DNA from: Paragordius varius | Taxonomy: Eukaryota > Animalia > Nematomorpha | DNA length: 64,000 bases | Direction of reading: 5' to 3' | Assembly: GCA_964247055.1 (NCBI GenBank) | Contig: OZ176055.1 | Coordinates: forward strand, 4,588,001-4,652,000 | Shown: piece by piece, positions 1 through 64,000 of the stretch | Layout of the letters: each line of letters opens with the position of its first letter | How positions within the stretch are numbered: the first letter of the stretch is position 1 | Translations under genes and position numbers: made by a program | Notes under the pieces: model-generated | What the model saw: only the letters and a program-made list of their open reading frames with translations | Databases searched by the model: none | What the model was told of the DNA's origin: nothing

Positions 1-1689
1 ACAATTATTGTCATATTTAAATTTTATGAATAATATATGTGGATATCTTATTTCTGCATAATATGGATGGGTCACTTGAATAAAACTAATAAAAAGTGTA
101 AACCACTTAATTCTGATTTAGGAAGCAATACTTCCAAACATCGGTCACAAATAATTTTTTTAATGAAAATCGTTAAAAGATGAAATTAAAAACTCCTGTG
201 TTACCGTCTAAAATTATTTTTTAAGTAACACTTGTGCTATAAATAATAAAATTCATCTTTAATACCGTCTTTATTTATAGAGTATCAACGAGACTTATTT
301 TGTATATCGGTAAAATTTTAATTTCACAAACAGGATTTAAACCATTTGAAAACAAAATGTTAACACCGTAGTTTAGAGACTCGATCCTAAATACTAATTA
401 AATTCCACCTTACAGATCCTAAACCAATTTATTGAGATTATTTAAAAAATTTAGTTTTTATTAAAATTAAAGAGGCTAATAATTAATGAATTAACCATGA
501 AAATGAATTATATGCAAGATGAGAATCAGAATCATCCAATGACCAAATTTTTTTGATAAGTAATAGATTGTAAAATGCATTTTATATTTCATCGATAAGA
601 TCGAGGATAAATAAATATTAAAATTGTTATTAAGTATTTAACATTATTTATGGGCTATTTTTTTACTGAATCGAAAGAATTGTGGAGTGGCGATCAAATA
701 ATCCATGTGAACATACGAAAAAACAAGCAATATTTGTATTACAAATAATATAATTATAAGACGTAAATATAGGATTTGGGAATAAGTTTTATTTACTTAG
801 CAAAAGAGAAATCCGGAGCTATGACTAATTATGATTATATTTACATTTTATGTTTACATAAATATACGAAAAACGACATGTCAAAATATTTTTGGAACTA
901 TTATATTTATTCAAAATTCTCTCTTAATAATTTATTCTAAAGCTCATAAAATTTATATTGTAATGGTAATTAACGGATTGGTTATATTGAAATTTAATTT
1001 TATTCATATTTTATATTTGATCTTTACATAATATTTAAATAATCAGCCTTTGCAAGTATCGTTATGATTTGCTAGGATACAATAAATTAATGTCTTACAT
1101 GGGATAAAAATTAATTTTAAATATATTATTCCTACAAACATTACTAAATGTCTAAAACAAATATAATTATGGGTGGTATTAGAAAAGCTTGTCGAGTCTC
1201 ATAATTATTTATTATAAAAAATTAATGTATAACGCCATGGTGCGAAAATTTCTGTGCGAAAACTACTTTCTCTAACTCCTTCCTTCTCACAAAACTTGAA
1301 TGTCATATCATATCGTTCTTAGCACTCAAAATTAATCATGCGAATACGTTATACATTTTTACAAAAAAATCAAAAGAAAATTATGGGGTAGTAGGTGTTT
1401 GATAAATATCATGAATGACACAATACACTACTGCAAATGAGACTTATTTATAAACATAGGTACAATATTGCATAAAATATATAAATAATACTATAAAAGA
1501 ATACCGGTAATTGTTAAGAAAAAAATATATTGTAGAATCAACTTTTCCCTTGAAAATTGGATTTTTAACTAGTTCAAATACTATGCAATATTTTAATTAT
1601 TTACTTTAATAAAAAAATTTATCAAGCTCAATAGCTGTTTTGTAATCCTTATTCTAATTTAATTTAATTTTTTATTACATATATATATA

Positions 1690-2832
1690 CATTGTGTGCA
1701 AAAAAGAGGGTTAATTTTTAACAAAAAAAGTTATTTTTCATGAGATAGCTTATGATCAGTGAATTCGTTTGCCGCAAAAAATTTAATTTGTTAACGACCT
1801 AGTTTTGAATTATTGAGAGAAAATCGAAATCGGGCAAAAAATGAAAATTAAGGATAATTTAAAAAATAATCATAAAAATTGAGATATTATGGTTTATTAT
1901 TATTTTAGGATATATTTTCTGAGATAAATAGCCTAAAATCATATAAATAGGGTTTAAATAAGATCTTAGATCAAAAGATGGCGTTTTACTTTTAATACAC
2001 TTAAAAGACAAAATTTTTTTTATGAAACTATGTTAAAATAATTTTTTTAATATTTACTAGCTAAAATCATTATTAAAATCTTAACATTCAACTTCTATAT
2101 CAAAATAAACTAAAATTATTGTTTTTTATTTTTTCATTTTTTGTCATCTGATTTATCAGTGTATTACTGTTTAATTTTAAAATCTTAAATGAGTGGGAAT
2201 TGTAAAGTATACAATTTATGCAAAAGAGGATTAAAAGTAGTGGAATATCAACCAACAATACTTATAAATCCCTGTAACAAGTTTGTTTTAACACAAATTA
2301 ATATTTTTACTGGGATATGTACAGATTTTTTGTTGATTTTCCACTACTTGTAAATTTTATTTATAAATTTATATACTTTCTCCAGTAAATTTTTATACCG
2401 TCATAAACCAGCTGACAAAAAAATGAAAATATAAAAAACAATATTTTTTAGTTTTTTCTTATATAAAAGTAATATGAATGTTAAGATTTAATAGTGAGTT
2501 TAGCCAGTAAATAATTAAAAATAATTTAACATAGTTTCATAAAAAATTTTGTCTTTTAATTGTGTTAAAAGAAAAACCCCATCTTTTAAGCTGAGATTTT
2601 ATAGAAACCCTATTTATATGATTTTAGGATATTTATATATTGAAAATATTTTCTAAAAATAAACCATAATATATCAACTTTTATCATTATTTTTTAAATT
2701 ATCCTTAATTTTCACCTTTTGCCCGATTTCGATTTTCTCTTAATATTTTAAAACTAGGCCCTAAAAAATATTTTACGGCAAATGAAAACGCTGGTCATAA
2801 AAAATTATTTTGTTAAATTTTTTTTCACACAG
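1690..2832. mobile_element. Foldback/Tc1-like non-autonomous element with about 450-bp inverted arms
   Basis: About 1690-2165 is the imperfect reverse complement of about 2400-2832 (e.g. gagaaaatcgaaatcgggcaaaa vs ttttgcccgatttcgattttctc). Termini resemble TA|CA(T)TGTGTG and CACACAG|TA. Spacer about 235 bp, no ORF. Confidence 0.75.
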
Positions 2833-3169
2833 TAATATATATATATCGCTAAAATTGTAATAAAATCTTTTTTAAGAAAAACCATCACACGACATTATGT
2901 GTATGAGGTTAAATTGAGAATGAAGGTATATCCACTCCTTACTATAACTATAGAATCGATATACTAGGTTCTTATATTATTTGATATTTCGGTAGATATC
3001 TTAAACATTTAAATAAGGGTAGTTAAAATTATTACTAGCTTATTTAGAAAAAATTATGAGTGTATTAAACGTAGATGCAAATAAAGATGTATTTTCACGA
3101 TATTTTTGTTTTTTCATCCGTTCAATTAAATTAGTGCCATTAATCGATTACTAAGAATTTTATATACAA

Positions 3170-4894
3170 CTAGTGTAAATCTCGTGCTGCTACGCAGCCT
3201 GAGGAAGTCCTTCGGACTTTTGGGGGGGCTATTTGAAAAAAGGGATTAATAAAATGATCCATATATGTGGTTTATTTCAAAGCATTATTTAATAGTTATG
3301 ATCTCATAGGATTTTCAAATCGGTGCATTCATACTAGTATATTGTTTAATGGTGTAAAGGCCCCAAATTGACGGATAACGGAAAAAACCGCTATACTATA
3401 ATTTTTACCTTTTTATGGGTAATATTTAAAGCCTTTATTGAACTCGTATGGCTTCTTAAGTTTTTTGAAAATCAGCTCGGCAGGTATAAAAAAGCGTTCG
3501 ACAAAATTTTTGTCTTTATATGGGGAATATTTGGAATTATAATGTCCATATATTCCTATAAGTTCTTGGAAATATTGCTTCAAAACTAAAAAATTGTTCT
3601 ATGGCGGCGAATTTTTCAGGGCGTAAAACTTTTCTTAGCGACTCATTGAAATAACCCCCTATACTAAAATATTTGTTTTTTCAGGGGTAAATTTTAGACC
3701 CTTATTGAACTCACATTGTCTCATAGGTTTTCTGAAATTTGGCTCCAAAGGCATGCGGTATCGATATAGTGACCCATTTTTACGCGGGTGGTTCCCTACC
3801 CTGGGGCCAATATAAAAAAGACGTTCGATAATATTTTTGCCTTTATATGGTAATACCTGGAATTATCATTCATTCCATATCTTCTTAATAGTTTATGGAA
3901 GAATGTCAAAACTAAATAATAGTTCAATGATAGCGCATTTTAGGGCGTAAAGGGCCTATTTAACCGCTAATTTTAAAAAACCGGTCGGCTTAAATTTTTG
4001 CCTTTTTACGGTTCATATTTCAGGCCCATATTAAACTTATGTAGATTGATAAGTTTTCTGAAAATTAACTCCTAAACAACGCAATTTCGATATGGTGGCG
4101 CAGTTTTAGTGATAGCCCCCTACCCAGAGGCTGATACAAAAAAAGCCCTTGATTAAAATTTTTGCCTATTTACGGAGAATACCTGGAATCATGATTGATT
4201 CCATATGCTCTCATTAGTTTTTGGAAAGATTGTCTCTATGGTGGCGCATTTTTCAGGGCATGGAGGACCTGATTAACGGCTAACGGGTAATATTTTAAGC
4301 ACCTATTAAACTCATATGCCTGATAGGTTCTCTGAAATTTAGCCCCAAAGGCACGCTATTTCGATATGACGGATCAGCTTTTAGCGGGTATCTCCTTACC
4401 CAACAGCTATTATCAAAAAAACGCTTGACTAAAATATTTGCCTTTTAACAGAAAATACATAATATCCTTATTGAACATTTACGGTCTCATACCTTGGGCG
4501 AAAAATAGATTCAAAAAATTATTTTTGTGGACTTTGTTTTTTGAAAAAAATGGCATTTTACGGGGGGAGCGGGTAAAAAGAGGGCCTAAATTAATAAAGC
4601 GAGCCGATTATGTTCGGCGCAATCAAAAATAAGTAAACAAAAATCATATTTGGAATTTGGTCCAACACGTTCTCCGGAACATTGTCTCAAAGACACGATT
4701 TTTGTGGACTTGTGTTTTCAAAAAACCCGTTTTTCACACGGGGTGGGCCCGAACTGGGGGCCTATTTCAAAAAAAGGGCAAAAATATTGTCGGGGCATTC
4801 ATTAATGATTATATTTTTTCGACATTTAGATTTGAATGGGTCCCCGGTAAACAGATAACAAAGCCACCACTTTCCATTTTTATAAATATATAGA
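3170..4894 (-). mobile_element. Non-autonomous Helitron, 1.7 kb, with internal tandem units of about 275-330 bp
   Basis: On the minus strand it begins A|TCTATATATTTATAAAAATGG and ends with hairpin GCTGC-GTA-GCAGC, then ACGAGATTTACA-CTAG|T. It sits at an A|T site with no TSD. Both ends are shared with the copy at 33290-33812. Confidence 0.85.
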
Positions 4895-5984
4895 TTTATC
4901 AAAGAACTTATACAATTTTTTTTCTATCAATACAATTAATTTTTATCTAAAATGGGGTTTAATGAAATGACTACCCTGCTCACGGCCATAAATGGATAAT
5001 TTTATCTGATGAACTTTTTAATTTGCAAAAAATGCGTCCGACATTTTATTTTTAATGATAGATATGAGTGGCGTAAACATATTTTCGTCGAGTGATATTT
5101 ACATTTTAACGCTTTCAGATTAATACGTGGAAGACCTTTTCTTTGTTTACGATGATAATAAATAATTTTTTGTGAATTAGCCGGTGGGGGCTAAACACGG
5201 CCTAATTTAAAAAATTGCCGTCACTATGATGGTCGCGTTGAAATAGAAAACGTATGAATTAGTTGCAAAGAGGCTTATACGTTTCCCGAAATGCTAAGTC
5301 GCGATATTTTATGTAGCTTAATTAGGTTGGGGATCTATCCAAGCGTTTACCTTTACGTTCATATGACAAATACAGAAGATCATTTAATATATATGATATC
5401 TTTCCGTAATGTTGATTTGAATAATATTTTTAGCACACTAAAAATTTACGGGGTAACGCGGCTAAAAACACGGGCTTAATCAAAATCTTTATCTACTAAG
5501 ATCTAATTAATAATACCTAACAAAGAATTTACCTGATGAAATATATAATCTTATAGAAAAAGAATTATCATGGTGCTTTTGACTCTTTCGAGTGATTTAA
5601 AAAAGTTATTTACACTTTTGTGGTATCCATTTCCATATCAAGAAATGGCAAAATTTGCACACATATTTTGAAATATTTTTTTTAGTGAAAGCTAGGCTTC
5701 ATTACAAAAAAATTACTAAAATATACTATAAACTGCATATAAAAAGCAAACAATATTTTCAAGAAATATTAATTTTTAGATGGAGATCCAGAAGTCTCAA
5801 ATTATTTTGCTTTTAATGGGCTAGTCCTCATATAATAAACGCAAAATGCAGGGATTGCGCGATAAAAATTAAATATATTCTAAATTTTGATATCAACTAA
5901 AAATATATTTTAAAAAAATTATTTTTAGCAAAATTTAATTGAAGCGTACTTCATACTTCTTGAATTATGATGGAAATTGTTTAA

Positions 5985-6511
5985 CACTTGGATACAACAT
6001 TATCATTTCAGTCCTTCGGTTCAAAAATGGGGTCGTTGAAAACCCCATACTTATATAAAATTAAATATTATAAACAATATGGAATAAATTGAAACCATGG
6101 CAAAAGTTTGCTCTTATATAACATAATGAACCGAAATATAAAAAAATCATTAAATAGTTCATATTACTTATTCAGAGGTTAAACGCAAAGGTAAAAGTGC
6201 TTAAGCTAAATATAAAAATAATGCAAAATATATCACTTTTTCTGTTTATATTATTGTTAAATGGGATTTTAATAAAATAGACTTAATTTTAGCCTAAGAA
6301 TCAAATTAACACAAGCAAAAATGTTGTAAATAAAAATGGCGTCGAAGCAGTTTGTTACGGGACTTTTTTAAAAAACTAAATTTTATTTAGATATTCTGGC
6401 TTATTTATATAATTGTTAGGATAGCAAAAATAGAATTTGAACCATTTTTTCAGTAGTTTAAAATATATTTAAATATTCTTTGGGTTATATATATACTCCA
6501 ATATGAAAACG
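5985..6511. mobile_element. Older, inverted piggyBac-type MITE copy
   Basis: TTAA|CACTTGGATAC start, GGGGTCGTTGAAAACCCC, CCATGGCAAAA, ATGGCGTCGAAG, ending at G|TTAA. It is a diverged reverse complement of 6755-7337. Confidence 0.65.
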
Positions 6512-6754
6512 TTAAAAACGCTTAAGGATATCATAAAAACTTTTATATTTAACTTGATTATGCTGAACATTTCTATCATCTCAGAATTTTGATTTAAAGG
6601 TTTGTTTGCTTAAAAATTTTGATATTTTTGTAAAAAACAAATATTTATTCAACATAAATTTGATGATGGACAAATATTTTAATCGTTTGAAGGTGTAGAA
6701 ATGTTCGGAATCATTTATCCAAAAAAAGTGTTTTAATGATATTTTTTACTTTAA

Positions 6755-7337
6755 GACTTCGATTCAAATTGGGGTATCTAAATACCCCGGACTTAATTTA
6801 AGTTAGGATTATTAAAAAACTACTGAAGGAAATGGTCCCAATTTAAATTTATGCTTCTATCATAATTAAAATTATATAAATATGCCAAAATATCTAAATA
6901 AAATTTTGTTTTTGAAAAAAAAGTTCCATCTCAAACTACATCGACGCCATTTTTATTTTACAAATTTTTTGCAAAATATCGTTTTCATTTAATTTTAAGG
7001 GTAAAATTGAAGCTGATGTTATATTTAAATTACATCTAACATTGATAGATATAGAAAAAGGGGTTTATTTTGTATTATTTTTCAATTTAATTATTGAACA
7101 TATGTTACGTTGACTAAATTTTTACCTTTCGGTTTTAGCTTAAAATAAACAATATTAAGTATTTTCGAATAAATATTTTTATATATTTCGGTTTATTAAT
7201 GTTATATAAATGCAAAATTCTGCCATGGTTTCGATTCCTTCCATATTTTTTAAAAAATTTAATTTTAAACAGGCCTGGGGTATTTAACTACCCCAATTCG
7301 AATCGAAGGACTAAAATGAATGTGTTGTATCCAAGTG
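6755..7337. mobile_element. piggyBac-type MITE copy
   Basis: TTAA flanks, right end ATCCAAGTG|TTAA, closely similar along its length to 18794-19343. Confidence 0.8.
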
Positions 7338-8501
7338 TTAAAAGCGTTTTTATAATGATTAATTATAGTATAAAGCAGACATTAACGAAATCTTGCCAAA
7401 AATTAAATTTTTTTAAAAAATATGCATTTTTTTTAAAAAAATTTTAGTTGATATCAAAATTTAGCATTTTAAAATTTTTATTCCACATCGGCATTGCGTT
7501 TACTTAAGATTACTAGCCTATTTTAGAAGAACAAAAAATCGGGATTCCGAAGCCCACATCTAAAAATTAAATTTCTTTAAAAATATGTACTTTTTATGTG
7601 TAGTTTATCGTGTATTATAGTGATAAAACTTGGAATGAAACCTTTAACTTTAACAAAAAATGTTTATATCAAAATATGTGCGCAAATTATGCCATATTCT
7701 GATACTCAGCACTAGTGTAAACTTTCATATATCATCGTGGCCAAAACTAAAGGCATTATAAATAGCCTTATATATTATCGGAATATATATATTTCAGTAT
7801 ATTATTTTATATAATTCCCGATTTCGAAAGCAGTGTAAGTGAATTATATTATGTTATATAAAGTTATAGGACCTCATAAACCGAAAGTGTTTCTCAAGAC
7901 TCAATATCGTTTAAAAGTATCAATTTATGAGTGGGTCTGATCAGGGGTTAAATCCACTTTTGTTTTTATCTATATATAATAAAGAACACGTAAAATATTT
8001 ATAGATTTTATACAGTTTTATAACTTAAGCGACTTTTTAAGCTATGTTTTGTTTAATGGTGGCGCATTTTAAAAGAGTAGAGCTGACCCAGCGGCTTATT
8101 AAAAAAGCGCCCCAATAATATTTTCCATACGGCTATTGTTTAAATAATTATTATTTTATATTACTACAAAAACTATAATCTCCTGTAAAAAGCTTCTAAA
8201 TCAATAACACCACTACAATACTTTATTTTCAAAATCTATAGTTTTATCAGGATAGTTTTGTGTCCCAATTTAAGGCAATTTTTAAGCAAGTATATAAAAA
8301 ATATTTTTCTGCGATATTTATTAATATTGTCCATCATATTTGGGTCAATTTTATTTAAAAAGCCTCTGAGATAAAAAAAATCGTAAAAATGTTTCAAATT
8401 TATATTTTTTTGTACTTTTTTGCATATTTAAGATATCATCAGTTTATCTGTGTGAACACAGTTTATAGAATTGAATAATTTAACTTTTAAATCACCTTTG
8501 A

Positions 8502-11500
8502 ATGAGTGCTCCCCCGTTGAGTGAACATGATAGAAGAAAACAAATAAGTGTGAGAGGAATAGCGCAAGTCGAAAATGTTTCAGAATTCAAAAAGGGATTT
8601 AATCGTCACTTACATTATACGGTCGTTAAAGATCGAAATGTGGCTACAACACGAGATTATTATTTTGCGTTGGCTTATACTGTAAGAGATCATTTAGTTG
8701 GCCGTTGGATACGAACACAACAATATTACTATGAAAATGACCCTAAAGTTAATTTTAACCTTACATTTTTAGCGTGTCTATTATCTTTCATTGGAATATT
8801 ATATGGGGAGAACCCTGACAAATACTATGATGAATTTAGGAATCTCAAGTTCTGTCGATGAATCTTTATACCAAGTATATTTTTTGTTTATATATAAATT
8901 TAGCTCGGTCTTGATATTGAAGAGTTGGAAGATATGGAAGAGGACGCTGGTCTGGGAAATGGTGGTCTAGGTCGATTAGCCGCCTGTTTTATGGACTCGA
9001 TGGCAACGTTAGGTCTTGCCTCACACGGTTATGGTATTCGTTACGAGTATGGCATATTCACACAAAAAATTGTTAATGGTTGGCAGGTATAATTCTAAAT
9101 TATTTATTATATCACTTTTTTATTTATATATTTCTTAAACCCTATATATTTGGCATATTTTCGGTTATTTTAAATGTTTTTTTCATATTCGTTAGGTTTT
9201 TTATTAAATCTTTATACAATATTTCCCAAAAAAATTTTATAGTTGGCAGATATATCATCTTTTATATACCCTTATTTACTTTTTCCAAACAACAAATTTG
9301 GCTAGATGAAATTTATAATTCTGCGAAAAACTTTGTATGACAATTAATTTTTTGCTATATTTTATAGCAGGAGTGTTCAACACAAATATCGCGGGCTGCT
9401 TTGATAATTTTTGTTTTATTCATATAACTTAAGTTCAATTTGGAGGTTTTATCTTACAAGGGATCCTAAATTTAAGATTATCCAATTTGTAATTCTTTTT
9501 TAACATATGTATTTTTATGTTTCGAAAAAAGCGGGTATGCCTTGTTTTGGAGTTTTTTTATTTTATTTCTGCTTTTATCTTTAGAGAACTTAAAAATCGG
9601 TTTTATTTTGTTTGGCATAATTTTTGGATATATATATATGCCATATGTCAAACATTTTCACATAATTAGTTATTATGCTAAAAAAGAAGATCAATACTTT
9701 ATGAATTATTTATATATGGTAGGTTGAAGAACCTGATGAATGGTTGCGTTTTGGTAATCCTTGGGAAAAATCACGTCCCGAATACATTATTCCAGTGCAC
9801 TTTTTTGGCAAGGTGGCACATTACCCTGATGGAGTTAAATGGATTGATACTCAAGTACACTATTTATCACTTTTTTGTTTAAAAGTTATTTAAGAATATT
9901 CTATTATCCATCACCGAAATGTGAAAAACTCCCTATTTTAAATAAATTATATGTATATCGTATTACAACTCCTACATTAAAAGCTTTTTACAATCGGAAT
10001 AGTTTATGTATAATCTAAATGTTATAATTAGTTTTAATTATCAATGGTGAGTTCATATTTTTTTCTCATAAATTATATAATACATATCATATTTCTCTTT
10101 TTCCTTTTTGCGATTAATATATTAAATTTTCTAGTTGGTTAATGCAATGCCTTTCGATACACCGGTTCCTGGATACCATAACAATACTGTTAATAATCTT
10201 CGTTTATGGTCCGCTAAGGCGCAACACAGCTTTTGTCTTAATTTCTGTATTCCATTTTTTATTGATTTTTAATTAGGATTAAAGTTAAATTAATTTTGAA
10301 AATAAATTTGCAATTTGATAATTTTGGATGGGGGCACCAACATTTTTTAACTATATATTTGTATGGAAACCATTATTAAACATTTTATAAAATTTACGCA
10401 TTTAAATAAAATTATAAATATTATTTTTATTATTAAATAATAATAGTTAACAGCGGTCAGTACATACAAGCTATCATGGACAGAAACAATTCGGAAAATA
10501 TTACCCGTGTTTTGTACCCCAATGATAACGTAACTTACACTTTATTGATTATATACATTTAATGGATTTTTCGACATAAAATTTTTTGATTGATTATAGT
10601 TTTTTGAGGGCAAAGAGCTCCGATTGAAACAAGAATACTTTATGGTTGCTGCAACACTACAAGATATCATTCGGCGTTTTAAGTCTTCGAAATTTGGTTC
10701 TCGGGAACCGATTAGAACTTCGTTTGCAACATTTCCCGACAAAGTTGCCATTCAATTGAATGATACGCATCCGAGTTTAGTTATACCTGAACTTATGCGA
10801 ATACTTATGGATATCGAGGGTCTGGCATGGGATACGGTAATTTAGTTTTTCCTGTGAAGCAATTAATTTTAGGGATGGTATAGATTTTAAACTTAGAATA
10901 AAAAGTCTTTTTTATATAAAATTGAATTAGTATAAATATAAATAATAAGTGTATGGTTTTGCTTAAAATATATAATATCAAAAAATTTATAATTTCTCAT
11001 ATTATTTATATAAAATAATTGTTATAGCCATCAAAAACGATAGAATTGCGCTCCCAATAATTTAATTTAGGATTTTTTTTATTTATTATCACTAATATTG
11101 TTTATCAAAGTTTTTTATGTTAAGTATATTGTTAATATTTAAATTCAATTTACCTTCACGTGCTAAATTACATAAAGTTATATTATGTGAAAAAATATAC
11201 ATATTATTCTAATTAACACAAGGAAAATTTAACCCTTTTCCTAGGTCAAGTTTTTTCCATAAAGGGTTATAATAGATACTTATTTTTTGTTAATAAATTT
11301 TATATCATTTCAAAATTTTATTTGTTAAGTAATAAATTTTATTTTTTGATCGATAAATCATGTTTACATTCATATTTGGCACAAAGTCCCCTTTTATTTT
11401 TATAATGTACATATTATGTGTCATTATATATAATATTGTGCACCCGTCTTCTATATCTATTTTGATATTTAATCCAAATAGTTGTTTTTAATAACAACTT

Positions 11501-14456
11501 TATTACCTTATCAATTTTTATATAAAAATTATTTTTTGGTAATTTAACCTAGAACTTAAATTTTTATTATCATATTATTGTAAATTGATTTTGCTAAAAT
11601 ATAAGGATCAAACATTTTAAAACTAAAAAATATTAATAGTTTTGGAACTTCCATATTCTAAAACATGGATATAACTTAAATCCATTTGAAACTAACAGCT
11701 GATTTTATATGTTTACTGAAAATTTTCTGTCAAACATATTCAAATTCAAATTAATTAATTTAATTTGATCCTAATTTTTTTATAATGCGCCTAAAAGTCC
11801 ATAGAAAATGGATTATTTGGCTTAAAATCACATATTTTTTTTAATTTGAATAACTTTGAGCTAGAAACTACCCGAAAAGATCCGAAAGTATTAAATGCCT
11901 CTGTATGTTTATTTTATTTCAAATTTTCTTACATTACTAATTTTTAATGAATTCTGTATTATATTTTTTAGGCATGGGACATTACGACTAAAACATGCGG
12001 TTACACCAATCACACTGTATTGCCCGAGGCTTTGGAACGTTGGCCAGTTAATATGTTTGAATTGCTGTTACCGAGACATTTGGAAATTATATATGAAATT
12101 AATTCCCGATTTTTGCAGGTCATTTTTTTCTCCTAGTGTCATAGTTAAGAAATGTGTATTAAGTTTAATATGGTAAATTATTTAAAAAAGCCATTTGAAA
12201 TAAATTAATTGTCCTTAAAAGTTTTGCAAACATGGTGGGTAGATTATAATTAAATTATCCAGACATATAAAGTTTGGAAATTTAGCCCATATCTTACAGT
12301 ATGCATTTTAATGGTTGCTTATTTCACACTATAGTTGGGCAATTCGCATCACAAGAGCTTATGGAAAAGCAACAAAATGTTGAATAAACAATCTTTACCT
12401 TTCTTTCTTTCGATAGACTACTGTGTTGCAAATTACCCTACTATAGTCTGAAATGAGCAACCATTAATATGCATTGTGTTACTAACTTTTTATTAGAATT
12501 TAAATCATGATTATGATATACCATTTACAATTCAATTTCTCCCTTAAACAATTCAAATTCACCCTTGAACAATTCAAATTCACCCTCGAACAATTCAAAT
12601 TCACCCTCAAATAAAATATATGTTTTTTAAGATTAAAAATTATTTATATTTTATATATTTTAAAAATTTTGTTTTGAATTAAAATAATACTGAAAAAAAT
12701 AATAAATTATACCATAAACATAAATTTCATATTAATAATGAATTATATTAGTTCGAAAACACATAATTTATTTTTAGGGTTTTGAATTGTTCAAAGGTGA
12801 ATTTGAATTGTTCAAGGGTGAATTTGAATTGTTTAAGGGTGAATTTGAACTGTAAATGGTATATAATTAAAATACTATTCATACAATTAACAACATTTCA
12901 GAATCTAAGGTATTTAAATTTTTATTTTTCAAAAATTTTATCATCCACAATAGTTGGTTAAAGAAAAGTGGCCACATGATGATTCCCGGCTTCGTAGAAT
13001 GTCTCTAATCGAAGAAGATGGAGGCAAACGCATTAATATGGCCCATTTATCGATTGTCGGGAGTCATGCTGTTAATGGTGTTGCCGCCATACACACAGAA
13101 ATTATCAAGAACACCACGTAAGAAATTTCGAATTTGATTTGCTTGCCAAAATTTGTGTGACATTTTATTGCTGTATAGCCGCAAATTTATACATATACGA
13201 TTTAATATAAAAAAGTAAAACTGTGGTTTCTTTTTAAAAAACCAGATTTAGATTTTTTATTTTTTGCTATAGTTTATACGATTGGATTTGTTAAAATGGA
13301 CTTGAGGGTCTCTCGACTTCAAAGCCTAGTCGTATTAGTCTATCTAAAATTAGAAATTATGGCTTATAATAAAAAAAGCGTTTTTACTATTTAAATTACG
13401 CATTATTATAAAACCTGACTTTTATTTACACATATCAGCCTTATATTAACATCTTTATTTTGTTTATATATAAAAGTTTAACGGTAACTATATCATTTTA
13501 TATTATTATTTGTGAATTTAAACGGTAAATTTATCATTTTATATGTTAGGTTCCATGATTTCTATGAATTATGGCCCCAAAAGTTCCAAAATAAAACGAA
13601 TGGTATTACACCACGTCGTTGGCTTTTATTGTGCAATCCAGGTCTTTCTGATGTGATAGCCGATGTAATTATGACTTAAATATTAATTTATTACAAAGTT
13701 TCACCAAAAAATATTAAAGTTATATTGATGTTTCATGTAGAAAATTGGAGATAGCTTTGTGACACATCTCTATGAGCTTAAACAATTGCGTGATCATTTG
13801 GATAATAAGGCTTTTGTGTTGGCCGTAATGAAAGCCAAACAGGTACAATTATATTTTACATGAAATTTGTGGTAATCAATAAGTTATGGCGCCTTGTTAA
13901 TTATTTTTTAGTTTTAAGTTTTGAAAGATTTATTGACAAAAATGTAACAAAAATAGAATATAATGTAATTATAAAAAATAGCACTATGTTCCTAATCAAT
14001 AATGGCGCATTAACATGAAATAATTTTTTTGAGATTAAAATAATTTATATTAACCAAACCAATTTTCATTATTTAATTGAAAATAATAATAGGATCGACA
14101 AACTTTATCAAGTGTGAAATGAAATCTTTCAATCAAAATAATAATTATATTAAATTTTAATTTTGATAAATATTCTGTTTTAATATTTCTTCTAAATATA
14201 TACCACCCTATCATACACATTATTTTGTAGGAGAATAAACTTAGATTTGCGTCGTTTATTGAGAAACATTATAACATTACGGTTGATCCGTCGGCCATGT
14301 TTGATGTGCAAATCAAAAGAATTCACGAATATAAGCGACAATTGCTTAATTGCTTGCATATGATTACGCTTTACAATAGAATTAAGAAAAATCCCAATGC
14401 CACTTTTACGCCCAGAGTCATAATGGTTGGAGGAAAGGTATTTACAATATTTTATA

Positions 14457-14494
<38 letters not shown>

Positions 14495-16962
14495 TTTTGA
14501 TTCTATTTATTATAAAACTCATATCTTGCTATCTTTAAACACCTTTTAATTACAGTATAGCTTTTTATTGTTAAATCAATATAACGAGGGCGAAAAAAAT
14601 TAATCATTCATATTACTTTACACCTATTAAGTCATCTTTTAGTAAACGAGCTTTTGTATGCAAATTACAACTCAATTTATATTTTTTCAAATTTATTAGT
14701 GTTATAGCAATCAATACTTTTGTCTTTTTATTAGGCTGCTCCGGGCTATCATATGGCCAAAAAAATCATTAAATTGATTTGTAATGTGGCCAAAGTGGTT
14801 AATAATGACCCCGCTGTCGGAAACAAACTGAAGATTGTTTTCATTGAGAATTATCGTGTTAGTTTGGCCGAAAAAATGATCCCGGCCTCTGATTTGAGTG
14901 AACAAATTTCTTTAGCCGGTACCGAAGCTTCTGGAACAGGAAACATGAAACTGATGGTTTGAACTAAATTCATTTTTTATTACACCTATTTCTTTATAAT
15001 TTTATCTTTCATACATTATAATATATATATTTTCTGTAAAAAAATAGAATTGATTTTTGTTTAAAAACCATATTTTTGATCCTTGATCTTGCAACTCTTT
15101 TGTATTCTGAAACAAGGAGTAGAGATATAAAGGGATTTACTTAATTTCTTATTGCACATTTATAATCGATTGTGCAATATGATAGAAAAAATGGATCAAA
15201 GAATATGGGTTGTTCAATAATTAAAATATTTATCTTTTTTGTAAATCCCTTTACTTTAACACAAAGTTTTTTTTTAAACAAATATTTTTAGTTTATTGCG
15301 CAATAGTTTATCAAATTTTACCATATAATAACGTTTAAAACCTAGTTTTTATTACAAACATTATTTTTTTTTAATTTTTTAGTTGAATGGTGCCCTTACG
15401 ATTGGAACGCTTGATGGTGCGAATGTTGAAATGGCAGAGGAAATGGGAAAGGAAAATATTTTCATTTTCGGAATGACGGTCGAAGAAGTCGATCAACTTT
15501 GGGCTAAAGGGTATTAATTTTCTCACAATTTTTCACAAATTAAAAATTTGGGTTTACAGATATGATGGTATTAAAAATTTAAATATTTAATTAGCATTTG
15601 ATGATTTGATTTATAAAAGGGATTGCTCAATTTACAACCAGTTATATTTTTTGATTGTATTGTTTAATATTGATGCTAACTTCTAATAATTTATATCAAA
15701 TTAATATGACGTTAATTTTCCATATAATGATTTCCAATAAAACACATGCGAAATTATGCAAACTGATCCACTGCTATAAGAAATCGATATTGTAATATTT
15801 CTGAAAATATATATTATGAAAAATAAAATATATGTCGTTATATGTAAGATACAATCCTCGATCTTACTATGATCGCATTCCAGAGTTGAAAGAATGTATC
15901 GATCAAATTCAAAATGGTATTTTTAGCCCGGAACAGCATGATTTATTCCACGATGTTACCAATAGTTTGTTGAATAATGACAGGTACCTTATATAATTAA
16001 TTCTCTAACCATTAGATACTGTTTGTTTGCCGATTACGAAAGTTACATTTCGACGCAAGATAAGGTGTCTAAATTGTTTCAGGTATGGTATATTATATTT
16101 TATAACTTACTTCTTCACATTTATAATAGTATTATAAATAAATTTTCAGAGGACGTCAAATATATAAAGTTAATATAGACTATTTCAACCCCGCAAATTA
16201 AAAATTCAAAAATTATCAATTTCTTATAAAGCCAACCATATATTTTATATAGATTATTAGCTTAAATCTCGGGCTGCTACGCAGCCCAAGGAAGTCCTTC
16301 GGACTTCTTGGGGGGGGGGGGCAAATATTTTGTCTTTTTACGCGTATGATCTCATATTTTTGGCGAAAAATAGCCTTAAAAACATATTGTTGAGCGGTAA
16401 GGGTATGGCCCCAAGCACACAAAATTTAAACAATGTTAACAAAAAATATTTATTCAGCTGTGATCTTACTATAAAAAACCTTAGTTATTATATTGTGCGA
16501 GGAATATTGTTCGGATTTATATTTTTACAAGCATAAAATTGAATTTTAGGTATAAAACATAAAAACTAATTGGTAAATATTTTTCTGAAAAATATACATA
16601 CTGATTTTTTTACATATAATTAATTTTTGCGTTGCAAAATAAGAAGTAAAATGGTAACCAACTCTTTTATAATAAATATTGTAATTATGTATGCAGTTGA
16701 AAAAAGATATAGTTGTTTTTTAATTTTTATGTTTTGTCTGTATAATTTTATTGCATGACTTTTAATATCTCTATTTGTTGTACGTTTGTTTTAGGATCCG
16801 ATAGCATGGACTAAAATGTGCATTTTGAACATTGCTGGAGCGGGTAAGTTTAGTAGCGATCGCACAATCACCGAATATGCCAAAGACATTTGGAACGTGA
16901 AACCGACTGATGTTAAACTCCCGCATCCAAGTGAGGCACCGAAATCTGCCGCTCGCCAATAA
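8502..16962 (+). CDS. PYG: Glycogen phosphorylase, 17 exons, 849 aa
   Basis: Exons 8502-8747, 8773-8874, 8904-9086, 9723-9854, 10135-10246, 10447-10529, 10600-10836, 11972-12118, 12954-13117, 13550-13664, 13741-13842, 14231-14437, 14735-14956, 15383-15510, 15849-15983, 16016-16082, 16795-16962. All introns are GT-AG and the total is 2550 nt in one frame. Motifs: RKQISVRGI (regulatory Ser), [40 protein letters not shown] (PLP lysine), [16 protein letters not shown]. Confidence 0.97.
12297..12478. mobile_element. Small TIR element (about 55-bp inverted repeats), Tc1-like
   Basis: TA|CAGTATGCATTTTAATGGTTGCTTATTTCACACTATAGTTGGGCAATT pairs with AATTACCCTACTATAGTCTGAAATGAGCAACCATTAATATGCATTGTG. 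Confidence 0.72.
12519..12861. mobile_element. TA-flanked MITE family A: TIRs built from 21-bp tandem repeats
   Basis: TA|TACCATTTACA...TGTAAATGGTA|TA with arms of (AATTCAAATTCACCCTTGAAC)n. Located in phosphorylase intron 8; the core is inverted relative to the other copies. Confidence 0.85.
14461..14492. repeat. (AT)16 microsatellite in a phosphorylase intron
   Basis: Directly visible. Confidence 0.95.
16257..16400 (-). mobile_element. Helitron 3'-end fragment in the last intron of the phosphorylase gene
   Basis: CTTGGGCTGC-GTA-GCAGCCCGAG hairpin plus ATTTAAGCTAA|T, and GAAGTCCTTCGGACTT shared with the other copies. The 5' boundary is unclear. Confidence 0.65.
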
Positions 16963-17300
16963 TCAATCACATTATGATTACATCAAAAGTGTTGCAATAT
17001 CATGCATAAAACAATTATTCATAATTAATTTATTTTAATATATAGATATATATGTACCTATAATTTACAACATTAGACAGTAAGTTAATGCAAAATTATT
17101 ATTAATGTCATTTAAAACAGACACAAACACCCACTTATTTGAAATTATTTATTGATAGATTCTTCAGTCTTGTTTGCCATTATAATTTTTTATTTATTTA
17201 TCAATATTTCTCTCGTTGTGCTTATAGTATTAATAATATGAAATGTTTCATAATATAGGTATGTATGTGTATATTTATTTCAATTGTTTTCACGTGGCGA

Positions 17301-18572
17301 TCACATTTTAGGAACATTTAATAAAAAATTTGATGATCCAGGAAGGTAGGAAACTCCGCGTGATTGAGAAAGTTGATAAGCTATATCTTCGGCTGCTTCT
17401 AGCCTTCTCAACTCAATCAATCCTTCACCAGATTGTGCCACGGCTTTTGCAATTAATTCGGCGGCCTATTATATAGAATATATGATATGACCGAAATCGT
17501 TGTTGAAATACTGAAACCAAAAAAACGCAATGCCGAATTTTTTTGGTGTTTTTTATTTTATTTGTATGGTAAAAGTAGACTATTTTTTAGCACACATAAT
17601 ACGTGTAATTATCTAGCTATTTATGAATATTATATCAAAATGATTAGGCTTCCTTAAAAACGGAACTAAAATAATAATCATTTTTAAATAAGGGAATCAA
17701 AATTAAAACTAATTAGTCGCAAAAATTATTAGAAAAACCGTAACTCTGGTTTATGTGAAACCGGGACCTAAAATAAAGTTAATTTAGAATTAGAATTTAA
17801 CGGGATTATTACGGTTCATAAAAAGTAAAGTTAATTATTAGAAATTAACCAAAATAAAATACTTTTGAGTCGCCTTCAGCAGCAATAATTGCAGCTTTTT
17901 TGGTTTGTTCAGCTTTTTCGACTCTGAATCGGGCACGCTCCGCTTCTTGTTGCGCAACTTGTTTTAATTCAACGGCTTCTGTAAATTCTCGCCCAAAACT
18001 TAAATGCGTTAGCGATATATCATCCAAGAAAAGTCCAAAACGTGATGCTCTTTCCGTAAGTTCGGAATTGACTTTGCGTGAAACAAGTTCTCTTTGGGTT
18101 ATTAACTCACTCGCGTCGAATTGAGCGACTACCGCTTTTAATACCTAACATAAAAGGATAAAAGCATACTTCGTTAGTAATGGAGGGCAAAACTCTTTCC
18201 TCAAAATCGATACCCAAATTTTTGTATATATCTGGTAAGCGGTCTGGCATAGGTCGAAATAAAATTCGCAAAGTGATGCTAACATTTTGCAAATCTTTGC
18301 TTCCAGTAATAACAGGAACGTTTCTTGGTTTGGATCGAATATCAAATATAATTGGCTTTTGTATGAAAGGAATCAAAAAATGTGTCCCTTCACCTGTAAC
18401 ATTTGGTTTTACTCCTTTAAAGCGATCAAAAATAACAGCTCTTTGGCCTCCATCAACATTAAACAAGGCAGAATTTATAATTCCACCAGTAATTGCTAAT
18501 CCCAATCCTATGATTAGCGTAAAATCCCAATATACCTAATCGTCCAATGTTATTAAACAACTGGCTGCTCAT
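17301..18572 (-). CDS. PHB1: Prohibitin 1 (SPFH/band-7), 4 exons, 273 aa
   Basis: Exons 18572-18536, 18507-18170, 18144-17863, 17465-17301 (822 nt). Translation includes [83 protein letters not shown]. Confidence 0.96.
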
Positions 18573-18793
18573 GCTTTTTAATATGGTGATTCCTGTACTG
18601 AGCGTATGAAGGCGTATCAAATGATTCACTACAAATACACATGGTATATTTTTATATTTAAGTTATTATAAACAATTTATTGAATTTAAATGATTAAAAA
18701 CATTTTAATTTACAGTTTTACAGTCATAAAATATAACCTGATAGCACTTACTTGTATATGTAATTTTTTTGCTATCACATTATTTTGCATTAA

Positions 18794-19343
18794 CACTTCG
18801 ATTCAAATTGAGGTATCTAAATACCCCAGACTAAATTTAAATTAAAATTTTTAAAAAACTACTGAAGAAAACCGTAATTTAAATTTATGCTTCTATCCTG
18901 ATAAATATTATATAAATATGCCAAAGTATCTTGATAAGTTACATCTCAAACTACTTCCACGCCATTTTTATTTTACAAAAATTTTGCAAAATATCGTCTT
19001 CATTTAATTTTAAGGGTAAAACTAAAGCTTATTTTTTATATAAATTACATCTAACATTGATAGAAATAGAAAAAGCGGTTTATTTTGTATTATTTTTTAA
19101 ATTTACAATTTGACACATGTCACCTAACTAAATTTTTACCTTTCATTTTTAGCTCAAAATAAGTAATATCAAGTATTTTTGAATAAATTTTTTTATATAT
19201 TTCGGTTAATTAATGTTATGTAAGTGCAAAATTTTGCCATGGTTTCGATTCCATACTTTGTAAAGTATTTGATTTTAAACAGGCCTGGGGTATCCAACTA
19301 CTCTTTGAACTGAAGGACTAAAATGAATGTGTTGATCCAAGTG
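18794..19343. mobile_element. piggyBac-type MITE (550 bp), about 220 bp upstream of PHB1
   Basis: TTAA on both sides; termini CACTTCGAT...ATCCAAGTG; subterminal palindrome (G/A)GGTA-N-TACCCC near each end. Homologous to 6755-7337, 5985-6511 and 29365-29909. Confidence 0.82.
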
Positions 19344-19949
19344 TTAAATATTGGCGAAAAGTTAGAAATAAATATTTTAAATTATAAATATATTATATAT
19401 TGTGGACTTAGCGCATGAAATTGGGAAAAAAATATTGAAATAAAATTTATGATTGATCAGTGTATCAGGATTCTTATGTTGAATTTTTGCCTATGAGAGA
19501 TTAAGAAATGTTGTTCCCACTTTTATGGTTATGGCTCAACATCAAATCGCATTAGTCCACATTATATGAAATTTTTCATTCCAAAAATTATGGGTATTTA
19601 AAAAGCAAAATAATATTTTTATATATTAGATGTTGGCTTTGAAAATGCTAGCCTCATCTAACATGGCCTATTCTTTTCAAAAAAGGTAAAATGCTATTGT
19701 GCGAAAATATTTATGTATGTGGGATTAACCAGGAGTGTCTAAAATGGATCTCTGCTCGTGCGGTCCGCAATAAATTTGGAAATAATTATTGCTCACAAAA
19801 TCTTAATGAAATTGATATTCCTGATAATTTTCAAGATAATCTTTCAATTTACGAACTGGAAAAAATTGTATGTTCGCATTTTACAGTCATATTTTTGACT
19901 AACTTATAAATTATTTATATTTATATACATAGCGTCAAACTTGGGGGGT

Positions 19950-21330
19950 ATATATATTCTGATAGGAAAATGTATCAGAATAAATATATGCTTTTGGTTT
20001 TCCTTACGAGTGAATTAAGAAAGTTATTTAAAATTTTGTACTAAGTTCCATATCTAATGACAAAATTTGAGCATTTATGTAATAATTTTTTTTTATCTCT
20101 TCAAAAGTTTAATTTAATAGTTCGTTTACTTGGTGATTTTTTTTATAAAAAATCGCAATTTATATTTGACATTTATTTATGGATAAACAAAAATTTTTAT
20201 TATTCTGATGTAATAGAAATGTTCAGCATCATTAGATTATATAGAAAAATTGTTTTCGATATCTAAAAGGGTTTTATACCGTTTCCATAACGCCTCAAAA
20301 AATTATAAAACACGCTTCAACAAAATTATGCAAAAATGAGATTTTTATAAAAGAACGCTTTTTGTGAATAATTTAGTTGATGTCAATTAGCATATATTTA
20401 AAATTTTATCTGGCAATCGCATTTTTGCGTTTATTATAAAATAACTAGCCCGTTTTGAAAAAATTTGGGACTTTCGGAGGCCAGATCTAAAAATTAAATA
20501 TTATAAAAAATTTGTTTTGCTTTTTATAAGTAGTTTATGATTTATTTTAGCGATATTTTTAGGAATGAAATATTTAGCTTTCTTCAAAAAAATTTTTTTT
20601 ACAAAAATGAAATATTATTATTTTCTGATATGGAGCACTAACCACAAAAGGGTAATCAACTTTCTTATAAACCTCGTAAAACAAAACTAAAAGCACCATG
20701 AGATTACCGATAAATTTTTTAATCGGAATACATATATATTATATCATGACATTTTTTGTAAGTTGAGCAATGATATCGCCACAAAACTGATTTAAATTTT
20801 TTTTTTTTATGTCACATATCTTTTTTTATATTCCCCAAAATTTGAAAGTAAACAAACCTTTAAAAAATAATTTTAAAGCGATAAAAATGTTCAGCGTCAT
20901 TAATTATATATAAAAAGTGTTTTTTAAATCTAAAAGCGTTTGTATACCGTTTCATTAAAAATAATCGAAGGTACATTTAAATTTTTTTTGGTAATTTTTC
21001 TAAAAGTATGCATTTTTTAAAAATATATTTTTTTGATGTCAAAATTTAGCTTATATTTTAAAATTTGCGTTTATTTTAAAACGAGCCCTTTATAGAAGAC
21101 CAAAAAATTTCTGATCGGAGCCCACATCTAAAAATTATATTGTTTTGCTTTTTATAAGTATATATATATTAGTAATATTTTTTGAAAATAGGCTAAAAAA
21201 TTATTCAAAAACGTGGTTAGAGGACTTAGTACAAAAATGTAATTAAATTTCTTAATCATTCGTAAGGGCCAAAACCAAAAAAACATGATAAACCTGATAC
21301 ATATTTCTATCAGTAGATATTTATTTCATG
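19950..21330. repeat. Dispersed repeat family G with inverted ends and an internal direct duplication
   Basis: Left GCTTTTGGTTTTCCTTACGAGTGAATTAAGAAA mirrors right TTTCTTAATCATTCGTAAGGGCCAAAACCAAAA. About 20280-20560 is repeated at about 20940-21170. Related sequence occurs at about 5515-5980, 7340-7800, 32280-32800, 54580-55150 and 56030-56800. Confidence 0.6.
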
Positions 21331-22094
21331 TGAAATACTTTTTCATGACCTGCAATTTTGTGCACTGTGTATATTAACCTGATCTAATATTTTTGCTGAA
21401 AGCAAATGATTTTATTTTATTTAACCATATTGGGCATAACAGTATTTTTTTGTATCAATAAATATATATTTGATATAAAAAATGAACTAGCTAGACGTTT
21501 AATAATTGTATTATTGCGTTAAATTACAACCTAATTTTTAAAAAACAATCGTTTTGCCATATGATAAAATATTATAGCTTTGCTTTCATGTCCAAATAAA
21601 ATTCTAAAACTTAAAGTTCAAGAAAATACATTGATCGCTTATTAACTACTTTTCTTTTTTTAATAATATAATGTTTGTTTTGAGTCTTGTGCCAAAAACA
21701 TTTCTTTCGCCTCCGTTTTAATAGAATATTCGTCTTAAGCATATCTGATAAAAGGTGGGTCGAAAAGGGCGAAATGCTATTCCTGTTACTTGATAGCTTT
21801 ACCGCTTTATTTGTCTCAAAGAAATTAGGTTAGCAAAAGAAAACCTCTGCAATCACCTGCGCTGATCGCCAAACCCTCATAAGATACTTAGTTTCTCATT
21901 CTAGACTAAGTTTAAATATTATATACATGATAATATATCTATGTACAACTATTTTGCTATAAAATGTTTTTTGGGTTATAAAAGATTAAAATGTTTTTTA
22001 ATATTGTTAATCTTCTTTTTTTCCATACCATCATATGTTAAAAGCTGATACCGACTGTGTCTCAGAAATCAGTTGATATTGGAGGTAAAATGAT

Positions 22095-25000
22095 ATGGGC
22101 CAAGAATTTTTACCGACGAAGCCCCTTGAATTTATAAAAAGTATAAATTGTTAAAATTTAGATTCCCTCTATTTTTTACCATATAAACCAAATATTGTTG
22201 ATTATGACCTATTTTCAATTGATGATAAATTAATATATGAGAAGTATTATGTAATCTAATTTATAGTTTTAATAACGACTTTGGCCCATTAAATTTAGCA
22301 TGTCTATATAAGTATTGTAAATTAGTCGATTCAAAAATTGCTGTTTTATCAAAAGCTTTATTACATTATTCGAATAACGGCCCAGAAAAATTGTCAAATG
22401 CCGCATATTTAATTGGCTCATATTTGGTTCGATAATATATTAATGTTAGGTTATCAATAATCTTAAAAACCCCAAGGAAATTCTTAATATTTTTGAATCA
22501 GAAAAGATAAGATTTTTGCCCTTTAGGTAAGTTTTATAATTTTTTAATTAATCTTAATCAAAATGTAGACTTTACTTATAATATTGGTATCAAAATGATC
22601 TTTTAACTGATGGTATTAGCTTATATAAATCAACGGTTTCTTATTTTTGTCTACCTTGTATTTTTTAAAAAAAGTGGCGCTCAATAAAATATTTTGCTCG
22701 ATTATAATTTTAAATTGCAAACGTTTTTCTTTCTAAATATTGTTTGAATTCGAACCCCCTAAAAAATCGCACCATCTAAATCACTTTTTTTGGCTCTATT
22801 TTTTTTTGTGAACAAATAGGAACTTTCCGCTTGAGTTGGTGATATTTTATAACATTATGTAAAAAATTTATAAATAACTCGATAAGATTAATCAAGGTCC
22901 AAAAAATAATTTCATATTTCCATTCTTATGTATTATGACAATATGCTACTTTTTAATTGACTGCTATTATAAAATCGCATTATTATTTTTTTGTATAAAT
23001 TCCTATTTTCTCATTTTTACCTCTATCATATTAATAATGTCATAATTCAGAGATGCATCACTGATGCCAACACAGTATGCTTTGACACTAGAGAATGTAT
23101 GGGAAGGGGTTGAAAAAGTATTATCAAATGTAAAATATTTAGGCTTGCCATCTAAAATTTTTAGATTTTTCCAAATTTGACCTAATGGCCTATGAACACT
23201 ATGAGGTATTGTAATTTTATTATCATTAAAGAAAGTTGAAAATGGCGATATGAATTGGATTATTCCTGGCAAAATTTTAGCCTTTTGTGGTCCGGAATGT
23301 GTTGATCCGCTATATAGAGCAACGTTTTCATCCAATTATCTTAATGGAAAAAATAATAAAGGTTTTAATTTTGCATTACTGTACTATTTTTCCAATCTCT
23401 TAATACATAGGTTTATTGGTTTTTATCTATAACTAAAATTTTATAAACGGTCACATCAATATCCCCTATAATTTCATTTATACATTAAATATTTTTAGAA
23501 ACACCCAATCCTGGGCTGATTAATCTTAATTGCAATCATCATCCGCCAGAGTTTTATGTACCTTACTTTAAAGCGTCAAATGTGTGTTTAGTTGTTCGAT
23601 TAAATGAACCTGATAAATATCAAGCCCAACAATTCATCAAAAATGGAATACATCATCGGTATTCAAATTAATTTTTTAATTCTTGGAGATTTTGATTTAA
23701 TTTTTAATACATAATAATAATTTGGAAAACAAACTGATAATCAAATGGAATTTATTAGTAATATGGTTACAAATATATAATATTATCTTTAATATCCACT
23801 CATAAAACATAAATTTTAAGGTGTTGACATTTAAACATTTTTTATAGTTTAAATTATAATGTTATAATACCTTATTTAATGTAATACCAAATATTTAACT
23901 TTGTATATTTTGATTAAATATACATAATTCGTTTTTTATATAGGGATTTATTTTTTCCTGATGGTGCTTTACCCACTATGCAAATCGTAAAACACTTTTT
24001 ACATTTGTGCAAATTAGTGGATAATAATTTGATACGCGAAGAATCTTACGATTATAGTGGAGATGTATTAGCCGTGCTTGATTGTATATATTTTTATGCT
24101 ATATTTTTTTGTTATTTCTCATCATTTCATTGTTTTTATCTTTTTTAGCTAAAAATGGTTTCGCCAACAATAACACAATTAAACGGGCGATGGCTGTACA
24201 CTGCAAAGGTTTACATTCGTAAAATTTTTATATTTTTTGTAGCATAATATATAGAGCCTAAGGATTTAAAAAATTTTAAAGAACGAATTTTTTTATTTGT
24301 AACTACTTTTATTAATATATTTATCATAGAAAGGATATTCGTATATGACGTGAAATAAAAATTATATTTAACATTGTGCAGGATTCAAATATATTGTTAC
24401 AATATTTTCTTAACTAGATATAAAGGTGTGATCTTGTTGCTAAACGATATGATAATTTTAATTGAAATTCCGGAAATATTTCATTATTTTAGGAAAAAAT
24501 TTAGTTTCTTTCATAAATCATTTGATGATTCTGGAATTATTTTTGGAATCGTCATTTATGATTAGATTTTTGCTTTGAATAATTGTTTTTTATAGTTATG
24601 ATTTATCTTGAAATATCATTAGATATCTATATAATTCGTTTTATCAGGTAAGATGTGAAAAATTGGTAAAATAGATCCGTTTTAATTTGGTTGATTCGGT
24701 TATTATCTTAAAGATGCCAGTAAATTTTTTATAACGGATTTCTAAAATGATTTAAAGCCAAATTTATATGTAAATAATTGATTGAGCTTTTAAAGCGCCT
24801 TGATTATATTTAACCTTTCAAATAAGCTAAACAACATACTAACATCATATTTTTATACAGTTCATTTTTTGGTTAATCCAAAAGGTATACTAGATATTAC
24901 AAGTAACGGTTGAATTATTTGAAAATTATCAAATGGAAATTAAACATCTATAAGCATTAAAAATCCTTAAATTTAATTAAAATTTTTGCTATTTTCCTTT

Positions 25001-26551
25001 ACAATAACTTTTTATGCATGTTTTAGCCGGTCTGGGAAGGACGGGCACACTGATTGCATGTTATTTGATTGCCCAATACAAATTTAAAGCACACGAAGCA
25101 ATTGGTTGGATAAGAATATGTCGGCCTGGTTCCATATTGGGACATCAACAAAATTTTTTGGAAAAGTATTTTTACGATTAAATGCACTATATGTATATAG
25201 AATGGAAAGTTATCTTCTTGAGTTTTATGAAAAGAAATATCCCAATTATTTGAAGGAAAGAGTCAATTACTATCATAAAACAGCAAAAAACCACAAGTAT
25301 GTATATACCATTTACAGTTCAAATTCACCCTTGAACAATTCAAACTCACCCTCGAACAATTCAAATTCACCCTTGAACAATTCAAATTTACCCTCGAACA
25401 ATTCAAATTCACCCTAAAAATAAATTATGTGTTTTCGAACTAATATAACTCATTAGTAATATAAAATCTATCTTTGTGGCATAATTTATTATTTTTTCAG
25501 TATTATTTTAATTTAAAACAAAATTTTATTTTTCTAAAATATAATAAAATATAGGTAATTTTTAACTTAAGAAACATGTTATTTATTTGAGGGTGAATTT
25601 GAATTGTTCAAGAGGGAATTTGAACTGTAAATGTTATATTAAATAGGATTTGGTAAAACATAGATACTAATTAAGATAGTTGACGACCCCAACCTATTTA
25701 ATAAGGCGCAGAAAATATTTTATATTTTAATTTGAAGCTTTTGAATAAACTTTTCTTCATAAAAATCATTAATCAATGGCTTATTTAATAGAATATATCC
25801 AACATTTTAATCTGAATGAGGATAGGGTCGTCATCCCAATGTATTAAAGATATTTGTGTTTAGGTCTTTATTTATATATGTTATTATTTTTTATTGACTA
25901 AAATACATAAAATAACAGACAAAGAACTATTTACAAATCATCATATTTTCCTTTTAAATTGTGCTAAAAAAGGGTAAAATAAAGCATACGTCATTCATCA
26001 CCCGACCTCAATAATTATGATTAAATTTTTTAATTGGGCCAAAATAATAACCTTATCTTTTCTGCTATTAGCTATAATATAAAGATCAAATTTAATAACT
26101 ATAACATCCTAATATCAAAATAATTTCCAACGGTTTATTTTTATATTATTTGGGGCACCGTATAAAGGTTAAGAAGAGTTTCGGTAAAAAACAATTAGAT
26201 ACAATCGTTTTAAAGTATGCCATGGACATTTTTTGTTTTTTCGTCACAAACATTTATTGGGGAATTAGTTTTAAAATTGACCGATAAAAAAATAACATTA
26301 TTTAATAAAGCAGGTATATTTGATTATTTTATTTGTTTCTGATAGCCAATTCAATTATTATTCGCATTTAACGAGAACAGATGGGAAAAAATATATGATT
26401 TGATAAATATATATTTTAATTTTGACCATTATATTCACATAGAGAGGACATGGATGGCATTTTTCATAACTTGCAACAAGAAGGATCTAGTCATGTTTTA
26501 AGCTTTGTTTCACCACTCAAAAGAAATAAAAAGAAGACAGCCATAAATTAA
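22095..26551 (+). CDS. CDC14: CDC14 dual-specificity phosphatase, 13 exons, about 442 aa
   Basis: Exons 22095-22140, 22162-22243, 22267-22426, 22450-22526, 23051-23117, 23143-23205, 23232-23361, 23499-23658, 23944-24083, 24149-24208, 25027-25165, 25201-25296, 26443-26551 (1329 nt). Motifs: [48 protein letters not shown], catalytic [23 protein letters not shown]. The last exon is the least certain. Confidence 0.93.
25306..25636. mobile_element. MITE family A copy in CDC14 intron 12
   Basis: Same termini and core; about 5 repeat units on the left, 2 on the right. Confidence 0.85.
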
Positions 26552-26818
26552 TTTATTTATTTATTCTACCTCATATACATTTATATAATTTTTAATGTAT
26601 TAATAATGTTGTATAATACTCAATTCAAACAAAGACAATCAAATACTCCCCCCCTATAATGCATATTTATATATTTATTATGCAAAAAACATCTTATGAT
26701 AGACAAATTATATTTTTTTAATTATTTATTATAATTACAAAAATTAAGATAGTTTATATTCACAAATAAATTTTATAAGGTGTCTCCTCCATCATCATTA
26801 TTTACATCATTCTTGGAG

Positions 26819-29800
26819 TCATTCTTTTGTCGTAGGTTTTTTCTTTTTCTTCTTTGACTTGGTACTACTTTTAATAATATCCTAAAAACAAAATAAAATA
26901 TATTTATTTAGATATATTTAAGTTAACACAAATGTGATCAAATAAATATCTATTAACTACCAAAATTTCTTTATCCTCAATTTTGTGAGTGGATTCACAA
27001 TCTTCCGGATTAAATAGATTTGGGGTTATCCTCAATGAACCGTTCGGCATTAGCAATAAAGTGTATTTGAAATGGGCCACATACTCATCTAAACAAGTCG
27101 TTATAATTATATAAAACACATTTTTGTAATTGTCGTAAAATTAAAATTCAAAACAGAAAAAAATTTATACTTTCTTTTTCCCAAAGAACGGGATATGGAA
27201 CCATAACTTTATGGTTAACACATTCAACTATTCCCAACCTGGCCTTTTTCTCATCCTCCAGATCTCTAAATTTAAGAAATGACACACAAACCTTAGGGAA
27301 AAGGGCATGAGACCAAACCTTTTTTCAACTTCACTGTATACAGCTAAAACAAAAATTAAATTTGAACAAAATGTCAAAAACAAATTTTTTTTTAAAAAAA
27401 GACAATTATACAGTTAAAGTTAAACTTTGAATTATAACATCCTTTTGTGTGACAAAATATTGGTAACAAACTCAATTATATAAATTTGTAGTTTATGTAA
27501 ATACAAGGATAAATGGTTGTTTTGTTTTAAAAAATATTAGTCTTTACATTTTGTCACTGTATATTCAATGAATTATTTTATGTACCTCTGGACGCTTTTA
27601 ATTTCAAATTGTAAACTTCGTCTGTTTTTTTGTAGACCGTGGTCCTCGCAGCCATTTCTTTAACCTAAATATTAATAAACAACATATGTTAAACAATGCC
27701 ATCTCCCGTGCTAACAAGACAATCGATTCCATACACTTCATATGGTTTAAAAGTTATAGATTCATGTTCTGATCTGTAATATAAAGTAAATATTGAAATT
27801 AAAAAGATATGGTAAAGATTAATAATTTTTATAAATGAAACTATATTTTGTAAACTGTGTTTTTAATTATTATAACCAATTATTTTTGATTGCAAAAATA
27901 AGAATAGAGATATAAATTGGTACATTTTATATTTCAGATCGTAATCATTTAGGAGTAATTATTAAATCTTTTAAATTTTAAGTTTTTCCTATATCTTTGA
28001 ATTTTTACTATAATATATACTAAAATTTAACCGTTGAGCTTCTGTTGGATTTAGTGGTATAGTTTTCTCGCCTTCAATGTTGTGTTGTGATAATTCATGC
28101 ATTACCATCCCTAAATTCAAATGGAGTAAAGAATGTTTATAGTACTAAAAATTGAAATTATACATACAATGTAAAAACTAGACGCATATTTTTTATAAAT
28201 GAAAACCATTATTACAAAATTTTAATAAATTTAAGAACTTATTGTTTCGGATTTTGCAAAATAGGGAATAGAAATGTTAAATGTCAATAAACCCATTTAT
28301 ATAATTTAAAATTGGGAATAAACAATTTATGTAGGAAAATCATAATGTAAAAAGTATGGTTGCTATAAATATTTGACTTTCATTTTTCAATGTAAATATA
28401 CCTTGAACCGGTTTACACTTATATTGTTCACAGATGCGTTTAAGGATATCAGTGACCTGAGCGTCTTTATTTCCTTCTTTAATAATTCTGCTACATGCCT
28501 CAGCGCAATAATGAGCTGCAAGCAACACATCAGCCATTCGCCCTTTAATCTATATCAAGTATAAATGCGTCAAAAACATTATAAAAGTTAAAATATTTTG
28601 AAAAGCTATTTATAAAGATTCCCAAGTATAAATGCGTCAAAAAGTTTATAAAGGTCAAAATATTTTGAAAAGCTATTTATAAGGACTAAACTGAAAATCG
28701 AGGCTTTCAATTGATGAAACCAATTCTATAATAACCGTGATTAGAGAGATATTTTTACATGTAAATTCAGAAAACCCCTATTAATCAACCCCTCATTATG
28801 AGCTTGAAACAAACAGTGCCTACATACCAATTAGCTCATGCTGGCTTTTCCGATTTTACAAGGTGTCCTAAATTTAAGTCTTATCTTCGTTAAAGAACCC
28901 TCCTCAAACTTATGCATTAAGTATGATAGAATTCTAATAATGAGCCAAAAATAAAACAATTTTATTAATTTTTGTCTTCTATTATCTGTAGAATATTATG
29001 TATCATTTTGTTAAAATTAATATTAGTTAACTTAAAAGAATAAAATTTAAATTATTTTTTTTAAAAAAAAAAGGGTCTTGATGCGGGTGACATACATAAT
29101 CGTGATATTAAGGACTGATGTACTATTTTAAATCTAAAATGTGGATATTCGTAAATTCAATTTAAACAAATCTGATTTAAAAAAAGTTGCTTTGTAAAAA
29201 TATTTTTTTTAGATAATGATCATAAAAGACCATAGTGTGCATATTAAATTTGGCTTAATCAATAACTATTTTTTAAAATATAGTTTTATACTCTAAGGTA
29301 ATAAAGTGATGAAGTGCCATAAAACGAATACTTATGTTCAATTAAAATATATATTTTTGTATAACACTTGGATACAATACATTCATTTTGGTCCTTCGAT
29401 TCAAATTAGGGTAGTTAGATATCCCAGGTCTGTTTAAAATTAAATTCCTTAAAATATTTGGAAGGAATCGAAACCATGGCAAAATTTTGCACTTATATAA
29501 CATTAATAAACCGAAATATATAAAAAAAAATAATTCAAAAATACTTGATAAAGGTAATAATTTAGTCAACGTGACATGTGTGCAATGGTAAAATTAAAAA
29601 ATAATACAAAGTAAACCACTTAATTCTATTTCTATCAATGTTAGTGTAATTTAAATAAAAAATTAGCTTTAATATTACCTTTAAAATTCCAAAAACGCGA
29701 TATTTTGCAAAGATTTTGTAAAATTAAGATGGCGTCGAAGTAGTTTGAGATGGAACTTTTTATTAAACGAAATTTATTTAGATATTTTGGCTTATTTATA

Positions 29801-30812
29801 TAATTTTTATTAGGATAGAAGCATAATTTAAATTAAGACCGTTTCCTTCGGTAATTTTTAAATATATTAACTTTAGGTCTGGGGTATTTAGATACCCCAA
29901 ATCGGAGCGTTATTTAATAATAATACATCATATTATAGTTTCGTTTTAAATTTGTTTATAAATACAGTTTACATATATAACTTAATAAAGCGAAAGTAAT
30001 TATTTAAAGTTGACTGATATATTTTTTACGTGCTAATCAAAAAACCATAAAAATGACCTTAGCAAATTAAGCTAATATTGGGCAAAAAATACATTAAGAT
30101 GGAGGTAGTGTAAAGACAAATAAACATAAGTTTCCAAATTTAAACGTGCGAAATACAATGAATCTTGAGGGTCATTATAATAAAAATTATATACGGCAAA
30201 ATTGCGACAAAATTTATATAATTTTAAAAAAGATGAATTAAAAAAAGGATCTTTGGAAATTTATAATCAATATCAATCATTATAATTTTAATAAGTGCAA
30301 ATAATTATAAAATAAAAATTTGTATTAACCTTATTGGATGAGTTTGTAACAACCAGAGAATGAGCACATACAGATATATATCCATCTACATTAACGCCTA
30401 AATCACTAATATATATAAAAGCACAATACATTTTAACTAAATCATTTTCTTTGAGGATAACATCAGGGTCACTCTTTAAGGGAGAAAAATGGCACACGCA
30501 ATTATTAATGGAAATGCAAGTGGGAAAAGCAATACCTATTCGTAATAAAATAGTAACAACCTTTTTTAATATTTTTATCTTTCTTAAATATTTTGGAAGT
30601 TTCTTCTTCAATCCATTTATCACCTTGTGCACAAATATCTATAATTTTAACATCGACTTTGCACATTTCAATCAGTTTTTTCATAATTTCTACTGTTAGC
30701 TAATATATTAACTTGTAGCAATTTCGGCTGCAGTCGTATATTTGGTAACAACCAATTCATTTGACGGCGTTATGGACTTTTCATCAGATTTATTAGATTC
30801 AACCGACGACAT
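26819..30812 (-). CDS. PA2G4: Proliferation-associated protein 2G4 / EBP1 (M24 aminopeptidase fold), 12 exons, 377 aa
   Basis: Exons 30812-30713, 30689-30561, 30535-30430, 30405-30330, 28549-28402, 28110-28032, 27773-27695, 27664-27586, 27343-27292, 27265-27171, 27088-26961, 26881-26819 (1134 nt). Motifs: [75 protein letters not shown], Lys-rich C-terminus SKKKKKK. Confidence 0.94.
28556..28684. repeat. Two-copy tandem duplication, period 67 bp, next to the PA2G4 intron 4 acceptor
   Basis: CAAGTATAAATGCGTCAAAAA...AAATATTTTGAAAAGCTATTTATAAAG starts at 28556 and at 28623. Confidence 0.85.
29365..29909. mobile_element. Inverted piggyBac-type MITE copy in PA2G4 intron 4
   Basis: CACTTGGATAC...GGGGTATTTAGATACCCC; reverse complement of 18794-19343. 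Flanks are ATAA and TTAT. Confidence 0.78.
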
Positions 30813-32279
30813 ATGACTTCCTATTCAAATTTTACCGAAAATTTGGTTCATACATAAGGTAATATGTCAGTTTTGAATTTGATGCGCACCAACAAATTAA
30901 TCAATGACAGGTATTTGTTGTAAATAAGATAGGTTTGCTCAGTATCAATTTAATATGACAGAGAGTAATGTTTCACCCAAATTGAAAGTATCATAAAAAA
31001 ATTTTAAATAGACATCATTGATGAGCCGGTTGGGCAGAATAAGTGTTAAAAACAGACTATCATTGGACGGCATTTATTACCATAAAAGGCCTCTTCAACA
31101 TCGAATTACTAGTATAATATTTAATTTTTTTGAATGATTAAATACTTAATTATATTAATGAGCTAATTTTTTATATTCCGCTAAATTTATTAGCTTTATC
31201 GGTTAAAAATTAATTTAATATATACTTGATACAAATTGGGTTAATTGGATACCCCAGGCCGACTTTAAATTGTTATTATTCAAAAACTTTTAAAAGGGGC
31301 GGGCCTATTTTAAATTTCTTTATACCGCAATTTAATGGAATTCCCCCCACAAATGAAAAGGATGGCGCCATTTTTATTCTAATTTTTATAAAAATAGTGT
31401 TTTTTTATATTTCGGAATTTAAATTTTATTTAACATTTACAAATTTGAATATTTCCAATATATTCAAAATTTATCTAGCAAAATTTTATATTATAATGTT
31501 ATAATACCTGCATTAGTTCTTTATAAAACTGGGATAACAAATTTTAAACAGTTAAGCTATTATAAAATTTATATATATAAAAATTAAAAATTATCCTTAT
31601 ATCTTTTAATCATCCTCTTATTATTTGGTGGTTCAAATTATTTAATTTTCCCATTAATATTGTCATATAAATCTAATATATTCTGGTAATGTCGAATATC
31701 TATTTGTTGATATATTATTTAATCTTGCAACAATAAAGTCTTATCAAACATTCAATTAGGTTAAATATATCACTCATTTCTTTTATTCTGTTTTTAGATC
31801 CCCGCATTACCAACCATTATAAAAATAGTAAACCATACACAAAGCGAAACAATTATGGGGTCAAAAATCGATTAAAAGGCGTTTATAGAAATAAATTTTA
31901 AATGTGTTACATTTGTAATGATAATACTTTATTTAAATTCTCTCAAAAATATATGAACATATTTTTTATATAAATGATATCGATTACAATTAATATCACA
32001 TTTGCATCGTGTATATAAAATAAATTTGTTAAAAGTTACCCTTGAAAAAATTTAATAATAAATACGCTTTGAAGGAGAGGGAGGTTTTGTTAAAATTCTT
32101 GAGGCTCCTTAGTCTTAAAAGCTTGCCATATGGAAAATATAACTTGGGGACCTGTTTTGAATCAAAATCGGTTGTACTTTTATTTTCTAAGTCTATATTC
32201 TGATGCCCACATAAATTAACTTTAGATATTTTATAATTATATTAATTTTTATGGTATATTCAAGTATATTATTTAAATT

Positions 32280-32800
32280 ACACAGTTTCCACAAAAAATA
32301 TCTTGATAAATATATGTATTTTGAAAATGTATCAAGATCATCGTGATGCTTTTGGTTTTGGACCTTACGAGTGAATTAGGAAAGTGACTTTTATAATTTC
32401 CATATTAGAAAAGGGCAAAATTTGCCCTCATTTTAATAAATAATTTTTTTTGGTGCTAAAGCTTCAATTCAAGTAATAAAAATATAAAACTACATATAAA
32501 AACATAATTTTATGAAATTTCATATTTTAGATGTGGGTTGCGAAGGTCTTGAGTTTTTGCATCCGTTAATGGGCAAGTTAACTTAAACCAAACAAAAATA
32601 TACCGATATTTCGCAATAAAAATTTTAAATTGCTAAACTGTGACATAAAAAAATTTCTCAAAAAATGAATATTTCTTTAAAATTTAATTTATAGCAAAAT
32701 TTAATGTAGCAAGTTTTAACGTTTTATATCCTAGCTTTGTAATTGTTCCAAATTAAAAGGCCAAAAAATATTTAGTATGCGCTTTCGAACTATGCATATT
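32280..32800. repeat. Family G repeat copy
   Basis: Begins CACAGTTTCCACAAAAAATATC and contains GCTTTTGGTTTTGGACCTTACGAGTGAATTAGG and TTTTAGATGTGGG, as in the other copies. The right boundary is approximate. Confidence 0.55.
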
Positions 32801-33289
32801 AGAGTATAAAGTTTATTTAAAAAAATTCCTATTTTATCAAAAAAAAAATTGAAAACTAATTACAAAAAACTAAAACCAGACACGATTTGTTTTCAGAGAA
32901 ATAGAACCGCAAAACTGCAACACACTTAATTTTAAAAATTGTAAATGCAGATCTAGTTCCTCTTAATTCCCAATTATTCTTAGATTTTATTTTATATCAT
33001 ATATTGCTGAGTTATAAAGTCTTTGGATTTTATTTCCTTCACAATTAAATTTTTAATGGGTTTTTATAACCAAATCGTTATTTTTGGATATATCAAAATT
33101 AAAAATATTTTTTCAATAAAAAAACGTTTTTAATCGCGGCTCGAAGCGGTTCTCAAAAAAATAATATTTAAATTTTTATTTTAATTAATTTATGCATATA
33201 TTGGCTGCTTATTCATTTTAATTTTTGTTTCCTATTTTTAACACTTGGTTAATGTAAGTGTTTTCCCATATTTAAAAATGCTTTGTAAA

Positions 33290-33812
33290 TTTATATATAT
33301 ACATATATATATATTAAAAATGGAAAATGCTGGCTTTGTGATCTGTTTTCGGAAAACCAGTAGACCCATATTAATTTAAGTATCGAAAAATAATTATTAA
33401 TGAATGCCCCGACAATAGCTTCGCCCTTTTTTTGAAATAGGCCCCCAGTTCGGGCCCACCCCGTGTCCACAAAAATCGTGTCTTTGAGACAATGTTCCGG
33501 AGAACGTGTTGGACCAAATTTCAAATATGATTTTTGTTTACTTATTTTTGATTGCGCCGAACATAATCGGCTCGCTTTATTAATTTAGGCCCTCTTTTTA
33601 CCCGCTCCTCCCGTAAAATGCCATTTTTTTCAAAAAACAAAGTCCACAAAAATAATTTTTTAAATCGATTTTTCGCCCTAGGTATGAGACCGTAAAAATT
33701 CAATAAGCATTCCACGTATTTCCTGAGTAAGTTTATTGTCCCTTTTTTCAAATAGCCCCCCAGAAGTCCGAAGGATTTACTCGGGCTGCGTAGCACACGA
33801 GATTTACGCTAG
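33290..33812 (+). mobile_element. Internally deleted copy of the same Helitron (523 bp)
   Basis: Near-identical to 4430-4894 (reverse complement) joined to 3170-3245. Ends ...GGGCTGCGTAGCACACGAGATTTACGCTAG|T. The 5' TC reads TT. Confidence 0.85.
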
Positions 33813-34542
33813 TATATATATAACAATTTTTTGAAAGACAATGGAACCGGAACCAAATTTTGGCAAAAAATGGAATCGGAACCATTTGATCGATAACTGT
33901 TTTTTTTCTATCAACATTGTCTGGAAACGGAACCAAGGCGCAATAAATTTGACTTGAGACTTTAAGACAGGGTATTAATAAATCTATACAATTTATTTAG
34001 TGAAATCATCAAATAACAATAAATATAAATTTGCGGTGTTCGTATACCTTTTTGTGTGCATAATTTGGCGCATATAAACTATGATAAAATTTATACTAAA
34101 AAAATTCGTAAAATATAAAAATGTTACTTAACACATTAATATCAATCCATTTAACCATTAATTACTTTTCACCCTTTTTTTGTCTATAATAATTCAAAAC
34201 ACTCTATAATATTCATAAATAATTAATTTGGTCCATTTTGTTTTTGTACAAAATGAAAATATTGTCCAATTGGTTAAATGTATGCACCATGGTTTTCCCC
34301 CTTAAAACAATGCCAGTGACACTTTAAACTCATGAAAAATCGCGCTAATTCAATATTACAAGGATTTAATTAAAAGCTATTATTTGCGTCTTTTATGAAA
34401 TAATAGAGATAAAAACAAATATAGATTTTGACTTTTTCATATCATATCTTGGCATAGATATATACTAACTATAACTGTTAATTTATTTAAATCTATATTT
34501 TTGGCTCATAATTTTCTTTTTTTTATTAATTTTTCAAATTTC

Positions 34543-36132
34543 ATGAAAACTGCAAGAATGAATTTTAGCATTAATGATACCATACTGAATGATAAACATG
34601 TTGATTTCCGAATCGTTTCAAAGAATATTTCTATCCTTGAACGAATATTTTATGTGTATTTGTTGGGTCCGTTTCTTATTTCAGGAATTATTGGGATATT
34701 ACTATTTTTTATGATTTCATATCAGTTAAAGAAAATGGGGAAGCAAAATAATTTGACCATCACTCAAAACATGGCTAGTACCAACTTTAATATGAACAAC
34801 AACCAAAAAAATATAAGGTTATCAATCACTTTAAACGATTCAGTTAAAGACCACTTAAGTTCACACATGTTTGCCAGTAAACAAGATTTGATCAAACCTA
34901 TGCCAAAAAATGATTTGATCAGAGTGCCCAAGGGTTCGTTCAAAGAATATTTTTTAATCTTTGTTTATGTCATTTTAATTTGGGATTTAATAGCTTGTGT
35001 AAATTTCATATTTTTCCCATTCCTATATTATTCAAGTACGGATTTGGGCTTATCAAATTCCATTTTTATGTTTTATACTACCCGTGTTACCTTTTACGTT
35101 GAGCAAGTTTGTGCAACCAATCTGAATTGGAACACGGCTGCCATAGCGCTCAATAGATTTTTCGCAGTTTTTTACCCTTTTGGATTATGTGCACCACACT
35201 GTGAGATCAACCATGAGCTAATTTCATCAGGTAACAACCAACAACCCAATAAAGAACCCGAAAAACAAAAGAGTAGAAAAAGAAAATTAATGCACATCCT
35301 CTATTATTTTATGCATCACAGAGTGGGTAAGAGTGGACAGACCAAAATCATTGTGACATCAATAGGATTAGCCTCATTACTAATCTCTTTGCCATATCTT
35401 TTTTATGTTGATGTCAAAAAGGGACTAAGGTGCAAACCCATCCTAAATTTTACAGAAAATATGATAGATGACCACACTCATGAAAATATTCTCAGTTTAA
35501 ACACTGAAAAATTGCCGGACAAACTAAAAAATGGAACCAAGGTATTTCATTTGGCATCATTAAGTAAACATTACATTGCATATCTCTTTATTCGCAATGA
35601 AGAATTTCATGTTGTAAATCGATGTCCTCAGTTATTTTTTTATTACTTTGAAATGAGTTCATTTTATGTCACGTTCTCCAAAATATACGATAGATTTTTT
35701 AGCACAGTTATATATCTCATTCCAACCGTGATCATTTTGATATCCCACCTATTAATATTTTTCCGTCTTTGGCTCAGACGAAAAAGAAAGAATAGAAATC
35801 GAGTCGGTACTTTTTATGCTAACGATACTTCACCGAATACTCGTGTGCCCTCTCAAATCAAACTAAATAAGTATGTGTTAACATTAGCCATTAGCGTAGA
35901 ATTTTTAATTCTCAATATCCCTTACGTGTGTTACGTATTTCTGACTCAAAGATCCTGGGTCCAAGACGCTAACAATACGAAAATCAATAATTTTCAAATA
36001 ATCGCCAATTTCCTCAAATACATAAATCATGCTTTAAATGTTTACGTGAACATTTTATTCAACTCAACTACCCGATTTTATGTTTATTATTTTTTTCAGC
36101 GCTGGTTTACAAAATTGACATGCCTAAAATAA
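34543..36132 (+). CDS. Intronless rhodopsin-like (class A) 7TM GPCR, orphan peptide-receptor-like, about 529 aa
   Basis: Single long ORF; first in-frame ATG at 34543 (the track starts at an upstream TTG). Seven hydrophobic segments, N-terminal sequons NFS/NDT/NIS, TM2 Asp (LIWDL), ALNRFFAVFYP at the DRY position, LLISLPY in TM4, Cys in ECL2, YLIP in TM5, FLILNIPY in TM6, YINHALN in TM7. Confidence 0.85.
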   Translation: MKTARMNFSINDTILNDKHVDFRIVSKNISILERIFYVYLLGPFLISGIIGILLFFMISYQLKKMGKQNNLTITQNMASTNFNMNNNQKNIRLSITLNDSVKDHLSSHMFASKQDLIKPMPKNDLIRVPKGSFKEYFLIFVYVILIWDLIACVNFIFFPFLYYSSTDLGLSNSIFMFYTTRVTFYVEQVCATNLNWNTAAIALNRFFAVFYPFGLCAPHCEINHELISSGNNQQPNKEPEKQKSRKRKLMHILYYFMHHRVGKSGQTKIIVTSIGLASLLISLPYLFYVDVKKGLRCKPILNFTENMIDDHTHENILSLNTEKLPDKLKNGTKVFHLASLSKHYIAYLFIRNEEFHVVNRCPQLFFYYFEMSSFYVTFSKIYDRFFSTVIYLIPTVIILISHLLIFFRLWLRRKRKNRNRVGTFYANDTSPNTRVPSQIKLNKYVLTLAISVEFLILNIPYVCYVFLTQRSWVQDANNTKINNFQIIANFLKYINHALNVYVNILFNSTTRFYVYYFFQRWFTKLTCLK

Positions 36133-37398
36133 CGTTATACGATTATCTTATCCTGTCTAGATTTGTTATATTTTAGTTTTCAGATTATATTAAATAAAAT
36201 AAATAAATTACATACAATTTTACAGAAATAATTTTTATGTAAATATTACGCAATTAACACCTACGGTATTTTCATTTTCTTATCATTGGAAGCCATATAA
36301 ATTAATTTAATTATCACATTTTTTCGTAATTCCAATAATATATATATGATGTTTAAAATTAAATTATTCCATTTAATTTTAATTATATGATTAAATATGG
36401 GTAGTCTTATTTATCAAAATGATTATCCATTATGTAATAAAAAATGAAAATGTTTGGAGGAACTTAATTATAGGAAAAAGGGCGAACGTGTGGAAAAATG
36501 GGCCTTAATACTATTTTTGGTTGGAATTATATGGGGAAGCCGGTGGTACCCTTATTATATTAATTACTCTAAGTGACTTGAATCCATACTACTAAAAGGG
36601 TAGTCAAAGAAACAAATATTGCAAGGTGGAGAATATATTTAAAACGATGTGCGCCCCATAGCATTATAATTATTTTTTAATGGTTAGTTATCTTCTGTTT
36701 GTTAAAACAAGACTTAAATTATATTATAATTTATGATTGTCTTTATATAAATGATATTTTAGCATGTTTTTATGTTAAATTGAAAATTAGGATTATTTCC
36801 CAAATTACCAAACTATTATCGAAAAAATGATAAACCATATTAAAAAATAATATTTAATCTCAATTGTCAGTTAATTTACTTCAAAGTACATAATTTATTT
36901 TTGAAAGGTTAAAATGTTGAAGAGTGGTTTCAAGTTTTTAGGGTAAATTTACTATGGATATGATCGAATTGAATGTTAAAGGCTGAATCGAAGCATAGAC
37001 ATGCTTTCGTTTTAAATAATTTTTTATGAGGCAGGGTGCTAAAATACACATTTTGTAATGGTTTCTCAATTAAATTTAAATAAAAAAGTTTAAATATATT
37101 TGTAGAGCTTTTATGAGTTCATGCCGATTATCCTTCAATTTTATATCGGATATCCTAGATTTGGATAAACTCCCCAAAGTTGCACGTACCTTCAAGCAAG
37201 TAACTTTTTGGGGTTACATCCCGACGAACAAAAAATATAAATTATACATTATGTTTATTAATATTTATTTAGGCATAAAAACCACCACTAATCAAACTCA
37301 GCTAAATCAAAAATTGTACACATCACATTAGATTATTTAATAAAATGTAATAAAGAGAAATAACACATTTAAATATGCATGTTAATGTTTTTCATATA

Positions 37399-38376
37399 TT
37401 AATTTCGTTTTTTGGCAGCTTGCCTGGTATAAGGTTTTTGTGGTTCTCGAAGCGATCGTCCAGGTATCCAATTGTAATAGAATATTTGTAATAAAATTAT
37501 ACTATTAAGCACACTGGCTAAAATGTATGGTAATATAACTAGCATATCCCCCGTTTCCTGAATAGAAGTGTAAATACGAGCGAAACAGCCTCCAGTCATA
37601 AGTATGAAAGTTAGGGCAGATAATTGTCCAGTACCTGAGTTTTTAAGGTTCTCTAAAATTTGTAGCACTTTACTAATGACAATTATTGGCAAGTTTGCAA
37701 GTTGAAAAGATGAAATGAGACTTAACGGTACTATCCTATAAGGACCCGAACACATCATCATAGCTATCACATATGTGATGGAAAATAGTAGCGGTTTGAC
37801 ATAATTAGTATGTGGCCGCTCATTAATTTGATTTTCATTGGGTCTCAGACTTCTCCTACCCTTTACTGGAGATAAGGTTTTTGCACTTTGATGAGTTTTA
37901 TTCGGTGGTGCCTTTCCTTGATAGAGTAAACATAAATTTGCGATAATAAATGTTTGTAGTGCGGTAAAAAAAGTATCACCCCAGGAAGAAAATGAAAAAT
38001 TTCGAGCTAAGCTATACACCATATTTGCGGAAATGGCAAATAGTTCAATACATACAGCTGTGAAGCTTATACCAAAAGCATTTTTGGCATTCCAAATCTT
38101 TATAATTTGTGGAATTTTAACGAATGCCGATCCTGTTACTATTGTATAACTAAGCAATTTGCTAATAAAAAGTGATAGGCAATTTCGATGTGGTATATCA
38201 CGACCCAAAACATAATGGGAAAACATTTGAAAAGGAATTAAATAAACAGAATTTAAAATATGTTGAATTGATTCAAACCATGACAATTCCTGATCAAATC
38301 TATGTCCAAACAAATTATGAAAACATTGTTGACCCAAATCAGTCTGTAAAAAATTAAGAAGAAAGCGGAGTATCAT
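37399..38376 (-). CDS. MPDU1: Mannose-P-dolichol utilization defect 1 (PQ-loop protein), intronless, 325 aa
   Basis: Single ORF with VKIPQIIKI (PQ loop), FSFSSWGD, GTGQLSALT, ARIYTSIQETGD. N-terminal QQCFHNLF...NCLSLFISK resembles the MPDU1 N-terminus EKCYDQLF...PCLKILLSK (recalled). Confidence 0.93.
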   Translation of the reverse strand: MILRFLLNFLQTDLGQQCFHNLFGHRFDQELSWFESIQHILNSVYLIPFQMFSHYVLGRDIPHRNCLSLFISKLLSYTIVTGSAFVKIPQIIKIWNAKNAFGISFTAVCIELFAISANMVYSLARNFSFSSWGDTFFTALQTFIIANLCLLYQGKAPPNKTHQSAKTLSPVKGRRSLRPNENQINERPHTNYVKPLLFSITYVIAMMMCSGPYRIVPLSLISSFQLANLPIIVISKVLQILENLKNSGTGQLSALTFILMTGGCFARIYTSIQETGDMLVILPYILASVLNSIILLQIFYYNWIPGRSLREPQKPYTRQAAKKRN

Positions 38377-38378
38377 AT

Positions 38379-38781
38379 TTATAGAAGAGCTATTCGCGAA
38401 TCAGCCAAATAAAAGCGATAATTTTCTGCAGCTATGTCTTGGTATTGATGTAAATAATCGTCGATTCCCAAAGGTCCAATTTCGCAATCGGCACAAGCTA
38501 GATATTTTATACTCTGATCCTTTTCTAATACTGTTTTTGTAAAACCGATATTTTCGAAAATATATATATCGTTGCTATTAACTCTCCAAAATTTATTTTC
38601 TTTTAACTGAGAATTATTGGTAACACTTATTTGTGGAAGAAAGATCTAAAATAATAAATATCCTAACTTCTTTATAAATTAATTTTGCCTTGTATGGTGA
38701 AAGAATGAGACACTGACAATTTTTGCATACAATTGATTTTTCGTTTTCTGAATCGACAACACACGCAGGATCAATTGTCAT
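38379..38781 (-). CDS. RABIF: MSS4/RABIF Rab-interacting zinc protein, 2 exons, 126 aa
   Basis: Exons 38781-38668 and 38645-38379 with a 22-nt GT-AG intron. CKNC near the N-terminus, FENIGF, YLACADCEIGPLG and FYLADSRI are Mss4-family motifs with four Zn-binding Cys. Confidence 0.92.
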
Positions 38782-40383
38782 AATGCATATAAACACATGC
38801 TAAAAATTTATTTAATATTAGTGGCAGCACGAGAATACAATTTTTAAAATATCGATAAGCAGCATTAAATACTTAATAATAATAATAAATTGTATCCATC
38901 GCCACACCACTATTAAACAAGACAATTCGTATTAAAAAATAAAATTCATGTATTTATGGTTGAAATTTTTATGCTTTTAAGATTATTCGAGCATTCCAAA
39001 AAATTTAATCGTTTCCTATAAATTAGTGACAAATTCTGTGAAAAATTCAAGGCCCCTAGTTTAACCCTCGTGTTGAAACCATACTCATTATGCCACAACA
39101 GTATAAAGCCGAAAATAAAATTATTAATTTAAATATTTTGACAGTATCGATGTTTTAACATTTCAACATTTTTTTTAGTTTTTTGTCCTAATTTACCTTT
39201 TGGGGTAGTTTTTAATAAATTAACTAAAGTTTTGAAAGCTATTTCATTAGATTTAATTATCATATATTGTTATAAGCGTAGATAAAAAAGCCTATATTTT
39301 TTACATCGCTAAAATTGGGACAGCTCTAACAAATGAAACGAACAGCCCTTATGAAAATTATAATAGATCAATTTTTGCTGTTAAATGTAGCCTGAAATCT
39401 TTTTAAAATAAATTATTTCTATTTTTTAACCATAATATATAATATATATTCTATTTGCCTGTTGCATTAGCGTTAAAAAAATTATTTATAAAAAAGAATA
39501 GCGGCAAAAATGTTTGAGATTATGATTTTTTTACATTTTAAATATTTTTAAAAAGTTTTTTTGCATAAGGGGCCTAAAAAACTAAAGAATATTTTTTCAG
39601 CTTAATACCTTAAATACTTTTCAACAAATATGAAATGATTCCACGATATAAAACTACCCTAAAAAGTAACGGGGGTGTTAATGATATTAAATGTTTTTTT
39701 ATAAATTGATGTCTGGTTTTTTCGAATTATCTTAATGAATTCTTCTCAAATAATTAAATTTGACTATTATTTAGGTATAGTGTTTTATAAAAATTAATTT
39801 GAATACTTTAAGAAGTATTTAAAATATCTATTCTGTAGCTATTTGAACGCATCTCAATTATTTATTAAATGTTAAATTGTAACAATTTACTTGCCGTCAA
39901 TTTTTCTTGGGTTTCTAAATCCTAATATAACAGATAAATAAATGTATGGCGAAAAAAAAATTAATCAATTTTTTATATTTAGAGATTTTTACAGCTGTGT
40001 ATAATCCGATTTTGTCGTAACTAAATTTTGGGCAGAAATTGGAAAACTTTACCTAAAATTTTTTATCACATACATATGTTAGATAAAATTAACCAAATCT
40101 AAAAGTTTAAGATTTGGTACAGAGGTACTTCAAAATGAGTCGGCAAAAAAGGGAAGTTATAAAGTCTTAAAAACATAAAAAATATTTTGCAGCGAAACTT
40201 ATGAAAATACATTTATTTGTATATGTATTTCCCTTGGGGGGTCCTAGAAAGTATGATTTTTATAATTCAAATTTGAATTGGCCATGGGGTCCTCAACTTC
40301 TCGAGACAATAGGGGAAATATATATGATTCATTTATATGAATTGTTAAAAACTGCACTTTTTTATGCAAGATATACATACGGC

Positions 40384-42979
40384 ATGTCTAACCTTAAAAA
40401 AATATCAGTGATTGGCTCTGGAAATTGGTTTAGAATTTAAAACTCACAACAATATTTTATTTAATTTAGGGGAACGGTGATTGCCCGAATTATTGCACAC
40501 AATGTCGTAAAGCTACCGGAAAAATATAACAAAACAATTAATGTTTACGTATACGAAGAAGTAATTAATGGGCAAAAGCTAACAGAAATAATTAACACTC
40601 AACACGAAAATATTAAATATTTGCCCGGATATAAAATTCCCGACAATGTTGTAAGAAATTTTACGAGAAATTAGTTATAATGATTATTTGAATTTCATAC
40701 ATAGAAAAAAACCATTATGAAAAATAATATTATTGTAAAAAATTTAAATATTACATTATAACCCATTTTTGACGTTTTTGCTCATATAAAATTTAGTGGT
40801 TATTAAAAAAATATTGAAAACGTATTTTTGTACAATGTTTTTTATGAAACCTTTAGTAAATATTAATGGTTTTACACGAAAACCTTCAAAGGCATTAAAT
40901 ATCTGAAATAAAATAGCTAAATGGATATTTTTATGAAGATGCTATATGATAGTTTTTAAATTTTTTTTTCTAAAAATCACTTTAAAAAATTAGTTGTTCA
41001 TGCGTTGATATTAAATCATTTTTAACAAGAAATGAACTTTTTCTTTTTTCTCTTTTAGACAGCAATACCACATGTGAAAGATGTGTGCCAAGATACGGAT
41101 CTATTTGTGTTTGTGATGCCACACCAGTTTATACGGGCCGTGTGTAAAGAGATGGTAGGCCACGTTAAGGATAATGCATTTGGTCTTTCGCTTGTCAAGG
41201 TTATCACCGCATTATTTTTTAATTTTTTTAATAGTAATATCCTTATCTGTTTGCTCACTTTTAGATTCAAAGTCTTTATAAATTTTTATTTTTTGGGTAT
41301 TTTTCTAAAGTTGTACTTTTTATCATAAAAACGATTTACATATTATGTATCTAGCATTATATGAGTGACACAATAAATTAATAATCTAACATTTGTGGTA
41401 AGTTGCTATTTTATCATTACCATATTCTAGGGCTTAGATTTTCAAAATGGAAAGACAATGTTGATAACGGAAGTTATTCGTTCTATTCTTCCAAACATGT
41501 CGATGAGCGTTCTTATGGGGGCAAATTTGGCCCCAGAAATCGCGGCTGAAAAGTTTTGTGAAACTACAATCGGTAATTCGGATAACCCTGATTAATTTTT
41601 CATATATTACTATAAATTTTATAGGTTCATCTGATAAAAAGATTGGAGAAATGTGGAAAGAACTATGTCAAACACCGTATTTTCGCATAACCGTAGTCCA
41701 AGACTTGGAAACTGTTGAACTTTGTGGGGCTTTAAAAGTAAGTTTTTTAACTTGCATTATTTTTGGAATTATATTTAATTTTCAAGCTCTAATGCAAAAT
41801 ATGTTTTATCCACATATATCTTTTTATTAGTCGCTCTTATCTCATCTATTTAATAATAATCTCCATATTTGATAGAGTTTATTATCTTTGTATTTTTTTT
41901 TATACAAAATAGATTTACCATAACATTAATATTTTTATATATTCTTTCCTATTATCTCATTTAATTTAATATTTATGACTACTTTAGAATATTGTGGCTT
42001 TCGGAGCTGGTATGATAGATGGTTTGGGTATGGGTGATAACACAAAAGCCGCAATGATTCGCCTTGGATTGATGGAAATGGTGAAACTTAGTAAACTTAA
42101 ATATCCTCAAAGTAGTCATCTCAGAACTTTTTTTGAATCCTGTGGAATTGCTGATTTAATCACGACGTGTTATGGGGGCCGAAATAGGAAAGTGGGCGAA
42201 GCGTTTGTCAAAACAGGAAAAGTATGTTTGATTTTATTTTAAAATATTTTTTGTCTACATATGATGATATAATTTGATTTGGTTTATACATCGGCTACGG
42301 AGTCGTATATCTATTAGCGTTTTTAAAAATTTCCAAAATTGGGCACAAAATTCTACTTTTATATCCCGGTGAATTGGTTGGATCATCTTTGAACAGACAC
42401 CAGTTTTATATTTACAAAAACATCTACAGTGCACCCAGTAGTGAGCTTTTAAATAAACAACGCTTGAAAATAATTAGCTTATGCTGATCATCATCACTCC
42501 GATTGTTAATAAAGCTTTAGTTCATAAAATTGATTGTTTAACATTAAAAGTGTAAAATAGATTTTATTTTTCTAACTACTTTGCCATATTTGGCAAAACT
42601 AAGTTATCGTTTACAAGATCATTACTAATCATAAGCTAACATTTAAAAAAATTTCGAATTAAAAAATGTTACGGTTTTACACGTATAACAGAAAGTGGAA
42701 GAACTGGAAAGCGAATTGCTCAAGGGACAAAAACTTCAGGGACCTCACACGGCTTTAGATGTCTTTCAGGAACTTCAGGCTTCTAACCTCGAAAAGGAGT
42801 ATTGATTAATAAATATTATTTTTACCTATTCTTTTTACCTCTTATTTAAACATTTCTATAAATTATTTTTTAGCTTCCCAATTTTTACCGGCATTCATAT
42901 GATAGCGATTGGGAAAAAGCCTCCGTCTTATATCATAACTACACTTCAGGAGGAGCCCCCAATTATTGAAATTCCTTAG
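40384..42979 (+). CDS. GPD1: Cytosolic NAD-dependent glycerol-3-phosphate dehydrogenase, 8 exons, 355 aa
   Basis: Exons 40384-40427, 40470-40650, 41059-41199, 41431-41572, 41625-41737, 41988-42221, 42692-42798, 42874-42979 (1068 nt). Motifs: [70 protein letters not shown]. Confidence 0.96.
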
Positions 42980-43692
42980 ATCTAACATTATTCATCTCAT
43001 AATATCTTATTTTAAGATTGCGGTGATAAAATAATGATATTATTTGTGCAATTTATTATACCTAACAAAATCATTGTGTTACATACAAAATTATTAACCC
43101 ATTTTAGTCAACTTTTTTATCTTTTTATATTCTATATAGACTGGTGATATATTTTCACTTTGATATATAATTAATTTAATTATTTTATGCACAATAGTTT
43201 TTGCAAATCATGATTCATTTAAGTTTTTTATGTTTAAAAATATTACTCAATTATATTTTATTGATATTCACCTATTGTTGCTCTTACTATCACAAACAGC
43301 ATTGATTACAATCACAAAATTAAATGCTTTTATTTTCTCTAATCATTTTGATGTGCATTGTCTAACCTAAAAGTTAGTAAAAATACGTTTTAGCATATTT
43401 TATCACAAACCCTATCGTTAAAAGGTTAGTCATTGGAACGGTCTATAAAATAATATTTGTCCATTAGTAGAAAATAAAAATTTTATATTATTTTTTTATT
43501 AAATTAAACTCTCAAACAGCTATCGTTTGAATAGCAATCGGTTTTATATACAAAGGAGCTTAAAACAATTCTATCGGTGAGGTTTTTTAGTTATTCTTAA
43601 AATGCATATGATATATGATTTTTCTAGCTTTATAATTATTGCATTTAGATAGTTGGTCAGAAAAAATTATTAATATCAACAATAATAACATA

Positions 43693-44351
43693 TGCAATTT
43701 GCACTTCACTTGAACACTTCAAGTTGGTCTTTGAACATTTCAAGTTGGTCAAACACTTCATGTTGGTTCTTGAGCGTTTCAAATTTGTACAATTTTTCTT
43801 TGAAAATATTCATAATAAATGAATAATATTATTAAATTGGAAAAAATTAGTTATTAATCAAAAATATTAATTTAAAATATATAGTAAACAAGAAAATTAG
43901 GATAAAAATTAACAAAATAAATATATACACGCAAAATTTATGGTTAAATCCAAACTTAAAAATTTCAAGGACCAACTTGAAGTGTTCAAGGAACAATTAA
44001 TTCAAAAACCATTTTTTAAAAAAAATATTAACTTATGTTTTTTATTAAAAATTGTAAATAATAATCCAAACTTCTATATATTTTTAATAACGTGTTAAAA
44101 GCTTATAAATATTTTAAATAATTTTTAGAAATTAATAATATACGGTTCTGGAATAATTAAAAGTTAGTATTGAAAATTTATGTTTATTATAGAAAATAGG
44201 TCAAAAATTATTAAATAGATAAATGATATACGATTTGATTGATATTAAATATAAATTAATATTGTTAAAAGACCTTTAGTGTCACATGCCAACTTGAAAG
44301 GTACAAGGACCAGCTTGAGTTTTCAAAGACCAACTTGAAGTGTAAATGGTA
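43693..44351. mobile_element. MITE family B: same terminus as family A, different subterminal repeat
   Basis: Right end ...GACCAACTTGAAGTGTAAATGGTA|TA. The left arm has about 3-4 copies of CACTTCAAGTTGGTC(TTTGAA) and a degraded terminus. A further inverted repeat block lies near 43965-43992. Confidence 0.65.
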
Positions 44352-45474
44352 TACATCAATAGGTGGTAACTGTATTTTACTTAATTTACTTTAGTGTGTT
44401 ATAATTACCAAAGCTAAGATATTGGCATATCATTTAAAATGAAAATATTATGAGAACACACAACGTTATAAATCAAAGTTTGTCAGAACATTAGCAATAT
44501 TTTGTAAATGATGTAATGAAGATGACCTTGGCGAAATAGATAAAAATATATCCATAAAACTGTTTTTGACATATAATTATTTTTAAAAATATATTGATTT
44601 ATATAGGATACTTTTGGAATCTCTAAACCAACAATTAATTTTCTCCCAATTCGGGTCAATTATTAAAACCGTTAATTGACTAATTTTTGGTAATTGTGCA
44701 TATCAAGGGCAATTCGGTTTTGTATACAATACATAGTTGTTTAAAATTATAATATATGGATCAAAACCGTTATAAATATGTGTATTGTCTCCGAGTCCCG
44801 GTATGCAAGAATCTCTTAGCGACCTGTTTTCTTAAGTCTCTAATGCATCTTTATTATAAGGTGCTAGATTTTTTGTTACTTTTAAATAGGACAATCTATT
44901 ATCCGACTATTTTATATAATGGTAGTAATTTATTGTGACATATCAATCATGGTTTTTTATTATTTTATTCAATACGCATATTATTTATAACTAAATATCA
45001 AGTATTTTGTTAACTTCACACATTATAGAGTGCTAAAAAACTTCGCAATTTTGATGATTAACATAGATATCATATTATATCAATCGTCAACTTTCGATTG
45101 CGGAAATTGATAGTTTCTTCATTAAGCATTTAATTTTAATCTCTTTTCTCTCTCGCTTATTATGATTTAGGGATTATTAGTTGTGAAATATATTACACAT
45201 AATATAATGGATGGTTGGTTGGTAAAAGACAAAGAAATACATCTTACTTTTAAAGGGTGGAAAACTTCAAACAAAATAAGGTGTTTAAAATTAATTTTAT
45301 TTACTACTCATTATTATTGCATAAAACGAATCACTTTTCATGAAAACAGGATTGTTTACTTTATTTTTGGTAATATTCCATAACTATCCCCTATCTAGAG
45401 GTTTTCATTCATGATTTTTTTACTAATATTTTCAATAAATAATTATTCCATATTTATATGATGTTATTTTTTAG

Positions 45475-48297
45475 CCAATCATTATATATTACCGGACGAA
45501 TTACGAATCGAAAGAGGTAAATAATTAATTTTTTTATAATTTAACAAATCTAAAAGAGCTTAGCTATGATAGTTATAGAATTACCTTAGTATTGATGTAC
45601 GTGAGATCCCCTTCATAATTTTTTTAAAATAAACAGGACCAAAATAGCTCGTGTTGATGATGCATTTTTCTGAATTTAAAAAAGAATTACCTATTTTTTT
45701 AAGTGACGTTTGAAGAGTCTACATTACCAAGTTACTAGTTTGTGGATATATTTTGGATAACTTATAATGAACGGAATATTTATTAAAATATAAAAAATGA
45801 ATTTATTAATAAAAGGAGTCATTTTACCACAGGGAAATTATATGGGAGAGGGCATCTACGGAAGATAGTATGTTATATAAATTATACAGATACTAAAAGA
45901 CATTTTTTTAAAAATCCTAATTTTTAAATTGGTTATAAATCTAACTCATCTTTTTGGTTGCGAAATAGGGAATATCTAAATTGTTGATATTTACAACTAT
46001 GTATAAATTGTAGTATATATGTTGGAAAAAATCCAAGTTTAGAAGACTATGATTACTTAAAAAAAAATTTCTAGCTTGTACGTTAATGAATAATATTTAA
46101 ATCAATAAATTATAGATAGATTACCATTGACGCAATGGGTTCCCTTTCAAAATACAATTGATCCGGCAATAATTTATGAGTATTTTTTACTTTTAGACCT
46201 AATAAATAGAAATAATTTTATTATCATTTTAAAACATGTAAATTGCATTGAAATAATCTAGTAAAAACGAAATCAGGTGTCCAACACAAATGGATTGGTG
46301 GGCCGCATTTTGCCCCAAAACCCGGCGGGTCGCATAAACATATATGGACATGCATAAATGATTTCTGAATCCAACATAATACTATAAAATGTAAACACAA
46401 CACAACCATTTTTCAATTGACTTATTTGTTAGTAAAAATTTTTGCGGGCAGTGTATAAAGTTTCGGAGGGCCATGTGTTGGACACCCCTGATATATATCC
46501 TATGAAATAAAATTTATATTAAATATTATAATCTTAAACCAAAACAAAGTATTAATCTCTCTTGGGCTTTGCATACTATTTGGTTATATGTTAACAAATA
46601 CGATCTAAGGTTTTTTAACTGAAAAATATATCACTTTTGATTATTTATGACTGATATATCCAGTCTTAGTGGGTTAATGCCAATTTTCCATAAACAAAAC
46701 ACGAATCCATTAATACCATTTACAATTCATATTCACCCTTAAACAATTTATATTCACCCTTGAACAATTCAAATTCACCCTAAAAATAAATTATGTTTTT
46801 TCTGTCTAATATAACTCATCATTAATATGAAATATATCTTTATGGCATAGTTTATTATTTTTTTCAGTATTATTTAAATTTTAAACAAAATTTAATTTTT
46901 CAAAAATATAAAAAATTATAAGTTATTTTTAATCTTAAAACACATAATTTATTTAAGGGTGAATTTGAATTGTCCAAGGGTGAATTTGAAGTGTAAATGG
47001 TATATTAAAGGTTATTTGTTTTTGAGTATAATCCCAATGTATGTTTATTTTAATATATGCAAAAATCACTTATTTTGGAGTAGACAACTTTGAGGCATTC
47101 ACATTCAATATTTTCATTCAAAATATTATTAATATTTTAGAAATAATTTTTAATATGCAGTTTCCAAGGAAATCGAATAATTGGTAATCGGGTGGTAAGA
47201 TTGACGCCCGCGTACAAAACTTTTCAGCGAATTAAGGAGAGCTCGAATAACAAGGACGATGATAAATACGATTTTATCCGCGATAAACCCTATTCACAAA
47301 CCTATAAATTTGGAAGTAAATTGGCCTAAGCAATATTTTTACATCACTTTAATTTTTCAATAAAGAAAATCATAATTTATATAATATACAGTATTGAAAA
47401 TATATAGTCAAAACCTATAATTCAAAAGACAAATATTTTTTTAAAAAGACAACCGTACTTTATCAAACCTTATTTTTCCCACATATACTATTTAACTATA
47501 ATTTCGAATTATATGATTGAGTGTATTAACAATTTACATCTTGCCCAAAAATGATGATTTTATTTAAAACATCAATATTTTAAAAACATAATTGTCTTTT
47601 GAAAAAAAATGTTTTTAGTATTTACTTTTTGACCGTATAATTTCATTTTTTTACTATATTCATAAGATCAAAGAGGACATTTGAGACATAATCTGGATAG
47701 TAAAAATGTTATACCAAACATTCAACCTGCATACTCCAATAATGACAAATTTCGGATGAATTCTTTCACAAATCATTATTACAAGCCACCAAAGGAATAC
47801 GAGAAAAATGAGTTGCCTAAACCTCAACCATTTTATTATAGACAGAGTATTAACTTATTTATTGTATTTAAATACAAAAAACAAGCAGATTATAATCCAC
47901 CCTAAAAGCATAAAATCAATTTAATCAGGGCATCGAACCGGAATCGCAATGTTACCGGAACCCGGTTCCTGAGATTTTAGCAAGAAACGGTGCCGTTGGG
48001 TTATAACCAAGCCGGTTCCGGTTCCTTGTTCTCCCAGGAATCGTCCCGGCGGTTTCAAATTAGCAACCAGCCAAGCAACTGTCCAGGAACCATTTCGTTT
48101 TCGGTTCCATTTTTTTCGACCCGGTTCTAAGCCCTGATTTTATTGTTTCCATAATACATGATTTTGTTCATTCGAAAACTGGTATATGAAACTAATTTTC
48201 ATAATAAATTTAATTCATATATATCTTAAATTTGATCATGTTTGTCTTTAGATGGTCAAGCTTATGGCGATATCCAGGATTTGGAATTTGAAAAAAA
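45475..48297 (+). CDS. Uncharacterised multi-exon gene; internal exons only, start and stop unresolved
   Basis: Exons 47161-47315, 47667-47846 and 48252-48297 have AG/GT boundaries with compatible phases and read FQGNRIIGNRVVRLTPAYK...HYYKPPKEYEKNELPKPQPFYYRQNGQAYGDIQDLEFEK. Exon 45475-45516 is possible. No family recognised. Confidence 0.45.
46274..46490. mobile_element. hAT-like MITE, second family
   Basis: CAGGTGTCCAACACA...TGTGTTGGACACCCCTG. The CAGGGGTGTCCAA-type terminus is typical of hAT elements. No intact TSD. Confidence 0.65.
46714..47002. mobile_element. MITE family A copy
   Basis: TACCATTTACAATTC...GAAGTGTAAATGGTA|TA with the same core. Confidence 0.82.
47926..48136. mobile_element. 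hAT-type MITE (211 bp)
   Basis: TIR CAGGGCATCGAACCGG / CCGGTTCTAAGCCCTG, multiple GGAACC/GGTTCC motifs, 8-bp flanks AATTTAAT/ATTTTATT (6/8 match). Confidence 0.78.
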
Positions 48298-48560
48298 GTA
48301 TAATATTTACTTGTACATTTAATTGAAAACAATTGTTTAACTATTTTTTGTTAGTATAGTATATTTGTATTTAGTAATGGATTTTCATAATTTTAAAGCT
48401 TATAATTATTTTACGATTTAAATATTCTTAACTTAAATCTAACTTATATTTATACAGATAAGCAGCATCTGCCATACAAAAAAATGGTTTAAATCCAAAT
48501 AAACACCAAATATTTACAGAATAACCATAGTAATTGAAAATTGAATTTATTTAATAAATT

Positions 48561-49481
48561 TTAACTCATATTATCATCATCTTGAGTGGAGTAGATGGAT
48601 GTGTTTGAAAGAGTTGAAGTATGAGTCGCAAAACTAGAAACGCTTTCTCCACTCAAAGAATCAATATCTGCAAATTTTTTATTGGCGGTTTTTGTTTCAA
48701 AATACTTTTTTGTTTTGGAGAATCGTTTCGAATCTTTCGTAAGATGGGAACTTGTTTGAGAATTACCAACTAAAAAAATAATTTTATTTTTTATTAAAAA
48801 GGTGAAAAATATATTTTATAGTTATATACAGTAGTTATATATGGTTTGTTCTGCGAAAAACTTAGGCTATTATTAATTTTCTAGTTTTTATGTAAAATAT
48901 TATATACCCAACTGATTATATCTCGGTAATTCCTGCTTGTATTTGTCATCCAATTGGGAATTCATTCGATTCATAAAGTTCATAACAGATTTTGAATATC
49001 TTTAAATGGTTATTTATATATAAAAGAAATATTTTTTATGGAGTATAATTTATGTTATAATGTATTTAGTTTTTTAAAAATGATTATATATATTAAGTTA
49101 ATTGATTTTTCAACTAATTAACTATATTAAATTTATCCTTATGTGTGTAATATTTAATAATTTGGTAGCTAATAATTTTATATCAATTTTCTCTAATTGC
49201 GAAAAATATTTAAATAATAATTATCGGCGAGACTGTGGCAGGACGAGTAGAGCAAATTGGTTTATTTTATATATAATAAGTATGTACTTGCACTTTAGGA
49301 CCTCTATATTTGAATGCAGCTTAGATAAACATATTAATCTTTCTATCGAAAAATTAGGGTCATTTCCATATGTTATTAAAAACTTTTTTCTTGCAGACCA
49401 TTCTTTGCCATTTTCAAATATGGTTCTTAGTTCTCGATATTGTCCATTTTTAAGCAGAACTACTTCTGTTTCCATATTCAT
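48561..49481 (-). CDS. Small XTBD (XRN2-binding domain) protein, CDKN2AIPNL/PAXT-1-like, 3 exons, about 164 aa
   Basis: Exons 49481-49288, 48999-48908, 48769-48561 (495 nt, open). ENGKEWSARKKFL...ERLICLSKLHSNIEVLKCKYSKSVMNFM fits the XTBD pattern E-x3-W-x2-R-x2-F...L-x2-L-S-x4-N-x3-L-x-C-x-Y, followed by a Ser/Thr-rich tail. Confidence 0.78.
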
Positions 49482-50334
49482 TTCATGTTGTGACTTTTAA
49501 TTTTAAAATGAATGCAACAATCAAAAAAACATTAGAGATTATGTAATCCCTTTAAAAATATTTTTAATAAAAATAAATGTAGGCTTATTCTATTTAAAAA
49601 TTTACCAGTGATAAATTAAATAATGATAAATTATTGGCATAAAACTCAGCCGAATTGTGGATTAATTACTTAAACTGAAAATTTAACTAACGTTACTTAG
49701 CGGAAAAACTGAACATAAAATAATTTTTGTAAAAATCGTACAAATCAAAAAATTTTGCGCATAATTAATTTAATGTAATGATTTCGCCAAAAAATAAAGT
49801 ATTTTAGGAGAATTCATTAGCATATAGTAATAAACAACAGATGGTTGAAATGAACAATTTTTTATTATATTTTAATAATTCTGCCTATTAATCATGGTCA
49901 AATTTTACACGATATTCTAATTTTAATGTATAACTTATTTGCTGAAAATAAATCCTTAATTTATCGTTGTCATTTTTTAATGTCAATAAACAGTTGAAAA
50001 CAAATTTACTCAAGACGTTTATATAACTAATCAGGACATTTGTTATTTGTTTAGATTTATTGTCACGTGGTAGTGTTTATATAGGGATATGAGGGGTCAT
50101 ACCCAAATAAATATTTATTTACACTTTAGTTTTTAATTTTATTGTAAAATATTAAACATAATCACATAAAATGAAATCATTTTTTATACATTTATTATGG
50201 GTATTACAGCTTCAATTAATTCTGGTATCAGGTATTTTTTAATTATATACTTTTTGATGTGCCATTACTTTGATTTTTTTTACCAAGATGATTAAACAAT
50301 TTGAATAAAACAAAACTAAGACATTAAAACCAAT

Positions 50335-51330
50335 GTATTAAGTGGAATCATAAGTAACGGTTTTTTTGGTAAAAACCATCTAATGTTGAAAGGAAATTAA
50401 TTACTTATGTTAGTTAAAATATTGGTTATCGGCTTCTACACATTTTACCATCTCTTTTTAAATTCCATTTCAGAAAAACTGATTGTCTTCTGCGTCAAAC
50501 CATTCCTAAAGCCATTTTCCAAAGTCTTCAAAATTGCTGAAATACTGTTCTGCGAACGATTTATTTATGCCATGAGATTCAGATGGCGCCAGGTCAGGAG
50601 AGTACGGTAGATGGGAAAGAATTTTCAATCGAAGCAATTTTAAAATGTCTTTTACTGTTATTGATGTGTGAGACGGATCATTGTTACGTGGCAAAATTAA
50701 CTGCCGTATCTTCTGACCCATTCCGGTGGTTATTCGTTTACTGCATGCTTTAAATTTATAATTTGTTAACTAGAGCCTGATGTATACACGATTTCACTGG
50801 GTTTAAAAAATATAAATACCGCTCTGGTGCACTTGCTAAATCGATTTGACATTTGTTCAAATGTACTGGCTTGGTAAGGCAACACACGCTTTGGATTCTA
50901 CAAAATAAAACCACTGTTTATCTTGACACGATTCGATGCGAAAATAATTGTCCTTGTGTGACCTTGAAGCAGAATTTCACTAATTTTGCAATTTTTATGA
51001 CGTTTTATCTAATTGTGTAAGACCCATTTACCTTTATTGATGTTTTTAACTCTCCTATTTGTTTTTTGTGATACATGTAATCTGCCGATTGTGATTAAGT
51101 TTTGTGTCTTCTGAGGCTATGACAATAAGCATTTTATCTTAAATCCTCTTTAAATAAAGCTTTGTTCATAATTTGCATTTAGGAGATGATGCCGTATTCA
51201 GGACAAGTTATAATGATTAGGACTGTTACTGCTGTAAAAAGATGAACTCAACTTCAAATGGCAATATTTTATAAATAACTAATTCTTAAACCGGTTTTAT
51301 TTTTAAACCGCGATTGAGCCATTACTAATT
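50335..51330 (-). pseudogene. Decayed mariner transposase/element
   Basis: Minus-strand remnants: LKILSHLPYSPDLAPSE (mariner YSPDLAPSD box) at about 50560-50640, LKPSEIVY (KPGET-like) near 50790, FSHRIVS/DKQW (HRIVTGDEKW-like, frameshifted) near 50920. Many stops; boundaries approximate. Confidence 0.8.
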
Positions 51331-51802
51331 TTGTTGTGGCTAAAAAATTGCTATAATTTAATTTTTGTATTTCAATATCCATATAAAATTATGACACTTT
51401 GCTGTTTAAACGCATAATCAAAAATTTAGTATGTATAAATACTAATAAATACAGGATATATATTTTAAAACTAATAGATTTAAATTCCGTATAACATTCT
51501 TTATTCCTCAATATTTTACAATCTTAAACATATCAATATAAATTCTATCAGATAATTTATTTTAGAGTTTCCTGTAATAACGGTTTTTATATTTTTGATA
51601 TATAAAATGTTAACTACAGCGATATTATAAATAAAATTGGATAATCTGAGTTCTTTTTCCACAAATTGAGATATATTTTGATGTATGGCAAAAAAATGAT
51701 TTTTTTGTCATCTTTAATTTGTTTTTTCATTAAATATAATACAATTGTAATATATTTCCATAATATTTTTACGTTTCTAATATTATAAAATATGTATACC
51801 TT

Positions 51803-53150
51803 ATGTTTAAGATTATGGGCAAAATATTGATAATCCAATTTTTTGGCACATTTCGTTTGCAATTTCGCGTATATGGAGTTTACATGTACTCCATCATTCA
51901 TATCCAAACTTCTGAATTTCCAAAACGTACAAACGGGATTCCGATTTTGACACACATTAATTCACTATTTGGTTTGTTAGAAATATTTCAACAATACCGT
52001 GTCTATTTTTGGATTTAGATTTGAGCTCACAGTTTTCTTTCTAAATATTGACACAAATGACCCAAATCGTCTAAAGCATTAAAAATATTTATAGTTTATT
52101 AATCATATAATGTTCTAACAAAATTAATATCTCAATTCATAATTTATATTTAGGAGCCAAACTCATTTACCCACAATTCATTACTTTTGTATCCAAAAAT
52201 TCGGGGAACCTTTATGAAACAGGGCGGCAAAAGCACAATAGTTTGAAAAGGGAGAAATCTTTGAGTGGTGCTGCTTACTACAGAAAATTTGAGCAGAACA
52301 ATTCATTAATTGAATCCGATTATATGGATTTACATCCATCAATGTTTTTTCACAAAAGGGAGCATGGAAATGAGTTTGAAAGGAACGGATTTACATCTAA
52401 AACCATAGTTATTCCCTTAAATGATACTTATGAACTTACAATAGTTTTAAATAAACATAGGAATATGACGGATTTATCTGTAATTGATGAAAATTTTAGG
52501 GCTGAATATAATGAATTTATGCGGTATATACCACCCCAAAGAAGATCTTTCGTGTATAACACGACCTACAATAAGCCGTTTGATCAAACCCAATTTTTCC
52601 CAATCATGATAGATTTGGTACAAGAAAAAGAAGTGGTATATAATACAATTTATATAATATATTTTTTTAGGAATTGAATATGTTCGATTGAAACCTAACC
52701 ACTTTAATAAAGCGCGTATGAAACATTTTTACTTTCAAATTTTACCTAAGTATTGCGATCAATTAAATATTTTCCATAACGTATCTATTTTTTGGGCCGG
52801 CCCATTTTTATGGGCTATTCTCAATTAGATCATAGTATAGTATAATAAATTTCAATTTCCGATCGTTTTGATTTGAACGTAGGTTCGATAATGTGTTATG
52901 TATTAATTCTGTCAAAATGAATCATGTAACAAATTTGACCGAGTTGACTAAAAAAGTGAAAAAAATTATATTTTCCATATTTGCTAGATGGCCATTTTTC
53001 GATGGAATGGATCTTTGCAGGTCATTACACCACCCAATTATATTAAAGCTAAAAGATCCAACACGTCTGTCAGACAAAATAAACGCCGGATGCAACAAAT
53101 TCAATATGCGCATTATTTATTTGAGATTAAATAAAATAGTTTTCCTGTAA
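51803..53150 (+). CDS. Uncharacterised spliced ORF, possibly a glycoprotein; 3' structure ambiguous
   Basis: Exon 51803-51971 (phase 1) joins in frame to an open exon 52154-52635 of about 160 codons with several N-x-S/T sequons. A 35-nt intron 52636-52670 follows. The downstream frame is ambiguous (see findings). Confidence 0.42.
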
Positions 53151-54491
53151 AATACTAGTTGTATCTATATATAAATTTGGGGAAGAAGTGATTTTATTTT
53201 GGGGATATTTATAATTATCGATTATACAATATTCTTATTTTCAAACTAATAAATACAAATTTATCATGAGAGACTGTTTTATACTATGAAATTATAACCA
53301 AGAAAATATTTTTTGATAGAGAAAGGCCAATTGTATGATTTCGAATTCAACGGTGAAAAAAACTATATAATGTTTATAAATTAAATCTCTAAAAGCGTAA
53401 TGTATGAAAATTATTTTTTTCTGTAATAGTGAATAATATCATTAGGTAACATACAATGAAGAAAAAAACAAAATATCTAACATTAAAATCACATATATGC
53501 TTTCTAATGTATATAATTATAATTATAAGAAAAAAACCCTTTTATTTTCACCTTTGCCTTTACATTATACCTATGATATATTTTTCAGGTAGAAAATAAG
53601 AAGTAAACAAGCTAGAGTTCTTTTACATTTTGATTTTAATTTGTAAGCGTTTATTTTCACATATACTTACTCTCAACATTCATCAATCTGTTTCCATAAA
53701 TATATTTTTTATACTTTTACCTTAATAAAATCCGATTGGCATATATTTTAATTATTAATCTTTGAAAAAATCACTACCATATTTGAGATTGTGGGATTTT
53801 TCAACTTTTTGAAATATTCTTTTATCTTTCTACTATCATATGAGTCATAACAGATCCGATGCCGATAAAACATCCTAATAATCCGGTAAATATATTTTGA
53901 ATCCATATATAATTCATTAAACAGTATTTTTTAAAAAATGTTTTATAAAATGTTAACTTAGTAAGCCCCTATAAAAAGTCTCCTAGCAAATAAATCGATA
54001 AAAATAAAAAATAAACGAGATTTAACAGAGCAGGAGGGGGGCCTTTCGGTTCTCGCTATGCTTATACCCCGTACTTCTAATTCAACAATATACATAAAAG
54101 TAACGGTGCCTCAAGAAATCATTGATTTATTTTTGTTTTGGATTCTAATTATAAAAAATGGGATCAATCTGCAGGTTTGTACTGAAAAAAGCGAATCCCA
54201 AATAAAAACCATTTTACTTGTCTGAGAATTATATTTACCATTAACATGGCTAACTTTTTATAGTAACAATGAAATAGACATTTTATCGATGAAACGAACA
54301 TATATAAAATTTGTGTAATTTTTTTTTCAAGATATTAATTGATTTAGTATTGGTTGTTCACGCAAATTTAAAAGCGATTATTTTTAAAGCATAAAGCAAT
54401 AATAAAACAATATAGTATAGATGGGCGATCCTCGGTCCTAATTCAAATTTTCATAAAGTCTGTTAAACGTTCAATAATTCACTTACATATA

Positions 54492-55837
54492 GGCTAATGT
54501 GACCAGATATTTTGAACTCTAACGCAGTACAAAATTAAAACATACTTTGCCTGTATTTACAACATCGGTGTGGTATATTTCACAGTTTCCACAAAAAAAT
54601 ATCCAGATAAAATATATATATTCTGATAGGAAAATATCAGGATGATCATGGTGCTTTTGGGTCAAATTTTTAGATGTAGGCTCTGAAAGTCCCAATTTTT
54701 TGGCCCTTTCAAAATGGACTGTTTAATTAAAATAAACGCGAAATTTCGACATTGTGCAATAATTTTAAATATGTGCTAAATTTTGACCACTAAATATATT
54801 TTTTAAAAAATGCATACTTTCAAAAATTTAATTTTTAGCATGATTTTGTGGAAGCTTTGAGCATGATGGAAACGATATAAACGGTTGAGAAGTTATAACT
54901 ACATATAATTCGATAATGCTAATTTCTCAATCAGAATTTGTTAATATATTCAATTTATGTAAATTGTGTTTTTTTACAAAAATTCACCAAAATTTGCAAG
55001 CAAACAAACCTTTAAATTATAATTGTGATTGTTCAACATCAATTTAGAAAAAAAGTTTTATTATATCTTAAAGCGTTAAACCGTTTTCATCATGCTTCAA
55101 AATCGTTAGAAGTAAGCCTTAACAAAATATCTCAAATTTGTTTATGAAAAAATAAGAACACTAAAGAAAATTAATTAGAAAAAGAATTAGTATTATCAAA
55201 CCTCCCACCTAATGAGTATAGAAAACGTAAAAACACTTATTTTATCAAAAAAGGTTTTTTCGACATCATATGCCATTTATAGTAAATTTTAAATAATATT
55301 TACGGGAATAACAATTTTCTATATAATTTTCCGTATAATTATAGTAAAAAATGAACTTTTTAAACTTGATCCAACATTTATTAAAATATCTTAAATTAAT
55401 TTTGTTAATTTTAAATTTTGAGGCATCTCTTTTTGCGGAAGCCCTGAGTGAAAGAGCCATTAGCCTGAATCTTACGGTGAAGTCCGAGATTTATAGTTCG
55501 CCATTAGGCGAAAGGCTGCAATCATAATCGGTTGACCGATCCAAAATCCAATTTTATGTATAGTTCGAGCGGAAAATAAAATAATTACCAATTAAAAATA
55601 AGCCAATCTTATTTTTTTACCGCAAAATGAACTAAAAATTATGGGGTGATTCAGAGGGTACTATATCAAATTCTAAAATAATTTTTTTAAATAAACAAAA
55701 GATAATCAATATATAATCATAAATAATTATTTTTTAATTTCAAAAAGCAGTACAAAATTTGGTGCAGTACAGTCGCAGTTTTTTTCTGAAAATCCAGTAC
55801 TGTACTGCGAAAAACAGCCTATCTGGTCACATTAATA
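54492..55837. mobile_element. TA-flanked TIR element, copy 1 of a tandem pair
   Basis: TA|GGCTAATGTGACCAGATA...TATCTGGTCACATTAATA|TA. No ORF; contains family-G repeat sequence. Confidence 0.72.
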
Positions 55838-55943
55838 TAGGCTTTAAATATGATAAACATCGCTTCTCAAGAGATAATGTCAAACCATGATCTTGTGACC
55901 TTGAATATTGTATTTTGCTCATATGAACGAAGGTACAAGCATA

Positions 55944-57495
55944 GGCTAATGTGACCAGATATTTTTAACTTGGACGCAGTACAAAATTAAATCATACTTT
56001 GCCTGTTTTTACACCATCAATGTGGTATAAAACACAGTTTTCACAAAAAATATCCTGATCAAATATTTATATATATTATGATAGGAACATATCAGGATTA
56101 TCATGGTGCTTTTGGTTTTAACCCTTACAAGTTATTAAAGAAAGTTATTCACACTTTTATGTTAAGTGCTCCGTATAAAATATGCAAAAAGTGCGCAGTA
56201 TATATTTTTTGGTGAAAACTAAATGCTTTATTTCAAAACATCACTAAAATATAACATTAACTGCATATAAATAACAAAACAATATTTTTAAATATTTTAA
56301 ATTGTTAGATGTGTGCTCTGAAAGTATCAAATTTTTTGGCTCTTTTAAAATGGACTGTTCTCTCAAAGAAAACGCAAAAATTCCGACATTGTGCAATAAT
56401 TTAAAATATAAATTAAATTTTGATATCTATATTTTTAAAAAAATGCATACTTTAAATCTATTTTTTAACAGAATTTTGTTGAAGCGTACTTCATACTATT
56501 TTCAGCATGATGGAACATAAACGGTTTAATACTTTATATACATATTTCGATAATGCTATACGTTTTCCTCACTCAGAATTATCGTGTTTTACAAAAATTC
56601 ACCAAAATATGCAAGAAAGCAAACCTTTAAATTACCTATAGTAATGTTCAACATCATCGAATTATTTAGAAAAAGGGTTTAATTATATATTATAGCGTTA
56701 CACCATTTCCATCATTCTTCAAAATAGTTGTTACAGCGTTTCCATCATTCTTCAAAATAGGTTGAAATACGCTTCAACAAAGTATCTCAAATTTGTTTAT
56801 GCAAAAAATAAGAAAACTAATAAAAATTAAAGTTTAGGAAAAAATTAAGAAATATCATACCACCCACCTAATTAGCATAGAAAACGTAAAAAAACTCAAT
56901 TTTTTAATACGAGGACAGGTTATTTCAAAATCATATGCCATTATATATTAAATTTTGAATAATATGTTACGGGAATACAATTTTCTATATAATTTCCCAT
57001 TTGATAATTTTAACAAAAAATGAACTTTCTTAACCTGATTAAATAATTAAAATATCATAAATTAATTTTATTAATATTAATTTGAAACCTCTTTTTGCAG
57101 ATGCCCTAAGTGAAAAAGCCTTTAGCCTGAATCTTACGGTGGAGCGGGAAATTTATAGTTTCGCCACTGCAAAGGCTGCAATCCTAAGCGGTTTGACCGA
57201 TCCAAAACCCAATATGTATAATTCGAGCAGAAAATAAAATATTAACCAATTAAAAATAGGTCAATCTTAATTTTTACCGTAAAATGAATTATTTCTTTAC
57301 AAATTATGGGGTTATTTTTACAGAGGGGTACTATATTAAATTCTAAAATAATTTTTTTTCAAAATGAATATTTTTAAAAAATTAATTTTTTTCAATTTGA
57401 AAAAGAAGTACAAAAGTGGGCGCAGTACAGGCGCAGTGTTTTTCTGAAAACCCAGTACTGTACTGCGAAAAACAGCCTATCTGGTCACATTAGCA
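55944..57495. mobile_element. TA-flanked TIR element, copy 2 (direct repeat of copy 1)
   Basis: TA|GGCTAATGTGACCAGATA...TATCTGGTCACATTAGCA|TA. Colinear with copy 1 but with extra internal sequence and a local duplication of about 33 bp near 56705-56760. Confidence 0.72.
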
Positions 57496-57608
57496 TAGGC
57501 CAACCAAAAAGTCTTAGCTTTATAAAAATTCCCTTTTATCTTGCCGATCACGACGTTCTAATATCCTTATTGAATATAAATATAATTAGATGTTTACTTT
57601 TACTTCAG

Positions 57609-60600
57609 TATGATAGGGCGGATAGTTATAGAGTGGCTGTCACAAGCCGAGCCAAACTTGCGGCCAAACAAGGAGTCAACACTAACAAAGATGGCGGAAA
57701 ATCAGTTGGGGATATTAGTGAAACCTCCATTCCAACTTCCAATATATTTGCCAGATTTATGTATTGGATCCTCAATTTCAACAAAATAACTGACCCCGAA
57801 GACCTAGAGCTCTTGAAAAAGGATTATGAAATTGTAAAATTTTCATTTTTCTAAGAATTTCGAAAATGGTATAAAAATCTTAATATATTAAATTATTTTG
57901 ATTTTAAATTTTGATATAGGATGATCATTTGATGAACCTAGAAGAATTTTGCATGAAAGTCGGAACAGATCCCAAAAAGGTTTCTATAATTTTTTTCGCT
58001 TTTTAAATACAAAATTTAATCCAAGATATTTGGATATAATCATTTCAATATAATTTTTCCAATGATAACTACAGGGCATAACACAGGCAAAAGCCCTTGA
58101 TCTATTGGGTAAAGAAGGCGCAAATAATATAATTTCAGGAAGAGATATACATCTGTTGCCAGGAACGTTTCCTACTGTCCTGAGTTTCATCAAAAAAATC
58201 CTGATAAATCTTTTCAACGGTTACAGCATACTGATTTGGTTAATGATGGCGCTTGCATTTCTCATATACGGACTTGATATCTACCATTTTGCTCATCACA
58301 CCAATAATATTTATGTAAGTTTAAAGCTTAACAAGATTTTTCGTTCATTCTATAATATATATTTTTTTAAGTTGGGTTAATACTGTAAAAAATTGATATC
58401 GATTGCATAGAGAAAAAATATTTTTTTTAATTTATGATTTTATTTGGATTCGAAACTTCATATTTAAGATTTTGGTAGCGATTAACTCAATTTTGTATAT
58501 ATAACACTAAATCATAAGTATAATTATATTATTTTCAAGAACATTATACCCACATTTAGCCGAAAAAATATTATATTTTTGGAGGAATTTTTAATAAACA
58601 CAATTATATCATGTGTTGTTGTTTTAAGTTTTTTATATATAAAGTATTCTATTATTTTTATTTTTTGGTATATTTTAAGCTCTATTTTGGAATATTCCTA
58701 TGCCTATACAACATTGTGAATGGAATTTTGGTGACTGTTCAAAAATTCAATCCGTCAAACAAATTATACAAAGCGTTTGAAAATCTCCTACCTAAAGTAA
58801 TTGGCCATATTGTATTTTCTCCTAGATAATATACCAACAAAAAAATAAGGTCAAATTTTAAATGGTGGACAAATATTTTTTTTATTAATAAAATGTTTCC
58901 TTTGGTTTGTTTCCCCAAAATTTAAATTTAAGTTAAAAATTTAAATGTAAAATAAATTTATAATATCTAAATAAATTTTTACGTCCTTTAGAAATGCCTT
59001 GTAATCAGAGAAGGGGTTAAACGTGAGATTTTTATCGAAGAATTAGTGATTGGGGATATTGTGGATTTAAAAGCAGGATTTTCTGTGCCTGCAGACATTA
59101 GATTGACAGAATGTCCAAACGTTTTGAAGGTAAAATCATTTTTTGCTATTACAGTAATACGTAAAAATTAGACAAATATTTTAAGGACGGCCATATTTTT
59201 GAAACCTTGATTTTTTTAATATAAATGATCGTTTTGCGTTTCAAAAAATGGAATAGAGAGATGAATTCGTAGCACATTTAATTATATATTTAATTGAAAT
59301 CATAGAGGTAGAAAATATCAAGGTATGAAAAAGTATAGTTATCTTTATTGCAGGAAAAATATTTCCCTTTTAGTTTTTACGTTTTGTCTGTATGGTATCA
59401 ATTTTTACCGTGTTGTTATAATTTTATCGCAATTTAGGTGGATGCATCTAATATAACTGGAGCTCATGATATCCAAATTAAACATCATAACTTTTATGCA
59501 AACGATGCCATATACAGCCCAAATATGCTTTTTGCGTCAACCATTATATTGGAAGGTTTATATAATATATATATGGTTTGCGTCAGACTGGTTATGAATG
59601 CATTCAGACCGTAATAGTGACCGCTCTAAAAATATATAACCACTAAAAAATTAAGACGTACGTTTTACGACGTATAAATTAATTGTTATTTTAGCATAAA
59701 ATCTTATTTTAATTTTGTTAATAATATTAATAAAATCGAATTAATTCGATAGTTTTCTTTATTTTGGAACATTTCCGGTATTATTGGTCATCACAGATGA
59801 ATCAAGGGTCAGACCGGTGTTTTTGACAAACCTAACCCTATTAAAATATATATTATATACAAGAAATTACATTTAATTATGGTTCATTAACTGGCGGAAC
59901 TGCGGACCCCCGCTACAAGAAAGACACTTTTTAATTATTTTGCAATGGGTTTAAATTTAGGGGTCCTTTCTCTTTGGGTGTCCATAATTGAGATCTAAAG
60001 TTGTGTTGTGTTTATTTTTTTTACTTTGGCCGATAATTATCCAATTATTTTACCAGGTCGGGGACGAGGAGTCGTCATAGCGACAGGAGAACGAACTTTG
60101 CTTGGGCGCATAGTATCATTGGCCAACCGAATGATAAAAATAGAAGTTCCTTTCATGGAAGAAGTCAGAGATTTGCTTTCCTACAAAACTGTCATCCTAA
60201 TTGTTCTTATTGGCATACTATGTTTGATAGCGACTCTCGTGCTAAAAAATTACACTTGGTTAGATGCGCTCATAACAGTTTTAACGGTGGTTATTGCGGC
60301 TCTACCCTTTACATTTTATTCCACCTTGACGGTAAATTTTAAACAAATTTTATTTATTAATAGGTAAATCAATGTTTGTCTGATATATTTATATTTGTTA
60401 GTTTGGCATGGTATGGATTGACAAAAATCGATTTTCCAAAGCAGGGAAAAGGAGTGTCACTCAATTCTTTACTTTTATCAAACGCTTTTGGATACGAAAC
60501 TCCACAAATTCTAATGATGCAAATCAAAAATGTAATCGAAAACGATTCGTATTACGTAATCTTGAAGCGATAGAAACTATGGGTTCATTAACAACACTTC

Positions 60601-63600
60601 TTATCGATGAACATTCGTTGTTTTTGGAACCAAAGAATGTTAAAATTAGCCATTTCTGGTATGATGGACGTATTCATAGGAGTGACCCTAACTCTCCTTT
60701 CTCTTGTTCTCGAATGATATTTGGACCACAAGACGAAGAAAGTATTCCCGTTTCATATAATTTAAATATCTATTTAATCATATTTTAAGTATTTTATATT
60801 TTTTAAAGTTATTAATGCGCTTGTTTCTCGTAAAAAATTATTAAAATTGTAAAATTTTGTTTTGCTAATAGGGATCGGGGTTCACACAAGAAACGAAAAT
60901 TGGCACATTCTAACTCGAACAATCATTTGTTGCTCGCCATATTTGGAATCCAAACCATATGATCGAAATAATGTCCCATCCCTCAATGAGTTTTCAATTA
61001 ATTTTCCAACCTTAAACTATGATACTAATTTAATAAAATAATATTTTGTAAAGTCATTGTTATATCTATAATATATTCAATATTAAGCAAATAATCACGT
61101 TTTCCTATTTTTAGAAGGAAAAGTATAATTATAAATATTTTAAATGAAATTATAGAAATCATTCATATTTAGTATTAAAGAAAACGCGATTATCAGTTAC
61201 CTCGAAAGCATTCAACCAAATATTACAAAAGTTCGCGACATCTATCGCAAAGTCGTTGATGTTCCATGTAAAACAAAACAGTTACAGGTATTTTCATCTC
61301 AATTTATCAAAAATAACTAAATTTGTACAAATAATGGCTTTGTAAAATATAATTTGGAGATATGAAGAATATTTTGATATGCAATACATTATCACTTGAT
61401 TTAATGCAATTTGATATCATGATAAAAGCTATGATTAAAATACAATCAGTTTTATGGATAGGCAACGCTAAAAATAAAATAAATAAAAACAAAATTTTAT
61501 ATTAAATTTTTTAATCTGAAAAAAATATCATTTAGACCTTAAATTCACCCTTGAACAATTTGTCACCCTAAAAAGAAATTATGTGTTTTCGGGTTAATAT
61601 AACTCATCATTAATGTGAATTATTTCTTCAAAGCATAGTTTATTATTATTTCAGTATTAGGTAATTTAAAACAAAATTTTATGAAAAAATATAAAAAATG
61701 TATGTAATTTTTAATATTCAATTACACATAATTTATTTTAGGGTGAATTTGAGGTAAATGTTAAAATCTATAACATAATATAGATGAGTATTCACTTGTA
61801 TGAAAATATAATTGCACCAAGCACTAACACAGGCTATAGCAACTATAATAATAGCTGGAAGCATTACGCTTTTTTAAGAGGACATCCTCTTTCTATCCTA
61901 GCAAAATGTTCCACGGTATGTATTGAAGGGGGAAGGGAGCTCATACTTAACGATGAATTAAAACAACTTTATGTTGATGCCTATATCCAATTGGCAGGGG
62001 ACGCCAAATTGCCAAATAGGTTTATATAATTCATGTATAATGATAATGTATTTAAAACAGAGCTTCGAACCTATCTCGAGGAGATTTTAGGAAGAACCGG
62101 CTTAGTTGGGTCGGAACCAACCCGGTCCCGGTTTTATTTCTTAGGGAGCCACCCGGCTCCGGATATAATATTTTAGGACCCACTTCGGTTTTATTTTTAA
62201 ATTATTAGGAACCAAGCCGGTTGCGGTTCAAATTTTTCGACGCGGTTCGAAGCCCTGATTTCAAAAATCCATTTTTTTATTAATCTAGTTTTTCATTGCA
62301 TTCTAAGATAATTTAAAAATAATTAATTTTACTTTTTGTAATAATATATAAACCTATTTAATTGATAAAGTACCAAACTTTTTACATATAGCGATAAAGG
62401 CGTTTTTTCGGTTGTAATCCTGGTAAATCTCTTAAATTTCCAATTTTATTATTAAGGAACGACATTGAAGAAAAAACTGTGATAGCTTATGCCGAAGCGC
62501 GATTAAACCCGGCAAAATTCCCAAAGAATTTCGATTTCTTGGAGTATTTTGGGTCCCTTTCTGCCGCACGACTATCCAATGCCCAAAATTCACATATGTC
62601 ATCAAGTCTTAACACAATCATAAATTACAATCAACATTCAACGCTTAATAGTTGTTATACACTGAGTAGTAATTACAATACATCATTGAATCCTTACTCA
62701 GGTTCTTCTTCAGATTTTGGTGGCGCTTTAAGTGGTGGAGGGTCCGTACCCTATTTGGTTGAGGACGAAAGCTATTTGTTCGAAGAGATGGACTTCCGTT
62801 TGGTAGGAATGGTTGCACTCAGAACCTTGGCTCAACAAGACAAAAAATCTACGCGATCTTTAATCAACAGATTCAAAAATGCCGGAATTAAAGTATAATA
62901 TTTTTAAATAATATAATTTGAGATAGTTCAGTCAAACTCTTTTTTGTGGATTATTTTGATAAATTCCCCCTTTTTGTGTAAAATATTTTTTATCCCATTT
63001 GTTGTGCTTATATAATAATTTAAATTCGGTTAAACATATTTATTATTTAACATAATTTGAATTCTTTTATTGAATTTATTGTTTTGACCAATAAATGTTA
63101 AAAACAATTGAACAAATCTAGCAATTTCTGGGTGTATGATGTTAAAAGTTCTGATAATATTTTAAAGGCACATAACCTTTTGTGACGGTTTTTGAAAATT
63201 ATTTTTATACACCCCTATCCTAGACAATAATAAAAATTATTTTTTATTACATAGAATATATTGCACAGTCAAGTTTTTTTACAAGAAGGGTTTTACTGTT
63301 GCATATATTAAAAAATAATAAGAAATTATGTAGAATTTTTGGGATCCATTTATGAGATATTGAAATTTTAGGTAATGATTTTAAGCAAAGAGGGCGCAGA
63401 AACAACCAAACAAATGGCAAAAAATTATGGAATATTTGATGAGAATAGCGAAACTTTGGATGATGTGGCCGAAAAATTGAATCTTACTCTAGACAGATTG
63501 GATCCCACGTAAAATCCAATACAATTTAACATTGATTTAAATTCAAAAAAGTCTTTTTCGCGTTAAGTTATTTGAATCTAATGTGATATATATAAAAAAT

Positions 63601-63809
63601 TATAATTGTTAACATTAGTCAAGCAACATGTCATATCATTGACTGTGAAATGTTAAAGGATATGTCGTTTGCCGAAATCGACAATACACTTTCAACGCTT
63701 TTATACAACCATTTCAGCAACAACAGTGCAGTAAATACAACTCTAAATACGGTGACGGATTCTTCATGGGGAAAGGGGATGGGTTCGCAAATATCGACAA
63801 CTATATCCG
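57609..63809 (+). CDS. Na,K-ATPase alpha-like P2C ATPase, highly divergent with catalytic motifs replaced; first exon not located, 3' end beyond the window
   Basis: Exons 57609-57833, 57920-57979, 58075-58314, 58680-58796, 58992-59129, 59438-59555, 60057-60331, 60402-60741, 60872-60989, 61173-61287, 61784-62019, 62457-62892, 63372-63508, 63619-63809 splice in frame. Colinear with Na,K-ATPase alpha: DSYRVA, LKKDYEIDDH, ELVIGDIVDLKAG.VPADIR, RGVVIATGERTLLGRI, RNLEAIETMGS, NAGIKVMI, SETLDDVAEKLN. Confidence 0.88.
61526..61763. mobile_element. Degenerate MITE family A copy in an ATPase intron
   Basis: AAATTCACCCTTGAACAATT plus the shared core and GGGTGAATTTGA; termini eroded. Confidence 0.7.
62058..62257. 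mobile_element. hAT-type MITE, related copy in an ATPase intron
   Basis: TIR CAGAGCTTCGAACC / GGTTCGAAGCCCTG, 8-bp TSD ATTTAAAA/ATTTCAAA (7/8 match). Confidence 0.8.
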
Positions 63810-64000
63810 GTAAATTTGATATATTTTATATTAAATTGCTAAAAATACAAGAAAATTTAAAATTCTACAGACAAACCTATTTTTTTCAAAAGACAATCAA
63901 TCGTACTTCTTAAACTTTTTTCCTATATAAATCAGTTAATTCCAATCGTAAAACATATAATTGATTGTGTTACTAGTTTTTAATCTCTATTTCATACTTT

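What the first reader, a model, noticed from the sequence alone, without database searches (positions are those of the whole stretch)
38343..38400. MSS4/RABIF stop and MPDU1 start are 2 nt apart: possible dicistronic or shared-exon unit
Seen on the minus strand: ...GCT CTT CTA TAA AT ATG ATA CTC..., with the stop at 38381-38379 and the ATG at 38376. There is no room for a poly(A) site or promoter between them, and MPDU1 is intronless in an intron-rich neighbourhood. The residues after this ATG resemble the MPDU1 N-terminus, which argues the start is genuine. Also seen: a strong acceptor-like CTTAATTTTTTACAG| at 38344, in phase 0 of MPDU1. Splicing MSS4 exon 1 (donor 38667, phase 0) to it would give an in-frame 38-aa MSS4-exon1/MPDU1 protein. 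Inference: candidate mechanisms are termination-reinitiation, leaky scanning, trans-splicing to an AG inside the MSS4 CDS, an internal promoter, or alternative acceptor choice. The pair would couple a Rab chaperone to an ER glycosylation factor.
Basis: partly seen in the sequence, partly recalled or inferred. Interest (0 to 1): 0.75.

Follow-up and report, generated by a model that had tools for sequence, protein, structure and literature searches.

The report
MSS4 and MPDU1 genes packed stop-to-start
In this horsehair-worm-type genome two unrelated housekeeping genes, MSS4 and MPDU1, lie two bases apart on one strand; a distant horsehair worm keeps the same pair 31 bases apart, so one RNA probably carries both, but no RNA data were available to show it.

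Summary
On the minus strand a two-exon MSS4/RABIF gene stops at 38381-38379, and an intronless 325-codon MPDU1 (PQ-loop) ORF starts at ATG 38376.

- **Not an assembly error.** DNA contigs from four runs (two studies) cross the junction without indels.
- **Conserved pair.** Gordionus montsenyensis has MSS4 then MPDU1 on one strand, 31 nt apart. The MSS4 C-terminus and the MPDU1 N-terminus match, but none of the flanking genes do. Daphnia and Brachionus do not have the pair.
- **Both ends are genuine.** The ATG at 38376 and the MSS4 stop are each supported by the Gordionus match.
- **Gene model correction.** The MSS4 intron is a 22-nt micro-intron (38667-38646).
- **Best reading (about 0.45).** This is a conserved dicistronic unit, with MPDU1 reached by scanning through or reinitiating after MSS4. 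The window's MSS4 has one internal ATG against 4-7 expected, and no canonical poly(A) signal before the cluster behind MPDU1. In Gordionus these signals are weaker.
- **Rivals.** A TSS inside MSS4 cannot be excluded. An SL-type operon fits poorly, because neither spacer holds an AG. The exon-1/MPDU1 fusion is not conserved.

No RNA was available, so the mechanism is inferred. The scan has already noted more than 20 similar tight pairs elsewhere in this genome, including COX17-DPH3, which was followed up.

The parts
38668..38781 (-). MSS4/RABIF exon 1: ATG at 38781, 38 codons, carries the first CxxC (CKNC) of the zinc site
   Evidence: translation; Pfam Mss4, profile positions 2-26; tblastn to Gordionus exon 1, 63% identity
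38646..38667 (-). 22-nt micro-intron of MSS4 (GTTAGG...TTTTAG), phase 0, at the position of a 1,264-nt intron in Gordionus
   Evidence: Exon 2 read from 38645 aligns from its first residue (IFLPQ) to residue 40 (IFLPH) of Gordionus MSS4, which is exactly at that gene's exon boundary. The alternative acceptor at 38607 (61-nt intron) would delete these 13 aligned residues.
38379..38645 (-). MSS4 exon 2 (88 codons plus TAA at 38381-38379). The C-terminus ...SRIALL* matches Gordionus ...SRVSLL*. No ATG in any frame.
   Evidence: Pfam Mss4 3.7e-15; 45% identity to P0027 over the full length; ATG count 0
38377..38378 (-). 2-nt spacer (AT) between the MSS4 stop and the MPDU1 start
   Evidence: Bridged by independent DNA contigs.
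37399..38376 (-). MPDU1 (SLC66A5-like, PQ-loop) CDS, intronless, 325 codons
   Evidence: 41% identical to Gordionus MPDU1 from the first residues onward.
38344..38358 (-). Acceptor-like CTTAATTTTTTACAG inside MPDU1 codons 7-11. Probably just the codons for LNFLQ.
   Evidence: No phase-0 counterpart in Gordionus.
38726..38728 (-). The only internal ATG between the MSS4 start and the MPDU1 start. It is out of frame, has T at -3, and opens an 18-codon ORF.
   Evidence: offset 53 in exon 1
37254..37341 (-). Cluster of poly(A) hexamers behind MPDU1 (ATTAAA at 37341, AATAAA at 37269 and 37259). Likely the shared 3' end.
   Evidence: The only canonical hexamer between the MSS4 stop and this cluster is an AATAAA at 37902, inside the MPDU1 CDS.

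Best explanation
MSS4 and MPDU1 form a conserved dicistronic transcription unit of horsehair worms. One promoter upstream of MSS4 (above 38781) drives a transcript that runs through both ORFs to the poly(A) signals behind MPDU1 (about 37340-37250). MSS4 is translated from the first AUG in good context. MPDU1 is translated from the AUG two bases after the MSS4 stop, either by 40S subunits that scanned past the MSS4 AUG (leaky scanning) or by ribosomes that resume after terminating at the MSS4 stop (reinitiation).

Shown: the anatomy, the conservation of the pair, the genuineness of both ORF ends, and the scarcity of AUGs. Inferred: co-transcription and the mode of translation.
For: 1. Same order, strand and near-contact in Gordionus montsenyensis: MSS4 stop at L001 11679-81, MPDU1 ATG at 11713, spacer 31 nt.
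2. The proteins are only 45% and 41% identical, and tblastn finds nothing else shared between the 21.7-kb locus and the 64-kb window. The pair was therefore kept while its surroundings changed.
3. Daphnia MPDU1 and Brachionus MSS4 have other neighbours.
4. The MSS4 stop and the MPDU1 start are at homologous positions in both species.
5. ATG scarcity upstream of the MPDU1 AUG in the window: 1 internal ATG in 383 nt and none in the last 269 nt. The expectation is 7.1 from composition (P 0.007) and 4.0 from synonymous-codon resampling (P 0.013).
6. At the risky dicodons MSS4 uses AAC|GAA, AAC|GAT, GAC|GAT, CAG|TGT and GCG|TGT, whereas the local codon background (MPDU1 plus one unannotated 543-aa ORF) prefers AAT, GAT, CAA and GCA/GCT.
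7. Controls are not depleted: MPDU1 CDS 19 against 16.7, and the monocistronic Brachionus MSS4 has 9 internal ATGs (10 with its start) against about 9.1 expected.
8. All 4 internal ATGs in the two species have a pyrimidine at -3, while all 4 cistron starts have a purine.
9. In the window there is no canonical poly(A) hexamer between the MSS4 stop and 37902, and a cluster lies behind MPDU1.
10. The junction RNA is less structured than shuffles (z +1.65 and +1.33), which argues against an IRES-like fold.
11. Unchecked scan notes list more than 20 further same-strand pairs at 0-40 nt in this genome, mostly with a small upstream protein. One of them, COX17-DPH3, was followed up and was also conserved.
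Against: - No RNA evidence of any kind. No RNA run holds the locus, and the four runs laid are DNA.
- In Gordionus the ATG count (3) equals the synonymous-resampling expectation (3.0), so depletion there is only compositional (P about 0.05).
- The MSS4 AUG has a purine at -3 in both species, and G at +4 in Gordionus. That is not the weak context expected for leaky scanning.
- MSS4 (127-138 codons) is long for efficient reinitiation.
- Gordionus has an AATAAA 52 nt behind the MSS4 stop, inside MPDU1 codons 7-9, so a monocistronic MSS4 mRNA is possible there.
- ATG scarcity in MSS4 exon 2 would equally fit an MPDU1 5'UTR that starts inside MSS4.
Confidence: 0.45

Rival explanations
1. Two overlapping monocistronic mRNAs. 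MPDU1 has its own promoter and TSS inside the MSS4 gene body (exon 2, or the long intron in Gordionus). The MSS4 mRNA ends inside, or runs over, the MPDU1 5' CDS.
For: - ATG-free MSS4 exon 2 (269 nt) fits a 5'UTR of MPDU1 as well as it fits a dicistronic mRNA.
- In Gordionus the only exon-2 ATG lies 87 nt before the MPDU1 AUG.
- Gordionus has an AATAAA 52 nt after the MSS4 stop.
- A promoter embedded in the neighbour would also preserve the linkage.
- In Drosophila most dicistronic loci also make monocistronic isoforms (PMC4528330).
Against: - In the window the whole MSS4 gene is only 403 nt with a 22-nt intron, so the promoter would have to sit in constrained coding sequence.
- There is no canonical poly(A) hexamer for MSS4 before 37902.
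- This model does not explain why the upstream partner is usually a small protein in the other tight pairs noted by the scan (unchecked).
Confidence: 0.3
2. A nematode-type operon. A polycistronic pre-mRNA is resolved by spliced-leader trans-splicing to an AG just upstream of the MPDU1 AUG, coupled to 3' end formation of MSS4.
For: - Nematomorpha are generally placed as the sister group of Nematoda, which have SL-resolved operons (established knowledge).
- The pair and many other pairs are tightly packed.
- AGs exist inside the MSS4 3' CDS: AATAG|C 14 nt before the window ATG, and TTTTTTATAG|C 53 nt before the Gordionus ATG.
Against: - Neither spacer (2 nt, 31 nt) contains an AG, so the acceptor would lie inside the MSS4 CDS and each pre-mRNA could give only one of the two mRNAs.
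- The candidate AGs are not at homologous positions.
- The window has no poly(A) hexamer upstream of such a site.
- No SL RNA family was found in the window. This is weak evidence, since only 64 kb were searched.
- No paper in the library reports spliced leaders or operons in Nematomorpha.
- ATG avoidance over the whole of MSS4 is not predicted by this model.
Confidence: 0.1
3. Alternative cis-splicing from a shared 5' exon. MSS4 exon 1 (donor at 38667) is joined to the acceptor at 38344, giving an MSS4-exon-1/MPDU1 fusion protein, or to an AG just before the ATG.
For: Donor and acceptor are both in phase 0, and the acceptor has a good pyrimidine tract. Shared-first-exon loci exist elsewhere, for example the cholinergic locus (established knowledge).
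Against: - In Gordionus no AG in the first 15 MPDU1 codons lies in phase 0.
- The 11 residues that would be removed belong to the conserved N-terminus.
- The fusion would attach half a zinc site to a membrane protein.
- In 27% GC coding sequence such T-rich...CAG strings are frequent.
- Joining exon 1 to the AG at 38390 gives a 49-codon ORF that overlaps the MPDU1 AUG.
Confidence: 0.07

Closest known systems
Drosophila dicistronic loci (stoned, Snapin, Adh/Adhr, mei-217/218; 159 pairs in FlyBase r6.04, PMC4528330)
   Same: Two unrelated, separately conserved ORFs on one strand of an animal genome with a very short inter-ORF gap. For stoned and Snapin the upstream ORFs are poor in internal AUGs and the downstream ORF is reached by leaky scanning (as summarised in PMC11291117).
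   Different: Here no transcript has been seen. The spacing is 2 nt. The phylum (Nematomorpha) has no reported case. The upstream AUG is not in an obviously weak context. MSS4 and MPDU1 gene names were not found in that paper's supplementary lists.
Green-algal bicistronic genes (PMC7896298, PMC11291117)
   Same: The upstream protein is small in the loci that paper tested (TOM22, OST4). Inter-ORF regions are short and some have overlapping stop and start. Start codons are under-represented before ORF 2. There is no IRES-like structure.
   Different: In algae ORF 1 has a weak Kozak-like context and mutational proof exists. Here the context is purine at -3 and nothing has been tested. AUG depletion is clear in one of the two species only.
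Nematode SL2/SL1-type operons and tunicate operons
   Same: Same-strand gene pairs under one promoter in the lineage generally placed as sister to Nematomorpha. SL1-type and Ciona operons have no intercistronic spacer between the poly(A) site and the acceptor.
   Different: Those operons keep a 3'UTR with a poly(A) signal and a 3' splice acceptor between the stop and the next ATG. Here there are 2 nt and 31 nt without any AG, and no spliced leader is known in this phylum.
Viral termination-reinitiation (calicivirus TURBS, influenza B M2 UAAUG)
   Same: The stop of a long upstream ORF lies within a few bases of the next AUG.
   Different: It needs an upstream motif (UGGGA) that pairs with 18S rRNA. 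UGGGA occurs about 85 nt before the window's stop (around 38465) but is absent from Gordionus (reading), so it is probably a chance match.

Membership tests
Mss4/RABIF (Pfam PF04421) | Mss4 domain with the two CxxC zinc-binding pairs | tested here: met
   Pfam hits on both exons. CKNC is in exon 1 and CADC in exon 2. 45% identity to Gordionus MSS4.
MPDU1 / SLC66A5 (two PQ-loop repeats, PF04193) | Two PQ-loop repeats and the residues invariant among MPDU1 proteins | tested here: met
   PQ-loop at 6.5e-20 with 2 stretches. All named hits are MPDU1. 42 columns are invariant across the 11 aligned sequences, the window protein included.
Dicistronic mRNA locus | Two conserved non-overlapping ORFs on one strand with no room for a promoter or poly(A) site between them | tested here: met
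   2-nt spacer. 31 nt in Gordionus.
Dicistronic mRNA locus | A mature mRNA that spans both ORFs | not testable with these tools
   No RNA run holds the locus. The runs laid are DNA contigs. No transcript contigs were found for either species.
Dicistronic mRNA locus, leaky-scanning type | Start codons under-represented upstream of ORF 2, and a weak context at the ORF 1 AUG | tested here: inconclusive
   Window: 1 ATG against 4.0-7.1 expected (P 0.013-0.007). Gordionus: 3 against 3.0-7.7. The ORF 1 AUG has A or G at -3.
SL trans-spliced operon | A 3' splice acceptor and the upstream gene's poly(A) signal located between the two coding regions | tested here: not met
   No AG in either spacer. No AATAAA or ATTAAA between the window's MSS4 exon 2 and the ATG.
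SL trans-spliced operon | A spliced-leader RNA and leader-bearing mRNAs in the organism | not testable with these tools
   Rfam finds nothing in the 64-kb window. There were no RNA reads and no literature.
Termination-reinitiation (TURBS type) | A conserved 18S-complementary motif upstream of the stop/start site | tested here: not met
   UGGGA is present once in the window (about 38465) and absent from the last 150 nt of Gordionus MSS4 (reading).

The most novel reading that the evidence does not exclude
Horsehair worms use, genome-wide, a class of near-zero-spacer dicistronic mRNAs. In these a small housekeeping protein's stop codon sits 0-40 nt from the next gene's AUG, and the second protein is made by translational coupling (termination-reinitiation after ORFs of over 100 codons) rather than by spliced-leader processing. 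That would be an operon solution different from the one in nematodes, the phylum usually placed as their sister. MSS4-MPDU1 would be one anciently conserved example.
Probability: 0.25. Interest if true: 0.8.

Novelty: new member of a known kind. Interest (0 to 1): 0.55.

Why it matters
Nematodes resolve operons with spliced leaders. Whether their sister phylum has polycistronic units at all is not addressed in the searchable literature.

A gene pair held together at 2-31 nt across very divergent hairworms, together with many similar pairs noted in the same genome, gives a concrete set of loci. One long-read cDNA run would show whether Nematomorpha have dicistronic mRNAs, SL operons or embedded promoters.

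It also matters for annotation. Gene finders will tend to merge, truncate or drop such pairs, and they will miss the 22-nt intron.

Tried and rejected
1. **RNA evidence.** The look-up of sequencing runs returned no RNA holder. The four best holders are DNA, with continuous coverage and no intron skip. Exact-protein look-ups found no transcript contigs for Gordionus MSS4 or MPDU1, nor for the window MPDU1 from M1 or from M51.
2. **A third nematomorph.** Word searches with both MPDU1 proteins and with MSS4 exon 2 gave only Gordionus. P0025 has a signal peptide and no Mss4 neighbour. P0158 has no DNA held and no upstream gene was called.
3. **Downstream start at M51.** Rejected. It is not conserved in Gordionus, and the region upstream of it is conserved as protein.
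4. **61-nt intron model for MSS4.** Rejected in favour of the 22-nt intron.
5. **Assembly collapse.** Rejected.
6. **IRES-like structure.** Rejected. The junction folds worse than shuffles.
7. **Ciliate-type stop reassignment** (TAA read as Gln, which would move the MSS4 stop onto the ATGA). Considered and dropped. The 325-codon MPDU1 ORF has no in-frame TAA or TAG, the Gln codons tallied in the local background set are CAA and CAG, and the MSS4 C-terminus matches Gordionus at the TAA.
8. **Bacterial promoter and terminator scan**. Irrelevant for a eukaryote and at the level of the shuffles.
9. **Joined MSS4 protein.** The exons were searched separately by reference, and ATG counts were made exon by exon with the junction (GAA|ATC) read by eye.

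Full report
**Observation**

On the minus strand the sequence reads ...GCT CTT CTA TAA AT ATG ATA CTC.... The stop is at 38381-38379 and the ATG at 38376.

- The downstream ORF (38376..37399, 325 aa) is a PQ-loop protein (Pfam 6.5e-20). All its named relatives are MPDU1.
- The upstream gene matches Pfam Mss4 in both exons.
- In the MPDU1 frame a stop lies 8 codons upstream of the ATG, so 38376 is the first possible AUG.

**Is it an artefact?**

No. No RNA run holds the locus. The four best holders are DNA: coverage is continuous and there is no intron skip. Their contigs cross the junction without indels, including one from another individual with 34 substitutions over 1,347 bases and one filed under a second organism label.

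**What organism?**

The window is 27% GC. Earlier notes of this scan call it a horsehair-worm-type genome with 22-25-nt introns. My own data agree. The best MSS4 relative by far is that of Gordionus sp. m RMFG-2023, and MPDU1 shares lineage-specific N-terminal features with the Gordionus protein.

**Gene models**

- MSS4 exon 2 read from 38645 aligns from its very first residue (IFLPQ...) with residue 40 (IFLPH...) of Gordionus MSS4, exactly where that gene is split by a 1,264-nt intron. The window's intron is therefore the 22-nt GTTAGG...TTTTAG (38667-38646), not the 61-nt alternative.
- The MSS4 C-termini match (SRIALL* and SRVSLL*), so the stop is genuine.
- Gordionus MPDU1 aligns from its residue 1 with window residue 3, including the motif CFHxxFGxxFD. 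The ATG at 38376 is therefore genuine.
- The in-frame Met-51 has no counterpart in Gordionus.
- MAFFT with non-nematomorph MPDU1s placed their N-termini further in. Both nematomorph proteins carry about 32-35 extra residues between the first conserved Cys motif and the CL(K/S) motif.

**Conservation**

- In Gordionus montsenyensis (GCA_954871325.2) MSS4 ends at L001 11679-81, and an intronless 298-aa MPDU1 starts at 11713. The strand is the same and the spacer is 31 nt.
- The proteins are only 45% and 41% identical. MPDU1 is about as distant from the Gordionus protein as from Daphnia's.
- tblastn with all ORFs of the 21.7-kb Gordionus locus finds nothing else in the 64-kb window. The pair has stayed in contact while everything around it changed.
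- Daphnia MPDU1 and Brachionus MSS4 have other neighbours, so the linkage is not general in animals.

**Mechanism: what the sequence allows**

*Spliced-leader operon.* Neither spacer contains an AG. An acceptor would have to lie inside the MSS4 CDS, and the candidate AGs are not homologous. The window has no poly(A) hexamer upstream. Rfam finds no SL RNA or anything else in the window, and the library holds no report of spliced leaders or operons in Nematomorpha.

*Fusion by splicing exon 1 to 38343.* The arithmetic is right. But Gordionus has no phase-0 AG in the corresponding codons, and the residues that would be removed are part of the conserved N-terminus.

*IRES.* The junction folds worse than shuffled sequence (z +1.65 and +1.33).

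*Scanning-dependent translation from a dicistronic mRNA.*
- Between the MSS4 AUG and the MPDU1 AUG the window has one ATG in any frame (38728, T at -3), and none in the last 269 nt.
- Composition predicts 7.1 (P 0.007). Resampling synonymous codons on the same protein predicts 4.0 (P 0.013). Permuting the gene's own codons gives P 0.07.
- At every Asn or Asp codon followed by a G-initial codon, MSS4 uses the locally rarer C-ending codon. Before two Cys codons it uses CAG and GCG.
- The MPDU1 CDSs are not depleted. The monocistronic Brachionus MSS4, of similar GC, has 9 internal ATGs.
- Gordionus MSS4 has 3. That is low by composition (P about 0.05) but equal to the codon-resampling expectation, so the signal there is weak.
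- All four internal ATGs have a pyrimidine at -3, and all four cistron starts a purine.
- The MSS4 AUG is therefore not weak. That sits uneasily with pure leaky scanning and leaves reinitiation, which the 2-31-nt stop-to-start distance would suit, as an alternative.
- A TURBS-like UGGGA about 85 nt before the window's stop is absent in Gordionus.

*3' ends.* In the window the first canonical hexamer after the MSS4 stop is 477 nt downstream, inside MPDU1, and a cluster follows the MPDU1 stop (37341, 37269, 37259). Gordionus has an AATAAA 52 nt after the MSS4 stop, inside MPDU1 codons 7-9.

*Embedded promoter.* A TSS inside MSS4 exon 2 would explain the ATG-free exon 2 and the conserved linkage equally well. 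It cannot be excluded without 5' end data.

**Context in this genome**

Notes of this scan, which are AI notes and mostly unchecked, list more than 20 further same-strand pairs at 0-40 nt. Examples are STMP1-PET100, ANAPC16-like-RCL1, PFDN1-TMEM199, NDUFAF8-like-UTP6, PTRHD1-TMX2 and RPL24-NAGLU. One follow-up found COX17-DPH3 one base apart and conserved in a distant hairworm. In nearly all of them the upstream partner is a small protein, as in the green-algal bicistronic loci tested in PMC11291117; I did not check upstream ORF sizes for Drosophila (PMC4528330). I did not check these pairs myself.

**Verdict**

- The most likely reading is a dicistronic mRNA with scanning-dependent translation of MPDU1 (0.45).
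- The rivals are an embedded MPDU1 promoter (0.3), SL trans-splicing (0.1) and alternative cis-splicing (0.07).
- It would be a new member of a known kind (animal dicistronic loci) in a phylum where none has been described, and one instance of a pattern this scan has already met elsewhere in the same genome.
- Interest is moderate to high, limited by the complete lack of RNA evidence.

The exons were handled separately by reference.

Noticed in passing
window 38646-38667 (-); L001 10118-11381: The MSS4 intron is a 22-nt micro-intron (GTTAGG...TTTTAG) at exactly the position and phase where Gordionus has a 1,264-nt intron. This adds one more case to the micro-introns noted elsewhere in this genome.
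   Followed up: yes
window 39172-39650: A high-copy repeat about 400-900 nt upstream of MSS4. Contig depth is 20-40 times that of the flanks in three runs, with many loose ends and internal joints. Probably a MITE or other transposon family.
   Followed up: no
window 38897-38977: In contigs of all four runs, 79 bases upstream of MSS4 are replaced by 119 other letters (table 5). This is an indel haplotype in the putative promoter region. The flanks carry dense SNPs (38814-39092).
   Followed up: no
window 34501-36132 (+): A 543-aa open frame convergent with MPDU1, with no Pfam match and no counterpart in the Gordionus locus.
   Followed up: partly
window 37790-37915 (-), MPDU1 residues about 155-196: The window's MPDU1 has a hydrophilic insertion of about 35-40 aa (KAPPNKTHQSAK...NERPHTNY) between the two PQ-loop halves. 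It is absent from all relatives aligned and shorter in Gordionus. It contains the only internal AATAAA (37902).
   Followed up: no
window 38778-38798 (-): Two short upstream ATGs precede the MSS4 start. The first (38798) opens a 6-codon ORF whose TGA overlaps the MSS4 ATG (ATGA). Whether they are transcribed depends on the unknown TSS.
   Followed up: no
window 18107-18505 (-) and 30288-30632 (-): Exon-sized ORFs with Band_7/SPFH (4.8e-13) and Peptidase_M24 (6e-4) Pfam matches. These are neighbouring genes that I did not model.
   Followed up: no

Follow-up and report, generated by a model that had tools for sequence, protein, structure and literature searches.

A sodium pump alpha subunit paralogue of hairworms that has probably become a pseudoenzyme

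Introduction

Can an alpha subunit of the sodium pump be kept by selection after the chemistry of pumping has been lost? This question is raised by a gene of the hairworm Paragordius varius. Non-pumping functions of the sodium pump, in junctions and in signalling, have been argued for two decades, mostly on the basis of engineered pump-dead mutants of otherwise active proteins. The gene lies in a stretch of 64,000 nucleotides that was analysed as a whole (contig OZ176055.1, positions 4,588,001 to 4,652,000 of the forward strand; the window). A sequence-only reading of this window had described the gene as a Na,K-ATPase alpha paralogue with an open frame and replaced catalytic motifs, and had understood it as a maintained non-catalytic membrane protein and not as a decaying pseudogene.

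Gene structure and orthologue

We rebuilt the gene model independently and obtained 14 exons on the plus strand (57609-63809), with AG and GT at all internal boundaries. Spliced together, the window exons amount to 2746 nt and 915 codons with 0 stops. The in-frame model of the earlier reading was thereby reproduced, with the correction that exon 8 ends at 60741 (donor GTATTC). The window holds the 5' three-quarters of the gene, and the remainder lies past the window edge.

The sole close relative among 1.84 billion representatives is a protein of Gordionus montsenyensis (Gordionus sp. m RMFG-2023; P0001, 1206 aa, 23 exons, OX940787.2), with 84.5 bits as compared to about 40 bits for the next full-length match. 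It is publicly recorded as "unnamed protein product [Gordionus sp. m RMFG-2023]", its UniRef name is sodium/potassium-transporting ATPase, and the lost motifs are not pointed out in the public record. All of its 23 exons could be mapped exactly, and there is no stop in the 1206 codons. Twelve of the 13 window introns match the Gordionus gene in position and phase, and the remaining one has the same phase and lies within 3 residues of a Gordionus intron; Gordionus has one additional intron within window exon 12. The two proteins are 50% identical and have in common the matching introns, the motif losses described below, three inserts, which are shorter in Gordionus, and an N-terminal motif.

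Exon 1 (57609-57833, 75 codons) encodes the N-terminal tail from YDRADSYRVAV to LELLKKDYEI. It begins at an acceptor (ttcag), at the same place as the intron that follows residue 7 in Gordionus, and it is 59% identical to residues 8-76 of the orthologue. An ATG exon was not found in the window, where there are two weak candidates (57284-57310 and 57364-57435). Exon 2 (57920-57979) has 20 codons. At the other end, exon 14 (63619-63809) encodes a P-domain linker and a low-complexity stretch; its donor at 63809 has no counterpart in Gordionus and lies 190 nt before the window end, and is therefore provisional.

Descent and fold

The membrane and A-domain part of the protein is encoded by exon 3 (58075-58314, 80 codons; M1 and the M1-M2 loop), exon 4 (58680-58796, 39 codons; M2), exon 5 (58992-59129, 46 codons; start of the A-domain core), exon 6 (59438-59555; A-domain loop) and exon 7 (60057-60331; end of the A domain, then M3-M4). 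The Pfam E1-E2_ATPase model matches exons 5 (E 1e-8) and 7 (E 8.4e-9). In phmmer searches against the PDB, exons 7 (E 7.5e-10) and 8 (E 1.9e-6) match Na,K-ATPase alpha, and the top matches are all alpha chains of Na,K- and H,K-ATPases. An AF2 model of the Gordionus orthologue (pLDDT 73, pTM 0.67) has its low-confidence regions mostly in the N-terminal tail and the inserts, and with this model all top Foldseek matches are again Na,K-/H,K-ATPase alpha chains (E down to 3e-73). Judged by these sequence matches and by the predicted fold of the orthologue, the protein is by descent a P2C P-type ATPase alpha subunit, as the earlier reading had claimed, with the P2C fold and helices M1-M4 retained in the window gene.

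Lost catalytic and cation-binding motifs

Motifs were placed with a MAFFT alignment that included fly, mealybug and fish alpha1 and ATP12A. TGES, PEGL, DKTGT, KGAPE, DPPR and TGD are all replaced, and the phosphorylated Asp is the sole survivor. In exon 6, TGES has become TGAH (59456-59467), and the corresponding residues are FGRH in Gordionus. In exon 7, PEGL has become PFTF (60305-60316), with which the cation-binding Glu of M4 is gone in P. varius. Exon 8 (60402-60741) encodes an insert that follows M4 and then the P-domain strand in which DKTGT has become DEHSL (60606-60620); the equivalent in Gordionus is DDSSL, so that the Asp alone is kept. The phmmer alignments with PDB chains put PFTF against PEGL and DEHSL against DKTGT, in agreement with MAFFT, which also confirms the replacement of TGES, KGAPE, DPPR and TGDHP. 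The N domain, encoded by exons 9 (60872-60989), 10 (61173-61287) and 11 (61784-62019), has PCKTKQLQ in place of FNSTNKYQ in exon 10, where the adenine-stacking Phe is gone, and RGHPL in place of KGAPE in exon 11 (61877-61891); the Arg of GERVLGF is gone as well. Exon 12 (62457-62892) encodes a low-complexity insert and then P-domain sequence without DPPR (ALRTLAQQ), and exon 13 (63372-63508; P domain) has ILSKEGA in place of MVTGDHP. All nucleotide- and Mg-binding motifs up to TGD are therefore replaced in the window. The coordinates previously given for TGAH, PFTF, DEHSL and RGHPL proved exact in a base-by-base check, and the alignment with canonical alphas bears out the loss of TGES, PEGL, DKTGT, KGAPE and VTGD. 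In case of DPPR, the loss stands, but the replacement by RTLA cannot be fixed to these residues, because it depends on where the gaps are put whether RTLA, TLAQ or QQDK stands opposite; the motif is missing in all three cases.

The losses are common to both orthologues and therefore older than the separation of the two genera. What stands in place of the motifs is itself conserved in both proteins (LLID..SLF, G.H[DE] and G.PL). In Gordionus, GDGVND, which lies past the window edge in P. varius, is GRNTPD, without the Mg-binding Asp; the Pfam Hydrolase model does not match the Gordionus orthologue, and among 126 long P-type ATPases compared, this protein alone lacks both DKTG and GDGxND. As far as the sequence tells, neither DKTGT, TGES nor the nucleotide and Mg motifs of a working P-type ATPase are in place. 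The cation ligands are in part retained in Gordionus, where the M4 Glu (PESF, in contrast to PFTF of the window gene), M5 S-N-x-x-E and M6 IDLGTD are kept, and where Asn replaces Asp in M8 (QVMNV for QWADL).

Inserts and the N-terminal motif

The low-complexity inserts that had been noted (behind M4 and within the N/P domains) are present, and a further insert, previously missed, has to be added in the N-terminal tail. The insert after M4 comprises about 36 aa (60402-60527, exon 8), and the low-complexity insert of the N domain about 71 aa (about 62554-62766, exon 12). The insert of the N-terminal tail (57726-57782, plus strand, about 19 aa) was recognized by alignment as a clade-specific, conserved 19-residue motif, SIPTSNIFARFMYWILNFN, which is not present in canonical alpha subunits. 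AF2 predicts a helix at this insert with low pLDDT. Between the two orthologues, conservation is highest in the N-terminal tail (0.66).

Selection

Between the two orthologues, dN is 0.43 and dS is saturated, and maximum likelihood gives an omega of about 0.05, which is imprecise because of this saturation, but not near 1, the value by which a pseudogene was to be recognized. Identities at first, second and third codon positions are 0.62, 0.74 and 0.35. The DNA runs X3 and X4 contain 25 listed exon variants, 18 synonymous and 7 non-synonymous, two of the latter within the insert after M4. At a synonymous to non-synonymous site ratio of 595:2150, pN/pS is about 0.11 for this sample (40 of the 239 variant rows were listed), with a binomial p of about 1e-7 at the site ratio and of 2e-4 if 35% of mutations are assumed to be synonymous. 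Runs X3, X4 and X6 are DNA contigs that span introns; nothing of a run presumed to be RNA (X8) could be placed on the region, and a word search with residues 1-300 of the Gordionus orthologue gave no transcript-like fragments.

With the frame open in both genera and omega far below 1, sequence comparison indicates that the gene is not a decaying pseudogene and that purifying selection has acted on the protein as a whole since the two hairworm genera separated. The full-length orthologue, the omega, the ratio of listed variants (18:7) and the canonical alpha gene next to the orthologue, described below, support the earlier view of a maintained, non-catalytic, alpha-like membrane protein. As the fold is kept, the catalytic residues are missing and the gene is maintained by selection, the protein is a pseudoenzyme.

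The canonical neighbour in Gordionus

A canonical alpha gene was found adjoining the orthologue in Gordionus. It encodes 1036 aa with all Pfam domains and follows the orthologue downstream, at a distance of 3.7 kb and in the same orientation; as far as the protein was read, TGES is intact and 70% of the residues are identical to the fly alpha. The tandem position suggests a local duplication; a tree did not resolve the origin of the divergent paralogue. The Gordionus orthologue keeps the M5-M10 half and the SYGQEWT loop between M7 and M8 (DSYGQEWTY). Its identity to the fly alpha is 0.34 and 0.37 in the P1 and P2 segments and 0.25 in M3-M4, in comparison to 0.85-0.97 for functional pumps.

Discussion

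We consider it likely that a Na,K-ATPase alpha paralogue of hairworms has turned into a pseudoenzyme that serves as a non-catalytic membrane scaffold or partner. With the loss of residues for ATP binding (the Phe of FNSTNKYQ, KGAPE, the Arg of GERVLGF), for Mg and phosphoryl chemistry (DKTGT except for its Asp, DPPR, TGD) and for dephosphorylation (TGES), the protein would be unable to run the E1-E2 cycle and would act as a non-catalytic membrane protein with ten transmembrane helices. Pairing with a beta subunit is most likely retained, because the Gordionus protein keeps SYGQEWT and a canonical-like M5-M10 half. The role would most likely be a pump-independent one in scaffolding, junctions or signalling, with a putative partner-binding surface made up of the LKK segment, which is retained, and of the N-terminal motif, which is new and conserved. 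Retained surfaces and precedents in other animals make the role of scaffold or beta partner the most likely one, and it is by inference that we prefer a scaffold to a sensor or a channel.

Could the protein simply be a regulatory decoy that draws beta or other partners away from the canonical alpha and in this way sets the number of active pumps at the membrane, without any structural role? The retained SYGQEWT and M5-M10 of Gordionus agree with this idea, and the tandem position would permit co-regulation. For a pure decoy, however, the half that binds beta would be enough. As conservation extends to the cytoplasmic domains (0.52-0.66) and is highest in the N-terminal tail, we regard this explanation as rather unlikely. 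Still less probable is a passive cation pathway (leak or channel) or an ion-binding sensor from which the ATP engine has been removed. That the pump is able to turn into a cation channel is seen in solved palytoxin-bound structures among the Foldseek matches, and the M4, M5 and M6 ligands are kept in Gordionus, but the M4 Glu is replaced in P. varius, so that what the clade has conserved is not ion binding; the M8 Asp is, moreover, replaced in Gordionus. That the protein is still an enzyme, a non-canonical phosphatase or ATPase with relocated catalytic residues around the retained Asp, is very improbable: this Asp and its flanking strand (LEAIETMGSLTTLLID) are indeed conserved in both orthologues, but the Thr, Gly and Thr of motif I, TGD, DPPR, the Glu of TGES and the nucleotide-binding Phe and Arg are gone, in Gordionus together with the Mg-binding Asp of GDGVND and any match to the Pfam hydrolase model. 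An unprocessed pseudogene with a frame left open by chance or by recent death would account for six destroyed catalytic motifs, low-complexity inserts and the lack of RNA evidence from run X8, but is contradicted by 915 open codons in 14 exons here and 1206 codons in 23 exons in a second genus, by third codon positions that are randomised while first and second ones are conserved, by the excess of synonymous over non-synonymous listed variants, and by motif losses that are common to both genera and hence old, and it hardly deserves consideration.

Besides the Gordionus orthologue, the closest known systems include the canonical Na,K-ATPase alpha (human ATP1A1-4, Drosophila Atpalpha), which has the same fold and domain order at 31-36% identity and is the best PDB match by sequence as well as by structure. 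The fly alpha shares the N-terminal RADSYRVA and LKK segments. In comparison to canonical alphas, the P. varius protein lacks the motifs for ATP binding, phosphorylation and dephosphorylation and the M4 Glu. It differs further by its inserts, which are situated behind M4 and within the N/P domains, and by the new conserved N-terminal motif. ATP12A, the alpha of the non-gastric H,K-ATPase, is also a divergent P2C paralogue, and its identity to the fly in M5-M10 (0.54) equals that of the Gordionus orthologue, but ATP12A keeps all catalytic motifs, with a P-domain identity to the fly of 0.82-0.94 in contrast to 0.34-0.37.

In work of Paul and colleagues from 2007, the Drosophila Na,K-ATPase reportedly has a pump-independent junctional role, in septate junctions and in the control of tracheal tube size. 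The septate-junction pump is a precedent for an alpha-beta complex that acts as junction scaffold without ion transport; in flies, however, scaffold and transport are tasks of one active pump, whereas the hairworms would have assigned the former to a separate, pump-dead gene. Among ecdysozoan alpha paralogues, a pump-independent role has been argued for CATP-1 of C. elegans, but CATP-1 keeps its catalytic Asp409 and pump activity, and the role was derived from engineered mutants and is debated (PMC11631496). In hairworms, the loss of catalytic motifs is natural and fixed. A full-text literature search did not find a natural pump-dead alpha subunit described, which is no proof of absence.

On balance, we lean towards the view that hairworms possess an old, selectively kept, naturally pump-dead alpha in which the N-terminal motif is most constrained and the cation site is eroding in one lineage, at least at the M4 Glu, and in which a pump-independent function alone preserves a whole protein of ten transmembrane helices. 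If this is true, the gene would be independent evidence for an alpha function apart from pumping, kept beside an intact pump gene, and a natural experiment with a clean handle for separating this function from transport. As a natural reagent, it would mark by its N-terminal motif, its remodelled phospho-Asp site and its M5-M10 half what the non-pump function needs, and it would add the P2C ATPases to the enzyme families that have given rise to pseudoenzymes.

A pump homologue without its catalytic motifs

Translated in three frames and spliced by hand, 57000-64000 yielded, on the + strand of this strongly AT-rich window (24-32% GC), a gene of 14 exons (57609-57833, 57920-57979, 58075-58314, 58680-58796, 58992-59129, 59438-59555, 60057-60331, 60402-60741, 60872-60989, 61173-61287, 61784-62019, 62457-62892, 63372-63508 and 63619-63809), which together comprise 2746 nt, or 915 codons, with no stop codon and with AG|exon|GT at all internal boundaries. 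The open 14-exon model of the sequence-only reading could thereby be rebuilt, the sole change being the end of exon 8, which is now set at 60741. An in-frame micro-intron in the insert of exon 8 was considered by eye at one GT...AG stretch and rejected, its possible lengths being 31 and 34 nt, neither of which is divisible by three. The gene extends past the 3' window edge, and as exon 1 opens at an acceptor, an ATG exon must exist further upstream. The final exon of an upstream gene lies at 57100-57237 (+) and ends in ...DALSEKAFSLNLTVEREIYSFATAKAAILSGLTDPKPNMYNSSRK, with the stop codon at 57237. Only 371 nt separate this end from exon 1, a tight fit for a start exon with its promoter, and a search from 57237 to exon 1 found only two weak in-frame ATG...GT candidates, both unlike the MKHPNNP of the orthologue from Gordionus sp. 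m RMFG-2023 (P0001, 1206 aa).

The encoded protein is a true P2C alpha homologue. Pfam E1-E2_ATPase matches exons 5 and 7, and when all PDB chains were searched with phmmer, the top matches were without exception alpha chains of Na,K- and H,K-ATPases. Exon 7 reached an E-value of 7.5e-10 and exon 8 one of 1.9e-6, and in the alignments PFTF faces PEGL and DEHSL faces DKTGT. The protein nevertheless lacks the residues needed by every working P-type ATPase, and the same holds for the Gordionus orthologue; we refer to the two as dead copies. All motif replacements that had been proposed from the sequence were borne out when the protein was aligned in MAFFT with fly, mealybug, fish alpha1 and ATP12A, and the coordinates assigned to four of them were exact when checked against the sequence. 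TGES is TGAH in the window and FGRH in Gordionus, PEGL of M4 is PFTF and PESF, DKTGT is DEHSL and DDSSL, KGAPE is RGHPL and KGNPL, VTGD/TGDHP is LSKE/SKEGA in the window and TSQNK in Gordionus, and DPPR is missing in both; GDGVND, which lies outside the window, is GRNTPD in Gordionus. The window copy has further lost the Phe of FNSTNKYQ and the Arg of GERVLGF. It carries three inserts, of which the approximately 36 aa right after M4 and the approximately 71 low-complexity aa in the N domain had been noticed before, while the third adds 19 aa to the N-terminal tail.

The Gordionus orthologue and the origin of the duplicate

P0001 was the standout match (84.5 bits, 52% identity) when exon 7 alone was searched against a representative library of 1.84 billion proteins. 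The second match (77 bits) is an internally duplicated 353-aa canonical fragment, and the remaining ones, at 49 bits or less, appear to be canonical pumps or pump fragments. P0001 is recorded as 'unnamed protein product [Gordionus sp. m RMFG-2023]' and is named sodium/potassium-transporting ATPase in UniRef; its Pfam domains are E1-E2_ATPase, Cation_ATPase and Cation_ATPase_C, without Hydrolase and Cation_ATPase_N. A word search with P0001:1-300 revealed no further dead-clade members or transcript fragments, and a full-length search for further dead copies returned canonical pumps only, at 34% identity or less.

With tblastn, P0001 matched all 14 window exons in order (residues 8-879). Twelve of the 13 window introns equal Gordionus introns in residue and phase, and the remaining one has the same phase and lies at most 3 residues off in a gapped alignment stretch. 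The acceptor of exon 1 corresponds to the Gordionus intron after residue 7, exon 12 is interrupted in Gordionus by one additional intron, and the donor of exon 14 has no Gordionus counterpart and is therefore called provisional.

The Gordionus locus (GCA_954871325.2, OX940787.2) contains three genes. The P0001 gene spans 14.8 kb with 23 exons, all of which could be mapped exactly; 3.7 kb downstream, at 28456-34801 of the locus and on the same strand, follows an alpha gene that encodes 1036 aa and has the full set of domains, and a SKI2-type helicase gene lies upstream on the opposite strand. In a partial read, this canonical neighbour has an intact TGES and 70% identity to fly alpha. Its N-terminal region reads ...KYDSADTVKIKK..., its annotated start at 28456 (MMVINIANF...) seems doubtful, and the dead copies (YDRADSYRVAV) are closer to the fly RADSYRVA motif than it is.

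The P2C tree that the earlier reading had called for was calculated with IQ-TREE from the 190 aa that could be used of the canonical neighbour in Gordionus. It groups the dead copies with 100% support on a long stem (0.91), but their position among the animal alphas has supports of only 37-65, and no date for the duplication emerges from it. The gene could plausibly have arisen by a tandem duplication specific to hairworms. As the motif losses are common to both species, the inactivation is older than the Paragordius/Gordionus split. Calibration of the species divergence with the MPDU1 gene of the window found no hairworm match in the database search; the top matches were arthropod sequences with only about 40% identity. 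This gene, apparently one 325-codon ORF at 37399-38376 (-), was seen in a six-frame scan that also located glycogen phosphorylase (8500-16000, +), prohibitin (17848-18535, -) and glycerol-3-phosphate dehydrogenase (40465-42239, +).

Purifying selection on the reading frame

Purifying selection has acted on the reading frame, both in two genera and at the population level. The orthologues share 50% protein identity over 744 confidently aligned codons, and over these codons the identities at positions 1, 2 and 3 are 62%, 74% and 35%, respectively, third positions looking near random for an AT-rich genome. Because of this saturation, an NG86 dS could not be computed; maximum likelihood gave dN 0.43, dS 8.5 and an omega of 0.05, which is imprecise, yet dN is far below dS. 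Within populations, we compared 57800-63799 with DNA contigs of two other public sequencing runs (X3 and X4) that differ from the window by 1-3%, and scored the 40 best-supported of 239 differences, which therefore are a sample. Among these 40, 25 are exon variants, 18 synonymous and 7 non-synonymous (2 of the 7 in the post-M4 insert), at 595 synonymous and 2150 non-synonymous sites, corresponding to a pN/pS of about 0.11. The binomial tail for 18:7 is 1e-7 at the site ratio and 2e-4 if 35% of mutations are synonymous. On both scales, the dN/dS check that had been suggested gives a value far below 1.

No run with RNA of the locus was found among the public sequencing runs: X3, X4 and a further run, X6, are DNA contigs, and X8, whose RNA status is a guess, had no match to 57800-63799. 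X3 (labelled organism B) contains the locus at about 98% identity and could be a close relative or the same species under a different label. X6 (labelled organism C) has several contigs of 151-268 nt that are identical to the locus and could be hairworm DNA within a host or environmental sample. In three DNA runs, the summed contig depth in introns 5 and 10 (59200-59410 and 61400-61800) is 100 to 1000 times that of the flanks, with numerous short joints and loose ends in the contigs; these stretches look like high-copy short intronic repeats, possibly MITE-like. The AT-rich intron 11 contains a GC-richer element (62040-62260) with repeated ...AACC(C/A)GG(T/C)(C/T)CCGGTT... units, which may be a dispersed repeat family; the translation of 47924-48139 looks similarly G/P/R-rich.

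Conserved parts and possible function

The replacement sequences themselves are alike in both dead copies (LLID..SLF, G.H[DE], G.PL), which are at least 0.42 identical to each other in all segments. The maximum (0.66) is reached in the N-terminal tail, where a new motif, SIPTSNIFARF.YWILN, accompanies a retained LELLKKD segment; in ordinary alphas, by contrast, this tail is the least conserved part. Relative to fly alpha, the Gordionus copy is 0.54 identical in M5-M10 (fish alpha1 0.78, ATP12A 0.54), 0.34 and 0.37 in the two P-domain halves (fish alpha1/ATP12A 0.82-0.97), and 0.25 in M3-M4 (fish alpha1 0.85, ATP12A 0.65). It retains the M4 Glu (PESF), S-N-x-x-E of M5, IDLGTD of M6 and the beta-binding DSYGQEWTY loop, and the M8 Asp is changed to Asn; in the window species, the M4 Glu is lost. 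The structure prediction that had been proposed was carried out with AlphaFold2 on P0001:1-1200, using an alignment of the window exons and 22 canonical pumps. The model has a mean pLDDT of 73 and a pTM of 0.67, with low confidence chiefly in the N-terminal tail and the inserts, and all structures returned by Foldseek were alpha subunits of Na,K- or H,K-ATPases, with E-values as low as 3e-73. As the alignment consisted mostly of canonical pumps, this demonstrates compatibility with the alpha fold and no particular conformational state.

From its motif losses, we infer that the protein would be unable to cycle and that it is a non-catalytic membrane protein. A role as scaffold or partner together with the beta subunit appears to be the likeliest single function, albeit a tentative assignment. 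It is favored because the beta-binding loop and M5-M10 are retained in Gordionus, because the cytoplasmic surfaces have conserved features of their own, and because the ion ligands are unevenly retained across the clade. The same loop would also be compatible with a decoy for beta subunits, a lesser alternative, and the ligands kept in Gordionus with a leak or sensor, likewise lesser in view of their uneven retention. Some residual unusual chemistry is a further lesser alternative, facing the replacement of the catalytic motifs in both species. A decaying pseudogene is effectively excluded by the open frame, the purifying selection and the motif losses shared with Gordionus, in agreement with the initial proposal of a maintained gene.

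In the literature, we found no description of a natural pump-dead Na,K-ATPase alpha, and ATPases go unmentioned in the Gordionus genome preprint. The nearest functional analogy to the proposed non-catalytic role is CATP-1 of C. elegans, which retains its catalytic Asp (PMC11631496). We regard the window gene as a pseudoenzyme derived from the P2C pumps.
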